This document shows positions 1-64,000 of a stretch of 64,000 nucleotides of DNA, piece by piece. Source of the DNA: a virus. Lineage: Duplodnaviria > Caudoviricetes. Made by a program: the position numbers and the translations under genes. The stretch covers positions 1-64,000 of the IMG/VR virus record IMGVR_UViG_3300032030_000047, one strand, 5' to 3'. How positions within the stretch are numbered: position 1 is the stretch's first letter; each line of letters begins with the position of its first letter. The notes below the pieces were generated by a model, which saw only the letters and a program-made list of their open reading frames with translations, was not told the DNA's origin and searched no databases.

Positions 1-76
1 CGGAGCATATTAGGAGGACTTGGACAAAATTGTGAACAAGCCAATCTAATATGCGCTCAAGCTATGCTTGATTCAT
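1..76 (-). CDS. Partial hypothetical protein (code 15), runs off the left edge
   Basis: GGAGG RBS then ATG AAT CAA GCA TAG CTT...; MNQA(Q)LERILDWLVHNFVQVLLICS. Confidence 0.4.
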
Positions 77-121
77 ATGTGTCTCACCTCCATGTGGAGA
101 TTTATATAAACCGCGAAGCGG

Positions 122-2233
122 TTATAAATTGGATAAATGATTGCCTAATGATTCTAATAAATCTAAAAATCCTGCTAAAAAATGCATTCGCTCTAATTTG
201 GTTGTAGCAATTGCAGCGGCGCTTGTTGCTTCCCAATCATTACGAATTGGTTCCTTATTATAAGTAGTTAATTTTACTTGCATACCTTTATAATTTGGGC
301 CAAAATTATTAGTTTGCAACTGCGACATGATATTATATGTTTCCTATAGGATATAGGAACTTGGTACAACCAATCCATTTAATTGATATAAATGTAAATC
401 TTGAACAGAGCCGGTAATTAATTGAGAATTCTAAACCCATTTATTTACATCCGCAGCAAACAAAGTAGCGTCGTTAAACATAAACATACCCATAAGTGCG
501 GAAAAATAATTCTCTATAGTGGGCTTAAGAGCCCTTCCAATCATAAGTTTGCCACAATTAATCATAGCAATAAATAACTATTCTGTATCTAGTGGAGTTA
601 AACCGCCGGCTTCAATCATTGAATTAATAATATCTAGCTCGCTATCCAAATTGGAGCCAAAAGCTGCGCCACCAAATCCTCCTTCTTGTTGAAATATGCT
701 TGATCCAGCTGATTCATAACCTTTTACAGTTGAATGAATATTAAAATGAGTAATTAAATCATTTAAAGTATCATTATTTTTGTTATTTTCATTAATAAAA
801 TTTTGAATTAATGCTTCTTGTTCCTATCTTGCGGCAATTAATTCTAGTGTGTTTTTCATATAAGATTCATATGTACTAGTGGCTGTTACTTTACCAAAAT
901 GCTCTTTTTGAGATTTCCATAATTTATCTTCTAAATTAGAAAGCATCTATGCATTAAAGTTAAAAGTGGTGATTAATGCACCCGCTTCAATATCATCGGT
1001 TGGATTTGCTGAACCACCTAAAATTGCGCATATATGGTTTGCTATTAATTCTAGCATACTTAAATCTTCACCGACATAATAGCACTATGTTGAAACAGTA
1101 CTGGCAGCAGCAATCATTTTTTTTATTTCTGCTGGTTGCATACCAATAGACTTTATCCATTCATCATAATTAAGTTTTGTTTTTCCAGTTTTTTGTAATA
1201 AATCCCAATTATTTTTTAATGCGGTCTAAATACGTGATACCTTTTTATCTAAATCATTAATTTGATCAAAAGCTTTTGATGACATGCCATATTGTTTTTG
1301 TATAGATTGTAATACGCTTCCTAATTCTGGAGAATTGAGTAAAAGCTCTGTAAACTATTTAAACGCTGAACTACTTATTATCTCTTCAGCAGTTTGTTCA
1401 AATTTATCTTTTGGCAAGGCTATATTAATAGAACTTGATAACATTTCATTAGCTTTTATAGTTAAAGCTGCTAATAATGCATCTTTCTAACCAGGATCTA
1501 ACTATAAATTCTTATTAAATAATTTTGCGCCGTATTGTTTAATAATAATATTAGTTAAAATAGTCATTTTTCCATGGTCAATAAAAATAGATTCAAAAGC
1601 GGCCTTTCCATTAGCTTTCATAGCAAATAAACTATTATTTATACCTTTCTATTTATTTAATTCTTTTTTTAAATCTTCTTCATACTATTTCTTATTAAAA
1701 TTCTAATCTTTCATTTTTTGTGAAGTTAAATTAAGTTCACTTTGATATTTCTAAAATGCATCATTGTTATTGTGAATACGTTTTAACTCGGTGTCTAAAG
1801 TTTTACTAAATTCTTCTGTGCCTTTAAGAGCTCGATTAATATTTATAATAAAAGAGTAATAATCATTTAATATATCCTCTGGATTGATATTAAAGGAATC
1901 TCGTATTTCCGGATGAGCTGTATTAAAATTTTGAAAAAACTGTAATTCTTTTTGTCGTTCAAATTCAGCGCTATTTTTTAAAAAAACTAAAGCTTCAGAC
2001 AAACCAGTTCCGGCTGATCCAGTAGAAGTAATACCAAAATTACTTTTTACGTTAATAATACTATTTAATGCTTGCCTGTACAGTTTTTGATACATCGGAG
2101 AAGATTCAGATTTCAATGATTCATAAAAAACATATCGTCTTCCTAAAGTTAGTTCTTGAATTTCTGCCTATGAAAGATGCGTTAAATCTCGTTTTTTTCG
2201 TCCAGAGTTTTGTTTAGCTCTTTTTCTTGACAT
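122..2233 (-). CDS. Large hypothetical protein (~703 aa, code 15, many in-frame TAG)
   Basis: AGGAGG RBS and ATG at 2233; track fragments 1751-2116 and 122-328 are in one frame and separated by TAG where checked; ends TAA at 122. Confidence 0.7.
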
Positions 2234-2304
2234 TCTCTCTCCTCCTATCTAAAAAAATAAAAGCTATTCCCCTTGGAATAGCTTCCCATAAATAAGTCAT
2301 ATCA

Positions 2305-3120
2305 TTAGAATTGAATTACTTCAATTTCTTCAACTTCATCATTTTTTAATTCAAACCCCTGCGCCTGCATCGTTAATATATTTAAAACAAATGCTCTTCC
2401 TGTAAAAGCGGCGCCAGTATCCATATCTAATCGTCCAGTACTCAATTTAATAGGTACGGCTTTATCACAAGATTTACAATCTGCATACTCGTGCAAATAT
2501 GGCGTGGGTGTATGTCCAAAAACTACTGTGCGTCCTAATTTCCAATCATTATCAAAGCTAGTACGACTCCAAAGTAAATATTCGGCATCGTATTCATCTA
2601 CTGGCTGGGAAGAATATTCTTTTTCTGCAACACGCGTAAATGAGTTGTAGCCGCCACCCGAATGGCAAAAATCTAATTTTCCATAACTAAAAGTATAAGG
2701 AAGTTTTTCTAGTTGCTCTACAATATCCATAGGCATACCATCCATAATCCAATCTGTAAGTGTAGACATTCCTCCATTATACAAACTAGTCTGAATAGCT
2801 TCATATCTATAATCAAAACCGCGTGTACAACTTAAAAAATGATGCGCTTCTTCACGTGTAGGCGGGGTATAAGGATGATATTCTTGTTTTAATTCACGCG
2901 CAGCGGCGCAAAACATATCTTCATGATTTCCTTTCAAATAGCCAACTTGCGGATCAGCAAGAAGCTCCTTCATAATACGATATCCATCTTCTCCACGATC
3001 ACAAGCATCGCCGCCGAAAATTATACTACATTCAGGATCCTGTGTCTTACAATAATTCATAATAGCATCAAATAATGGACGACAGCCGTGAATGTCTGTA
3101 AAGAAAAATATATCGTGCAT
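2305..3120 (-). CDS. Calcineurin-like metallophosphoesterase (Ser/Thr phosphatase-like)
   Basis: DIHG, GDACDRG and GNHE motifs. Confidence 0.85.
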   Translation of the reverse strand: MHDIFFFTDIHGCRPLFDAIMNYCKTQDPECSIIFGGDACDRGEDGYRIMKELLADPQVGYLKGNHEDMFCAAARELKQEYHPYTPPTREEAHHFLSCTRGFDYRYEAIQTSLYNGGMSTLTDWIMDGMPMDIVEQLEKLPYTFSYGKLDFCHSGGGYNSFTRVAEKEYSSQPVDEYDAEYLLWSRTSFDNDWKLGRTVVFGHTPTPYLHEYADCKSCDKAVPIKLSTGRLDMDTGAAFTGRAFVLNILTMQAQGFELKNDEVEEIEVIQF

Positions 3121-3135
3121 TTGAATTATTCTCCT

Positions 3136-3276
3136 TCAGGGTTCTGGATGGGTACTTTCATACTTTCTAATCTTCCTATTTAGCTTACCAATTAGTCCTT
3201 TATTTAGTTCTTCTCCACGTGCGCGTAGAAGGTCACGGCGGTACCGCCACCGTAGATACTGTGTATACTCGTTCAT
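3136..3276 (-). CDS. Small hypothetical protein (46 aa)
   Basis: ATG at 3276 overlaps the upstream stop; open to TGA. Confidence 0.5.
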   Translation of the reverse strand: MNEYTQYLRWRYRRDLLRARGEELNKGLIGKLNRKIRKYESTHPEP

Positions 3277-3476
3277 TTTATCCACTCCTTATTCCATTTA
3301 GTATTATCATCTTTATCTTCTGGATTTATACTTAATAGTGAAATTGCACTATCATACGCATCCAATAGTGTTTCTTGCTTTTGAACCAAATCGCAGTAGC
3401 CGCAATTGCGATCACAATCACGGCTAATGCATTCACGTTCGATTTTAAGGATACGAATTACTTCAACCTTTTCCAT
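3273..3476 (-). CDS. Small Cys-containing hypothetical protein
   Basis: MEKVEVIRILKIERECISRDCDRNCGYCDL; 3' part of the track ORF. Confidence 0.6.
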   Translation of the reverse strand: MEKVEVIRILKIERECISRDCDRNCGYCDLVQKQETLLDAYDSAISLLSINPEDKDDNTKWNKEWIK

Positions 3477-3729
3477 ATACATCCTCGTATTTTCTAGCAG
3501 GAGATAATTCTTCTGGTGTAAAAGCCCAAGTCTCTCCATAGTCACTATAATTATATATATTACCATCTGGGCCGGGCCATCCCCAAATATAAATGATGCT
3601 ATCGTCAGAGACTGTTTTATGAAGCTCTGATTTTTTAATAGGTAAAATAATAGCATCTTTATCTGTGCGATGCTCTCCATACATAGTACCCCAAATAATA
3701 TCTGGCAGGTTATCAAAAGTAATTATCAT
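3463..3729 (-). CDS. Hypothetical protein
   Basis: ORF with RBS, operon-like spacing. Confidence 0.6.
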   Translation of the reverse strand: MIITFDNLPDIIWGTMYGEHRTDKDAIILPIKKSELHKTVSDDSIIYIWGWPGPDGNIYNYSDYGETWAFTPEELSPARKYEDVYGKG

Positions 3730-3731
3730 TT

Positions 3732-5105
3732 TTACTCCTGTGCGATAGCTTCCTGCGCTTCTTCAATATCAGGAGCATCGGCTTCTTCTTTATAAATCCC
3801 TTCTAGAATTTTAAAACTGATGTTTTTCATCTTATATACTTCAAACTTTGAACGGTTCATAATACGTGCAACTACACCTTCGCGCACATGGGACTTTCCA
3901 ATGGGGTCAGGTCCATCATAATACTGTTCAATCTTACGCACTACATATTCGCCGGGATTTACATCCTCAGGAATTACAAAGCGCTCGAATTCCATTACAT
4001 GATTTACGCCCCACTTATCACAATAGGTCTGAATCTGATCAGGAGACAACTCAATTTGCTCGCCATCTTCATTTACCATAGTGATTCGATATACATATAC
4101 TTCACAACAAGGTTTAATTTCAGTAGTCCATCCATCTTCATCTACTACACAAGAAAATGCGCGTTCATACTGTCCATCCTGCTGGCATCCATAGGAGAAA
4201 GTAGTAATATCACCATACATCTTGCTAAACTCTTTATCTTTAATCTTAGAGTTAGCTACTTGTCCCATAATGGGTGCGCCATTCGGCCCTTGGAATCCCA
4301 CGATTTCGTAATAGACTACCATTCCCTTAGGAAGCTTACCTTCAAACTTCGCAGCCATAGCATGGCGGAAATCATCGCTTTCATAGAAGCCACCTTGCCG
4401 CTTACCATCAAGAACAACACGCCGAGTCCCAGTTACATAACCATACTCATAATAATCCTTACCATGTCGCCGCAGAAGCTTATCCAACCAAGTACGCTTC
4501 GTATGAAGCAGAGGAAGATGGCCCGTTCTACCTGAGGTTCCATGCATCTTAAGCGTAAGCTGAATTTCATCACCATTGTGGAACTTATCCAGATTATAGG
4601 CAACCTGCTCAGTATCTACATGTTCAAAGAAAGTCGGCGCATAGTTTACTTTAGCCTTCTTAATCTTTTCACCATGCCATTCTCCACGAGGATTACACTT
4701 AGGAATATACTTTTTACAGATTTCCTCACCATTGAGAACAGTAATCTGATCGCCCGGCTTCAGTTCACTAATGTTCGTGAACTCGGACAGACAAGTAATA
4801 TTCAGATATAGTCCATTAGACTTTTCTCCACGCAACTTAATAGCTTTTACATTGCGCTTATCAGGATCCATATAACCGCCAATGTTATTGCCGTTTTCAT
4901 CCTTCTTACGCACGAGGTTATTAATTTCGCAGAACTTTTCAGACAGCTGCAAATCGCAAGGGAAATATACACCAATATCCCCAATATGAGTATCAAGACC
5001 GACGATTACATCCTCTTCAAATACACGTAGAATCTGAAGGCGGTCAGCATTAGAGTGCGGCCGCAGATCTTTTACTTGTACAACAAAACCACAATGTTCG
5101 CTCAT
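3732..5105 (-). CDS. ATP-dependent RNA ligase with N-terminal OB/tRNA-binding-like domain (DRB0094/Rnl5-like)
   Basis: Motif I KMHGTS, motif IV EGVV, motif V YKMKN; N-terminal HSNADRL OB-type segment. Confidence 0.85.
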   Translation of the reverse strand: MSEHCGFVVQVKDLRPHSNADRLQILRVFEEDVIVGLDTHIGDIGVYFPCDLQLSEKFCEINNLVRKKDENGNNIGGYMDPDKRNVKAIKLRGEKSNGLYLNITCLSEFTNISELKPGDQITVLNGEEICKKYIPKCNPRGEWHGEKIKKAKVNYAPTFFEHVDTEQVAYNLDKFHNGDEIQLTLKMHGTSGRTGHLPLLHTKRTWLDKLLRRHGKDYYEYGYVTGTRRVVLDGKRQGGFYESDDFRHAMAAKFEGKLPKGMVVYYEIVGFQGPNGAPIMGQVANSKIKDKEFSKMYGDITTFSYGCQQDGQYERAFSCVVDEDGWTTEIKPCCEVYVYRITMVNEDGEQIELSPDQIQTYCDKWGVNHVMEFERFVIPEDVNPGEYVVRKIEQYYDGPDPIGKSHVREGVVARIMNRSKFEVYKMKNISFKILEGIYKEEADAPDIEEAQEAIAQE

Positions 5106-5138
5106 TTAAATCATCCTTTCTCTCTTTCTTACATAATA

Positions 5139-5166
5139 ATTATATCATAATTTTAGGAATTATCAA
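5139..5166 (-). promoter_or_regulatory. Sigma-A-like promoter, one of ~17 near-identical copies
   Basis: TTGATA-N16-TATAAT; same TTGAC(T/A)-N16-18-TATAAT motif at 5355, 7180, 9566, 11179, 13678, 14820, 17014, 19178, 22198, 26039, 27938, 28443, 33681, 35332, 41539, 59519. Confidence 0.75.
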
Positions 5167-5378
5167 TCTTTAATCTTTTTGCAATTTCATCCAGTATTAT
5201 ACTACGCATACTGTCATACGCGGAAGATTCATTAGAATCAAAACGAATATAATCTAATAATTCAAAGTACAAACCTCTATTTGAAAACTGGTTTACTTTG
5301 TTTTTATATTCTTCATAAGTAGTCATATACATTTTCTTCCTTTCTTACATAATAATTATATCATAAATTTAGAAAATG

Positions 5379-5594
5379 TCAATTATCCATTTCTCTATGT
5401 TCAATCCGCCATTCACCAGTATCATCATCGCACCAAACAACTAAATTTACACGCTGCCCGTTTTTCAAACCATGTACATAGTTATGTGAATTATAGGATA
5501 GCGGGCCGATTTCTTCAATTGTATCCGCTGCGCCAGAATCAAGCACTAATTCATATATCGTATCTGATAAGTAATCTTTTAATTCATTGCTCAT
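5379..5594 (-). CDS. Hypothetical protein
   Basis: ORF track, overlapping start/stop with neighbour. Confidence 0.6.
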   Translation of the reverse strand: MSNELKDYLSDTIYELVLDSGAADTIEEIGPLSYNSHNYVHGLKNGQRVNLVVWCDDDTGEWRIEHREMDN

Positions 5595-5872
5595 TAATAT
5601 AAATCCTCACTAAATAATTCTTGAATAGTAGGTTCTGTAATATAAGGATTAATTTGATCGTGGAGATAAGCATGTTTCCACGCCTCTACTCTATTATAAA
5701 AATTATCATGCTCATCAAGGAAACCCTGATCATTTTGATTGCTTTCAAAATCATCCTTAGAATATCCAAGTTCTTTTAGAATATAGAATGCATCACAATG
5801 ACGATGCACAGGCAGGATAATTTCTTTATTTTGTTTCTTATCATAAATACGAACCGCCGCGCTAGTAATCAT
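5594..5872 (-). CDS. Hypothetical phage protein
   Basis: ORF track, operon spacing. Confidence 0.65.
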   Translation of the reverse strand: MITSAAVRIYDKKQNKEIILPVHRHCDAFYILKELGYSKDDFESNQNDQGFLDEHDNFYNRVEAWKHAYLHDQINPYITEPTIQELFSEDLY

Positions 5873-5874
5873 TA

Positions 5875-6114
5875 TTATTTCTCCTCTGTCGTAAAGAAGA
5901 ATTCAGTCCATGATCCGACATCATACCAAGTTCTATCATTTTCTGTCCAAGTTCTAATATAATAACTAACAAACGGAGTCTTTTTATTCTCATTCGCTTG
6001 TTTAATAAAATCGTTAATAGAACGATATACATCTGCTGTAGTTTCACAATAAGCAATTTGTCTCTCTATTCCATTATGATTCTTGAACCATAGAGTCATT
6101 TTTCTTTTCCTCAC
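5875..6114 (-). CDS. Hypothetical protein
   Basis: ORF track; true start may be ATG ACT near 6099. Confidence 0.6.
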   Translation of the reverse strand: MRKRKMTLWFKNHNGIERQIAYCETTADVYRSINDFIKQANENKKTPFVSYYIRTWTENDRTWYDVGSWTEFFFTTEEK

Positions 6115-6289
6115 TTTCTTGTATTATTCCATCGTAATTAAGCTGCATTTTGGTTAAAATCTCAAAACCACATTGTGGGCAATTAATATAGGAATTTGCA
6201 TGTATATCTTCTGGTTTATAGCCTAGCAATGCACCGCAATTATTACAGCGGCAAATTAATCCATAGTATCTTGGGCTTAGTATAATCAT
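6074..6289 (-). CDS. Small zinc-ribbon protein
   Basis: CNNC...CPQC. Confidence 0.65.
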   Translation of the reverse strand: MIILSPRYYGLICRCNNCGALLGYKPEDIHANSYINCPQCGFEILTKMQLNYDGIIQESEEKKNDSMVQES

Positions 6290-7008
6290 ACCACTTTACA
6301 GTACCATACAATAGTACATTTTTCTCCTTTTACTTCCTTATGTGCTTTTACTTTCATTCTTAGCTTAAAAGCCATACCAACTTCAAAATTTTTGGTGCCT
6401 GTTTCCCATATATACATATTACCTTCGGCATCACGCATATAATGCGTATGCTTTTCTCCAAAGTGGTCCTCGCGCGTGATATTTTCTTTAACAACGATTT
6501 CTTTTTCAAGCCAATCATTTTCTTTTCCTTGGTAGGTGCTATTACTAGTAACACTCCCATTAAGAAGATTACTGACAAGCTTGGCAACTTCTTCATGCGG
6601 TTTCATCCTATCTTCATAATCTTGCACTTGCTCCCACTTCAATTGAATAGGTTCAATGCCATTTAAAACTTCGGGCGTGGGAAATTTACTAGGAGTATAA
6701 TACCCAAAAGTAGTATTACGCCAAATATTAGTGCGGTCATTTTCAGCCCACCTCTCTACTACTCGTTCGTCTCCTTTATATAAAGTAATATAACCTTTTT
6801 CATCAAATCCAAAAGCATGGCGAGCATTGAAATCCATTAGATTGTTTTTAACTGGTTCATTAGGATACATGCGCTGATACTCTGCGTCAGAATACCAACG
6901 AACTTTTTTAAGTCCCTTTGTCGTAAGTACGTTTACATATAAACGCTTGTTTTCTTCAAATGGCTCACCTTGCTGTTCCAAGTTTTGATACGTCTTAGCA
7001 ACAGGCAT
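6286..7008 (-). CDS. Hypothetical protein, possible C-terminal OB-fold
   Basis: 240-aa ORF with RBS. Confidence 0.7.
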   Translation of the reverse strand: MPVAKTYQNLEQQGEPFEENKRLYVNVLTTKGLKKVRWYSDAEYQRMYPNEPVKNNLMDFNARHAFGFDEKGYITLYKGDERVVERWAENDRTNIWRNTTFGYYTPSKFPTPEVLNGIEPIQLKWEQVQDYEDRMKPHEEVAKLVSNLLNGSVTSNSTYQGKENDWLEKEIVVKENITREDHFGEKHTHYMRDAEGNMYIWETGTKNFEVGMAFKLRMKVKAHKEVKGEKCTIVWYCKVV

Positions 7009-7211
7009 TTGACTTCTCCTCGTTTTCTTTAGTCAGCATTTGTCTATATTTCTCGCGCAATTCTTCATTAGTATATTCTTCATAAGAGGTAAAATGATAC
7101 TGCCTCATAATCTCTTCAACCAGATTTTCAATCATTTCCTTATCCATTTTAATTATCCCCTTTCCCTCTTTCTATAAAAATTATAACATAAATTTAAAAA
7201 AAGTCAAATGG

Positions 7212-7430
7212 TCATTCGACCATTTGACAAAGTTGAAAGGAAGTGAATTTTTGGTTTGGTACTGCGTCTACATAATCCAATAAAGGAATCATATAGATTA
7301 TAGGGTCATTTTCAAGTTGGTATACACATCGTAGCTGTTCTACTAGAGGGTTTCCTGCTTTTGCCATTGCCATTCCTTGCTGGGCAATAGCTGGGATATC
7401 TTGTTCTTCGATAATTTTCTTATTCCACAT
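7212..7430 (-). CDS. Hypothetical protein
   Basis: ORF track. Confidence 0.55.
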   Translation of the reverse strand: MWNKKIIEEQDIPAIAQQGMAMAKAGNPLVEQLRCVYQLENDPIIYMIPLLDYVDAVPNQKFTSFQLCQMVE

Positions 7431-7431
7431 T

Positions 7432-8370
7432 TTATTCTGCCTTTATATTAATATAATTTAATACTTCTTTCATTCCTAATCCACCTTCATCCCAAGGCTT
7501 CATACAATATTCCCATAATTTAGGATGCGTTTTCTTTAATAGCTAGAAACGATTTGGTTCTTTTTCCATATGGCATCCAAATGCACAGAAAATGCAGCCA
7601 GTGCGATCTTCACCAGTTGTTTCTAACTTACCTTTACGATTTTTCTTTATTTCACCATAAACTGATGCATATGGCAGGTTCTTATCTTGAATATATTGTA
7701 AAATATCTTGCTCTGTCCAAAATGATAAAGGACGACTAATCGGTTCAGCGGTATTAAAAGCATTGCAGCCCTGCTGAAGCCATATATTGCGGCGACTAAT
7801 TGATTCTTCGGCGAGAGTTCCTATAATTGGATATCGGCCCGTTTCTTTTTGATATTTATGTGCTGGTTGTTTTTTCATAACATCACAGCAATAGTCACTA
7901 ATATTAAAAGGTGCATCAACTAAGTATGCCCATTTACCATCCCCAAAACCAAACGTCTTGGTAGGAATTTCTCCGCGTAATGTTTTCGCGCGAACAGAAT
8001 TGGGATCACGTTTAGCGGTATATACATATCCTGCTATACGTTTACTAATAATAGGATATCCAAATTCTTCTATTACCTATCTAAACGAACGATTCGGCCG
8101 CCGAATTTCTACATTATCTATAGTTTTAACGAATTCTTTTAATTCTGGATATTCCAAGCCAGTATCAAAAAATACCGCAGGAATGTCAGGATATAAAGAA
8201 CGAGCGATATCCAATAAAACAGTGCTGTCTTTTCCGCCGGAGAAAGATACGTATACTTCACCATTGAAGTGATCGTAAAATTCTCGTATTCGTAATTCTG
8301 TTTTTATGATTTTTGCTTCTAATGGCAACGCCTAAGCCTATTTTAAATCAGTTGCAGTAAATAAAGCCAT
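7432..8370 (-). CDS. PAPS-reductase-family protein (312 aa, code 15, 4 in-frame TAG)
   Basis: SFSGGKDS PP-loop, RTGCIFC; fragments 8077-8328 and 7543-7878 join through TAG: MALFTATDLK(Q)A(Q)ALPLEAK. Confidence 0.85.
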
Positions 8371-8774
8371 TATTCTTCCCTCACTATAAAATCAAATGGC
8401 TGTTTATTCAACCATTGTTCTGAATATTTATTTACATTATAATAATAATACTCACCGTCTGATACATATGCATGTTCAAGATTCTTATCAAAGTCTTCGC
8501 TTTGAATAAACTCAATATACTTTTCTTTAGGCATTAAATAACCGTACTGCGCCATCCAGTCTTCTACTGGGACTGCTTCTAGGAATAAATCATTAATTTC
8601 TACATCATGCAAATATGGTACTTCTTCAGCATCCATATAGTCTTTAGGGATAACAAATATAAACAATCCCTTTTCAGTAAGTTCTGGCGACATTTGATTT
8701 GTAAGTTTTCCAACGCACCATTGTCCATTGTGTTTATATAGGACGCGCATTCCATCGTGAATTTTTAGATCCAT
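8370..8774 (-). CDS. Hypothetical protein
   Basis: 134-aa ORF with RBS. Confidence 0.65.
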   Translation of the reverse strand: MDLKIHDGMRVLYKHNGQWCVGKLTNQMSPELTEKGLFIFVIPKDYMDAEEVPYLHDVEINDLFLEAVPVEDWMAQYGYLMPKEKYIEFIQSEDFDKNLEHAYVSDGEYYYYNVNKYSEQWLNKQPFDFIVREE

Positions 8775-8785
8775 TATGTCTCCTC

Positions 8786-9547
8786 TTATAAAATGTATTT
8801 AATATAATAATGCATTAATTCATATTGCATTGATTCAATTAGTTGCAGTCCTTCTGTTTCAATTGCTTGCTGGCTAGCTGTTTTTTTAAACTCATTGCGG
8901 CAATCGTCTAAGAGATTAGCAATATTTTCACAGCCATCATTATAATATGCAGTATTAGATTCTAGCGTATCTCTTTTAGCATATAAAGCTTCTTGATAAT
9001 TAAGAGGTAATAGTTTAAGTAATTGAGATGCGCTAGTAAAATTCAAAAAGTTATTTTTCATACTATATAAACGTAAAGCATGTGAATAACGTTTTCCAGC
9101 GGGCATATTACGCTTAGTAAGCTGATGCGCCATTCCGGCCATTGCGTATAGCATATGAGAATAATTACAATGTACCATTTTATTTAAGATATATTCATTG
9201 TTTAAATATTTTTCCAAAATAGCGGTATATTTAGGTTCATAATATTTATAAGTTCCAACAAAGCATTCAACACTATTTGGAGATGTTTTCTTAAGAAGAT
9301 TAAGCGCAAGACGAATATCTTTATACATACACTTGCCATCTTCGACTTCAAATTCACCGCTATATGGCTCGCGCGCGGTTGATAAATCTTCAATAGTAGG
9401 AAAAACAAATGTAAAAGTATCAATATCGCTATTAGTATTATCTAAACAATAATTTTGACTACCAATTAAGACAGTCATTACTACTTCATATCCTTTATCT
9501 TTGACCCATTGATGGTGCCTTTTAACTGCTTCTATAATATCCATCAT
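8786..9547 (-). CDS. Pol-beta-superfamily nucleotidyltransferase (PF10127/RlaP-like)
   Basis: GSQNY...SDID motif. Confidence 0.75.
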   Translation of the reverse strand: MMDIIEAVKRHHQWVKDKGYEVVMTVLIGSQNYCLDNTNSDIDTFTFVFPTIEDLSTAREPYSGEFEVEDGKCMYKDIRLALNLLKKTSPNSVECFVGTYKYYEPKYTAILEKYLNNEYILNKMVHCNYSHMLYAMAGMAHQLTKRNMPAGKRYSHALRLYSMKNNFLNFTSASQLLKLLPLNYQEALYAKRDTLESNTAYYNDGCENIANLLDDCRNEFKKTASQQAIETEGLQLIESMQYELMHYYIKYIL

Positions 9548-9565
9548 CTTCCTCCTTATAAATTA

Positions 9566-9594
9566 ATTATATCAGAAAATATGAAAAAAGTCAA
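9566..9594 (-). promoter_or_regulatory. Sigma-A-like promoter
   Basis: TTGACT-N17-TATAAT. Confidence 0.75.
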
Positions 9595-9629
9595 GCAATT
9601 GATTGCTTGACTTTTCAGAAAGAGAGAAT

Positions 9630-11120
9630 TTATAGAACACTAGAAATTGGCGCATAGCGCTCCCCTTCTAGTACAGTTCGCATCATTTCGACTCCATCTT
9701 TACCTGAAAGCACTCCTTCAAGCGCGCTCATAGAGAAGCCGCTGCAATAGGAGAAACCCGGGCCAATGGCTGGTATATTAGGCTGACGAGCATCGAGATT
9801 CCAAAAGATTACCCTTGGTGCGGTATATCCTGCCCACATCCACTCTTTAGTTTTAGCTTCAATGAGCGTATCAATCTGTGAGCGATTCATAGGACGAACA
9901 CGACCCCAGCGATCAAGGGAACGTGCGCCGCAAGTCAAGCCATCATCGAATTCCATATCTGAAAATATGTAAATCGTTTTAGGCATTTCGGAATCTGGCA
10001 CATGATTACGCAGACCAGTCTCCAACAGCATATCAAATACTGCCTCAAGATTCGTATTCTGTCCCCAGTCTGCATCTACTGCACGCTTGAATTTATCATA
10101 GATATCGACGCCTTTAAATTCAACAAGCTGTGGATTGGCGCTAAAGGTAATAAAGTGATTCTGGAACGGGCCTTTTCCACGTTCAGCAATGTATGCGCCC
10201 ATAGAAACCGCGGCTTCCATAGGAGTACCGCTCATACTGCCGCTGACATCAACTACTGCAATGCCAGGCTCTTCACGGCCATTGTAATAATCTTTTAGAT
10301 TATCCCAATACTTCTGCCACGCCTGACGCTCAGTAGCAGAGGGAGTGCGCCATGTACTGAGAATCTGATGCGCGATTTCGACAGGATTCAGTACACTTGC
10401 ATTTACTTTAGCGTCCTTGCGGGACATAAATTCAGCATAGCGCTCCTTAGTTTCCTCGCGGCGCATAAAGGCATTCTTATAGAGAAGTCCTGCGCGAGAA
10501 GGTAGATGATCGAATGCAATCTGATTCCACCGATTCTGGCTCATAAGAGTTTCAACCAGATGGCAAGCTTTACGACCTTCAGAAAGCATTTTACGATACT
10601 CACGTTCGGTCATACCAAATTCGCGCACGAACTTACGCCCACGAATCTTACTCTCTTTAGAAGAGGCATTGATCGAAGGCATCCATTTATAAATAAGATG
10701 ATCTTCATTCTTATCAAGAACACGGAAAATATATCTCATCATTGCGTCTTCGCATGGCGTATCAAATAGTTCAAAAAGGTCATCATAACGACCATAAGTT
10801 GCCACCAGAGGAATTAGGTGTTCCATCTCCCGCTCATAATGAGTAGCTAGCCACTTAATACAGACGCGGAAAAATCGTCTTTCGCCTGCGCCACCGCGCA
10901 CGTCGCGCAGATAGAAGAGGCACTTCAGTGCGAGAGTAGCATTCTCTTCATATGCCTGCTTAAACATATTAATAACATCATCGTCTGAACGATTCCGCAT
11001 AGAACCGCCCATAGCAAACATATCTAGCACCTTATTAAGCGTGGTGACGTGGGTAATAGCGCCATTTTCGGTAAGCGCATAGTTAGTATCCATTTTCAGA
11101 TTCTTTAGTAGTTCGTTCAT
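9630..11120 (-). CDS. DUF2828-family protein, helical N-terminus plus vWA domain (Ro60/TROVE-like architecture)
   Basis: TENGA...LRDVRGGAGER N-terminus; DVSGSM MIDAS, SDMEFD, FWNL; start MNELL after AGGAG. Confidence 0.8.
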   Translation of the reverse strand: MNELLKNLKMDTNYALTENGAITHVTTLNKVLDMFAMGGSMRNRSDDDVINMFKQAYEENATLALKCLFYLRDVRGGAGERRFFRVCIKWLATHYEREMEHLIPLVATYGRYDDLFELFDTPCEDAMMRYIFRVLDKNEDHLIYKWMPSINASSKESKIRGRKFVREFGMTEREYRKMLSEGRKACHLVETLMSQNRWNQIAFDHLPSRAGLLYKNAFMRREETKERYAEFMSRKDAKVNASVLNPVEIAHQILSTWRTPSATERQAWQKYWDNLKDYYNGREEPGIAVVDVSGSMSGTPMEAAVSMGAYIAERGKGPFQNHFITFSANPQLVEFKGVDIYDKFKRAVDADWGQNTNLEAVFDMLLETGLRNHVPDSEMPKTIYIFSDMEFDDGLTCGARSLDRWGRVRPMNRSQIDTLIEAKTKEWMWAGYTAPRVIFWNLDARQPNIPAIGPGFSYCSGFSMSALEGVLSGKDGVEMMRTVLEGERYAPISSVL

Positions 11121-11179
11121 TTTCTTTCTCCTTTTCATCTTAGCCTTTAACAAGGCCGTAGGTTTTCTTTATATTTATA

Positions 11180-11590
11180 TTATATCATAATTTCAGAGGA
11201 AGTCAAATGTTTAAGTTCTTCAATAAAATCCTCATATTTCTTCAAATAATTAGAATCAATTTTAATGATTTCATAGCTATCAGCATAATCGCCACCATCA
11301 TGCTCAATAGAACCATACCATCCTGGGCCAGTATATTTTTCCCAATTTAGAATGTTTTGTTCCCATTCGGTATAATACAAATAATCCCAATCTTCTTTAC
11401 ATGTAACATTAAAAATTCTCATCCAAGTTTCATCATCAGGAAGGGAAATACCACTTTCTGCCACATAACGTGTACCAGCCAGCGCAACTGCATCATGTCT
11501 GATTGCACTAGCCTTATCATAATGATGAGTTCCATCTATAGATACATAAACTGGCCTAGAATTAATTACTGATTCATATTTAATCTGCAT
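11180..11590 (-). CDS. Hypothetical protein
   Basis: ORF track. Confidence 0.6.
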   Translation of the reverse strand: MQIKYESVINSRPVYVSIDGTHHYDKASAIRHDAVALAGTRYVAESGISLPDDETWMRIFNVTCKEDWDYLYYTEWEQNILNWEKYTGPGWYGSIEHDGGDYADSYEIIKIDSNYLKKYEDFIEELKHLTSSEIMI

Positions 11591-12143
11591 CTATTTCCCT
11601 CTTATTCCATATATCTTCTTTAATCTGATCCAAGTTTACTGGATAGCAATTATGAGCATCCATTTCTACATGATAACACATTTTATCCCAATCTGCCCAC
11701 TTATCTTTGGTATGGCTGTGGCCACAAAGATTAGCTACTTTGCGCCAAGCCTCGTTATTTCCGGTCAAAGTGGGATAATGCGATAGGTAGAAACTCCATT
11801 TTCCACTCTTAATAACAGTAGCATAAGAATCCCTTTCTGTGCCGAGAAGCTGGATTTTGGGGCACGCGGGTAGGATTTTTCCTATCTTTCCTAAAGTATC
11901 GTGATTCCCGAGAATCCATATTTGGTGTCCCTTAAGCCGCTGCAGATAAGGAATAGCAGTATCAACATCACTAAGAGCAATATCACCTAGATTATAAACA
12001 AAATCTTCGTCTCTTACAACCGAGTTCCAACGTTCCACGATAGCTTCGCACATTTCTTCTGTAGAAAAGAAGCCACGCGGTTCGTATAGGAACGGTTTGT
12101 TATGCATTAAATGCAAATCAGAAGTAAACCAAATATCTCCCAT
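11580..12143 (-). CDS. Metallophosphoesterase (possible RNA 2',3'-phosphatase)
   Basis: SDLH, NLGD, GNHD, SHYP, GHSH motifs; adjacent to the kinase. Confidence 0.85.
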   Translation of the reverse strand: MGDIWFTSDLHLMHNKPFLYEPRGFFSTEEMCEAIVERWNSVVRDEDFVYNLGDIALSDVDTAIPYLQRLKGHQIWILGNHDTLGKIGKILPACPKIQLLGTERDSYATVIKSGKWSFYLSHYPTLTGNNEAWRKVANLCGHSHTKDKWADWDKMCYHVEMDAHNCYPVNLDQIKEDIWNKREIDAD

Positions 12144-12144
12144 T

Positions 12145-12672
12145 TTATGACTCCTTCCAGTAGGGATCCATCATAAAGGAGAAATCTCCTTTCTTATCTC
12201 CTACTTCAATAATTTCCGTGGCGCGGCGATCTTCTTCAAGAGTCGGCGCCTTAAAGGAGCGGAACATGCCACGAATTACATCAGGGCCTACATAAGCCAA
12301 GCCCTCGCGCGTTGCGTCCCGCTCACAACATTCAGTATACAAGGTATAGAATACGACATACTTAATTTCATAATCTACGCCAATGCGGTCAAGCGCATTG
12401 GTAAGCTTCTTGCGCGAAAACTCATTAAGATGAGTAGCATCTGCAATTACATCAAAACCATAAACAAGAGTCTGCGCCAAGGTGCCTACAAACTTTTTGA
12501 AAACTTCCTTTTCATGGGCAAAATAATCTTCGCCTTCTTTAAGCATAGAAAATCGAATCTCATCACGAGAAACATAACGAATATCCTGCTCACTATGCTC
12601 TGCAATGAAAGCATCGCTCCAAGTGCTTTTGCCACAAGCGCTCGGGCCGCAAAGAATATATAAAATCGCCAT
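12145..12672 (-). CDS. P-loop polynucleotide kinase (T4 Pnk kinase-like, AAA_33)
   Basis: GPSACGKST, SRDEIR, DATH. Confidence 0.85.
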   Translation of the reverse strand: MAILYILCGPSACGKSTWSDAFIAEHSEQDIRYVSRDEIRFSMLKEGEDYFAHEKEVFKKFVGTLAQTLVYGFDVIADATHLNEFSRKKLTNALDRIGVDYEIKYVVFYTLYTECCERDATREGLAYVGPDVIRGMFRSFKAPTLEEDRRATEIIEVGDKKGDFSFMMDPYWKES

Positions 12673-13532
12673 TAGTAATTCCTCCTAAGAATAAACTGTG
12701 CATGAGTATGTAATGTAGGAATAAAAAATAGATTTTTCCAAGCCTCTGTGTAATATGGAAGTTGATAATGTGTCTCAAAAATGGGAGTATAATCACCAAC
12801 TAAGTCAATGAGATCTTTTAACATCCAACTAAAATAATCCTCTTTCATTTCTTGTTCCCAGCCGTTATCTTTCCATTGATATTTCATAAGAAAATGAATA
12901 AAATTGCGCCAGATTGCAATAGTACTATGTTCTTTTTCAAATTCTTTAATATATTTTGGATCAATATTAAGCTGGCTAATGATATGCTCACGCTGAGTAG
13001 TAGTTACAATATTTTTATTATAATCAAAGTACATATCTCGAATAGTAATGTACTTCGGCTGCAATTCTTCAATAAGGCGCCGGATAGTTTCTTTACCGTC
13101 AGGACTAGAGGAAAAAACCTCATGTAACACAGAGGAAAAGTTAATGCAGATTTCATCAGGCCGATAATGCTGTTTTGCCATAGCAATCATATCTTCAAAA
13201 CTATCATGTCGATCTGCAAAAGTTCTTTCTTTATGAAAGAAGAAGGTATTTTTATCCGCAGGAGACTCAAGTTTAGTCCAAGCCTCAACAATCAGATCAT
13301 CGTTAATGTCATAACCGTAGAAAGTAGTATTGGGAAACAGCGGCGCGAGCATACGAATCATAGCACCATCGGCGCATCCGAAGTCAATAACAAGCTTCGC
13401 GCCGATGATTTTATCCATAAAGAAAGCTTTATCCCATACCGACTTACTCATTTCTTCAGTATAAATATCAAAATTCATTTTTACGCTCCTTCGTATATTC
13501 TTTCGGCATTTTGCCATATAGGATAAACTCAA
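12672..13532 (-). CDS. Class I SAM-dependent methyltransferase
   Basis: VIDFGCADG, YGYD, SSVLHEV; start could be MNFDI. Confidence 0.8.
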   Translation of the reverse strand: MSLSYMAKCRKNIRRSVKMNFDIYTEEMSKSVWDKAFFMDKIIGAKLVIDFGCADGAMIRMLAPLFPNTTFYGYDINDDLIVEAWTKLESPADKNTFFFHKERTFADRHDSFEDMIAMAKQHYRPDEICINFSSVLHEVFSSSPDGKETIRRLIEELQPKYITIRDMYFDYNKNIVTTTQREHIISQLNIDPKYIKEFEKEHSTIAIWRNFIHFLMKYQWKDNGWEQEMKEDYFSWMLKDLIDLVGDYTPIFETHYQLPYYTEAWKNLFFIPTLHTHAQFILRRNY

Positions 13533-13650
13533 TCGAATTCAGAGGATTAAAATCAGTAGTGCGCGAATGTGTTACTTCTGGGAAACCAGTATGCTCGTTA
13601 TATCCATGAATATGAGCGTCATACTTATCATATTCAATGTTATTTTCCAT
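13468..13650 (-). CDS. Small hypothetical protein
   Basis: First ORF after promoter 13678 with RBS. Confidence 0.55.
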   Translation of the reverse strand: MENNIEYDKYDAHIHGYNEHTGFPEVTHSRTTDFNPLNSIEFILYGKMPKEYTKERKNEF

Positions 13651-13707
13651 TTTCTCTCTCTCCTTCCTTACATAAAAATTATACTATAATTTTTAAAAAA
13701 AGTCAAA

Positions 13708-13739
13708 TAAAAAAATGGCGACAAGTATAACTTGCCGCC
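13708..13739 (-). terminator. Rho-independent terminator
   Basis: GGCGGCAAG-TTATA-CTTGTCGCC followed by A and a T-run. Confidence 0.8.
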
Positions 13740-14195
13740 GATTATGATTGCCAGTCTTAATGGGGCGACTTTTGCTAAAACGCATTATCCCACTGGCGCC
13801 GTAGGGTGGCGAGTTTAGGTGCCGCCGCCTACACACCTATGATACACGGTCGTTATTAGCAGAGTGACCGGTACCTCTGAGGCCGATTTAACGAGCTGGC
13901 CGCGTACTCGATGACACTCTCAAACCCAATTCTGCCGGATGCATCTAACCTGAGTGTCCTTTCCATACTTCCACATGCCTGTGACCTTTCAGCTGGTTAT
14001 AAGGTGCTTCGGGCAAACATATAAGCCAAAGGAGTTATTAGCTGTCGCTTATATGCTGATATCCCTGGTCCCTCGCCTTAACCCGTAAGGTTCATTTATG
14101 TAACCTACACCGACACTTATTTATCACGCAAAAGCGCTTGCGGACGGATTGCACGGGTACGTCTCCGGTGGGCCTCCTATCTTCGTATGGGGTTA
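13708..14195 (-). ncRNA. Candidate large structured ncRNA (~490 nt), family unknown
   Basis: No credible ORF, GC-enriched, many stems and an H-type pseudoknot (13801-13840), ends in a terminator. Confidence 0.65.
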
Positions 14196-14204
14196 CCAAT
14201 ATTA

Positions 14205-14432
14205 TTAATCTTCCCTAAAAGCGCAGTCGATTTCTTCTTTGGAAAGACAATAATCCTCTTCATCATTATACATTATTTCTTTCAAATACAAGTCAAAAAC
14301 ATCGCTATGACCATAGCTTGTCACTACATGATCTGCAGCCTGACTCCACCCATTAGCGGCTACAATACCTTCATCGTAAGTTTCTTTATCCCTATAACTA
14401 TCATACCAACCAACTTTATACTTATAAAACAT
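14205..14432 (-). CDS. Hypothetical protein
   Basis: ORF track. Confidence 0.6.
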   Translation of the reverse strand: MFYKYKVGWYDSYRDKETYDEGIVAANGWSQAADHVVTSYGHSDVFDLYLKEIMYNDEEDYCLSKEEIDCAFRED

Positions 14433-14794
14433 TATTTATGCTCCTTTCGATAGTCGATGCGATTTTCGCGCACATCAGGAACCTCTTCCCAGACTTTGCA
14501 ATCTTCAATAATAAACTGATTAAAATCGTGCCAGAATCTCCAATCCATATCAAGGCCATTATACCAACCATAATGCTGTCTACCAGTCTTACGATCGTGC
14601 ATAATAATCTCAACATACATCATCATACCGCTATTATCCTCAAACTTATGAATAAAAGTTCTGTTTTGAGAAATATAAAAGCGACCAAGCCATAGTTCGT
14701 CATCTTCAATACACTTATTTACATAGCGGCAATACTGATTAAACCAACGTTGATGGTTCTTACGCTTATGAGATTTCATACTGTACTTACGCAT
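14432..14794 (-). CDS. Hypothetical protein
   Basis: ORF after promoter 14820. Confidence 0.65.
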   Translation of the reverse strand: MRKYSMKSHKRKNHQRWFNQYCRYVNKCIEDDELWLGRFYISQNRTFIHKFEDNSGMMMYVEIIMHDRKTGRQHYGWYNGLDMDWRFWHDFNQFIIEDCKVWEEVPDVRENRIDYRKEHK

Positions 14795-14844
14795 CTCTAT
14801 CTCTCCTTTCTGTATTTATATTATACCAGAAATTTTCGATAAAG

Positions 14845-15300
14845 TCAAACATTAGGATGCCACTCTTCAATTTCATACCCATGTTCTTTAAACCAACGTT
14901 GTACCATTACGCGTTCACTACAAGGATTGGTTGGGACTTCATAGAAGAGAAAGGCAAAATCTACATCTGAAAGATGCTCATCGCGGCAAATCTGTGTAGC
15001 AAGTTTTCCTAAACTATTTTGAATCGTAATTGGATTAATTTTATCGAGTTGAATTTTATAATTTTGGAGGAATAAGCAATCTTCTGGGTGCTTAGGATTG
15101 CATTTCCCGTTACACAAACCATCACAGCTATGTCCCGGCTTAAAAGGAGGACAATCGACACATATCACTCCACGCGCGTCTTTCCCTATTTTTCTCCAGC
15201 GCGGGTTCCATATAGTTGTTGAAAGGCCAATTAGGTTTTTGGGGAAGTTACGCACTTGCGCCCAATAAGATGTGTAAAGTTTCAATATTCTGCCTCCCAT
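14845..15300 (-). CDS. Hypothetical protein (DUF488-like N-terminus LYTSYW)
   Basis: ORF track; C-terminal CSER...RWF. Confidence 0.6.
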   Translation of the reverse strand: MGGRILKLYTSYWAQVRNFPKNLIGLSTTIWNPRWRKIGKDARGVICVDCPPFKPGHSCDGLCNGKCNPKHPEDCLFLQNYKIQLDKINPITIQNSLGKLATQICRDEHLSDVDFAFLFYEVPTNPCSERVMVQRWFKEHGYEIEEWHPNV

Positions 15301-15617
15301 CCTTCAAACTTAGGTTTTCGCGCGAGTTCAAACTTCTCTTCTTGCTGATTCCATAGAAAGTACCAATATTCGCGCCGAGAAGGAAGTGAATAAAGACCAG
15401 GTTCTACCTTACAAACCTCTGCGGCTTGAGCATAATAATCTTGCAAGTCACACCAGTTTTCTTCTACTGCGCGAATAGCGACATCTTTTTCGTAGTAAAA
15501 ACCTACTCGTTCTCGAAGACCACAACTTGGAAGCTTCTTAGAATCCAAATGCCAAGGTTCACTCATTACATAGATTTCATAGATTGGAGTTTCATCTTTA
15601 GCCATACTTACCTCCAA
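15282..15617 (-). CDS. Hypothetical protein
   Basis: ORF track. Confidence 0.6.
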   Translation of the reverse strand: MEVSMAKDETPIYEIYVMSEPWHLDSKKLPSCGLRERVGFYYEKDVAIRAVEENWCDLQDYYAQAAEVCKVEPGLYSLPSRREYWYFLWNQQEEKFELARKPKFEGWEAEY

Positions 15618-15953
15618 TTACTTTTCGGAATTCATAAGAATACGCTGATGCTCGATTGCATCTTCAATATGAGAATGGTCATATGTAGTACCATCGGTGC
15701 ATTCCCAAGTTGCGGCAATAAGTTTCAGATTGCGCTTAATCTTATTGCGCTCAGTGGCAGACATAAACTGTCCTGTTACTGGATTTGCATGTGCTTCAGG
15801 TACAAGGTCTTTAAGGCGCATTCTGCACCAACCCTGACCGCATTGCCCTGCTTGGTCTGTATCATAGCATAGTGCATAACTGTGATTATCAATCACTACA
15901 TACTGATAAACTTCATAACGTTTGCCATTCTTACGATGATACATAATTTCCAT
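15618..15953 (-). CDS. Hypothetical protein
   Basis: ORF with RBS. Confidence 0.6.
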   Translation of the reverse strand: MEIMYHRKNGKRYEVYQYVVIDNHSYALCYDTDQAGQCGQGWCRMRLKDLVPEAHANPVTGQFMSATERNKIKRNLKLIAATWECTDGTTYDHSHIEDAIEHQRILMNSEK

Positions 15954-15982
15954 TTCTCAGATACTTCCTTTCTTTATTTAAG

Positions 15983-16096
15983 CAGTCCCTGTTGGAATCG
16001 GACCAACACGTGTGGAGTCATGGTGCCAGATTGGAGAGTTGAACTCCAAATACCCTATCTGACAAGTCCACTGCGCTACCATTACGCTAAGGGACT
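15983..16096 (-). tRNA. tRNA-Gln(UUG) interrupted by a 43-nt insert (16021-16063) between positions 34 and 35
   Basis: AGTCCCT/AGGGACT-G acceptor, D arm, GTGGA-CTT|insert|TGAC-TCCAC, T arm GTTGG-TCCGATT-CCAAC. Confidence 0.8.
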
Positions 16097-16099
16097 ATA

Positions 16100-16202
16100 A
16101 ATGCGGGTGAGGATTTGAACCTCACATAGTTGGCTACCCGCTCAATTTAATGGCAAAATGTCACCAACCTCGCGCAGCGTCTACCCATTTCGCCACCGCA
16201 TT
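16100..16202 (-). ncRNA. tRNA-like RNA with acceptor, D and T arms but a long non-canonical arm in place of the anticodon arm
   Basis: AATGCGG/CCGCATT, GGCGAAATGGGTAGACGC, GTGAGG-TTCAAAT-CCTCAC. Confidence 0.6.
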
Positions 16203-16204
16203 AG

Positions 16205-16289
16205 CGACACTAGCACGGCTCGAACGTGCATACCCTTTCAAGTAACCGCAGATTAGCAATCTGGTGCGTTACCATTCCGCCATAGTGTC
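16205..16289 (-). tRNA. tRNA-Ser(GCU)
   Basis: Cloverleaf, long variable arm, G73. Confidence 0.85.
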
Positions 16290-16298
16290 ATTTTATTA

Positions 16299-16478
16299 TT
16301 AAGAATACCATTTTGGCATCTGTTCAAATATAGCTACACCTTCAGTATAACCTAAAGAGTGTAAACATCTTACCATTAAATCATCAGCACGCACATGGGC
16401 ACCTTCTTCATCATATACATCATTGTCTAAATCTTCTGCGATTTTTTCCATCCGTTTAGCAAATTCTTCTTTAGTCAT
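16299..16478 (-). CDS. Small hypothetical protein (59 aa)
   Basis: GAGG RBS, MTKEEFAKRMEK...PKWYS. Confidence 0.6.
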   Translation of the reverse strand: MTKEEFAKRMEKIAEDLDNDVYDEEGAHVRADDLMVRCLHSLGYTEGVAIFEQMPKWYS

Positions 16479-16617
16479 ACTAATATCCTCTCTAAAATAG
16501 TAAAACGCCGCGGAAGAGTTGCGGATACTACTCGGCCTCTTTCAAATAGGGCTCTTCCACCATAAGGTTCCCAACGCGGCAATCTATTAGCGCCGAAGCG
16601 CGAATATTTAATTAACC

Positions 16618-16713
16618 TAGGCCATTTAAATTTGAAGGACTTGAACCTTCTCAAAAATTTATTAAAGCAAATTTTCTTTATCCTGTTATAAAAAACTATG
16701 CTGTAATGGCCTA
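16618..16713 (-). ncRNA. Y-RNA-like RNA (terminal stem, CAGCA motif, residual T arm)
   Basis: TAGGCCATT/AATGGCCTA stem, ACAGCA, GAAGG-TTCAAGT-CCTTC. Confidence 0.6.
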
Positions 16714-16716
16714 AAC

Positions 16717-16830
16717 TAGACAGCTTCATAATTAATTGCTCTACCAATTGAGCTACTTCTCCAATGGAGAAGATTGGATTTGAACCAATGACGCATTCTT
16801 TCTATGTAAGCAAACTGCTGTAACTGTCTA
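16717..16830 (-). ncRNA. YrlA-like Y RNA (circularly permuted tRNA mimic)
   Basis: TAGACAGT/GCTGTCTA stem; T arm, then CTTCTCC-ATT-GGAGAAG closed acceptor, then D arm GCTC-AATTGGTA-GAGC. Confidence 0.8.
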
Positions 16831-16835
16831 TAATG

Positions 16836-16906
16836 TCGAAGATGTGCGATTCGAACGCCTATTGCTGCTCCCGAAGCAGCCGTGTTACCGTTACACTACA
16901 TCCTCG
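16836..16906 (-). tRNA. tRNA-Pro(CGG), weak T stem
   Basis: GCTGC-TTCGGGA-GCAGC anticodon arm. Confidence 0.7.
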
Positions 16907-17028
16907 ATAAACGCGGCATAAGCCGCGCAAGAAGGAGATGATTACCATGTTACTTTTGCAACAAACTTTTTAGTTGCCTCTTCTTTAAACTTTTTCTCTC
17001 CTTTTACACTATTATTATATCAGAATTT

Positions 17029-17331
17029 TTACTCATTGTCAAGCATTTGATCTTCCATTTCTTCGATACGTTTTTCATCTTTTGGCGACCAATTTTTTGA
17101 TGGCGCATAATTTCCATGGATTTTGCGCCTGTGTCCACGATTATTTGTTTTTCTATAGCGCGAGCACACACCACAAGAGCAATGAATTTTAAATGAGTCA
17201 TATTTATTAAACTCATTAAAATAATCATCTTCATGATAAACTTCTTCAGTAATGCGTTTATGCCGCAAAGCGTGTCTCTTATGCTGATACCTTAGATAAC
17301 CTCGATTATCATGCATATGCATCAACTCCAT
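17029..17331 (-). CDS. Basic His/Cys-containing hypothetical protein
   Basis: HCSCGVC motif. Confidence 0.6.
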   Translation of the reverse strand: MELMHMHDNRGYLRYQHKRHALRHKRITEEVYHEDDYFNEFNKYDSFKIHCSCGVCSRYRKTNNRGHRRKIHGNYAPSKNWSPKDEKRIEEMEDQMLDNE

Positions 17332-17342
17332 CTGATATAATG

Positions 17343-17428
17343 CGCCAAGAGGAAGTGCCGACCTCCATTCCTGTTACAGAACCAATCCGCTTCCAACGGA
17401 TGCTCAGGGCCGCCTGAGTTCTCTCGGC
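17343..17428 (-). tRNA. tRNA-Ser(GGA) with 8/4 cloverleaf
   Basis: 8-bp acceptor, 6-bp D stem with 4-nt loop, V arm, 4-bp T stem, G73. Confidence 0.75.
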
Positions 17429-17431
17429 ATA

Positions 17432-17518
17432 TGGCGACCACCTGAGGTATCGCGCCCCATGCCCTTTAGCACGCACCGCTTTCGAGGCGGGCCTAGTAAC
17501 TTTACTAGTTAAGTGGTC
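17432..17518 (-). tRNA. tRNA-Ser(CGA) with 8/4 cloverleaf, encoded CCA
   Basis: GACCACTT/AGGTGGTC, CTAGTA-AAGT-TACTAG, GGGG-CGCGATA-CCTC, G-CCA. Confidence 0.75.
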
Positions 17519-17756
17519 AATAAAGAGATTCTATCTTTTTTGGTTCCGGATTATACCATTTTTTATGTGCTCCGCAATAAGGACAATATGAATATAGTTT
17601 AGTAATCTCTTGTTCGAAACTAAAACTTCCGTCTGGCTTTCTCTTATTGGAAGAACAAGCATATTCAAATCCACATTTGCAATGAGCATATAAAGCTATA
17701 TCGCCTAAATATTTCCTTATTTCCCAATGATGGTCTATACCACGCCCTTTTCTCAT
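17517..17756 (-). CDS. Zinc-ribbon hypothetical protein
   Basis: HCKC...CPYC. Confidence 0.65.
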   Translation of the reverse strand: MRKGRGIDHHWEIRKYLGDIALYAHCKCGFEYACSSNKRKPDGSFSFEQEITKLYSYCPYCGAHKKWYNPEPKKIESLY

Positions 17757-18055
17757 TCCATATACCTCACAGGCTTATCATGTAAAATCGCATATTCAAT
17801 TTCACTACGGGTACTCGCGCCGATGTACTTATCTTTATTAATTACAAAGATTTCATCCGCCATATCAATCTTGCGCTTATGAATATCATCGAGCATTTCT
17901 TTTTGCTCAGCAGTAAATACATCACCAGCATGGCCAAAGCATCCCACACTAATAACTATATTACCCTGAAGAGTTAGCTCTTTATTGATACGTTCAAAGT
18001 CTTCTTTGAAGCGCGTACTGCCGCATAAGGTTACTACATTGTACTTGCCTACCAT
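17753..18055 (-). CDS. Conserved hypothetical protein (Rossmann-like, DUF4406/deoxyribosyltransferase-like)
   Basis: VVTLCGSTRF...HKRKIDMAD...YIGASTRSEIEYA; GGAGG RBS before ATG 18055. Confidence 0.7.
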   Translation of the reverse strand: MVGKYNVVTLCGSTRFKEDFERINKELTLQGNIVISVGCFGHAGDVFTAEQKEMLDDIHKRKIDMADEIFVINKDKYIGASTRSEIEYAILHDKPVRYME

Positions 18056-18071
18056 ATTATCCTCCAATAAG

Positions 18072-18142
18072 AGGCTTGAATGGGAGTCGAACCCATCTAC
18101 CAAGTTTTGCAGACTTGTATCTAACCGCCTGATTCTCAAGCC
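18072..18142 (-). tRNA. tRNA-Cys(GCA)
   Basis: Cloverleaf, U73. Confidence 0.9.
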
Positions 18143-18151
18143 TATATAGTG

Positions 18152-18222
18152 TGGAGATACGGGGTGACGCTCCCCGGCCTGAAGCTTGCAAAGCTACTGT
18201 TCTACTGTTATACTATATCCCC
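18152..18222 (-). tRNA. tRNA-Ala(UGC), atypical T loop
   Basis: GGGGATA/TATCTCC with G3-U70; T loop AGCGTCA. Confidence 0.8.
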
Positions 18223-18227
18223 ATAAG

Positions 18228-18301
18228 TGCCCGGGGTGGGAGTCGAACCCACAAAACCACGGCTCTGAACCGCGTACATATGCCAATTCTGTTACTCGGG
18301 C
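18228..18301 (-). tRNA. tRNA-Leu(CAG), short variable loop
   Basis: Cloverleaf, 5-nt variable region, A73. Confidence 0.85.
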
Positions 18302-18587
18302 ATAACAGCACTTTGGAATGGTGTTTTTCGCCCCAATTACAGAGGTCCGGCCTCTCTAACCTGTGCTATTATTTTCGGAATTATTTCTTGTGCTACCGAT
18401 TGCACACTTTTTAAATCGCTCCAATAAATTAAATTGTTAGTAAATAATGAGCAGGAGCTTACTCGTTGCGCCTCAATGTTTTGCATATTATTTTAATTTT
18501 TGGCGCAATGTTTATCTTCTCTATGCGAAACCCACGGACATTATATCGCTTTATTTAGTGCACTGGGATAAATAAGATAAACATAAG

Positions 18588-18661
18588 TACCCGTGAGAGG
18601 GATCGAACCTCCAAAATACTGGGTTTGAGCCAGTCACATATACCTGTTCTGTTACACGGGC
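18588..18661 (-). tRNA. tRNA-Leu(CAA), short variable loop
   Basis: Cloverleaf, 5-nt variable region, A73. Confidence 0.85.
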
Positions 18662-18734
18662 ATAAAACAAGACTCATTTTGTAAGATTGATTAAAAGTCA
18701 ATGACAAAAAGAATTTGCTGTATGAGTCTTTAAG

Positions 18735-18805
18735 CAGGAGAGCCTGGATTCGAACCAGGACGAGCGGTTTTGGAGACCGCGCGACTACCGTTATCTTACT
18801 CTCCT
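18735..18805 (-). tRNA. tRNA-Trp(CCA)
   Basis: Cloverleaf, G73. Confidence 0.9.
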
Positions 18806-18872
18806 ATACAATCTCGCCGCAGTACCACGTTCATAGAATATTTTACGACCGCTATTGCGAGACATTCGGTCG

Positions 18873-18949
18873 TGGTCGGGCATTCTGGAATCGAACCAGA
18901 AACCTCAGACTTATCAGGTCTGTGCGCTAACCAATTGTGCCAATGCCCG
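18873..18949 (-). tRNA. tRNA-Ile(GAU)
   Basis: Canonical, encoded CCA. Confidence 0.92.
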
Positions 18950-18951
18950 GA

Positions 18952-19165
18952 AGCTTCCCCTGTGCCAAAGCTATATACGTAACGGGCCACAGGGAGACCG
19001 ACTACACACATAATGTATGTACTCACGTGATATCTCTATCTTTGCATCATTAAGGCTTTTCATCCCAAGTGTATATATCGTTTCAACTTGCTTGGGCTAG
19101 AGATTGCCGCCACCTTTCCGCGCTTTGTAGTCACAGCCATGTCAGGTGGATTGCGTAATTTCCTT
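18952..19165 (-). ncRNA. Candidate structured ncRNA after promoter 19178
   Basis: Stems CCACCT/AGGTGG, TCTCTA/TAGAGA, CCCAAG/CTTGGG, CCCTGTG/CACAGGG. Confidence 0.45.
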
Positions 19166-19282
19166 CTTACTGAAATAATTATACTATAAATTTTATTAAA
19201 TGTCAAATATACGATTTATGCCGACATCGTGAAACGCCTGTCTCATCTTATTTCACCCACGCATGACAGTATGTTGGGAAGT

Positions 19283-19359
19283 TGGCGCCACCGGCTAGAG
19301 TCGAACTAGCATCCTCTGCTTTTTCAGAGCAGTGTACAGACCGCTTATACGACAGTGGC
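19283..19359 (-). tRNA. tRNA-Phe(GAA)
   Basis: Cloverleaf, encoded CCA. Confidence 0.9.
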
Positions 19360-19365
19360 ATAATA

Positions 19366-19442
19366 TGGGTGATACGACAGGACTTGAACCTGCAATGTCT
19401 GGAGCCACAATCCAGCGTGTATACCATTCCACCACGTACCAC
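19366..19442 (-). tRNA. tRNA-His(GUG) with G-1
   Basis: G-1:C73, encoded CCA. Confidence 0.9.
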
Positions 19443-19445
19443 ATA

Positions 19446-19521
19446 TGGTACCCTGTATAGGAATCGAACCTATGACACACGGCTTAGAAGGCCGTTGTTC
19501 TGTCCGCTGAACTAACAGGGC
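19446..19521 (-). tRNA. tRNA-Arg(UCU)
   Basis: Cloverleaf, A20, CCA. Confidence 0.92.
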
Positions 19522-19526
19522 ATAAG

Positions 19527-19600
19527 TGCACGTGGTGAGAATCGAACTCACGATACCCGGTTTAAAAGACCGGTGCCATCAACCACTTGGCTACACGTGC
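19527..19600 (-). tRNA. tRNA-Lys(UUU)
   Basis: Cloverleaf. Confidence 0.9.
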
Positions 19601-19664
19601 GAGTTAATTAATAAATCTCCTATGTTTTCGTTTCATTATAATCACCTTCATAATATATTCTAAG

Positions 19665-19736
19665 TACCCGCGATAGGAGTCGGACCTGCAACCTCGAAAT
19701 TAAGAGTTTCTTGCGCTACCATTGCGCCACGCGGAT
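19665..19736 (-). tRNA. tRNA-Lys(CUU)
   Basis: Cloverleaf, T loop TCCGACT. Confidence 0.8.
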
Positions 19737-19844
19737 ATATTCCGTGGCTCTTTTACTTCGCCACGGCGAAGGTTATTCTCACTACCGCGAACAACTTTAA
19801 AGGGCGTCCATAGTGTCCATACTATCACTGGCTATTATAGGATT

Positions 19845-19920
19845 TGGTACCCGCTGACGGACTTGAACCGCCGACATCTTCCTTGTAAGGGAAGCACTCT
19901 CCCAGCTGAGCTAAACGGGC
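19845..19920 (-). tRNA. tRNA-Val(UAC)
   Basis: Canonical, CCA. Confidence 0.92.
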
Positions 19921-20163
19921 ATATAGTAGATTTGGGATTCCACCCCGTGGTCTACCACACCACACCTCTGCTATCTTGATGAGCTAAAGCGACACGTCTA
20001 CGCATGAGGCACTAACATAAGGCGACAAACATTTTACGCAGTTTTCCCATACCTGCAACCTTAACCTACCTGGGTCTAACGTTATACACCGGTGTTGTGT
20101 CACGGATTTCTTTCCACCCGGCTTAGTCCTACGGCTATTCTTTGGAAGGGGAATAGCACCCAG

Positions 20164-20237
20164 AGCCATCGAAGAGACTTGAACTCCTGACCCACACACT
20201 TCTTTATGTGCCACTCTACCAACTGAGCTACGACGGC
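20164..20237 (-). tRNA. tRNA body with unreadable anticodon loop (undetermined or pseudo)
   Basis: Intact acceptor, D and T arms; loop TAAAGAAG is 8 nt and lacks U33. Confidence 0.65.
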
Positions 20238-20277
20238 ATAAAGAGCGGAAAATCCGCTCAAGGAAAGTTACTAAAGC

Positions 20278-20817
20278 TTAGGGCCATTCTCCAAGGGGCA
20301 TTCCAAGTCCTGCGCGCTCAACATTGGTATTATAGAATACACCTTCAGTTGCAGGCCCAGTCAGAAGCTCACTGGCAATTGTCTCATATAGAGTACTAAT
20401 TACTCCATGGCAATCATTTAGATTATCAGCCGCGAACTGTACAACACAGTTGTTGAATACAACATAAGTAGTACCAATCCACTGATATCCTTCTTCCGCG
20501 GGGCATACAGAATATGCATAGGCAGGATTCTTGGCAAAAGCAGTATCAAACAGCTCAACCTTACTCTTAAAGGTGCGGTTGCTTGGAACGCCATCAATCA
20601 TGATCTTTAGTGTTACATTACCAAAACCTACTTCATCTGGTAGAATCTGGCATAGGGCTGCAACCTTGTCTCCGTTGTTACAGGAGAGAACAACAGAAGG
20701 ATGTTCACCACTAAAGTCAACATTGAAAGCAATCTGCGGATCGCCATCAAATAGAGCTTCTAGCTTCCTTACTAGAATAGTCCATGGGGGAAGAATCTTT
20801 AGTCTTGGTTCATTCAT
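20278..20817 (-). CDS. Conserved hypothetical phage protein
   Basis: 179-aa ORF with GGAGG RBS. Confidence 0.75.
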   Translation of the reverse strand: MNEPRLKILPPWTILVRKLEALFDGDPQIAFNVDFSGEHPSVVLSCNNGDKVAALCQILPDEVGFGNVTLKIMIDGVPSNRTFKSKVELFDTAFAKNPAYAYSVCPAEEGYQWIGTTYVVFNNCVVQFAADNLNDCHGVISTLYETIASELLTGPATEGVFYNTNVERAGLGMPLGEWP

Positions 20818-20859
20818 ATTATAGGTACCTCCAAAATGAATTGCGCTTTTCGCGCGAAG

Positions 20860-21401
20860 CCTCCAGCCGACGATTCGAACGCCGATTTTGTGGTCACGTC
20901 TCCAATACTTATCCTTCTACCTCCATTAAAATTTTTTCTACTTCATAATCTGAAGCATAGTGTACTATAGAGGATGCATTGTTCTTTGGCGCTACAAAAC
21001 GTAAAGTTTTTCGTGTACTACATTCAGTAATGGGAATGAGATACCCTTGTCCATTCCAATTGGTATAAAAATAATCAATTTCAGTATCTAAATATTTTCG
21101 ATGATTATCATATTGTCCTTGTTTAACATTTCGAGTAGAGCGACATTCAAATGTTACTCCCGAAATATCTTCATCAATTGGATGGCAACTTTTACATTGA
21201 ATACGAATAAACTTACCGTTTATATCTGCTACAAAATCATATCTACAAGGAGAAATTGGTTGACTTACTACAATACCTAATTTAGTAAAATCTAATTGGC
21301 ATTGTAATTCAGTTATTGTGCCTTTTTGTATTGTATCCATATTTTTCCTAGGATAAGTTTAGTGACGTAGCCACACGTTCTGTCCCTTAGACTAGCCGGA
21401 G
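20860..21401 (-). tRNA. tRNA-Arg(ACG) split by a 470-nt insert (20896-21365) that carries an endonuclease ORF
   Basis: CTCCGGC/GCTGGAG acceptor, D arm GGACAGAAC as in Arg(UCU), TGTGG-CTACG|insert|GA-CCACA, CGGCG-TTCGAAT-CGTCG. Confidence 0.78.
20909..21340 (-). mobile_element. PD-(D/E)XK homing endonuclease (I-Ssp6803I/PDDEXK_5-like) inside the tRNA-Arg insert
   Basis: KGTITE...RYDFV...IQCKS...IDYF pattern. Confidence 0.8.
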
Positions 21402-21520
21402 ATAATGTGCTACCTTCATGGGCCGTGGTCCGCATGCAGAGCCTAAGCGTGAACCCTCTCGCAGTAGTAGCACGGGATGCGTCAAATCCATCCACTGGGT
21501 TGTCAGCTGAACAACAATCG

Positions 21521-21594
21521 TACCTCTCGTGAGATTCGAACTCACACTGTATGCGTTCTTAGCGCACTATCTCTGCCAATTGGATTAGGGAGGC
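21521..21594 (-). tRNA. tRNA-Leu(AAG), short variable loop
   Basis: GTGCG-CTAAGAA-CGCAT, A73. Confidence 0.8.
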
Positions 21595-21675
21595 AAATTA
21601 CAGGAATTAGTTTCACACTACCTGCTCGTGTGCCACGTCTTTTCAGCTGCTAACTGGAGGCCCGTGTGGTGGGTC

Positions 21676-21761
21676 TGGTGCGCCGGGATGGGATCGAACC
21701 ATCCGAGTCATTGACAGCGGTTTTACGGACCGCCCCGCTACCTTCTACGGACTACCGACGC
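21676..21761 (-). tRNA. tRNA-Tyr(GUA), C33
   Basis: Long variable arm, A73-CCA, loop CCGTAAA. Confidence 0.8.
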
Positions 21762-21764
21762 ATA

Positions 21765-21990
21765 AATTTTCAGATGAAGCCGATCGCTCTTCACTTTAAC
21801 GGAACTGTTACCTTCCGGATCTGTCTCGCAGTATCTTGCGCTCACGCTGTTCATTATAGTCCCTGCTTGTGAGACCCCAGGACTATTACCAACCACTCGC
21901 GTCCCACCGCCTTCTTCAATATCACTTATAGGTAATAACGCTTACGCTCCCTCTTCGCTGATATTGTCATGCGCCAAAGCCTTGTCCGTT
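21765..21990 (-). ncRNA. Candidate structured ncRNA
   Basis: Stems CAATATCA/TGATATTG, ATAGTCC/GGACTAT, CGGAA/TTCCG; no ORF. Confidence 0.4.
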
Positions 21991-21997
21991 GGTAGAG

Positions 21998-22070
21998 AGC
22001 CCCCACTCGGATGCGCGCCGAGGTTTATCGCTTACGAAGCGATTGTACTAGACTGCTGTACGATAGAGGC
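21998..22070 (-). tRNA. tRNA with CGU anticodon (Thr), atypical T loop and U73
   Basis: ATCGC-TTCGTAA-GCGAT; T loop CGCGCAT. Confidence 0.7.
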
Positions 22071-22229
22071 AAATGGGAGAAGTCAGTCATTCCTAATGCT
22101 CCCTGGAGTTCAATTTATATCCCGCCTAAAAATGACACTCATCGGCGGCGTACAAGAAAGTTTTCTTTCTCGGGATCTCTCCCCTTGGTACATAAATATT
22201 ATAACAAAATTTTTATTAAAAGTCAAATA

Positions 22230-24065
22230 TTAATCGAAGCAATCTCCAACATGATTAATTATTACTTCTATACCCAATGGAGTACCATAATCATTAATAG
22301 AAATAAGTTTTTGCCACTTGCCTTCATGGCCTTCCGGTTCTATATAAAGCCATACTTGCCCCTGTTCATCTATTTTTGTTTCCTTAACTTCTTTCGCAAT
22401 AGCTGGAGGAAGTGGTGGAATAGTAGGAGTAGGGGTAGGAGTTGGTGTTGGACTCGGCCGCGGAGTTACTGTAGGAGTTTCGGTTACGACTGTGGATGTC
22501 TCGGTTGGAGTAGGAATTATCGTTGGAGTGGCTGTCGGTATCGTAGGTGTCTCTGTTGGTGTAGGCGTAGGCGTTGGTGTTGGAGACGGAGTAGGTGTAA
22601 CAGAATACTCAACCGCTGGTAGCGGGAAATCGCTAATCTTTGTATCTTGTGGTGTATACAAAGTCGCAGTTGTGTTTGTTAAAAGTGGAATCCCACCTTG
22701 TGATCCGTTGAAATCATATTGTCCATATTCGCCTGCCGCTGTTTGCGGATTACTTAACTTAATACTATAATGCAATTCTACAGAATCGCATAGTAATAGA
22801 TTAGTATTAATAATCCACTCGAAATAATCATTCTCTTCCTCACCGTGATATATTAACGTAAATAGTTCTCCAAAAGAGAATGTTACATTATCACTAGTGG
22901 TCGCATCAATGCGTTCTCCATTCCAAATTACATAAAGTCTACTAGCATCTGGAATAAAGTCCATATCATATTCATTACCTAAATTATCAATACCAGAGCC
23001 CATATAGTCCTTTACATAACTACCTGTAGTAACATACGATATTTCTTTGCCAATATTACTTAAAGAGAAACTTCTGCCGCCATTCAAATATTGCATAAAT
23101 GACTGGGCATATTGGCTTGTTCTATAAGAGAAATCTTCGCTATCGACATAAACTGCATAGCAATTGAAGCCTTTATGCTGTGCATCGACATAAGACATCA
23201 TAGCATAATACAGTGCCACATCTGAAGATACAGCATGAGCAGCCAAATTGCTCCTAATATAGCTAGTCGCATTATTATAATAGTTACGAGGATCCCAATC
23301 CCATCCATGTTCATACAAATCGCCATCGCGATTCATAGCTTTTCTAACTTCGACAAAATATTCGTACCAGTCTGCGGGCGCAGCGTAAGTACCATACTTA
23401 AATAGATATGTGTCTGGCCCGGCGACAATATTGTTTCCATACTGCTGTACTACTACAGTTTCCCCTTCTGTTTTTGTGCCAGCATAGCGTAATTCTCCAT
23501 TCTTTTGGTAAACATGTGTATCTCCATCGCTAAGTATAATTAAATACTTATTGGATGCTGGTACTCCGCTATGATGAGCAAGCATATCTGTACCAACTAG
23601 AATACCAGAATTAAGATTAGTACCACGATGGGTATATTTAGAAGGATGGTTTTTTGCTATTACAGTCCCATCTAGTTGCCTATAAATCTTTGATTTGCCA
23701 TAAAAATATACAATTCCGACATTAATATCATCTCTAGTATCTGCTGCGGACATATATTGCTGTAATAGACGCTCCGCCGCACTATCCATGGACAGAGAAG
23801 CATCTACTACAAATACAATATCATATACATCAACGCTAGTAGTTGGTATTTTTAGCATTATATCAGACTCATAGTTTTCATCCAAATTAGTAGCTGTTTT
23901 AGTAACAGTCACTTTATTCAGATTAGTATGAGCAATTGTTGGTATATTTACCTCACCACTATCTATTGATATTTCTGGGGTGTACTCGTCACTTTCTATA
24001 ATTGTCTCAGCAATACTAGCAAATGGCATCATGAGGGCTGTTAATATTGCTAGAAATTTTTTCAT
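22230..24065 (-). CDS. Secreted vWA-domain protein with Pro/Thr-rich linker
   Basis: Signal peptide, DASLSM MIDAS, LSDGD, (TP)n repeats. Confidence 0.8.
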   Translation of the reverse strand: MKKFLAILTALMMPFASIAETIIESDEYTPEISIDSGEVNIPTIAHTNLNKVTVTKTATNLDENYESDIMLKIPTTSVDVYDIVFVVDASLSMDSAAERLLQQYMSAADTRDDINVGIVYFYGKSKIYRQLDGTVIAKNHPSKYTHRGTNLNSGILVGTDMLAHHSGVPASNKYLIILSDGDTHVYQKNGELRYAGTKTEGETVVVQQYGNNIVAGPDTYLFKYGTYAAPADWYEYFVEVRKAMNRDGDLYEHGWDWDPRNYYNNATSYIRSNLAAHAVSSDVALYYAMMSYVDAQHKGFNCYAVYVDSEDFSYRTSQYAQSFMQYLNGGRSFSLSNIGKEISYVTTGSYVKDYMGSGIDNLGNEYDMDFIPDASRLYVIWNGERIDATTSDNVTFSFGELFTLIYHGEEENDYFEWIINTNLLLCDSVELHYSIKLSNPQTAAGEYGQYDFNGSQGGIPLLTNTTATLYTPQDTKISDFPLPAVEYSVTPTPSPTPTPTPTPTETPTIPTATPTIIPTPTETSTVVTETPTVTPRPSPTPTPTPTPTIPPLPPAIAKEVKETKIDEQGQVWLYIEPEGHEGKWQKLISINDYGTPLGIEVIINHVGDCFD

Positions 24066-24079
24066 TATGCATTACTCCA

Positions 24080-24463
24080 TTACTTGGTTAGTGTTACGGT
24101 TACTCGGAAAATCCAGTCTGCATTATCTGCATTTAGATTAAAACTATAGGTTTCGCCGCCATCTATAGAGAACCAATCTCCATCGGGCGCTTTAGCTTCC
24201 CATCTATAAGACTTGTTATAATCGGCGGGATTATAATAATCGGATTGTTCTGTAGTAACATTGGCAGTAAGCGTTACTGTAGCGCCTTTCTCTAGTGTCT
24301 GATTAGCTTGCGCGCAACTAATTGATACATGCCAACCAGGGTCTGGTAAAGCCATTGTGACATTGGGGTCGTAGCCCTCACTTGTCGCGGTGCCCTCCGA
24401 CAGAGCCGGAATAACTGCAAAACATAGCGCTAGAGTCATAAGTAGTACGATTAGTTTCTTCAT
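24080..24463 (-). CDS. Secreted Ig-like protein
   Basis: Signal peptide, beta-rich with YRWE and FRVTV. Confidence 0.7.
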   Translation of the reverse strand: MKKLIVLLMTLALCFAVIPALSEGTATSEGYDPNVTMALPDPGWHVSISCAQANQTLEKGATVTLTANVTTEQSDYYNPADYNKSYRWEAKAPDGDWFSIDGGETYSFNLNADNADWIFRVTVTLTK

Positions 24464-24562
24464 TGTGTATTCCTCCTTTTATTTTAAAATAAGGACGCCA
24501 ATAATGGCGTCCATACATCGCAGCCAAAAGGCGGTAGGTTCCAAGCTCCGCCTAATGGAAAG

Positions 24563-24646
24563 TCCGGGTGGTGGGATTCGAACCCACAAGGAGCTTCGCT
24601 CCGACAGATTTTAAGTCTGTTGCCTGGGCCGTTCGGCTACACCCGG
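24563..24646 (-). tRNA. tRNA-Leu(UAA), long variable arm
   Basis: Canonical type II cloverleaf. Confidence 0.9.
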
Positions 24647-24740
24647 ATAAAATACAGGATTCGTTCGCCACACGTCTATGGTCAAGCAGAGTATTAAGTG
24701 AAGTAGCTTTCTCATCACTCCTGTAAATTTGATAGTATAA

Positions 24741-24799
24741 AACCCCGTATGCGAACTATCATTGCGCTCTAGAAACGCCTGCTTTGCTGTCTCGGGGAT
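24741..24799 (-). ncRNA. Mini Y-RNA-like element
   Basis: CCCCG/CGGGG stem followed by AGACAGCAA. Confidence 0.5.
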
Positions 24800-24809
24800 C
24801 AATTTACGG

Positions 24810-25345
24810 ATTCTTCATCCGGGATTAATTTATGGGATATTCATCCCATTCTTGATTTCGGGGAATCTCCCCTGCGGCCAAGAGAAGCCTTATCTACGGC
24901 GCGAGAGGCGTGCTAGGTTCTTGACCTAGCGGGTTGCGCTTCGGCGTAGGGGTGGACCAAGCCTTTCAACTAGCCCAAACGGTAGTTTTTCAGTCATACT
25001 GGACATCCTGTAATAGAAAATGCAACTAGTATTCAGCACCATTTCTCGATGCTGGCATCTCCTAATAGGAAGCACGTACTCATTAAGCACATACCACGAC
25101 TAGTTCCGACATTTATAACGCGCGCGTCTCAGTCGTCAGCAATCGCGCTAGATGAATGGTCTATTTTTTACTTGCTACTGCCATCACCATCGAAAGCGCA
25201 AGCTATATATTTATCTAACCCCTATAGTGGGTGGTTTTCGCGTTTTATATACCGATTCGGAAAACATAGAGACCGGTTGTCCGTTTCATATGGTAGAATA
25301 CATCGACCGGTACGGGCGTCCGGTCGGAACGGCTCATACTACCAA
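24810..25345 (-). ncRNA. Candidate large structured ncRNA (~535 nt)
   Basis: No credible ORF; at least 7 hairpins, e.g. CGACCGG/CCGGTCG, CAGCATC/GGTGCTG, GCTAGGT/ACCTAGC, ATGGGAT/ATCCCAT. Confidence 0.55.
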
Positions 25346-25351
25346 AAATAC

Positions 25352-25413
25352 TAGGCACATTAAAAAAACTTTTAATAGCAAGTTATTCCTCATAGGTTTG
25401 CTGCGTGTGCCTA
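25352..25413 (-). ncRNA. Mini Y-RNA-like element
   Basis: TAGGCAC/GTGCCTA stem followed by ACGCAGCAA. Confidence 0.55.
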
Positions 25414-25417
25414 TAAC

Positions 25418-25478
25418 ATGACACCTTATATTTTATCAGAATATATGTAAATGATTATAAAATTGCTGTCGGTGTCAT
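25418..25478 (-). ncRNA. Mini Y-RNA-like element
   Basis: ATGACACC/GGTGTCAT stem followed by GACAGCAA. Confidence 0.55.
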
Positions 25479-25479
25479 T

Positions 25480-25730
25480 TTAATTACCGAGGCCCTCGCA
25501 TATACGTAATATGTGGATACCTCGTGCCTCCTGTACCTTACAGGTCGGTCTGTCTATTCTGTATACATGCTATTTTAGTATCACTCTTTTGGCATAGCTG
25601 CCTCACCACGGCTGTCGTCGCTCACGAGACCTGCGTCCGTAGATAGTATGGGCGTACCATTGCTATCTATTACCACAGCGCCGGACCTCAACCGGCCAGT
25701 CATATCCTGTCAATTCAGGCTTTATGTGGT
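25480..25730 (-). ncRNA. Candidate structured ncRNA (~250 nt)
   Basis: Stems ACCACA/TGTGGT, TAGATAG/CTATCTA, CCTGTA/TACAGG, CGAGG/CCTCG. Confidence 0.45.
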
Positions 25731-25734
25731 TGAA

Positions 25735-25809
25735 TGGTACCCTATCCCGGGGATGATCCGGGCCTTCGTGCTTGAAGGGCACGCGACTTAACCGATTGTC
25801 CAATAGGGC
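25735..25809 (-). tRNA. tRNA-Glu(UUC), C33 and atypical T loop
   Basis: CGTGC-CCTTCAA-GCACG; T loop ATCATCC; CCA. Confidence 0.75.
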
Positions 25810-25901
25810 ATATCAAAGAGGGCACGTTTTATAGTGCGGTGCCCGAGCACTAACACTCTTTCACCAAATGCTGCAGAGGTGAAGGGAATGTTGAAGTAGC
25901 G

Positions 25902-26019
25902 CGGGAGATAGAGGAGTTGAACCTCTCTAGCGCGGTTAATTGTCTGATATAGGGCCTGCCCCTATTATATCTCTTTGGTATCAGGCCAGCCGCGTGCTAA
26001 TCCGATTAGCGAATCTCCC
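25902..26019 (-). tRNA. tRNA-Asn(GUU) interrupted by a 47-nt insert (25940-25986) between positions 34 and 35
   Basis: GGGAGAT/ATCTCCC-G acceptor, CGCGG-CTG|insert|TTAA-CCGCG, AGAGG-TTCAACT-CCTCT. Confidence 0.8.
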
Positions 26020-26070
26020 ATATCTTTCTTACAAATATATTATAATATAATTTTGTAAGAAAGTCAATGA

Positions 26071-26676
26071 TTAAATTTTTTCCCATTCTTCATCGGAATA
26101 AGAATTAATTTCTTTTTTTGTCCTTGGCAAATTCATACTGTCACACCATTTACGAATACTGTTATCTTCTACTCCAAATTGTTTTCCAATTTGAGTAAAA
26201 GGCATAGTTCGAATTAATTGCTTTAATTCTTCTCGTGAAGGTCTTTCACAAGCTCTTCTAGCCTTTGCTGCACAACTTGGACAGCGAATCGCGGCAGAAT
26301 CTATTTGACAATGGCAATCAATACAATAATTTAATTTAGCAGTCATTTTATCATTACGTTCATTAATTAATCTTTGTGCTAATTCATTATTGAACACATG
26401 CTCCGTTGGAGCATCATAATAACCGCTATGCACTCCTCTATGACAATTCGCGCATAATAAAAAACATTTTTTTACTTCATTTAAGTCAGTTTCAATATCA
26501 TGACAAGTTCCTCTTGAAGATATTCCATAATCCTTTTTAGTCGGGTCTTCGTGATGAAATTCTAATGCGTCTGCGAATAAATCAAAACCGCATATCTGAC
26601 ATTTTCCACCTAAAACCTAAATAAGATTTTGTTTTCTTCTTCTACGATAATTACTTACATCTTCTGCTCTACTCAT
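26071..26676 (-). CDS. Free-standing HNH endonuclease with C-terminal DNA-binding segment (201 aa, code 15)
   Basis: GGAGG RBS; MSRAED...LI(Q)VLGGKCQICG...EFHH...LCANCHRGVH. Confidence 0.8.
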
Positions 26677-26760
26677 AATAATTCCTCCTATGAATTAAAA
26701 TTATGGCCGGTAATAGGAGTACCTTCATCTCGTTGGTCATGACTCCAACGCTACCCAAAC

Positions 26761-26878
26761 TAGACGTACTCATAACCGCGCTTCTGCCAATTGAGCGACC
26801 ATCCAATGGCTGGATGGGTTGGATTCGAACCAACACTTGACGGGCTCCCAAAGCGAAGAAATATTGCTGATACGTCTA
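26761..26878 (-). ncRNA. YrlA-like Y RNA (circularly permuted tRNA mimic)
   Basis: TAGACGTA/TACGTCTA stem, TCAGCAA, T arm GTTGG-TTCGAAT-CCAAC, closed acceptor CCATCCA-GCCAT-TGGATGG, D arm, TTATGAG. Confidence 0.8.
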
Positions 26879-26881
26879 AAG

Positions 26882-26953
26882 CGACCTTACGCAGAATTGA
26901 ACTGCGGTTTCAGGCGTGACAAGCCTACGTAATTACCACTATACGATAAGGCC
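26882..26953 (-). tRNA. tRNA-Asp(GUC)
   Basis: Cloverleaf, G73. Confidence 0.9.
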
Positions 26954-27005
26954 AGATGGCGCTTTCGCGCCGTGCATACTAAAAGGTATGCTGTTATGAT
27001 CAGAG

Positions 27006-27077
27006 CGACCTTACAGGGAATCGAACCCTGGTTTTCCGGTAGACAGCCGGATGTAATAACCTCTATACGATAAGGCC
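27006..27077 (-). tRNA. tRNA-Asp(GUC), second copy
   Basis: Same acceptor as 26882 copy, different anticodon and T arms. Confidence 0.9.
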
Positions 27078-27248
27078 ATATAATGCCGAGCACACCCTCG
27101 GCTTGGACTATTAGGGCCGTACCAATACTGGCGCGTATGCTTTAAACTTCTATCACCCTACTGTAAGAGATTATAGTGAGTAGTCGCTCACTAGCAGTAG
27201 GTTGCTAGCCGCGCATCGGTTTAGTCACCGTTTTTGCTAAGGTGAACG

Positions 27249-27321
27249 TAGCGGGAACGGGATTCGGACCCGTGTTTGTTGGGTATGAGCCAACCGTGCT
27301 AGACCTCTGTACTATCCCGCG
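27249..27321 (-). tRNA. Initiator-type tRNA-Met(CAU)
   Basis: C1:U72 mismatch, CTCATAC loop. Confidence 0.8.
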
Positions 27322-27355
27322 ATAAAATTGCCCTACTCCCAACTTCTCATGGGTA

Positions 27356-27730
27356 CGCCGCATATGGAATCGAACCATCTTCTACGCCATCTCTTGGCGT
27401 TTGGGAACTCCATTCCCACCTACGGTTTTCGGGCGCTATACCAAGTCTGCGCTTGGACTACGTGTAATTATCCTCAGTGTCACTGAGTCTCGTTTTACAT
27501 CCGCCGATGCCATACGTATGTAGGAGTTCCTTTGCATTCATGTAGCGTTGGATAGCCATACAAATCAATCCACAGCCTAGCCGAATATTCCTTTATTGAG
27601 CCTTCACACTGCTCAGGGTGGAGAGTCTAGGTATACCGCCTCCCTATTCGCGTGTCACCTAATTGTATTTAAGGGCCGACTAACAACGACTGCCCCTGCA
27701 TCTTTTACCTCACGGCTGGCTTGATGCGGC
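27356..27730 (-). ncRNA. 375-nt RNA with tRNA-like termini (acceptor stem plus T arm)
   Basis: 5' GCCGCAT pairs with 3' ATGCGGC-G; ATGG-TTCGATT-CCAT T arm; multiple internal hairpins. Confidence 0.55.
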
Positions 27731-27735
27731 CATAG

Positions 27736-27808
27736 TCCGCCACCAGGGACTCGAACCCTGAACCAATCGGATATAAGCCGAGTGCTCCACCAATTGAGCT
27801 TGTGGCGG
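27736..27808 (-). tRNA. tRNA-Ile(UAU)
   Basis: CTCGG-CTTATAT-CCGAT, A73. Confidence 0.8.
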
Positions 27809-27973
27809 TTATAATGCAAGTTATTAGGATTTTATTTCTGCACTTAAACGTTTTTATTGAGGTATCTCTAGCGGGACTCTTGGCACTTGCTCCCCATTCC
27901 CAGTCCAAACTGTCATCTTCCCTCATTCAACATAATTATTATACAATAATTTCTGCTGAAAGTCAAATATTAG

Positions 27974-28156
27974 TTAATCAAAGAGTTCAGAAAGTCCTTC
28001 TGTAGAAAAGCCTGCGGATGCGAGAAATCTTGCAAAAGCTTCACACACTTCATCGCGCGGAATACCATTTTCATTTTCTACATCAAAATGAATCTCATTT
28101 CCAGAAACATTGCCATCTTCGTCCTCAAATTCATACCAGAAACTAATTCTTTCCAT
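27974..28156 (-). CDS. Small acidic hypothetical protein
   Basis: GGAG RBS, ORF track. Confidence 0.6.
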   Translation of the reverse strand: MERISFWYEFEDEDGNVSGNEIHFDVENENGIPRDEVCEAFARFLASAGFSTEGLSELFD

Positions 28157-28159
28157 CTT

Positions 28160-28420
28160 TTACTCTCCTTCCCTTTCTTCATTAATTATAGCACAAATTT
28201 CTTCTCTAGTCAAATACTCATCTTCCAATTCATCATAAGAAAAATTCATAATAAAATCGTCCAACATAGCTTCTCCTTTCAGATCAAGAAATTTATGTTT
28301 GCGATTCTGTTCGCAGTAAGGACATGAACCATGATTTCGACAAGAATAATCAAATACTTTCGAGCCATGATAGGGCTTCCGATGTTCTTTCCCAGACTTA
28401 ATAGCCTTATCCAGTGCCAT
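28160..28420 (-). CDS. Hypothetical protein with SCRNHGSCPYC motif
   Basis: First ORF after promoter 28443. Confidence 0.7.
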   Translation of the reverse strand: MALDKAIKSGKEHRKPYHGSKVFDYSCRNHGSCPYCEQNRKHKFLDLKGEAMLDDFIMNFSYDELEDEYLTREEICAIINEEREGE

Positions 28421-28473
28421 CTCTCACCCTCCTTACATATATATTATACACGAAATTTGAAATAAAGTCAAAT

Positions 28474-28808
28474 AAAAAATTCCGTAAATTTGATTAGCTA
28501 GTGGCGCTAGTGCTCAAAGATACGGAAAATTATGGCGCTGAGGTTCGCTATTCCTCTGCCATCGGGCGATATGTCGTGTCGCCTTACGCCTCTCTTCACA
28601 CCTCAAGGATTGGTGAATGCACATCCGTAGCATCAGTACGAACGAGGACTTTCGTGCTCGAATTAACGCTTATAGATATTTTACAGACGCTATAAGTCGT
28701 TGGATACTTTGCTTTCCTAGGCAAGCTAAGACATAGTATCAGTGTCTGAAGTACTTATACGGTGCTTTCATACCGCTTCTCTATTGTCGCGATAGGCTAG
28801 AGAAGAAC
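28474..28808 (-). ncRNA. Candidate structured ncRNA (~330 nt) ending in terminator-like hairpin
   Basis: CTTCTCTA/TAGAGAAG, GATACT/AGTATC, CTTATAG/CTATAAG, GGCGA/TCGCC, TTCCGTA/TACGGAA plus T-run. Confidence 0.55.
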
Positions 28809-28813
28809 CTAAG

Positions 28814-28884
28814 AGCACCATGCGAGACTTGAACTCGCCGCATCTGCTTGGAAGGCAGACATATTTCCGCTATACGAATGGTGC
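28814..28884 (-). tRNA. tRNA-Gly(UCC)
   Basis: Cloverleaf, U73. Confidence 0.85.
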
Positions 28885-28901
28885 AAATAGCCCGAAGGCT
28901 A

Positions 28902-29825
28902 TTATCTATGTCGACGTTTTACTTCTTCTATTAGACTTTGCTTTAAATATATACGATATAATTTATTCCACACCATTTCATAAAATTCGGGCTTTACTAA
29001 ATAGTAACATACTATACGTAGCCATACTTCAGGTGTATTAGTGCGTCCTGAAATTTTAAAATACCGAATCCCCTTATCAGAAAGCTCTCGCACTCTGTCT
29101 AAAGTAACCATATGTTCGCGCGCGAAAATACCTGCAACACATTCATCTGCAGAAGGTGAAGAACCAGCAGAATCGCAATGAAGAACTTGCTCTTCTTCTG
29201 TAAGAGGCAAATTTTTATACATTTTACTTAACTGTAAATAGTGTTTCGATCTTTCAGGACAATGACTACGACAAGGCTCTGCACAAACAACTTCAATATT
29301 ATTCAAATGTTTCAATTGTTTAATATATTCGTCATCATTATTACAGTTGTAATTCATGACATAGATATTGTTTTTAGTTAATTCATTAACTTTGTCTATA
29401 TCAGTAATATTTAAAGTAGTAGAATAAATAATATCTAATTGTGGATATTCTCTTTCCAAATACTGCTTTAGTATCGGAGAAAACAAGGTTACAGCATCGT
29501 GCGGGCGCATATAAGTATGTAAAAAGTTATTACAATCTGGGTCTAAGACATCATGTTCATCTAAAAGCAAATTAGTACATACATGTCGTATTTGCATAGG
29601 TGTTGTATTAATCCATTGCATAATATCTTGAATTGGCGTAGTATTAATAATATTTTGCGCCTCTCGACCACCGTTCCACATTAGATATGGTGGAAAATCA
29701 TATACGTTGTCCATTACATGATCTGCGATAAATTGCTCTGGATATTGTTGTTTATATTCATATAATAATTTTACCAAAGGAAATTGCCGAATATATCCAG
29801 GAATTGAAAATAATTTATCAGGCAT
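28902..29825 (-). CDS. U32-peptidase-like TIM-barrel protein
   Basis: C-terminal YFKISGR motif, Cys cluster CAEPCRSHC...C. Confidence 0.55.
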   Translation of the reverse strand: MPDKLFSIPGYIRQFPLVKLLYEYKQQYPEQFIADHVMDNVYDFPPYLMWNGGREAQNIINTTPIQDIMQWINTTPMQIRHVCTNLLLDEHDVLDPDCNNFLHTYMRPHDAVTLFSPILKQYLEREYPQLDIIYSTTLNITDIDKVNELTKNNIYVMNYNCNNDDEYIKQLKHLNNIEVVCAEPCRSHCPERSKHYLQLSKMYKNLPLTEEEQVLHCDSAGSSPSADECVAGIFAREHMVTLDRVRELSDKGIRYFKISGRTNTPEVWLRIVCYYLVKPEFYEMVWNKLYRIYLKQSLIEEVKRRHR

Positions 29826-30270
29826 TGTGTGTCTCCAATATTTTTTTTAATTCAGATAAATCTCTCTATTTTTGTATAAAATAAGATAATATTTCACGCG
29901 TAACCAAGAATAATAATTCTTGTAATAAGAATGAATTTGCTTCCTTAGGCAAATTATCATATATATTTAAGACTATATCGACATGACGCGGTTTTCGCGC
30001 CAAAGCACGCAAAAGAAAGTATAATTCTAAATACTATATAGCTATTGGATCTGTAATATAATATAATTCTGCATACTGTTTTGTAAACTGGACAATATAA
30101 TCTCTTAATCGTACATAATCAGTAGTATCTAGATTGCTTTCATAAAATAAATTTCCCCAGTTAATATATGACGGGGCTATCCAAGAATTTAAGTATGAGG
30201 ACATTGTATCAACAGAAGGTACTTTAAATTGCTTCATAGCATAAAGTGCCCTTAATTTGCTAACATTCAT
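29818..30270 (-). CDS. Hypothetical protein (150 aa, code 15)
   Basis: Track ORF 30034-30270 continues through two TAG to a TGA that overlaps the next ATG. Confidence 0.65.
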
Positions 30271-30776
30271 TCAGATATATATTTTTCAGCGAGAGTCATA
30301 CGATCATATTCTTGCTCTTGCTCTAGTTCAGACAGTAATTGATCAATTTCTTCATCGTCCCCAATACTGTGAATTATTAAAGCTAATACATATCTATATT
30401 TAATTTCCGTTTTTAATTGTGTTATTTCTGTTTTATCCGATTCAACTTGAAAAGCTTCTTTTAATTGCGGCAAATATTCTATATTAATACCTTGAATTTG
30501 AAAGATGAATAAAGAAAAGAAATGACATAATACTGTGCGTTCTCCTTCAGTATAGTATTCTTCATATACTTCATCTACAATAGGCTTAAAATAATTATAA
30601 TCGCGCGCATAATCTATTAAATATGCCTCATTACGAATTAAACCAATTACACTAAAAATAGCTCCCATTGGATATTTAAAACGTGGAATATAATTTTTTA
30701 TTAGCTATATTTCATCTTCATTAGGATTTCTTTTAGCATTAAAAATCCTTAATAAGCGTAACTCTGTAACATCCAT
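30267..30776 (-). CDS. Hypothetical protein (169 aa, code 15)
   Basis: GGAGG RBS and ATG 30776, one TAG, joins track ORF. Confidence 0.65.
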
Positions 30777-30788
30777 TTAATTTCCTCC

Positions 30789-31502
30789 TTAACCATTCGG
30801 ATTGTAACCCCAAGCAAATGAACATCCGCCATTAAATGAAGTACACCAACCATTGCAATTAGTTGAACATGTGTCACCGCATCCCTGACAAGCATTACTG
30901 CAGCCTGTACATCCTTTGCAACTACCGCTACAACTGCCACTACAAGAACCAGTGCATGTATTACTGCAACCTTGACAGCTACCTTGACAGCCACCACTAC
31001 AAGAACCAGTACAAGTACCACTACATCCTTTACAAGTGCCAGTGCATGTATTACTGCAACCTTGGCATCCGCCACTACAAGAACCAGTACAAGAACCGGT
31101 ACAACTCCCACTACATGTACCAGTACAACTGGTACAGCCACGACAAGCACCTGTACATGTACTATAACAAAGCCCAGTGCATGAACTATTACAATCGGTC
31201 GAATTGGCCGTTAAGGAATAATTCTCATTAGATGTCAATCTAGTAGCCGCGGCTTGAATAGCATATACTAAACTGCCTTGATTAGCTGTTAGTCCAGTTG
31301 GGCTAATACGATTAATATTACCTACTGTTTCATTAAAATGAGAAATTTTAACAGGACTTCCTGCTGCCATAGTTTCGCTCCAGCCGGTATTATAAGCAGC
31401 AAGTGATCCGTTAAAGCGTCTGCGATACATTTCATTATTAACTCGTGTTTTTAAAGCTTGCATATCACTTGCTGTTAAACTATTTCCAGCTGTTAACGCC
31501 AT
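30789..31502 (-). CDS. CXXX-repeat radical SAM target protein (33 Cys) with ~100-aa N-terminal domain
   Basis: C-x3 and C-x2 periodicity with Ser/Thr/Gly-rich spacers; directly downstream of a radical SAM/SPASM gene. Confidence 0.85.
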   Translation of the reverse strand: MALTAGNSLTASDMQALKTRVNNEMYRRRFNGSLAAYNTGWSETMAAGSPVKISHFNETVGNINRISPTGLTANQGSLVYAIQAAATRLTSNENYSLTANSTDCNSSCTGLCYSTCTGACRGCTSCTGTCSGSCTGSCTGSCSGGCQGCSNTCTGTCKGCSGTCTGSCSGGCQGSCQGCSNTCTGSCSGSCSGSCKGCTGCSNACQGCGDTCSTNCNGWCTSFNGGCSFAWGYNPNG

Positions 31503-31508
31503 GACTTA

Positions 31509-32819
31509 TCACTCCTCGGAATGTTCAAAATCCGCCAACGTGAGCAACATATCATACTCGTCGTCGTCAATTAGATATTTTGCTGTTGTACGGTCTAAAT
31601 AAACAGGCATTCGTTTTTCTGAATGTAACTGTCTAAAAAATTTATTTAAATAATAACTATTAGCTAAAGAGCGAGCGCGTTGCATCCAACAAAGACCTGT
31701 ATCTCGTTTGTCTAAAATACCTCCAAACTTTTGGTAATTCCAAGCTGCACACCAAGAACAACCAGAAGCAACGGAACAATTAAAACATTCATCTGTAGAT
31801 TGAGTACGTCGATTAATTGCTTTCATTTTATACCAATAATCTTTTTCTTTTTCTGTCTGATAAATTCCATGATCTACATTGCCTATAATAATAGGATCTA
31901 CTTCTGTGCCTAAAGAACTAGGCATATAGCGTAGACATGGATATGCATTTCCATCAGGGTCAAAAGCCAACATATCTCCAGTACCACCGCACCAGTTAGT
32001 TAAATTACTACTGAGAAGTGGCTTGCCATAAAATTCTCCAAACATACTCGAAAAAACACCTTGCTTAGATAAAATTTTATCTGCAAGCTGTTTTAATTGT
32101 ATATAATATATCTTTGCTTCCTCTATGGTCCATTTACGTTCATTTATTGGATTACCAACAATAAAAGCGCATTCTTTATCAACAAAAAAATCTACTATTT
32201 CACTCAGCATAGGCAAATTTTCTGGTGAAATTGTAATTTTTGTACCAGGTACTTGGTGTCTTACTGTTCGCCAATCTTCATACGCGGCAATAGCTCTATC
32301 AAAGCTACCATTGCCATCATAATCCTTTCTACAAGCATCATGTACTTGTTTTGGGCCATCAATAGTAATGCAGAGACTTAAGAAACTTAAGAATTCATCT
32401 ACATACTTTTGAAATGCATCTGTAAAATAGAGTAAGCCATTGGTAGAAATGTTAAATCGAAAGTTTGTTGTCCACGGATGATCTAACTCTATACATTTAT
32501 TGAGAAAATATCTACTGCCATACTGAATAACGTCCATATTCATCAGAGGTTCGCCGCCGATAAATTCAATAATAATACCTTTAGTATGATGATTAATTAA
32601 AGTATTTGGATCGTTTTTCGCATAGGCTTCAAATAGTAAGTCCATTCCTTTTTTCATGACTTCTTTTGTCATGAATTTATGTCCTTTATTAATTTGATAA
32701 CAGTAGGAGCAATTTAAACAACAATCATCAGTTACTTGAAACGTTATAGTCGGACAATTGACTTTAGGGTCTGCTGACCTATAACGTTTCATGATATAAT
32801 TATGAAACTCGTGAAACAT
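31509..32819 (-). CDS. Radical SAM/SPASM maturase, CXXX-repeat-target type (copy 2)
   Basis: CCLNCSYC (CxxxCxxC), GGEP, SPASM WCGG...YPC...CFNC...CSWC...C. Confidence 0.9.
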   Translation of the reverse strand: MFHEFHNYIMKRYRSADPKVNCPTITFQVTDDCCLNCSYCYQINKGHKFMTKEVMKKGMDLLFEAYAKNDPNTLINHHTKGIIIEFIGGEPLMNMDVIQYGSRYFLNKCIELDHPWTTNFRFNISTNGLLYFTDAFQKYVDEFLSFLSLCITIDGPKQVHDACRKDYDGNGSFDRAIAAYEDWRTVRHQVPGTKITISPENLPMLSEIVDFFVDKECAFIVGNPINERKWTIEEAKIYYIQLKQLADKILSKQGVFSSMFGEFYGKPLLSSNLTNWCGGTGDMLAFDPDGNAYPCLRYMPSSLGTEVDPIIIGNVDHGIYQTEKEKDYWYKMKAINRRTQSTDECFNCSVASGCSWCAAWNYQKFGGILDKRDTGLCWMQRARSLANSYYLNKFFRQLHSEKRMPVYLDRTTAKYLIDDDEYDMLLTLADFEHSEE

Positions 32820-33112
32820 TAATTATAAAACTCCAATGTATGCTGCGCGAAGTTAAAACTAAAATTCATCCCTGCTCCCTGAGGACGATATTTATTAGCA
32901 ATTTCATTCTTAAGTTTTTCCAAACGAATAGAAAGTTCAATTGCGGCATCCCATTTCTTATCCAGATAAGAAATTTTCAGGCCATCTACTCCTTCATTAT
33001 AATTATACAGTAGATAACTTAATACGCCCATATAACCATTGTACTCGTCAAAAAGTATCTCTACCTTTTCAATGTCCTCGCTAGAAACATCTACAACTAC
33101 TCTGTCTTCCAT
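32819..33112 (-). CDS. Small CXXX-system accessory-like protein (paralog of 34998-35270)
   Basis: True start MEDRVV; shares YxxYMxxLxYL and DKKW...xELE...KY(K/R)PxG with paralog. Confidence 0.7.
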   Translation of the reverse strand: MEDRVVVDVSSEDIEKVEILFDEYNGYMGVLSYLLYNYNEGVDGLKISYLDKKWDAAIELSIRLEKLKNEIANKYRPQGAGMNFSFNFAQHTLEFYN

Positions 33113-33145
33113 ATCCTTTAATCTCCTTTTATATAAAATAATAAG

Positions 33146-33233
33146 CAGCCCCTGAAAGATTCGAACTTTCATAACCTCGGCAGAGGATATAACGGTTTTA
33201 GAGACCGGCGTCTTGCCATTAGACGAAGGGGCT
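33146..33233 (-). tRNA. Amber-decoding tRNA (anticodon CUA), long variable arm
   Basis: AGCCCCT/AGGGGCT-G, CCGGT-CTCTAAA-ACCGT, V arm CCTC-TGCC-GAGG, GAAAG-TTCGAAT-CTTTC. Confidence 0.88.
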
Positions 33234-33234
33234 A

Positions 33235-33261
33235 TAAAAGGGCTGATTCTCGGCTCAGCCC
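33235..33261 (-). terminator. Terminator-like hairpin just 5' of the CUA tRNA
   Basis: GGGCTGA-GCCGAGAA-TCAGCCC-TTTT. Confidence 0.6.
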
Positions 33262-33271
33262 AGAGCCGTCA

Positions 33272-33616
33272 TCAGACCATGAAAATCTTATCGAAAATAT
33301 CAAACAAAGTAGGAATATCCTCGGGATTGGAGCTAGAAAAATGATACGTATGATACTTATTTACAAATGCATTGAGCGCATCCTTATAAGCATTCTGCGC
33401 CTTAACCATCTCCTTACGCGCGGCTTCGACCTTATCAGCCATTGCCTTGCGCTCGGCTGCTTCCTTTTCTTTCTTCTCCTTCTCTTCCCGTAGAGCCTTT
33501 TCCTTTTGAATCTTTTCCAGATTTTCCTGTTCTTTTAGTTCAAATTCAGCACGATTTGCTTCCTCTACTGAATTATAGAACTTACCGGTGCGATCGCTAA
33601 ATACCTTAATAGCCAT
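33272..33616 (-). CDS. Coiled-coil hypothetical protein
   Basis: E/K/A-rich; follows promoter 33681. Confidence 0.7.
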   Translation of the reverse strand: MAIKVFSDRTGKFYNSVEEANRAEFELKEQENLEKIQKEKALREEKEKKEKEAAERKAMADKVEAARKEMVKAQNAYKDALNAFVNKYHTYHFSSSNPEDIPTLFDIFDKIFMV

Positions 33617-33705
33617 ATTACTACCTCCCTATGTAGTAAAAAATATATTTAAGCAAGTTCCTTTCCTTGCTTATACATATATTATACACTGAATTTTGAA
33701 AAAAG

Positions 33706-35001
33706 TCAAGTTTTAGATAGAAGCAATAATTTATTATATTCTTTCAATGTAATCAAATGCATTGCAATATCAACAGGTAAATACATCTTTTTACGTTTGG
33801 CCATATTATGTTTTCTATAATATTTATTCCAATAATAAACGCCAGCAAGAGCTTCTGCACGGTGCATCCAACATATGTTGGTACTACGTTTATTGTATGT
33901 GCCAAATTCATTATAGTTTTCAGCTGAGCACCAGGCGCAACCTGACGCGACAGGACAATCTAAACATTCCTGTGTTGATTGTGACTGTCGAGTAACTTTT
34001 TTCATATCATCATATATAGCCTTATATTCTGGAGTGTTATATATACCATGGACATTGCCGATTACTATAGGTTTACGCTCTGGACTTAGTGAACTTGCCA
34101 TATAACGTAAACAAGGATACGCCAGTCCTTGTGGGTCAAAAGCTAACATTGCAGATGTACCGCCACAATAGTTATTAGTCTCACTTTCTGGAACTGGTTC
34201 TCCTTTGAAGTCAGAAAATAAGGAACTTTCTGCGCCTTCTACTTCAAGCAATCTATCTGCTAACTTAATTAGTAATTTATAATATAACTATGCTTCTTCT
34301 TCTGTCCATTTATGCTCAAATATAGGATTAGCATGAATTGTTGTACAACCCTTAGATAAAAAGAAATCAAATATTTCTCCGATTTTAGGTAGGTTTTCAG
34401 GCGCAATTGTAACTTTAGTATCTGGTATATTATGCTTCTTTACAAGAAACCAATCATTCCACGCGGCCATAGCTCTATCGAAACTGCCAGTACCGCCCAA
34501 ATCTACTCGACAAAGGTCGTGTATATCTTTGGGCCCGTCTATTGTAACATTCATACTGATAAGGCTATGATATTTATCTAAGAATGCTTGTACCTTTGGC
34601 TCAAAATAGAGTAAACCATTTGTACTGATGGAAATACGGAAATTGGTAAGCCAAATATGATCGCGTTCACAGCATTGTTGGATAAAATATTCTACAATAT
34701 AATCCATCACATCTACATTCATAAACGGTTCGCCGCCGATCATATCCAGAATGATACCATATGTATGTTTATTGATGACCATATTCTCGTCATTCTCTTC
34801 ATACAATTTGAATAGTAAGTCAACTGCGTCCTTAGCCACTTCTTTACTCATCATCGCATGACCCTTATGCGTCTGATAACAGTAAGAACATTTTAAACAA
34901 CAATCATCTGTCACCTAAAAAGTGATATTGCGGCATTCTGCCTTTGGATCCTCAAAAGAATATATAGATCTTACTTCCTCTGAATAGTCATGACTTTTCA
35001 T
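33706..35001 (-). CDS. Radical SAM/SPASM maturase, CXXX-repeat-target type (copy 1; 431 aa, 2 in-frame TAG)
   Basis: MKSHDY...ITF(TAG)VTDDCCLKCSYC; fragments 34288-34914 and 33706-34251 join and align end to end with copy 2. Confidence 0.9.
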
Positions 35002-35270
35002 TCTTTGTAAAACACCACCTGGGTATTATCAAAGTCAAATTCATATCGATCCCATTCGCCCTCAGGTTTATATTTAGCTTCAATTGCTGATTTAGCAAGA
35101 TCAAGTTCAATCCATATATCTGCTGCTTCATTCCATTTCTTATCGTAAATATCTGTACTAAAAGTATTAGCAGCCAGATATTCTAACATACTCATATAGG
35201 CATTGTATTTGTAAAATAGACGCCGCACATTTTCACATTCTTCATGTGTAATATCAATTGCTTGCTTCAT
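34998..35270 (-). CDS. Small CXXX-system accessory-like protein
   Basis: 90 aa, ATGA-coupled to radical SAM copy 1. Confidence 0.7.
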   Translation of the reverse strand: MKQAIDITHEECENVRRLFYKYNAYMSMLEYLAANTFSTDIYDKKWNEAADIWIELDLAKSAIEAKYKPEGEWDRYEFDFDNTQVVFYKE

Positions 35271-35331
35271 AAATTAGTCTCCTTAAAAATTATTATAGGA
35301 TAAAGGATACTCCTTCCCTTATCCTATAATA

Positions 35332-35360
35332 ATTATATCATATATGGAGGAAAAAGTCAA
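35332..35360 (-). promoter_or_regulatory. Sigma-A-like promoter of the radical SAM cluster
   Basis: TTGACT-N17-TATAAT. Confidence 0.75.
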
Positions 35361-35764
35361 ATATTTATTTCCTGCCACCCCGCTGGGTAAGCACTTGGTG
35401 ACCAAATATTATTGTCAATTGCGCTTTCATATACTTTGCCTTCAAACATAACGCGGTCGCCGCGCATATATGTGTTAGTACTATCAGGCTGTTCCCATTC
35501 TGGAATTACATCTGGATCTGGGATTAGTACTTTAGCCCAGAGACTTGGTGCGGCAGTAGGAGTCCATGCTTCTTGCGCCGCATGTGATTGAAGACATTTG
35601 TATAATACATTTTCGTATTGTACTCTGTCTCCTTGTAAATATGCGGCAGTAGCGTTCCAGACAGGAAATAACTGGACTGCTTCAATTGAGTCCTCATCGG
35701 ATAAGGATAGGGCTGCTTTTTCTATATAAGGGCGTAGCTTGCGCGCTAATTCAAGTAATGTCAA
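35357..35764 (-). CDS. Carbohydrate-binding (CBM5/12-like) phage protein
   Basis: Two W...Y..GD.V.(Y/F).G/N..Y repeats. Confidence 0.75.
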   Translation of the reverse strand: MTLLELARKLRPYIEKAALSLSDEDSIEAVQLFPVWNATAAYLQGDRVQYENVLYKCLQSHAAQEAWTPTAAPSLWAKVLIPDPDVIPEWEQPDSTNTYMRGDRVMFEGKVYESAIDNNIWSPSAYPAGWQEINI

Positions 35765-36010
35765 TTACTCCACCCCCAATAGTATTTTTGTGGCGGCAAG
35801 CTCCTCCTGTAAAGAGGAGATGCTTGCGGCCTGCTATAACAAATATTCATCCTTGCCATATTCTTTATAGTTATATTTGTAACCAGAAACGGTATGCTCG
35901 CCAACTTCTTCTTCATATGGCTCAACATTAGAAGCGATAAAGACAGAAGTGGCTGTAATTTCGATTGGTTGTGGCTCAACTGTACCATAAATAACTCCGT
36001 AATCTTTCAT
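35765..36010 (-). CDS. Small tail-associated protein (81 aa, code 15)
   Basis: MKDYGVIYG...EYLL(Q)QAAS...LLGVE. Confidence 0.7.
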
Positions 36011-36015
36011 CTTTA

Positions 36016-37962
36016 TCAACCTCCATAGTGTTGCCGCCATTTATTAATGTTGGCTTCGTAGGTTGCGTTCTTAGACGGAATATACATAATACGTCCATTG
36101 AAGTAACGTAGTGTCGCATTCGCGGCAACGTCTGCGCTATAGTTAAATGGGCCTGCTCCATCACCGGAACTATAAAGGCCGCCAATACCGAATAGGTTAG
36201 TACCATTTAAGGCGGTATTAGTCCAAAGTGCGTCACCGACTGGGAAAGCACTATTGGCATTATTGGCGCACTCAATTGGTAGATAAGCCCAAGTATAGTC
36301 TGGATTCTGATAACCCATCGCGGAAATCCAGTTTGGCGCTGCGCCAGGAAGCTGGAATCCTAGTGGAGTTTCACCATGATATGGAATACCACCTTCAGAG
36401 TTGCTACCGCCGCGAGTTGTAATATTAGCAATTAGCCGCCACATGCTACCCCATGGATTTTCCATACCACGATAGCTAATTGCGCGTAAGCCTGCAGTTG
36501 TAACGGTTTCCTTAGTACCATCACGGTCAATAACAGTTTGAGGAGCGGCGCCAGTGCCGTTACCGATACTGGAAGTAGAACCAGTAATAATAGCGCAACT
36601 AGTGGCGTTATTGCGAGCAACATTGACTACACCTTTTTCTAGGGCAGATTGTCCATTCATAGTACCAAATTCAACCATCTCTAGCATCTGATTGGCAGAT
36701 TCAAATTCGAGGTTGGTAAGCTGCCAACCTTCACCACGATTAGATGCCATTGTTTTAACTTGGTTTAGGTTTAGATTTTTGCCGATACCAGTAAAGATTT
36801 TTGCGCCCGCAATAGAGCTGAGTTTATCTTCGGAGAAAGTAACATTCTCATCGTTTAAAAGATATTCATCTGCGCTAGTGTCATAGACGCTGCCTTCAAA
36901 TGCGGGAAGAAGAACGTAATCGAGTTCTTCGTTTCCTAGCTTGAATAGAGGATGAAGCTCAAAGCCTGCGCGCTCATCTGCACTTAGAATTAGACTTTCT
37001 TTTTGTACGGTTACGCCGCGGCTGCCTGCGCTATCTTTGATAAAAGTGCGAGAGTAGTAGAACTTGGGCTGGTAAATCATTACCTGGCCATTAGAGCCAT
37101 CTTCGCGGTAATTAGAATCGCCATAGAAGGCCGTAATTGTGCCATCATCGGCTACATTACAACGCATGCGGCCGCCGTACATGGTGTATCCATTGAAATC
37201 GCTTCCGGCCCTACGACTTGCGGCATCCTGAGTGCGCTCAAAGGACTTATTTTCGTAGTCGATTAGTAAGCCGAGTGTGCCATCGGCGCTGTAAGTACCG
37301 GCTTTTACTAGCGCCTTGATGATTGCTTCTTGTGTGGCATCACCGGCTTTGATGTTTCCATCTGAGCCAACAATAACAATCTTACCGGCGTTTTCAGTGC
37401 CAAGGTTGCTTACTCCGCCAGAGCTGGAGCCGCCGCCAGATGGAATGCGCGCGATTGCGCTATCAACATAGGCTTTAGTTGCAACTGTGGATGTATCGGC
37501 TTTCTGCGCGAGTGCGGCAGTAATAGCCTTTTGAGTCATGCTACCATCTTCGTTATCGCCTGTAGATTTATATAATTTCACTACCTCGGGCATAGTAAAG
37601 GGTGTGGCGTTGTCAGGATAGAGAACTTTATAGCCACGACCATTGTAGGTGTCGGATGAGGTCTGGGTTAGCTCAAAAGCTAACTTGGAAATCTCATCAT
37701 CTACGTCTTCTGTTGTAAGAGTATTAATTTGTGCTTCTTGCGCTGTTTCTAAAGCTTCCTGCGCAGTTGCAAGCAAATCCGCGGCTTCAGATTTTGCCGT
37801 TGCAATTTCAGTCGCAGCATCTTCTACTGTTTGAATTGCCGCTGCTGCATCCTATTCTGCTTTTTCTGCCTTTGCCGCTGCGGCATTAGCCTTAGCAACA
37901 TAAGTTTCGGTTTTTCCTTGTGGAGTCATTGCTTTTGCAAGCATTACATCCAATATATCCAT
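36016..37962 (-). CDS. Tail fibre/receptor-binding protein with C-terminal C-type-lectin (Mtd-like) fold (648 aa, code 15)
   Basis: SYRGMENPWGSMW...GG.Y..G..AG.F...G R motifs; N-terminal extension through one TAG. Confidence 0.7.
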
Positions 37963-38183
37963 TAGCTTTCACCCCCGTTTTCTTCCTCTGTAACGGGAGT
38001 CATACTTTTCCATTGTTTTTGGCTGTTAGCAATAAATACTTCCATAGTATCTACTACTATTGCGACAGATCCCAACGTAATATACTTTGGATCAATAGTC
38101 GCTAAATCTGCAGCGGTGTCGCAGAAATGCTCATAAGTAATTATATTATCAGAGCTACCTCTTTTACTCATTATTGCCGCCAT
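37962..38183 (-). CDS. Small structural hypothetical protein
   Basis: MAAIMSKRGSSDN after GGAGG. Confidence 0.65.
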   Translation of the reverse strand: MAAIMSKRGSSDNIITYEHFCDTAADLATIDPKYITLGSVAIVVDTMEVFIANSQKQWKSMTPVTEEENGGES

Positions 38184-39372
38184 TCTATTCGCCTCCATTT
38201 ATCCAAGCATAAGATATAGTATCATTTTCTACAGTTACTTGCAATTGATAAGTACCTGCTGTAGTTGGCATATCAGGCATACTGCCCCATAATACAGTTT
38301 TAGCATCATTCTCTCCAACAATAACACGTACGAAATATGCACCAGTCTAATCAGGTGCGCCTATTTTTGTAGCAAGTGGAACTAATGGTTGGTCATTATC
38401 ATCAACGCTTTCTAACGCACTAGCAAGAGTGTTTGGAGTAAGATAACCTGCATCATTTTGCCATGTACTTACATTAGTTGGTAGATTAGTTAAATCATTA
38501 TAACTGCCACTAGTTGCCACCAGTTTCAAAGCATCTAATTTGGTCTTATCCGCGGCCGAAAGTAAACCATTTGTAGAAGTGGTCGCAACTTGATAATTAC
38601 CACTTAGGATACCTTCATTAGTAATGGTTAAATTATCACCAACCTAAATGCCGCCAAGAGTTGAAGTTGTTGCAGGGCTTAATGATATAGTCCGTGTTGA
38701 TGCAAGAGTTCCGCCACCTGTTAATCCAGTTCCGGCTGTAATTGAAATATTACTTAAAGTGGTACTTACATAATTTTCTAAGCGTCCTTCTGGAATTAAA
38801 TCTAACGTATTATATGTAGCTAATGCACTACTTAATGTTACTTGGTTAGCGGTAATTCCATTAGTAACTGCAATATTATTAGCATTGACTGCTTGTAATG
38901 TCGTGACACCAGTAACTCCTAGTGTGCCGCTTAGACTAGCATTAGTTGCGCTCAAATTACCATTTAAGGTAGTTGCGCCTGTTACAGTTAAGGTATTACT
39001 AACTGTTGTGGCTAATGATAACGTAATTGCTTCTGCCGCTATGATTTTATCTGTTACTATTAAATTATTAGTAATGGTTATATTGCCTGAAGCACTAATA
39101 TTTGCAGCAGAAATGTTTCCACTAGCAGTAAGATTAACAAAAGAAGGGCTCGCTTGAAAATTTAATATACCATTCTCAATAGTAAAATTGTCGTTATTAG
39201 CAATTTTGATTATACCCCAAGTATTTTTTGAGGCTACATATCTATCAGCATCATTTTCAGCAATAAATACTTTTGTCAAACTTAAAATCTAACTTTCCAT
39301 ATTATTTAACTTGGTAGCAGTTAAAATATCTCCTGATTTCCAAGTTGTTCTTGTATAAGCCGTTAATGCCAT
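38164..39372 (-). CDS. Tail fibre-like protein (~402 aa, code 15)
   Basis: MALTAYTRTTWKSGDILTATKLNN; beta-repeat T/N/G-rich body; LVATSGSYNDL. Confidence 0.7.
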
Positions 39373-39480
39373 AATCCTTTTTCCTCCTTAAAAACATCAT
39401 TTGACCCATATGATGTTATTTGTCATAATAAAAGTCTTAACGCCTAGATTTATTTTAGGTATCTAGTTCTAAAAAAATTC

Positions 39481-39786
39481 TTAATCTTCTGCCGCGAGAC
39501 GTTTACCTTCACTATCACATAAATAGTCGCCATTTGAGTCAATAAAATAATGTGCATATGAACGACGCACTAAAATATAACCGCCGTTAGAATCAACCAT
39601 ATGCTTTCCATTAGCGTCAAGAAAATAAACTAAAGGAACACCTGCCCCGCCAATCATTTTCCATGTATTGTTTTTATTGACATATCCTACGGCATGTTTC
39701 CATTCCGCTCCATTATATACATATGGCTAAGCCCATTCCCAATCATTGGTTTCCTAAGAATAAATCTGCATTCCTCCATGTACCAT
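39481..39786 (-). CDS. Small tail-associated protein (101 aa, code 15)
   Basis: Open with two TAG; YVYNGAEWK. Confidence 0.6.
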
Positions 39787-39790
39787 GTAA

Positions 39791-41431
39791 TCACCTCAAT
39801 CGTATCCAAATCCTTCCGTTTACTTTCACGCGTCCTTCGCCCCATTCTTCGTAGGTAGGAATCTCAGAAATTGTACCAATAATACAAGAAGGATAATTAC
39901 GCTCTTCCCAAGGAGTCATAAGAGATACGGTACCATTAGGGCCAGAGCATACGGCACATCCAATATGCTTTTTTAATTTCTATAAGTCTTCATATGGATA
40001 GGCTAACACTCTTCCACTTACTGCAACTGGGGTGTTATATCCCTAAGAATGATTTTCTCCTATTGCAAAACCAAATGTATCAGAAATAATTTCGCATCCA
40101 CGCTATAGGCGCTTAGTTGTTAAGGCTAACATTCCATTGCCGAGTTCTCTGATGCAACGACCTGGCTCTTGACGTTTTCTTTCCCATTTATTATCTTTCC
40201 TATATTCAGCATAATCATTCCAAGCCGCGCCCATAAGTACATTACTGGTGCTGACATAAACATTAGTATTAAATACTGCTGCATCAGTATTACGAATAGC
40301 TTTGGTTGAACCGCTGATATAAAATTTAGTATTATTAACTGGGGTCATAATACAACCCACATCACCCCAAGTAACATCTCGATTGTCATCGCTAAATTTA
40401 ATTAAGGCTTGTCCAGTCGTACCTCCTACGGGGATTTCATAGAAGGGCTCAGAATATTGAAAAAATAATTGGCCTTCAGTACCCTCTACAGGTAAAGCAT
40501 CACCATAGTCGATATTTTCTGTTCCATTTAAACCATTTACAGTCAATGCGCCCAACATCGTGTCACCGGCACGCTATACATAGTCTGAAGAGTTTTTAGT
40601 CGCCATACTTCCAAATGCACCCTAATTACAATAAGCTAAGTGAGAAGCATTTGAAGTTGTTTGATAACGACCATCCCAATAGGCTAGTAAATTAACAGTT
40701 GGAATATTAGTATTATTTGCCCAAGTAGAAGCAGCAGTAAGAGCATTAACAGTTGTCCTATTTTCAATTGCCCGAGTTGTAAAAGCAGCAGTAGTTGTAT
40801 TACCGGACATAATTAATTGATTTGCAGTGAAACTATCTGCTCCAGTTCCTCCTAGCGATACTGGTAGTGTGCCAAATGTTAATGCCCCGTTAGTACTAGT
40901 CGCATAAGCCGCGCCTTTAGCAGTAGATTTCCATGTAGGCGCGGAAGTGCCGCCAGCTGATACTAATATCTGATTAGCAGTACCCGCACTAGTTGGAGCA
41001 TATATTCCAGTTGCACGAGTCTATGAAGCATTATTTACAGTTACAAGTCCATAATATACAGAGCGCTCCGTGGTAAGTCCTGTCCCAGTGCCTAATGCGC
41101 CATTAGTAGTAGCATCATCTACTCCGTATGTAACTGCGGCACCAAAAGCGCCTTTATTGCAATAAGCAAGATTAGATGAAGAAGCATTATATAAACCATT
41201 CCAATATGCTAAAGTATTTTTAGTTACTAAATGAATATCATTAGCGGCAGAAGTCCATTCTAAGTTACCTGACGATGTTTTATTATATATATTTCTGCTA
41301 ATTAAGTTTTTATTAGCATCAGTAACTACTGCCTAAGAAGCTGTAAGACTAGAGATATTTTCATTAGTTGTATAAGTTGTATCCGTAACGCGCAAACTTC
41401 CTTGCACGATTGTCGATTTTAAGATTGCCAT
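39791..41431 (-). CDS. Tail fibre with C-terminal intramolecular-chaperone-like domain (546 aa, code 15)
   Basis: Fragments in one frame; WNDYAEYR...PG...VAVSGRV; internal repeat LAYW...LAYCN.GAFG. Confidence 0.75.
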
Positions 41432-41571
41432 AAGTTCGCGCCTCCTATTATTTTAAAATAACAATAAGGAGCAGCACAGCTGACTCCTTATTGATTCAGT
41501 AGAGAGACGGCGCGAAGCATCGGCTCTCTACCAATTATATTATACTATATTTGGTTTTGAAATGTCAAGTA

Positions 41572-44073
41572 TTAGAGTTCTATAAATTCTGATGAGAGTA
41601 ATTCAGAATTTTTTCTAATTTTCGCTTTGTCCATTTGTTCAATTATATCATAAAAATTAGCCTAGCCTTGTTTTGTAAACTAGGCCATATTAGATGTAAT
41701 ATCATATAATCGAAAATTAGTAAGATAAAGGTCAGTTCCTAATGTACCAGTACTAGTATAGCCCCAACCAAAAGTTAAGTGGCGATAACTTAAATAAGTT
41801 GTCCCTGCTACATAGGCTGAATACGTAGTAGTACATGGTTTACTAATAGCGTCTGTTATTTTAAAAATATAGAAACAATCTTTTTCCCCATTAAAATCTG
41901 CTGGAATACCTTCATTTACAATCGTAGTTGGTGAAGGCTGAACACCGCCGCCACTCCAACCCATATTGTTAGTCCAGCCCCATGTAGTAGCATTAGAACT
42001 TTTTCCGCGAACGTGGAAAGTCGCGATATAAGTATGATTTTGCTATAAATGCCACCAATTATCTCGAGTGGTATCATAAGCTGCAACAGTATTTACAGAT
42101 TGATTAACCAATTGAAGTCCGCCCCACATGGTATTACCGTTAGCAGATTGAGTAAGATTAGGCGGCCGATAAATATGATATCCTTCTTCTACTAAAGTAA
42201 CTTGACAATTACTTTGAGTATATCGGCTTAAGCCGTTAGTAAATTCTAACTTAGTTCGGCTTAACTCAGCAGGAAATAGAATATTATCTTGATGCTCGAT
42301 AAATTCATATGCATGGGTACCACCTTTATTATCAATTTTGGCACCAGTATGATATAGTTGGAGAATATCATCGGTCGGTAGGGCGGTTACATAGATGCGG
42401 AAATCACTTAATTCTCCAGAAGTAGTCCTGTGTGCACCGCCCGCTAAAGAATAGAATGGAAAAATATGGCTAAAAGATTTTAATGCTCCACTCTAATTAG
42501 CAGTAACTTTAGATACTCCATCTTTATAAAAAATTAATTGGCTTCCATTATATACTAAAGCATAGTGATGCCATTCATTTAGAGTTAAGTGGCTGCTAAC
42601 ATTGATACGCACGCAAGTGCCGCTAACATTGCAGCAATCAAAACAGGAATCACGCATATTAGCAGCAGTTGTATAATAATCAGTAGGAAGACTATTATTT
42701 GTAGTGCTAAAAATACCACTTGTCTGCAGACCCCAAGATGTTGGTTTCATCCACCAACTAAAAGTAAGCGCTGTAGATTCAGGAATATTACATTGTCCTG
42801 ATAATAAATAATTAGATGAATTGGCTGCTTGATTATTTTTAATACAAGCATCATAGCGTGCAGATGTGGATGATAAAATTGCGGATGTATCATGTAATGT
42901 ACCATGATGTCCATAACCGCTGCTATCAAAGACTGATGTTGGCATATAAGAATTATAATTATCGTCTAATGGAGAGGGACACCAAGCTGTTGGAGTAGAA
43001 CTTTTTTCTAATTTAAAATTCTTAAAATAATAAGTGCCAACTAAACCACTAAAACCTAGATGCAACGATATATTACCATATCCAGTGCCAGGAGCAGCCC
43101 ATGTACTAGTATAATAAACCTATATCCATTGGCCTAAAGTAAAGTTACCCTATAATCGTTTGTATCCATTGCCGCTATTAATAAATATAGTTGGTAAAGT
43201 AGTCCCTGATTCAACTTTAATTTCACATGATAATGTATAAGTATCTCCAACTGTAAGTTTTGCTCCTACATTATCATTACTATTTTTAGCAAATCCTATA
43301 GAAGCATAATTACCATTTCCAGAAGCAGCAATAATTTTTAAACTACCATCATCCATATATGTTCGTGTGATACCAGAAGCATTTCCTCCACTAGTGACTT
43401 TATGACTTTCTAATATAAAATTTTCACTACCATATAGAAAACCAATGGAATCTAACTTATAATGCAACACTAACCCCTAACTAATTTCCTTAACTTCGGC
43501 CGCAGAGAGGCAGTGCGAATATACACGAAAATCATTAACATAACCTGTTAAAAATTCATTACCGCCTGGATGATCACAACCTATTTCTAAAAAGTTCGCG
43601 GAAGTAATATCTGTCACTGTTACTCCCGCTTCTGCTAAGGTCTTACTAGTAACTTTAGTGCCATCTAAATATGTTGTGACAGTAGTATCATCTAAAGTGC
43701 AACATACATGGTGCCATACACTAGTATTGGCAATTGTGCCGCCGCTTACATATTTATAAGTGCTACCTCCTGCAAATTGCCATCCGGAAGTATAAAGTGT
43801 CATATGAGCTTGCCCAGGACCGCTATCATGTGAAATACCGCCAAGAGCGACTACAGTACCTGTGCTTTTAACCCATGCACAGACTGAAGTATTTTTTATT
43901 GTAGTCATTTCTTCTGGCATAGTCATTTTTATCCAAGTGCTTCCATTAAAGTAATAGCACTTTCCAATTTTACCACTATTATCTACTGTAGCACCATTAT
44001 TAGTTACGGTAACGCCGCTACATCCTATGTTATCTAATGTGCCATTAAGCGGCAACCATACCTATAAACTCAT
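41572..44073 (-). CDS. LamG/concanavalin-like tail protein (833 aa, code 15)
   Basis: MSL(Q)VWLPLNG; two LamG repeats WHHV/WHHY...NDFRVY/SDFRIY; four track fragments in frame. Confidence 0.8.
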
Positions 44074-44321
44074 ATTCTCCCACCTCCAATAGGGGTAATC
44101 CTAAAATGGGTTACCCCATTTTGCATCGTGTAGGAGGCTTTCATACAATCTATAAACATCTCCTCTAGTTCATCATCTTTATAAAGGGTGGCGAATGCAA
44201 GATTATCATTGGAAAGTTGCCAATATATCTAAGAGTCATTACTCTAAATCTCGAATGTACTGTAATTTAAACGCACAAGGCCCTCAAGTTCAGTGCCATC
44301 GGCGAGTACAAGTTTATACAT
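44070..44321 (-). CDS. Small hypothetical protein (83 aa, code 15)
   Basis: MYKLVLADGTELEGL; stop overlaps the next ATG. Confidence 0.65.
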
Positions 44322-44336
44322 TGAATATCACCATCC

Positions 44337-47300
44337 TTATGTAAATATGAAGTCAAGGGAAGAATCTGTCGTGTTGTATTGTAGTGTTACGTGAGAATTC
44401 ACAGTATAAGTTGTAGCACTTATCGCTCCACCTTTCATTGTAATACTAGTATCATGTAATAAAATTGTAGTCGCGCCACTCTTAACGCCGACTGGATAAA
44501 TGGAATCAGAGGTATTGGCGGTAGTAGTTGCGTTCGTGGCATTTCCATTAAACGTAGTAGCATAAACAGTACTCCATTTTTTTGAATCAGTGCCCAATGT
44601 CATTGAAGCAGTTGGATACATTGCATCAGAGGTAACTTCCACTCCTTTTGTGGATGCGTCTAATTGCGGTCTTAAAACAACTTTTGTACCGTATATACCA
44701 ATAATACCACTATTATCAGTACCTATACTTCCTTTTTTTGTGGTATTATACATAAACTAAATACCATTAGTATAAGCAGCGGATTGAGTGCTTATTTGTA
44801 ATTTTGTACCAGTATTTGAACCATCAAGGGCATAAGCATAATCTGTATAATTGGAGCTATCTAAAACTTTTCTCCAAGCTTGCCAAGTTCCATTATTTTT
44901 TCCTCGAACAGCAATTTGGCCAGTACGATAATCACCGTATATTTCATGTATCCAAGAATTATTATACTTTTCAACATAAGCAACACCATCACTCTAACTA
45001 TATAAATCACTCCTATTAGTATCACTTACATACCAAATACCAGTATCTAAATCATTAGTAATAGCTAAGGCCGTGGTAGCAGTAACATTTGTCCCGGCCA
45101 TTCTATACGTAGTCTCAGCTGCAGCATTACCAGTAATATAAATTGGGCGGTCTGCGGCACCTTTATTCGTGTTAGATAAATAACTATGGGTGTGTGAAGA
45201 AGGAGCAAAGGTAGTAGGCTTATTATTAATATTATCCCAATGAATCTTTAAATTATAAGTCCCTGCGTCTCCTTTTGCTATTGGATAACAATAAGGACTA
45301 TAACTATTAGTACCAAATACATAAAATGCTGTATGATGTTTTCTAAAAGTACCATAACTATATTGTGGTAATTTTGTATTAGTATCTACTGCTGAGGTAT
45401 TATAAATATATACTTCATAATATCCATTACTATTAGGAGTTAAGCCGCCTTTAAAAATTCCTGCCTCATTAGGATAAGCAATACATAATTCTCTTAATAA
45501 TGCCTTTAGCCATTCTTCGTCACTATCGCTAGTAGTTAATTTATCTGTAGAGCCGACTTTAACTGTGTTAGTGCTTACTAGTAATGGACATAACCGTATT
45601 TTAGGATTTCCACTTGATCCATATATTTTATTAATAAAAAGGCTATCCCACGCTGTTCCACTAGCACCTAAAGTTCTCGTATTAGTCGCTTCTGGAACTA
45701 GATTACCAGTAATAGTTACCTATCCATGTTTAAAATTTGCTACCTATGTTCCAGTAGTAGCACGAATAGTATCCCAAGTGCCTGAAGTCGCAGAAGTATA
45801 TACTTGTATATCAACTTCTCCAGAAAATAACCTGATTCTATCTGGGCCGGAACCAGCAGCAGCATCATTACCATGAAATAATAATAGTTCTGATTGTTCG
45901 TTTGCTGCTGTTTTAGACCCGTAAATAGATTCACCTATATATGTATGATTAAAACTTCCTGGATTATCCCCATAAACTCCATAGAATGCAATATAATTGG
46001 TGCTACCAGAGTTAGCGGTAGCATAACCTGTATTCGCGGCCGCATCGGCATTTCCAATACGTAGTGGACCTTGTATCCAAGTAGTATTAGTAAATAAGGA
46101 AGTACCATTTACATATAATTTATAATTATTATTAGCTCCCCCAATACTAACATTTCCAGTTTTATATACTTTTAGCAAATTATCATTAGAATAAATTCCT
46201 AAAGAAACATAATTATCATTACTATTATTTCCTACATAATGAAAATTAAGATATCCTGCGTTACCCGGATTCATGGCCTATCCAGCCATAACTCCAACAA
46301 CATTGGCTCCAGAACTTAAATTTGGAACTGTTACAGTTGTACCCCACACATAGGCAGAAGATATAGTTGCAGATGTAGTTAATTTTAAAATTGCGGTTGA
46401 AGTACCAACAGAACTAGCTAATTCGTTAGACCAATTATTATCTCCTCTCCAGAACTTAGCAGCAGTATCAGTAGAAGAAACCCAATAACTTTCGTCTCCG
46501 CCTAACAGTTCCCACTTGCCTGCAGTACTCCATACATATTCACGGGCGGTATCTTTATCAATAACTACATCGCCGGCAGCTACAGTAGTAGCACTACCGC
46601 CTACTTTTGGATCTTCTGTGCCGCCATCAGTAATAGCAACTGTAGCAGCACCTAAAAACCGCATGGCTTTTGATAGTCCCAAAGATGTAACTAGCATCGA
46701 TGCCGCCAAGCTGCCACCTAAGCTAACATCATTACCGGCAATTGTTACTTTAGAATTAGCTAATTTCCCATTAGCAATCGCTCCAGTAGCAATACGATCC
46801 ATAGAAATAGTGCCGGTAAGTTGTCCAGCTGGAAGATTAGTAAGAGAAGCACCGGAACCGCTAAATAATTTACCAGTGATAGTACCGTCTGGAGCAATAC
46901 GTAAGTTATTAGCGGATGAATAATCATCTGCTCCAAGATACATATAAGTCATGGCATCGCCGCTGCCAGAGACACCTATGCGAGCAAATATATTATTGGC
47001 ATTATCATACCAGTTAATATAACCATGTGCCCAACCGCCACCATCAGAGTTCTTACGATTCATACGTAATCTAATGTCTTGTTCAGTAGGAAGAATTATA
47101 GTACCATTATCATCAATTTTAGTTTTACTATCCTAAACTTGCCCGGCGGTTCCATTAAATCGTACAATTGCTTCATCGGTAGAGGTAATTGCTTTTACAA
47201 AATATGATTCCGCTTTCTATGAGGCAGTTCCTAAGGCCGTCCCAGCCGCAAATTTGCTTCCATCCCAATATATTGGAGTTGTCGCTGCCCCGATTGCAGT

Positions 47301-48194
47301 TGTCCCTATTGCAGATTTGAGAGCATTAGCGGGAGTAATATAATAAATAAAATGATCAGATTCAATTGTCGCTAATTTTGCAGTAGAAGTTTTCGCTGTA
47401 GCGGCACTTGTATATAACCAAGTACCTTTTATATATTTTCCTTCAAAATTGCTATCTGTTTTTAAGGTTCCACCATCATTGTATAAATAAGAAGTAGTTA
47501 TTTTAGTATAATCAGATAACTTAGGAGAAGTACTTTCTGTAATAGCTGCCGTAGTAGTAATTGTTATAGTAGACCAATTTAAATTAATGGCAGTATCATC
47601 TACATATAAATTATCTATCCAAATGCCATTATAAGTATTTGCGGTATTATTTACATATAAAACACCTGGTTCGGCTATTCTATAATATAGCCCAATTTTA
47701 TTTGCTAAAGTCCCTTCTATGAGTGCTGCTTGCTAATCTACTGCCCATGCTCCATTATTAGCAGCACGTTTCCAATAAAAAGTTACATGGGCAACGCCTG
47801 ATGGATTAGCACTATAACCGCCACCAAAATGCAGATCAAAAGAATTCATAAACCATTGTGCAGATGAACCAGTAGTTACGGTAGAATAAGGAAATGTAAT
47901 TTTATACCATTGTGAACGTTCTGCACTTGCTCCAATTAATGGATAAATTCTACTAGTAAATCTTAATGTTTTTTCGCCACCGATGGTCTATGCCCCTGTA
48001 TTTATAATACCGCTCGCACTAGCACTCGCATCAGCAATAGACCCTGTTAATGTATACGTAGTTCCGCTTTTACTACCACTTAAAGTAAGTGGAGCAGTGC
48101 CACTCGCGCTAATAGAACTAATTTTGTCCTTATCTTTTAAATCATAAACCTTATTATCGGGAGTTTTTATCTAACTAATATATCCATCAGCCAT
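44337..48194 (-). CDS. Very large tail fibre protein (~1285 aa, code 15)
   Basis: MADGYIS(Q)IKTPD; fragments 46278-47063, 45744-46274 and 44337-44753 in one frame. Confidence 0.75.
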
Positions 48195-48211
48195 TCAGGC
48201 CACCTCCCTTA

Positions 48212-49339
48212 TTAAGTCGCTTTTGTTACAGTAACACTTGTTGTATTCAATAGTACTGTCTTTGAATCTTGCCCATCCCAAGCAATTGCAACATTAGTAG
48301 CCCTATCCGCAGCTACTTGTGTATTCGCTGCAACAGTAGCTTGTCCAGTACCCCCAGTACTATTTGTACTCAAACTAATAGTTGGCTGAGTAATTGTAGG
48401 AGCTGGCAAACTAACTAAGGCTTTTGCAGTTTGCCCGCTACCACTAGTAGAAACTCCAGTAGCTATTGTTGCTCCATTAGTATCTGTATCAGCAAGTGAA
48501 CCTGTAGCTACACGCGTTGCGGAAGTAGCGGCTTTAGGAACTGTTACAGAAGCAGTATCAATATTAACCTATTTGGTAGTCTATGTATCCATTGTTACTC
48601 CACCTAGAGTTAATAATTCATTCGATACGCTCCATCCTTTTATCCAAGCATCAGTACTAGTACTCGCAGTTCCAGTTCCTTTTGCAGTTGTCTAATCAGT
48701 TCCTGCAGAAACTTTAGATGCCGTTACAGAGCCACTTACTCCTGTTACAGTTGTAGTAACAAGTTTCTTAGTAGTAGCAGAAACGGATTTAACAAATGTA
48801 TCTTTATTGTCGTCAGTGGGCGTATATACTACGTTCGTGCCAGAGGCTGTACCCTTTACATAGGTAGTATTAGGAGTTACATTAAAAGCAGGCTACGTAC
48901 TTACCTTTAATTTAGCGCTAGTCCCGACAACTGTCGCAGTCTTTTTATCTAATTCAACATTAGTTACAATATTGCCTAATTTAATACGAGTGTCTCCTAA
49001 TTTTTCCCATGTGTATCTAGGATTTGCGCCTGAACCATTATCTACCGTAACATATTCATTATATATATCAGAATCATCATCATCTGGTAATGTGGTTGAT
49101 TTAACTAAATAGATTTTCCCTAAAGTGCTTGTATTAGTATTATTATTTGCGGCTAGCGTACCGGTATAAATTGTACTATTGTATGTAACTTGTATACCGG
49201 CTGGTATATTTGCTACAGTAGGCGCCGCTGCGCCATTCCAAGCTAATACAAAAATCCCATTTATCAACGAGCGTGCCGTTGTATCTTTTATATCATATGT
49301 ATTACCATCAGGTAATTTAATTTGAGAAATATCTGCCAT
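48212..49339 (-). CDS. Tail-associated protein (375 aa, code 15)
   Basis: MADISQIKLPDG; Thr/Ser/Ala-rich; fragments in frame. Confidence 0.75.
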
Positions 49340-49353
49340 TCATATTCACTTCC

Positions 49354-49998
49354 TTATGAACGATTAAAGACGAGAATCTCTCCGTCTAGCTCGGTATTTA
49401 TTTTGTTATTCCAAAAAGTACGTTCTTGGGCGGTAATATGTTTTACTTCATCATTAATATGATTATTTAATTCAGCGCGAACTGCGGCAATTACATCGTC
49501 TCCTACAAAAGGTAAGCTTGTTACATAGGCAGAACCGTCACTGATTTTTATTCCGGGAACAACAATTGTAGTATTGTTATTTACATAAGAGCCACGATCG
49601 GTATAAACGCAAATAGTTCCTTCCGGGGCGACATAATTTGAATGGCTATTCCATTCCGCCGTAGTCCCAATCATTATATTTTTACCAGTAATATCTCCTA
49701 CTAACTCCCATCTAGTACCGGTATAAATAAATGTATAAATATTATTTTCTGATAACATATTTGCGCCAATTGCTGCTCCATTGTAATAAATAGCCTTCGC
49801 ACCCGTGTTATTAACATTTAAAGTCGCATTCGCGCTAACAGTTCCTACTTTCAAATTGACATATACACCTGCCGCCAACTCAAAGTTATTAATTGCGGCG
49901 GTAAGTGCTGTACTTGTACCGCTCGCAATAGTAAATAAAATTGGCTCAATTAGGTGTGTACTATTATCATTTAACTATACAGAATGTATATATCCCAT
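49354..49998 (-). CDS. Tail-associated protein (214 aa, code 15)
   Basis: N-terminal extension through one TAG; ATLNVNNTGAKAIYY. Confidence 0.7.
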
Positions 49999-50012
49999 TT
50001 ACCTCACCACCA

Positions 50013-51089
50013 TTATGGAGTTGCGCTATTATCAGGTACAACTACCGTAGTTGGAGTTACAGTTAAAGTGGGTAAGGTTCCAAGATTAGTAATATTTGGT
50101 ATTGACCTAGCTTCGTGTGTTAAACTAGGTACTGTACTATTTACGAGCCGCAAAACGCCTTGATTTACAGTTGCGTTTGAAGCTGTGCCCGCATCCCAGT
50201 CGGTAATATCATCTGCTGTAATTGCGTCTCCAAGTTGCGGTAAAGCGCCTGGGTCCCATCCAGAAGAGCTACCGACGCTAGCTGTACTAGACTTTAACGC
50301 ATAACTACCCTCATCACCTAGTAAAATCCAGTAAGAACTTGCGGCATTGTTACCTTTAGAATATACATATTCCTTAGCTCCTACTAATAATACATCGCCA
50401 GCAGCATAGTTCTCATAACTTGTTTGTGCATCAGGTAAAATTGGATGTCCTTCTCCATCTTGCACAGGAGTCTCTCCAATAAAGTGCATTGGTGTAGTTA
50501 AATCCTATAAGCCTTGCGCGATGTTATCTACATAGCTCTTTGTTGCTGCGCCCATCGCGGCAGTAGGATTACCATCTAGTATAACCGGGCCAGTAAATGT
50601 TCCACCGCTTTTTGGCATTGCTTCATCTGCTTTCTGCCCTTGCGCGGCAGTAGCAAATGCATTTGTATTCTAATATGCGGCAGAGCCTAGCCCATGTACT
50701 GCGGCTTCTTGTCCAGCAATTCTTACCGTACCATCTGTAACGCCATCTTGTACTAATATACTATGATTAGCATACCAATATGAATTATTGCCATCTTGTG
50801 CAAACGTAAAAGCAATAACATCATCTGGCGCGCAAACACAATTTCCTTGAACCGGATATGCGTTTGTAGTACCAACTTGTAAAGTAACATTAGAAGTAAC
50901 TAAATTACCATTTACAAAACGTACTTGAACTGTGATGCCATTCATAAGAGCATCAAAGTCTGGCAAGGTAACTACTTTTGCGGCGGTATTTGCCGGAATA
51001 TCCGCCCCACAGACACCATATAATGTAGAACCAACTAATATCTAGCTGCCAGACTCTCCAATCTATACTTTACCAATATAGCTTGCCAT
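50013..51089 (-). CDS. Tail-associated protein (358 aa, code 15)
   Basis: TLYGVC...AAKVV; fragments 50670-50966 and 50013-50489 in frame. Confidence 0.7.
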
Positions 51090-51092
51090 TTA

Positions 51093-51632
51093 TTATTCCT
51101 CCTTAGTAACATCTGTTACTACCGTCTCTTTCTTCCAAAGTAGTTCTGGAAGCATTCCATTAGTAATTTTAAAGACATTATTTTCTATCGTGGCTGTGGT
51201 TGTAATACCCGGTAGCCAACTTACTACACTTCCAATAGTTGTTTGCTTTACATCAAAATTAAAATTAGAAAGCTGCGTATATCCACTTGCCGCGGCATAG
51301 TGATATATTCGTTTGGTTGATAAGTCAACATATAACTTATCTTCAGAACCCGGTGACGGAAACGCTGCGAAGTTTTCCTTCTTAACAATTTCAGTCTCAT
51401 TCCCATTTAGGGTTCCGGCATCTATAAATGGGAGATTTACTACATTGGTACTCCCATCTCCAACCTTCAAACGAGAAAAAGGGTGAGTTGCGTCTGCACT
51501 ATAGACGATCAACTCACCCTAAAGCGGTACGAAACCCGCAGACCCGTCCCTAGGACCGGCCTTATTCCAATTGGCTTCGGTATCGCTTTTCAACCGAATT
51601 CTCGTCTTTATAGTGTTATTTGCTGTTGCCAT
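51093..51632 (-). CDS. Mtd_N/hyaluronidase-N-like tail protein (179 aa, code 15)
   Basis: RIRLKSDTEANW...PL(Q)GELIVY...LKVGDG...LPF. Confidence 0.75.
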
Positions 51633-51664
51633 ATAAAGACCTCCTTGCTATCATTCCAAGCAAG

Positions 51665-53425
51665 TTAAATAACTTCTGTGCTGCTGCCGCAGTCAAATAC
51701 TATGTATGTATCTTGAGTTTGCTCTAAATCTGCTACATCACCAGTGACAGAAATTCGAGCAAGGTCTAATTTTTTTCCTATCTAGGTTACTTCTTGAATA
51801 CCACCATGTCCATCAGGGACAATCGCTCCTTCAAGCACATCTAGGTTTAATGCGGCCTAATCAAGAGTAATTTTAACCTATTTATTCGCATTAGGAATCT
51901 ATTCATTTCCGTTAATAAATATCTATTCTATTTTATTAATATGTTCAGTATGTGGGTCAGAAGTAAGTGTAATTACCTTATTGTCATCAGGTGTAACTTC
52001 TTCACCATCTAGAATAATGCGTTCAATTTTATTAACTTGCGCTTCTGCTTCGATGCCGGCTAATTTGCTTTGTGCATCATCAGTAAACTCTGATATCTAT
52101 AAATTAACGCTATTCGGTAAATTGTCTATAGTAGTAGGTCGAACTTCTTCACCATTTTTTAAAATATGTTCAATAGTGTTGCGCTATGCGCCCTCTTCTA
52201 TATTATCTAATTTTGATTTTAATTCATCGGTAAAATCATTAGATGTAAGAGTTTTTCCTTCAACCTTATCTACTTTTTCATCAAAACTTTCGGCCAAATG
52301 GGCAATTTTACTTTGAGCAATATCTGCATCTGGATCAATATCAGCATCACGAATACTGCCTTTAACTGCATAACTACCCTCATCGCCGAGCAATCGCCAC
52401 ATTGCTCCTGTCCAAACATATTCTTTAGATTCAGATAAAATAACATCGCCAGGCTAAGCCTGCGAAAATACATATCCTCCAATACGTGGGTCTAATCCAC
52501 TATTAGGAGTAATAGCAACGGTTGCCTCACCAATAAAGTGCATTGCGCCGGTAAGTCCAGCAGTTAAACCGTCTACATATTGTTTAATAACTCTATTTGG
52601 AACAAGCGCATTATTATTAGCTATAGAGTCAGCAATTGGTAGAGTGTAAATTGGTTCTGTCCCATTACCAACTAACACCTGATCCGCGGGCAAACTATTT
52701 TTTCCAGTACCGCCCTGTTCTACCGAAGCAACGCCACTCAAATCTTCAAACGCAGGCTAAGCTCGTTCAACTGTAACAATACCATTTTCTTCTGTTACTG
52801 CAGTAACAAACTAATGCGTGCGTGCGGCATCAGTATTATTCAACCGATTAATAAAATATTGAATTTGTTCATAAGTTCTATTAATAAGAGTAGGATAATC
52901 TTCTAAATTAGAACGTCCAATCCAATTTACGATTGTAGTTAAATCAGTTAAATCAATAAAAGTACTAGTGTCAATTATCCAAGGAGACTCCTCATTATTT
53001 TCCTTATAACGTAAATACCATTTATCAATATTTTCTCCTGTGCCACGCACAAGTTGATAAATACGTGGAGCAATATTAACTTCTACGTCTCCGCTAACTA
53101 GGTTTTCTACAAAACTTTGAAGTCCTTGAATTTCTTGAGCTGTATATGTTGGTTTGCTTTCTTGTTTCGCCCAATTAAACACATCTGCAGCAATTGCTTG
53201 TACCCATGGTAATTCATGAAAATAATGCTATCCATCACCAATTTTTATTCCAATTGCTGGCGGAGTATTCTCTGGCATACTATTTGAAAGCTAATCAATA
53301 ACTCTATTACGAGGAAAGGCGCAAATAGCGGCTTCACCTAATAATAAAATCACATCGCTGTTCATCCATTGGCTATATGTACCATAGCGTAATCGTATTT
53401 TCGTTTCAAGTACATTTTCCGCCAT
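51665..53425 (-). CDS. Mtd_N-like tail protein (586 aa, code 15)
   Basis: RLRYGT..W...GE...KIGDG...LPW; VASVEQGGTG; fragments in frame. Confidence 0.75.
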
Positions 53426-53439
53426 TGCCTTTCACCTCC

Positions 53440-54165
53440 TTATGCTGTACCCCCATAGATAACTAATGTGTCCCCAGTTGGTACATATAATTTGGAGGTT
53501 GAAACTTGATTGAATGTCATAAAACCAGTATTCTAAACTATAACGTAATCCTAATCTGTCATTACGTTCCCTTCATTATCTAGCGGAGCAGACTTAACAC
53601 CACCTAAACGTATATTGGTTGCGACCTCTAATGTGAAAGTACCGGAACCATCACCGGTTGCACCTACTATATCCCAAACGCCGTTGATAATCATATATTC
53701 ATCATAATGACTACCATCGGTAGAAAGCATCATATATAATGTATTCTCATCCGCTTCTGCGGCCGCGGGCAACTCAGTAACAACTTCACGCTTTAAGTGA
53801 TTGGCCGCAAGAATTTGTTCATCTACATATTGTTTATTAACAGCGTCTGTTGGCTCAACAGGCGGATTGGTAATTGTTAAATGTTCGATTGCATCTCCCG
53901 CAATAGCAGAAATAACTTCTAAATTTTCTGTAAATTCATCGCTAAATGTCAATGAACCGTCTGACATTAGTTTGAAATAACGTGTATCTAATTTATTTAG
54001 GTAGGGTAAATGCGCCCAATCACGAACGCCGTCACCTATCTTTATTAGAAAAGTATCAGACTCAAGCCCGTACTCACCAGCGGCAAGTACGGGATTTCTC
54101 GTAGTCCAATCGGCGGCTTCGTCATGCCTAATTTGTAAAGTAACTTTTACTGTATTAGTTGCCAT
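53440..54165 (-). CDS. Mtd_N-like tail protein (241 aa, code 15)
   Basis: QIRHDEAADWTTRNPVLAAGEYGLESDT...KIGDG. Confidence 0.8.
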
Positions 54166-54635
54166 TAGGCTTCGCCTCCATTCAAAATTGTATTCGTAAT
54201 CAACATAGCATTTACGGGAATATATTCTCCATCCCAATAATATAAGATTTTATTATCAAGGTCAAAATATAACATATCCTCCGTTCCAACAGAAGGAAAA
54301 TTATCAAAAGTTTCAAATAGAATTTCTTGTCTGTTAGTTTCAAGATAGGTGCCAAAATATTTGTAGAACTCTTCGCGCGTGCCTTTGTAGCCGCTATTAG
54401 CCGCAAAGTTGAATAGCCAATCACCCATAATGGCAAGATTTTGCATCTCCCATGGATAGATAGAGCTAATTGCGGAAGGATTCGGGAATGGCGGCATTAC
54501 GCTGCCGCTATCATTATTATTACCCCAAGGATATAAAACTGCTAAGCCTCCGGCGCGAGGATGCAGTGGCATTATTGTTGGCTCGTATTCCAATAATAAA
54601 TCCCGGGTTCGATGCCGTGTATCTATATATCTCAT
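54165..54635 (-). CDS. Hypothetical structural protein
   Basis: ORF track; LYFDL...YYWDG..Y. Confidence 0.65.
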   Translation of the reverse strand: MRYIDTRHRTRDLLLEYEPTIMPLHPRAGGLAVLYPWGNNNDSGSVMPPFPNPSAISSIYPWEMQNLAIMGDWLFNFAANSGYKGTREEFYKYFGTYLETNRQEILFETFDNFPSVGTEDMLYFDLDNKILYYWDGEYIPVNAMLITNTILNGGEA

Positions 54636-55009
54636 GCGAACTCCCTAATTTCACAGATAGGAAGACTAAAAGCAGAGTAATAGGAATCAATAGATGCGCC
54701 ATTGGTTGGAATTGTTTTAGGATCGGATGTATCGGCGCCATCTGCATATACGGGTGTTTTATAAATCTTAACATCCCATTCATACCTATTACTTGGTTCT
54801 ATTTCTAGTGTATCCTCATGTTCAAAAGGAATGTTGAGTTCTTCCTCTGTGATTGGATATTGTCTTTGATAAATTACTTCCTTCTTTAGTGGATCATAGA
54901 TAGAGAAGACCGCTATATCTCCTTGCTCTGTCCCAGGAAGTAAAGGTAGAGTAAAAGTCCCCGTATCGCCGCGAGGAATGATTAAGCGTCGCTATATTAC
55001 TCTAATCAT
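54632..55009 (-). CDS. Hypothetical structural protein (125 aa, code 15)
   Basis: MIRVI(Q)RRLIIPRGDTGTF; TGA overlaps the next ATG. Confidence 0.7.
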
Positions 55010-55021
55010 ACTACCACCGCC

Positions 55022-55558
55022 TTATTTATATTTCTTATGTAAAGCTTCTGAACATTTGAGTATTGCTCCAATGTCATAGCCTAGTGTTTCAAACTTTATC
55101 CATTTCTTTTGTGCCCATTCTAATTCTTCATCTACATCGCAGATAAAGCATTCTACAAGCATTGCAGCCGCAACTTCACCAATAGAACATAATTCCTAAT
55201 ACATAGACTAATATAAAACTTTAGTTTCTTTTTCCCAATTTACCCATTTTGTAATTAAGTCTTTTACTGAATTACGCTTGGTGGCTACGTCTACCTCTGG
55301 CGTGGCATGTTTAAACCAATTTTCTGGTATAATTTTGGGCTGATTTAGTTCTTCTAATTTAATTAGCTTATGAAAATGAGTTGCGTAATAGTGTGAAAGT
55401 TTACGATAATTTTTGGTTTCACAGATATGATGATAATCATGGCATTTAGCAAAGCCATAAAAGCCCAAGAAATCATATGCTTTTGCCATATCATCATGAT
55501 ACATTATTCCTTCTACCATATGAGAAGCAAGTTTATTAAAGATTTCTTCTACTGTCAT
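55022..55558 (-). CDS. Helical (ferritin-like) hypothetical protein (178 aa, code 15)
   Basis: H...G.M.H...WE..T..LY; extends through two TAG. Confidence 0.65.
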
Positions 55559-55769
55559 GATAACTCCTCCAGCCGCTATAAAATAGCATCAATTTTCTTA
55601 TCCTAGTTTTCTAGGTGAGATTGTATCTCACCTAGAACGTTATTTAACTAGGAATTAAAATGTTCTTCAATTTCTTGTTTATCAGTTTGTTTAGTATTTT
55701 CATTTAAGTTTTGGAGGCTAATAAGAAAATCAAGAACATTTATTGTATCTACAAAGTTCTAATTCCACA

Positions 55770-56183
55770 TTAACGAATCTGGGTTACAACTACATTAATA
55801 TGAGCATCTGTAAGTGCGGTTTCACCATTTAAAAACTGGAGGGTAGTTGGACTAGTGAGACAGTTACAGTTGCAGTTATTTTCAAGTACACGTACAAAAG
55901 TTTTAAAACCAAATGTGCGAGTGTCAGTTACTGCGGCAGGAACAAACGTTGTAATCGCCTGTGGCTGAGCTACATTATTTACATAAAGCTGTACAGTTAC
56001 TTCAGTCGCGGCATCTGGAGTAGCAAAACCATCCATTTCTACTAGGTAAATACCACGTTTATTAAGTTGAATGGTGCTAGGAGCACTTAGGCTTTCGCCG
56101 CATCCCTTGTCTACGACTACGTTATTGAATACGAATGGGGCATTAGCTTCTACTGCTAAATTGCTAGAATAAGTTTGTAACAT
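55770..56183 (-). CDS. BclA-C/C1q-like beta-sandwich protein
   Basis: GIYLV...Y.N...PQA; start MLQTYS after GGAGG. Confidence 0.65.
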   Translation of the reverse strand: MLQTYSSNLAVEANAPFVFNNVVVDKGCGESLSAPSTIQLNKRGIYLVEMDGFATPDAATEVTVQLYVNNVAQPQAITTFVPAAVTDTRTFGFKTFVRVLENNCNCNCLTSPTTLQFLNGETALTDAHINVVVTQIR

Positions 56184-56271
56184 TTCTATTACCTCCGTAT
56201 AATAAAAAATAAGGGCGTACATAAGTACGCCCATTAGCTTATATGTTATGGTGTACTGAATACACTCTTAA

Positions 56272-56907
56272 TTACATATTGCATCCTCCACAGAATGGAG
56301 AATTACCGGCATTGTATGTCCATCCCTGAGGATAACGAACAACACCATTTAGCTGATTCTGGAGTTCTAGCTGGTTGATACGATTCTGCATCGCTTCCAT
56401 CTTGTCGTCCTTAATCATGTCTTTTAGTCCCTGAATCTGAGCTGTGAAGTTAGCATTAGTCGCAGCATCGCGCATTGCAGCATCATAATTGCTCTGCATG
56501 ATAGCTTGTTTTGTTTCGCAGCAACACTCGTTGAAGCGAGCAAGTTGATTAGCCTGACCAATAGCTAGGCCAGCGATATCACGCTGTAGCTCATTGTACT
56601 TGTCAGATAGGCCATTCATTAGGTCATGATATACCTGATTAGTAGTTGCTATGGACTGAGAAGCACCATAATTAATAGCCTGCATTAGGTCACGATTTTG
56701 ATCCTGTAGATCATTGAAGTTGAACCCATTCTGTACAAAGTCTTGGGTTGCATACTGTGGACGATAGCCACCGCCAAATCCAAAGCCACCGTTCATCATA
56801 GCGAGGATAGCGAAAAGCCAAATCATTCCGCCCCAACCATTTCCGCCCATGCCATCGTTGTTGAGTAGGGCGACATCAGAAGCACTAAGTCCGTTTTCTC
56901 CCATCAT
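56272..56907 (-). CDS. Gln/Asn/Gly-rich conserved phage hypothetical protein
   Basis: WIWLF-like segment, CCCET, ELQNQL. Confidence 0.75.
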   Translation of the reverse strand: MMGENGLSASDVALLNNDGMGGNGWGGMIWLFAILAMMNGGFGFGGGYRPQYATQDFVQNGFNFNDLQDQNRDLMQAINYGASQSIATTNQVYHDLMNGLSDKYNELQRDIAGLAIGQANQLARFNECCCETKQAIMQSNYDAAMRDAATNANFTAQIQGLKDMIKDDKMEAMQNRINQLELQNQLNGVVRYPQGWTYNAGNSPFCGGCNM

Positions 56908-57087
56908 AATCTGCCTCCTTTTAAAAATATTTTTGTAAAGTACTATGATATAAAGGAAGAGATTGGATTACTCCAATCATATGATAGGTGATAATGAAAC
57001 GACTAAACTTTAAAAAAATCTGCGGGAGAGTAAAAAAAATAAGTACGAATTTTTAATTCGTACTTAGGAAAATTTAAAAATTTTAAA

Positions 57088-57626
57088 TTATGAATTAATA
57101 TTGGCTAATTTAAAAATTGTAAATTCATTATGACCCCCTGCTGAATAAATACTCATTGGAAAAGTAGAAGAATATGCTCCAGCCACTATTTTATCGCCTA
57201 CAGCACACTTATAAATTGCTGTAATACTAGTTGATTGATTTTGATTTACCATATTCATTTCTAACTATGCACCAGAAGAATTTAAGTGTGCCACTGCGGT
57301 TCTACCACTAGTCATAGAATTTGAATAATTTGTAAAATTCGCAATATAAATTCCCGCTTTAGTACAAACAAATTGACCATTTGACCAAGTAGCCCCAATG
57401 TTTATTTCTTCAGTGTTGAATGGAATCCAACCAGTAAAAGATACATCTCCATTTGCGTCATAGTGTACTCTTGAAAAGATTATTTCTTCAAGCGCACCAA
57501 TTCTATTGGTAGAAAAATCATTAAATTCATTTTGGGTTATCCCGCCCCCCCCTCTAAGAGACGAGCACTTTCTGCAAGAGCAGCATTAACTTGAGAACCT
57601 GTATAAGCTAAATTATATTCTCCCAT
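57088..57626 (-). pseudogene. C1q-like fibre gene split by a frameshift at a G8 tract (57545-57552)
   Basis: MGEYNLAYTGSQVNAAL stops at TAA 57537-57539; the downstream C1q-like frame has no start; one extra G gives 179 aa. Confidence 0.7.
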
Positions 57627-57711
57627 TTATTTTCCTCCTTAGTATTATGCAATACGTTCCCACATATATACCGCTAGATTGATAATTACTCATAATTGAT
57701 ACTTCCTTTGC

Positions 57712-58203
57712 TTAAGCCGTACGCTACCAAGCATACACTGCTAAATATGGAGGTAAAGAACTTTCCGTGCCAGTATTTCCGTGGGTATGCGCCGCCCCAC
57801 CTCCAGTATAACCAGTATATAATTGGTCCTAGGCTGGAGTCGTATCATTTGACGCAACAGCATTCGCTATATGTCCGCTAAAATTCTAATCATCTGTGCC
57901 CGAGTGCCGAGTAACTGAATTGTGTCTATGACTAGGTATCTCGTTAATCGTTAATGTATGTGCTTGAGTAGTATGACTATGTGTCGCATTGCCACCAATG
58001 CTTCCTGCTGTATATGTATCTCCGGCACACAGCAAAAACTAATCTCGAATTCTTTCCCATGTACCTCCAAATAATGAGGATGGATCTGTTGAAGCAACAC
58101 TAATATAAATTGCACCAACTGGATATATTAAATCAATTAAACTCTGTCTAGTTGTATATAAATCGTGCTATGCACCCGTATAAGCACTCTAATAATTCGC
58201 CAT
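57712..58203 (-). CDS. Baseplate/short tail-fibre protein (163 aa, code 15)
   Basis: YPVGAIYIS...P..LFGGTWE...FL...G...GG..TH...PPYLAVYAW(Q)RTA. Confidence 0.8.
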
Positions 58204-58285
58204 TGAATCACTTCCTATAAAAAGAATAAGAGGGACAAGAGTCCCTCTTATTTTAAAACATGAAGCTCTTGTATCTCGTCACAAG

Positions 58286-58573
58286 TCATGTATTTAACTG
58301 TTTAATAATTTGATTCAAATCCACTCCATTCGCTTGTGCCATTTGTCTAGCTACTCCTTCCAATCCATTCGGATTAGCCTTCATCATCTGAACAATCTGA
58401 GCAAACTATGGATTCTATTGTATCATTCCCATAAACGTTTGTTGAGGATTAGATGCCATTTTGAGTTGCTGCATCATTCCTTTAACTTGTTGTATAGAAT
58501 TATCAAGTGACTGTGTCTGCCCCAACTGTTGTGGTTGCTGACCGTTTCGCATTTGACTTATTAGACTTGGCAT
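58286..58573 (-). CDS. Gln/Met-rich hypothetical protein (95 aa, code 15)
   Basis: MIQ(Q)NP(Q)FAQ. Confidence 0.7.
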
Positions 58574-58916
58574 TTATCCATTCCTCCACTGCGGCTAAAC
58601 GGGCCGCTAAGTCATTAGTATCTACTTGCACTGGTGTTTGATGTGGCTTTACATCAAACCCCTGTACATTCTTATTTCCATTAGCATCTGTCCTAATCCA
58701 CCATATAATATCCTAATCTGCATCTGGCAAATAAATCTCGCTATTAGCGCCCATAGGGAATTGCCATGCGGCATTCTCGCCGTGAATTGGTGCCGCTGTA
58801 TACACAGGCAAACGCTGTTGCTACATAGGAAAATACGGATTATTATTATATGGAGTAAAAGATGCCCCGCCATTTACTAGTGGCTGCTAATTCTAAGTCT
58901 GAAAATAATTACTCAT
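58503..58916 (-). CDS. Hypothetical protein (137 aa, code 15)
   Basis: GENAAWQFPMGANSEIYLPDAD(Q)DILWWIRTD. Confidence 0.7.
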
Positions 58917-58917
58917 C

Positions 58918-59181
58918 TTAATCCTCCAATTGATCCAGTAGCGCCAAAACCTCTTTTAACTTAGTTTTTAGTTCAGATAAACTTGACTTTTGCGCCGGAT
59001 CATATAAAAACTTACTCATCATCCATCCCGTTTTACCATTTATCAATACTTTACTCCAGTCGTCTTCAGTTTCAAGTACATCGGCCGCTGTACCTTGCGG
59101 AATAGCAGTAATAATTCGCCCGCTAGGCTCTCTACGGAGCCTAACAGGGCCTGTATTGCCATCAACCTTCACTATTTTCAT
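58918..59181 (-). CDS. SH3b-domain protein
   Basis: VRLRREPS...WSKV..NGKTGWMMSKFL. Confidence 0.8.
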   Translation of the reverse strand: MKIVKVDGNTGPVRLRREPSGRIITAIPQGTAADVLETEDDWSKVLINGKTGWMMSKFLYDPAQKSSLSELKTKLKEVLALLDQLED

Positions 59182-59494
59182 GTTTGGATTCCTTCTCTTT
59201 GTTCATCTCAAAGACTTGCTCTTCAATAGCCGCGCTAACTACATCTTCATCAAAAGTTAAATGATACTTTGCGAGTAGCTGTTTTACTAAATCCATAGCA
59301 TACCTTTTCTTATCTTTACCAGTTGTAATAGTGATAATCTGCTCTGCGGCAGAAACCGCTACACGAGAGAACTGGCGCAGAAGCTAAAGTTGCTGCGGAG
59401 TCAGCTTAGCCATTAGCCAAGGGCGAACAAAACTTACATAGACGCCAATTAGGATAATAATTGCGCCAATTATAATTTGAGTAATGTTTGTCAT
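59162..59494 (-). CDS. LL-H-family-like holin (110 aa, one TAG)
   Basis: N-terminal TM helix; AV.AAEQ...GKDKK.YA...AIE..V..M. Confidence 0.75.
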
Positions 59495-59543
59495 TTCTCA
59501 TTTCCTCCTTTTTCTTTTATTATATCACATAAAATGTAAAAAG

Positions 59544-60251
59544 TCAAATATTAAGGAATTTCGTCATCATATAGCCTGTTTTACCCTGATAGGTAACTTT
59601 TGTCCATCCGGTATCTTCAAGCACCTAAACACGTTCGCCTTTATCTACACGCGTTAGAACATTCGCGCTGGCAGATGGCGCAGAACGTAATGCTACTTTT
59701 GTGGCATTTACTACAGCACTACCAGTTACAGGTGCTGGAGCTGGAGTTGGAGCAGGCATGTCCCCATACTCAACGCCCTTAAGTTCGCCCCACTCAGCCC
59801 ATTTAGAATGTGTAATTTCTGTAATAATTACACCCACTCTCGTACCAGAAGCCTCAATAACTTTGCCCTCACCAACATACAATCCTACATGAGAACGATC
59901 GTTGCCATTCTTTAGCACGAAAACTGCCGTACCAGGCTTCAATTCCTATCCATCAGAACGTTTCCCGTTTACTAACTTTCCCTACGCAACACAATACTTA
60001 TTCCACATTGTGTTACTGCCGTGATACATAAATCCTCCAAGTTGTTTAAATGCCCAAGTAAAAAGTCCGCTACAGTCCGCTACCATATGTCCGATCCAAC
60101 GAGAACCATATAATCTAGCAGTTTCACCTGTTGCTGCATCTTGCTTTGCTTGAGTCCATTTTTCTCCTGCTGTGCCAAGTATGTACCCCCATTTATTATT
60201 ATAGGCATACCAAAACTTATCAATAAGGTCAGCCGTTTTCACTGTCGCCAT
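59544..60251 (-). CDS. Endolysin, NlpC/P60-like catalytic domain plus SH3b (235 aa, 4 in-frame TAG)
   Basis: ADCSG catalytic Cys, SHVGLY His, VIEA; Pro/Ala linker; SH3b. Confidence 0.85.
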
Positions 60252-60582
60252 CTTCTTCACCTCCATCTTCTTCTTCTTCTTCGTTTAACTTATTAGTTAC
60301 CCGATTAATTATAGTTTTCAATCCACCTTTGTCAATCCAGTGAAGTAAAAACTTATCACTATAAAGATACTTCTCTCCTAAGCTATTAACCAAATATGTA
60401 GACACATTCGCCATCATAATTGTATCCATCCCAACAATTGAAGAAGCAAATGCTTCTGCGGCGGAAGGGACAATTGCGATAGCTACGAGCGCAGAGAACC
60501 GATAAATGGCCCAAACCCAACAAATAAATTTGCTAAGTTTCTTACTGTATTGTAGGGCCGCCGCAGCGACTTTGTTTGCCAT
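60229..60582 (-). CDS. Membrane protein, possible second holin
   Basis: Two hydrophobic segments, acidic tail, upstream of endolysin. Confidence 0.6.
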   Translation of the reverse strand: MANKVAAAALQYSKKLSKFICWVWAIYRFSALVAIAIVPSAAEAFASSIVGMDTIMMANVSTYLVNSLGEKYLYSDKFLLHWIDKGGLKTIINRVTNKLNEEEEEDGGEEDGDSENG

Positions 60583-60587
60583 TTAAA

Positions 60588-61004
60588 TCACCTCAGTCTA
60601 TAATGGGGTTTTTCTTCTCCAAACATTTTCCATCGTAGTACATCGTCCAAAACAATACAAGCAGAAGCAAGTATAAACCATATAATGCAGAAAGGTACGC
60701 TACATTGATGCCAGAAGAAAGATAAGCGTGAATAATGCCAGATATTAAGTTTTAATATAATATTAAGAATAATACCCGCAAATGCCTCACTAAAAATAGC
60801 AATACCCATACCAATTGTACACTACTGGAAGAATGGCATATCCCATTCTATTTTTTCATTAACGCCGCCAATTAGTACGCAAATTAATCCACCTAGGACA
60901 AACACTGTCCAATGTAATAGACCGTCTTTCCATATACATTCAAGTGCATAATAGATTGCGCCAAAGATTAAAAATAAAATAATATCTTTAAGAAACCGTT
61001 TCAT
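60588..61004 (-). CDS. Multi-TM membrane protein (CmpB/ABC-permease-like, code 15)
   Basis: HWTVFVLGGL...WDMPFFQ(Q)CTIG...G.ILN..L...IW.YS. Confidence 0.8.
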
Positions 61005-61731
61005 TTTCAATCACCCTTAATACTTCAGACTGATATTCGTCTGGAATTGGAGTTCCATAAGTAATTGCGGCAATTGCTTCTATTGTCTCAAGCGCATTGA
61101 TATATTTTTTAAGCGCATTATAATATGTTGTATGGTATACTCTATGCGCTGTTGCCGCAGAGACAATCTAATTAATTTCTTCTGCGGTAAAGAAAACACA
61201 ATCTTCCCCATCTGCATGATATGGGATTATATCTTGAGTTTGCGCCATAGCGCTTAAACTCATTAGGTTAAGCTGGTCTTGTGTAGTAAGAGAGAAATGA
61301 CGCGTTTCGCCATGTACATCTAAATCAATTCCTTCTTCAATCGCACGGCGGCAAGCCGCGGACATTTCTGCAATCTTATGCATGCGTACAAATGCGATTG
61401 ATTCTGCTTCTATTTCATCAGTTGACTCGGGTAAAGGTGGAATGTCATCTTCTTCTACCGGTAACTCTTCATCTTTTTCAATTGCATCCATATAGATTTG
61501 ATATTCTGATTCAGAAATCTCTATAACCTGTGCTTCAATATATGCCCTATCGGTTTTACAAGGCATCATCCAAGCGGCGCGGTAAGTAATTCCATCGTAT
61601 ACTACATATTCACCCTTTTTCTCATTGCAACGTAAATAACTATGGCCAAGCGTAGAATAACGAACAAAATTAGCTGAAGATACCGCGCCGATCATCTTAT
61701 TCTCAAAGGTCATTATCTTATAATATTTCAT
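60988..61731 (-). CDS. DUF4376-like protein (247 aa, code 15)
   Basis: HFSLT..DQLNL...YHADGE.C...YHTTY.N.LK.YI. Confidence 0.75.
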
Positions 61732-61750
61732 TAACAACACCTCAAAAAGA

Positions 61751-61775
61751 GGAGGTAGGAATAAATCCTACCTCC
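61751..61775 (-). terminator. Rho-independent terminator
   Basis: GGAGGTAGGA-TTTAT-TCCTACCTCC then TCTTTTT. Confidence 0.75.
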
Positions 61776-61781
61776 TATATA

Positions 61782-64000
61782 TTAGATCGTTAAGATTTGA
61801 CTAAACTTCAAGCCGCGAGAATCAACTTGATTTGTTGTATTATTATTAACACCGGCTTTCTTTAAGACATAGCCAAAGTTGAAACCGTTATTAACAATTA
61901 CTGAACGTGTCCAGTATTCATCGGCTTCGAGCCATCTACCAGCAGGAGCGCCTTGTGTAGATGCGCCTAATCTAGCATCAAAAGTCGTAGAAACGGGCTA
62001 TAAGCCTAATGCTTGCATTTCTGCTGTAGTGACAAAAATGTACGTATAGGTTGAACCCGCCTTTTCCATTACATAAATATCTCCGCTGCGTAATTCGTTA
62101 GTCTTAATGTAAATACTATCTGCTACAGTAGTAGAAGATGGTACTACAGTACTAGAGTTAAGTTCTCTAAATACGCGCATACGATAATCGCCCTCGCCCC
62201 AAGAAATTGCTTTATTTGGGAAACGTAGATTTAAGTAATACATAAAGTCGCTACTATTACTAGTATTTACAGTCCAACCATTAGCCTAATAATCATAGAC
62301 AATAATATTGTCTAAATCTAGCCAAGGTAGCGGCGCAGGCATATTATTTTCTTCTAAATTTTTATATACAGAATCATTTATCAATACATGCGCTAAACTA
62401 TATGGACGTATATAATCACGCGTAATGCCACCACTATTAGATAAGCTATAAGTAAAGCCCATTTGTGGATCATAAACCATGCTACCAATAGTATAGGCAG
62501 TTTCGTCTTTGCATAATATAGATTGTAATGCAATTGGTAAACCACCAACGACACGCGTATTCATAATAGTATCTAATGAAGAATTGCCCCATCCAAAACC
62601 GTCACTCTATACTCTACCTTGATAATAAGTGCCATAAGCAAGTGTAGATAGAGAAGCTAGGTTGATTGAACTCTTAGCCGTATTACCAATCGCGCGAACA
62701 GAAGTAGTGGCATTATCACTAAGATAGGATAAACCATATGTAATTTGTTCATGCGGCCAGTTGGCTAAGCGCTTACATTCACCTTGACCTAAATCCTCGG
62801 GCCAATATTTCATCCAATAAATCGTGCCTTTACCATTGGAAACTTGGCGTGTTGCACCGTCTGTAGAATCAGCGCCACTACCTAATTGTCCAATATTAAT
62901 ATAGGCATCAGAATTATAATTCTGCCAATTAATTGGATATACAGCAACTTCAGAAGCTACATTAGAGCCATTTAGACCATAGTAAACATACAAGGTAGGC
63001 TCATTCGCGGGATGACGTAATACAACCATATTTCTCATGCCTAGCGTTGTACTTGAGCCAATTTCTACAGACTAACTCGCCGCATTATACATATCTCCGA
63101 AACCAATACGAGGCCCAGAAATTGTATTCCCGGATTTTCCATAGAATAGACCAAAGCCATTCTTAATGCCGCTACTAATATCACTATAATAGCAACTGAC
63201 AAGAGTGCTATAGTTTGTAGTAATACTTTCTGTCATTTCCTCATTGAAGCAGAAATCTATGGCTAGTGTGAATGCATCATTATCAGTACGTAACGGTTGA
63301 ATTGTGGTAGCATATGGTCTAAAGTTCGCACCATCAGTACGTAATGGAGTACTAACTAACTCAGTACCTTCTACTATACTATCCGCGCCCATAGTGCATA
63401 TCATGCGATTTACACCAGTTTCAATCTTATCACTGATGTTGTATGCATCTTTCATAGAGCCATCCATGGCAGATAGTACTGCTAGCTATTCAATAGAAAG
63501 ATTGCTAGTATCTGCAAACAACGTATTAATGGAAATATTCTTTCCTTCAATCCAATTTGCATGAATTGCATAATAAGTATCCGCCGCGGTTGGATTAATA
63601 TTGGTAGGTAATTTCTCCCAGCCATTAAAAATCTTATATGTTACATAAGCGCCATTAAAGTTAATAGAGCAAGTTTCAAAATTGGCAGCATGAATTTCCT
63701 GTACTGTAGGAGCTTCTTGGTCATATCCGCCGCCATAAGCAACTAGCCCAGGACTAGTCTTTACCAAACGTCCATCTGGCTCTTTATCTAAGTACCACTT
63801 AATCTAATATGTACGCGGTACCGCCCTAAAGTACGTAATAATACGTAAATTAGAGAAGACATAAGGAAGCCCGGTTTGAGAGATTGGCTAACTAGAGCTG
63901 CTTAAATGCCATCCTGAATATTCAATATATTCACTAGTAAAGTCATCTCGGCTACCAAAAATATAAGATTCACGTTCTGTCTAAGGCTTTGTCGGCATCT
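61782..64000 (-). CDS. C-terminal part of a large virion-associated protein (code 15), partial
   Basis: Five track fragments in one frame separated by TAG; ends TAA 61782. Confidence 0.7.

Follow-up and report, generated by a model that had tools for sequence, protein, structure and literature searches.

A radical SAM cassette related to the CXXX-repeat system beside the tail genes of a TAG-recoding phage

A run of co-oriented genes in the window (the 64,000-nucleotide stretch of phage DNA analyzed here, which covers 48% of the genome) encodes two radical SAM/SPASM maturases, two small partner proteins and a cysteine-repeat target that match in kind and arrangement the components of the catalogued CXXX-repeat system. 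We give roughly even chances to the reading that this cassette is a phage form of that system and that its product is an enzyme-stapled late protein, likely tail-associated, rather than a small secreted peptide.

All genes named in the initial annotation were found on the minus strand of positions 28902-35270 (Table 1), and a tail protein (phrog_5302) lies directly upstream of the cluster, as expected from its reported placement downstream of the tail module. The two radical SAM/SPASM paralogs are 54% identical (E = 1e-173), the paralogous partners that precede them 32% identical (E = 1e-17), and the 33-cysteine repeat protein is present as described. The two hypothetical proteins are also there, but reach 169 and 150 aa only if one and two TAG codons, respectively, are read through. 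What had been overlooked is the use of TAG for glutamine, without which maturase A falls into three pieces, as well as a tRNA-CUA gene and a 114-aa Lys/Glu-rich gene between the two maturase-partner modules. The Lys/Glu-rich protein probably stands outside the maturation system though its gene lies inside the cluster; the gene is kept with the tRNA-CUA in 17 loci, including relatives without module B, and searches with NCBIfam/TIGRFAM, Pfam and PHROG profiles gave no informative family match. For partner B, the start at 33112 is the more likely one because the alternative 117-aa ORF overlaps the tRNA-CUA gene.

Table 1 Features of the radical SAM cluster, in order of transcription
Feature	Positions	Strand	Basis or remark
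Partner A, 90-aa helper	34998..35270	(-)	ORF, paralogous to partner B
Maturase A, 431-aa radical SAM/SPASM	33706..35001	(-)	ORF with TAG=Gln; TIGR04115 match
Lys/Glu-rich protein, 114 aa	33272..33616	(-)	ORF between modules A and B
tRNA-CUA suppressor, 89 nt, long variable arm	33145..33233	(-)	ARAGORN
Partner B, 97-aa helper	32819..33112	(-)	Start is an internal Met
Maturase B, 436-aa radical SAM/SPASM, 0 TAG	31509..32819	(-)	TIGR04115 match
Target, 237 aa, 33 Cys	30789..31502	(-)	Helical domain of ~103 aa, then CX3/CX2 repeat
Accessory protein, 169 aa with 1 TAG	30267..30776	(-)	ORF with read-through
Accessory protein, 150 aa with 2 TAG	29818..30270	(-)	ORF with read-through; overlaps both neighbours
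U32-like protein, 307 aa, final gene in run	28902..29825	(-)	PF01136 match

The maturases provide the firmest link to a known family. Both align with the TIGR04115 profile over positions 2-359 of 359, and their scores of 347.8 bits (maturase A) and 342.2 bits (maturase B) narrowly miss the curated cut-off of 350 bits, which upholds the proposed CXXX-repeat assignment at full length and just under threshold; the phage-like relative L075, which uses the standard code, reaches 464.6 bits. The runner-up families for both enzymes are PapB (E = 2e-45 and 4e-42) and the SCIFF maturase, with further matches to the QhpD family TIGR03906 (E of about 1e-22) and to HxsB (E = 1e-17 to 1e-22), and weaker ones that include the anaerobic sulfatase maturase family. 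The closest solved structure of maturase B is CteB (5WGG; E = 8e-23). Degenerate SPASM cysteines and a lack of conservation in related phages had been named at the outset as grounds for abandoning the proposal, but related phages have kept the cluster, and the CX3CX2C motif (C33/C37/C40) and seven SPASM cysteines (C277, C295, C345, C348, C354, C357 and C377), together with C163, are invariant in 21 maturase sequences, both window copies included. Maturase A belongs to an A-type clade, whose gene follows a CBM5/12 gene in all close relatives, and no target lies beside it here or in its orthologs. Maturase B belongs with the B-type enzymes, a clade in which the target gene follows directly, in this case after 7 nt. 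As the A-type enzyme is retained in relatives without a stand-alone target, maturases A and B need not have one common substrate.

Partner A and maturase A share an ATGA in which the stop of the one overlaps the start of the other. Of 52 loci, 51 have a partner of ~90 aa next to the maturase, in most cases overlapping its start. Partner A gave a weak, full-length match to TIGR04116 (13.6 bits, E = 0.058, positions 3-89 of 90), partner B gave none, and the partner ortholog in the related locus L001 scored 20.5 bits (E = 4e-4), all three falling short of the 50-bit cut-off. The AF2 model of partner A (pLDDT 96.6) predicts a strand, two long antiparallel helices and two further strands; a fold search returned only generic helical matches and no informative structural relatives. 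No PqqD-like domain appeared among the Pfam matches, and the partner gave no match to a canonical PqqD-like recognition element.

In the target, 23 of the 32 Cys-to-Cys intervals measure four residues and 8 measure three, giving a cysteine density of 25% in the repeat, and the residues in between are mostly Ser, Thr and Gly. The repeats hold no conserved Asp/Glu/Thr acceptor of the PapB or CteB type. Scores against TIGR04117 (19.2 bits, cut-off 50) and TIGR04114 (17.1 bits, cut-off 20) lie below threshold and a Pfam search gave no match; in the ESM Atlas, the target neighbours clusters with PF27846 in 25-40% of their members, and it matches phrog_6085 (E = 3e-12). AF2 predicts three helices (residues 11-27, 53-66 and 75-93; block-mean pLDDT 63-88), for which structure searches gave no informative relatives, and no confident structure for the repeat (pLDDT ~40). 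The helical domain has 615 relatives, with Cys repeats in 103 of the best 150, and homologous targets are 130 to 587 aa long and contain as many as 126 cysteines. Judged from the sequences, the repeat is not a chance feature, since both the cysteine spacing and the flanking domain of ~100 aa are conserved in hundreds of homologs.

Next, we considered how the cassette is distributed. Target, partner and maturase, the core trio, are found together in 47 IMG/VR contigs and in numerous metagenome clusters. Among 399 genomes sampled from a single bacterial class, by contrast, only 2 had the maturase family, and the target clusters of the ESM Atlas are 67-82% viral; the initial view that such a system is unusual for a virus is therefore not borne out. 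A target with both Cys repeat and helical domain was recognized in 39 of 52 loci, many of the others being short contigs or A-only relatives. Comparison across these loci indicates that target, partner and maturase form the minimal cassette. The window stands out by its TAG recoding, duplicated modules and extra genes. In annotated neighbourhoods, the trio lies mostly among tail-fibre and baseplate genes, and tail, tail-fibre or baseplate genes flank it in L020, L022, L043 and L075. Since cargo genes, too, are often found next to tail-fibre genes, placement by itself is no proof of a role in the virion. The relatives further include a complete 188-kb genome (G001) that encodes a sole CXXX-type maturase, of A type only, and a single Cys-repeat stretch, located at aa 2017-2117 of a 2284-aa ORF with 39 TAG codons and followed by a Hint/intein domain. 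A second genome (G002) carries its stretch within another large TAG-rich ORF; these large Cys-repeat proteins matched no recognized virion family.

The code of this large, gut-type phage bears on the integrity and timing of the cassette. TAG is read as glutamine: it makes up 24-47% of Gln-like codons in structural genes and is absent from genes at 1-28 kb, eight late genes checked contain 4-12 in-frame TAG each, none of 26 genes checked ends in TAG, and of five gene families with TAG in alignment columns, four show a 5-20 fold enrichment of Gln in those columns. The suppressor tRNA-CUA gene lies ~470 nt downstream of maturase A and is found at this position also in L001, L004 and many relatives. 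We regard it as scarcely credible that maturase A is a decaying pseudogene, leaving only module B functional. The standard code does cut the gene in three, but both interruptions (34915-34917 and 34288-34290) are TAG, one of them opposite a Gln in maturase B, and orthologs carry 4-10 TAG elsewhere in the gene with all catalytic cysteines kept, in addition to the late-gene TAG usage, Gln enrichment and nearby tRNA just described. Orthologs of the TAG-bearing cluster genes in L001 and L077 contain 6-10 TAG each. Maturase A and both small accessory proteins require TAG suppression, which, given the absence of TAG from genes at 1-28 kb, points to late expression of the cassette. No TAG occurs in the genes for the target, maturase B and partner B in this window, so their synthesis could begin before the late phase.

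The genes downstream of the target are less widely shared. Homologs of the 169-aa protein likewise follow the target in L001 (171 aa) and in L077 (167 aa), and the 150-aa protein is weakly matched by a 158-aa homolog in L001 (E = 2e-6), its position in L077 being taken by a 152-aa gene without sequence match. Both occur in a few close relatives and matched no TIGRFAM, Pfam or PHROG family. The U32-like assignment is confirmed by PF01136 (37.3 bits, E = 2.4e-9, threshold 22.4), although only over profile positions 117-191 of 233, and no NCBIfam model matches; C185, C189, C217, H195 and an FKISGR motif are invariant in 16 homologs. This gene overlaps the 150-aa gene by 8 nt, with the same gene order in L077, the only other contig in which it adjoins the cassette; it is absent from 50 of 52 loci and in other phages stands beside PTH2 and kinase genes or PhoH and gyrase genes. 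It is a candidate rather than an established member of the pathway. The full pathway first proposed thus reduces to target, partner and maturase as the generally co-occurring genes.

Set against known systems, the cassette shares with the CXXX-repeat system (TIGR04115, TIGR04116, TIGR04114/04117, PF27846) all three components and their close packing, a full-length TIGR04115 alignment, a partner of equal length and a target with tandem CX3 and CX2 spacing. In contrast to that system, for which we found only a computational definition, it is phage-borne and partly TAG=Gln, its maturase and partner are duplicated, its target has two domains (and in relatives is a module in giant late proteins), and every component falls under the curated cut-off (348/342 vs 350, 13.6 vs 50 and 17.1 vs 20). 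The PapB substrate, freyrasin, also has short-period Cys repeats, and this ranthipeptide carries thioethers from Cys sulfur to the Asp beta-carbon at repeated CX3D motifs. Against PapB, however, the phage enzymes reach 155 bits (cut-off 340), the target has the next Cys rather than a conserved Asp at +4, and the substrates are far longer. CteB, the maturase of the SCIFF peptide thermocellin, has the same radical-SAM core and SPASM domain with two auxiliary clusters; it recognizes the leader peptide through an N-terminal domain, whereas a separate 90-aa helical-hairpin protein accompanies the phage enzyme. Precedent for thioethers inside a protein subunit comes from QhpD, a SPASM enzyme that places several Cys thioethers in QhpC, the gamma subunit of the larger quinohemoprotein amine dehydrogenase assembly (PMC10114670), although QhpD is a distant relative and QhpC a small subunit with few specific links and no long repeat. 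The bacterial HXS system likewise combines two SPASM enzymes (HxsB/HxsC) and a small helper (HxsD) that mature a protein with short tandem motifs (HxsA), which blocks phage DNA entry (PMC13128918). HXS is, however, periplasmic and defensive, its HxS motifs are not Cys repeats, and its enzymes are remotely related.

Together, these data suggest a mechanism in which each SPASM enzyme would pair with the helical-hairpin partner whose gene lies directly upstream and overlaps its own by stop and start codon, and act on a Gly/Ser/Thr-rich stretch with Cys at every third or fourth residue. Module B would most likely modify the adjacent 237-aa target, whose 100-aa three-helix domain may be the recognition or docking element, and module A, a lineage-wide paralog, may act on the same target or on a Cys stretch in a large late protein from the other half of the genome. 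By analogy with PapB, CteB and QhpD, we infer thioether chemistry, with many intramolecular Cys links that would make the product a rigid cross-linked rod, insensitive to redox state. The size of homologous targets and the stretches inside giant ORFs in G001 and G002 argue for protein rather than peptide substrates. We likewise infer the enzyme-substrate pairing and a virion location, whereby the product would be made late and probably sit in or attached to the tail-fibre apparatus, with probably no small exported peptide.

It is unlikely, in our estimate, that the cassette instead yields a RiPP-type natural product, with the helical domain as a long leader and a cross-linked core that the U32-like protein perhaps cleaves off and that is freed at lysis as an antimicrobial or signal against competing bacteria or phages. 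The enzymes are closest to ranthipeptide and sactipeptide maturases, and the helical domain is found almost solely with Cys repeats, as for a dedicated leader, and can stand at either end of the repeat in homologs, much like leader and follower peptides; an ABC transporter lies beside the cassette in a bacterial locus (L074), and both this phage and L077 have a U32-family gene coupled to the operon. Yet no protease or exporter was seen in annotated minimal phage cassettes, the U32-like gene is missing from most loci, and characterized U32 relatives (TrhP, RlhA, UbiU/V) are hydroxylases, not leader peptidases. Cores of 130-480 residues and a stretch in a 2284-aa protein are also unlike known RiPPs, and the cassette recurs inside tail-fibre modules.

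An effector in biological conflict, by which the matured repeat protein would act in superinfection exclusion or against host defence, appears improbable. It would share the HXS parts list of two SPASM enzymes, small helpers and a repeat protein with a short motif (PMC13128918); both enzymes match HxsB, among other families, and the locus is variable, with a YcaO cluster replacing module B in L004. However, the first 30 residues of the target show, by eye, no hydrophobic signal-peptide-like segment, the cassette lies among late structural genes and runs in their direction, and the relatives' Cys stretches belong to giant late proteins. Quite improbable is a metallothionein-like repeat that binds metal or iron-sulfur clusters, with the radical-SAM enzymes performing Cys oxidation, as anaerobic sulfatase maturases do, or cluster insertion. 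The cysteine density, the CX2C and CX3C spacing reminiscent of metal-binding proteins, the sulfatase maturase matches and the lack of a conserved thioether acceptor would all fit, but thioether-forming peptide maturases are the best matches by a wide margin, and a dedicated enzyme and helper kept with every target speak for covalent modification.

Beyond the enzyme-stapled late protein that we favor, we tentatively raise a broader possibility, on balance doubtful, that phages of anaerobes make part of the tail or fibre from a rod with Cys at every fourth residue, stapled by radical-SAM enzymes into a thioether ladder. The repeat would then be a movable unit that stands alone with a docking domain here and, in relatives, is built into giant late proteins, close to the C-terminus and followed by a self-cleaving Hint domain, with the A and B enzymes specialized for the embedded and free-standing forms, respectively. 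To our knowledge, there is no earlier example of a virion protein cross-linked by a radical enzyme. If true, the thioether ladder would be a redox-proof substitute for disulfides.

The cluster at 28902-35270 is very probably a CXXX-type maturation system acting on a Cys-repeat protein. It comprises two paralogous modules (A and B), each pairing a small helper (partner) with a radical SAM/SPASM enzyme (maturase), together with a Cys-repeat target, two small accessory proteins and a U32-like protein, all encoded on the minus strand. The reading frames from partner B through the U32-like gene abut or overlap, suggesting one transcription unit. On the 5' side of partner A we found genes for a CBM5/12 protein, a protein of 91 aa and a tail protein of 648 aa that matches phrog_5302 (E 9e-49). 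The CBM5/12 gene (35357-35764, minus strand), between the tail protein and partner A, encodes 135 aa made up of two CBM5/12 carbohydrate-binding modules, and is kept at the same spot in 13 loci.

Genes of the cluster, with sizes from translation reading TAG as Gln, and the giant late reading frame of a complete relative genome (G001, locus L081)
Feature	Coordinates	Strand	Size and remarks
Partner A	34998-35270	-	90 aa
Maturase A	33706-35001	-	431 aa; 2 TAG; ATGA overlap with partner A
Lys/Glu-rich protein	33272-33616	-	114 aa
tRNA-CUA	33145-33233	-	89 nt; anticodon CUA; inside the cluster
Partner B	32819-33112	-	97 aa
Maturase B	31509-32819	-	436 aa
Target	30789-31502	-	237 aa; 33 Cys
Accessory protein	30267-30776	-	169 aa; 1 TAG
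Accessory protein	29818-30270	-	150 aa; 2 TAG
U32-like protein	28902-29825	-	307 aa
G001 late ORF	L081 5780-12634	-	2284 aa; 39 TAG; 25-Cys CX3 stretch near the C-terminus

Of the CXXX families put forward in the initial annotation, TIGR04115, the catalogued CXXX-repeat maturase, was matched over its whole length by both maturases (347.8 and 342.2 bits, just under the curated cut-off of 350); matches to TIGR04116 (partner A) and to TIGR04117 and TIGR04114 (target) were weak. The next-best maturase families were PapB (E 2e-45 and 4e-42) and then the SCIFF maturase, followed by other SPASM peptide maturases, QhpD and HxsB among them, and the nearest solved structure was CteB (5WGG). Degenerate SPASM cysteines, named in the initial annotation as part of a refuting condition, were not observed: the CX3CX2C motif, the seven SPASM cysteines and C163 were invariant in an alignment of 21 homologs. 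Much longer maturase reading frames of 808-1181 aa also occur (P0090; loci L043, L044 and L049), and probably host inteins, given the LAGLIDADG and Hint domains in one cluster. Partners A and B are 32% identical, and partner A aligns with TIGR04116 over its full length (E 0.058, compared with 4e-4 for the ortholog at L001, in a 184-kb relative). The confidently predicted partner structure (pLDDT 96.6) consists of a strand, two long antiparallel helices and a two-stranded hairpin, for which fold searches returned generic helical hairpins only (best Z 8.3; Foldseek E above 0.5) and nothing PqqD-like.

The target also weakly matched phrog_6085, and its neighbors in the ESM Atlas were clusters under the name 'Modification target Cys-rich repeat domain', which carry PF27846 and are 67-82% viral. 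Across the family, targets measure 130-587 aa and hold as many as 126 Cys, and the helical domain lies either N-terminal or C-terminal to the repeat. Among family representatives, successive cysteines are four residues apart in 77% of intervals and three apart in 20%, separated by Ser, Thr and Gly with Gly preferred mid-interval, and no conserved acidic acceptor was found in the repeats. An exhaustive profile search with the helical domain recovered 615 cluster representatives, compared with only two proteins in a word-indexed search; 103 of the best 150 of the 615 carry Cys repeats and the remainder are mostly truncated, which argues that this domain is dedicated to the CXXX system. Residues 1-100 of the window target are predicted to form three helices (block-mean pLDDT 63-88), and the repeat gave no confident model. 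No solved structure stood out as a relative in a fold search with the helical domain (best Z 5.2), and a tblastn search of 50,697 phage records with the target gave no match, probably owing to low-complexity filtering.

Throughout the window, TAG acts as a sense codon. Under the standard code maturase A is cut into pieces, and the only interruptions in its translated frame are two TAG codons (34915-34917 and 34288-34290), the first of which lies in ITF-TAG-VTDDCC, compared with ITFQVTDDCC in the paralog. Reading TAG as Gln turns the large minus-strand genes between 38 and 64 kb into long reading frames, each holding 4-12 TAG; none of 26 genes checked terminates in TAG, and in four of the five gene families with TAG columns, these columns are 5-20 fold enriched for Gln in sequences that lack TAG. 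The TAG share of Gln-like codons is 24-47% in the structural genes at 38-64 kb and 5-29% in the genes for the tail protein, maturase A and the two small accessory proteins; TAG makes up none of these codons in the target, the U32-like gene and module B, nor in genes sampled at 1-28 kb, such that TAG use falls across the cluster (28902-38000 compared with 38000-64000). Because maturase A and both small accessory proteins need TAG suppression, and orthologous operons are TAG-rich, we place the CXXX system in the late program. Amber-suppressor tRNA-CUA genes were also present at L001 (8577-8667) and L004 (3079-3169), at 89-91 nt with a long variable arm, and in the window, L001 and L004 always adjoin the 114-aa Lys/Glu-rich gene. 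Alignments show the codon they read to be Gln-like, an oddity given the type II shape of the tRNA.

Metagenomic relatives of the maturase number in the thousands; identity is 48-76% for the best 120 clusters, in most cases 50-62%, and several of these lie on 150-185 kb contigs. An alignment-based scan of IMG/VR yielded 47 loci, compared with no match when a single protein served as query, and a search of phage records with the maturase recovered only uncultured faecal phage contigs (at most 37% identity) and unrelated jumbo-phage enzymes. A partner adjoins the maturase in 51 of 52 surveyed loci, and 39 of the 52 have a recognizable Cys-repeat protein that shares the helical domain, many of the others being short contigs or relatives with module A only; target, partner and maturase form the recurrent minimal unit. 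Strong TIGR04115 matches occurred in 2 of 399 sampled genomes of the class of a MAG titled Oscillospiraceae (G005): one lies in a phage-like region (L075), after baseplate and tail-fiber genes and with an endolysin on the other side, and the other (L074), which includes an ABC transporter, resembles a cellular peptide cluster. A contig scan of genomes found two close loci only and, owing to its narrow patterns, says little on bacterial distribution. Within the collections searched, the cassette is common in phages, rare in bacterial genomes and sits in tail-fiber modules: it lies between tail or tail-fiber proteins on both sides at L020 and L022 and after an 824-aa tail-fiber protein at L043. 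At L028 it lies ahead of PhoH and an endolysin.

Gene order at L077 is identical to that of the window, including a 309-aa U32-like gene. At L001 the Lys/Glu-rich gene, tRNA-CUA, a partner, a maturase and a 245-aa target are followed by 171-aa and 158-aa proteins and a second partner and maturase. At L004, in a 185-kb relative, a 596-aa YcaO-domain protein and four unknown genes (3259-8728) take the place of the target and module B, and an A-type partner and maturase come next; judging by this locus, the site appears to swap peptide-modification cassettes.

In a tree of 42 maturases, the A-type enzymes, whose genes follow the CBM5/12 gene, form one clade (counting a copy at L008 that was dropped from the set because it duplicated window maturase A). 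Its sister group is the B-type enzymes, whose genes are directly followed by a target. Some dozen close relatives hold only the tail protein, the 91-aa gene, CBM5/12, partner A, maturase A, the Lys/Glu-rich gene and tRNA-CUA, with no free-standing target. These A-only relatives provide a further link, in that their Cys repeat forms part of a giant late protein and precedes a Hint domain. The complete 188-kb genome G001 encodes one CXXX-type maturase, and a genome-wide scan for the pattern of five Cys codons, one at every fourth codon, found one true Cys stretch, at residues 2017-2117 of the 2284-aa ORF; the Hint/intein-type domain directly after it (PF14890, E 2e-7) suggests self-cleavage just past the repeat. 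PHROGs gave no function for this ORF or for the neighboring late ORFs of 627 and at least 1779 aa, which matched no family, and the 480 residues preceding the stretch had no tblastn match in phage records. A second relative, G002, likewise has a Cys stretch within a large TAG-rich ORF, and in G004, also a complete genome, a single maturase accompanies three free-standing targets in tandem. The source record of the window, an IMG/VR phage contig of 87.6 kb at an estimated 48% completeness, holds the target as its only Cys-repeat protein and no homologs of the giant G001 late proteins. From these sequences, the Cys repeat has the look of a late-protein module. A division of labor in which embedded stretches are served by A-type enzymes and free-standing targets by B-type enzymes is reasonable, although unproven.

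Homologs of the 169-aa accessory protein follow the target at L001 and L077, and the 150-aa accessory protein has a weak homolog at L001; the gene at the same position in L077 is of similar size but gave no sequence match. A family search matched neither protein. The U32-like protein has 65 metagenomic relatives, and its C185, C189, C217, H195 and FKISGR motif are invariant in 16 aligned sequences. Its gene is coupled to the operon in the window and L077; elsewhere it lies beside peptidyl-tRNA hydrolase, methyltransferase and kinase genes (a 184-kb contig) or between PhoH and gyrase (another contig). Characterized U32 relatives include tRNA, rRNA and quinone hydroxylases, and in the window the gene borders a phage island of 24 tRNA genes; RNA is at least as likely a substrate for it as the Cys-repeat protein. 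Besides tRNA-CUA, 23 tRNA genes lie at 16204-28884 (minus strand), and ARAGORN called one of these, at 20163-20237, with a four-base anticodon (aaga) and no amino acid assigned. A 507-aa protein at 9630-11153 (minus strand) matches phrog_850 (RNA-binding protein, E 1e-110), and at L076 a DUF2828 protein lies near the U32-like gene, peptidyl-tRNA hydrolase and kinase, a neighborhood that points to an RNA repair or modification module.

As to mechanism, each partner would bind the helical domain or the repeat and present the substrate to its own maturase, which would join Cys sulfurs to nearby carbons via a 5'-deoxyadenosyl radical and auxiliary clusters, turning a flexible Gly/Ser/Thr-rich repeat into a rigid stapled rod. 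Joining of Cys sulfur to carbon is performed by PapB, CteB and QhpD (PMC10114670), and on balance we lean toward thioether formation as the chemistry. The product might instead be released in the manner of a RiPP, act as a conflict effector like HXS (PMC13128918), or be a metal-binding protein. The placement of the cassette, the size of the substrates and the embedded versions favor a virion-associated product, probably on the tail fibers, and we propose location in the virion tentatively. A dead maturase A would account for the fragmentation of its gene under the standard code, but a broken gene was rejected on the evidence of the TAG-only stops, the tRNA-CUA, the Gln-rich TAG columns and TAG usage.

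The CXXX system type is already catalogued in NCBIfam and Pfam. Despite its years there, we found no reaction or role for it in the literature, and our search returned no relevant paper on CXXX systems in phages, phage ranthipeptides, or radical SAM enzymes with tail fibers. Specific to the window are the duplicated partner/maturase modules, unlike in their dependence on recoding, the suppressor tRNA within the operon and the extra accessory genes; the window also presents a biosynthetic operon lying across the transition from TAG-recoded to standard-code genes. Thioethers would be expected to survive in the reducing gut, where disulfides would fail. If the product is indeed a stapled virion component, it would represent a new class of post-translational chemistry in virus particles, account for the disulfide-free stabilization of extracellular fibers in phages of strict anaerobes, and offer enzymologists a family of long, repetitive natural substrates.
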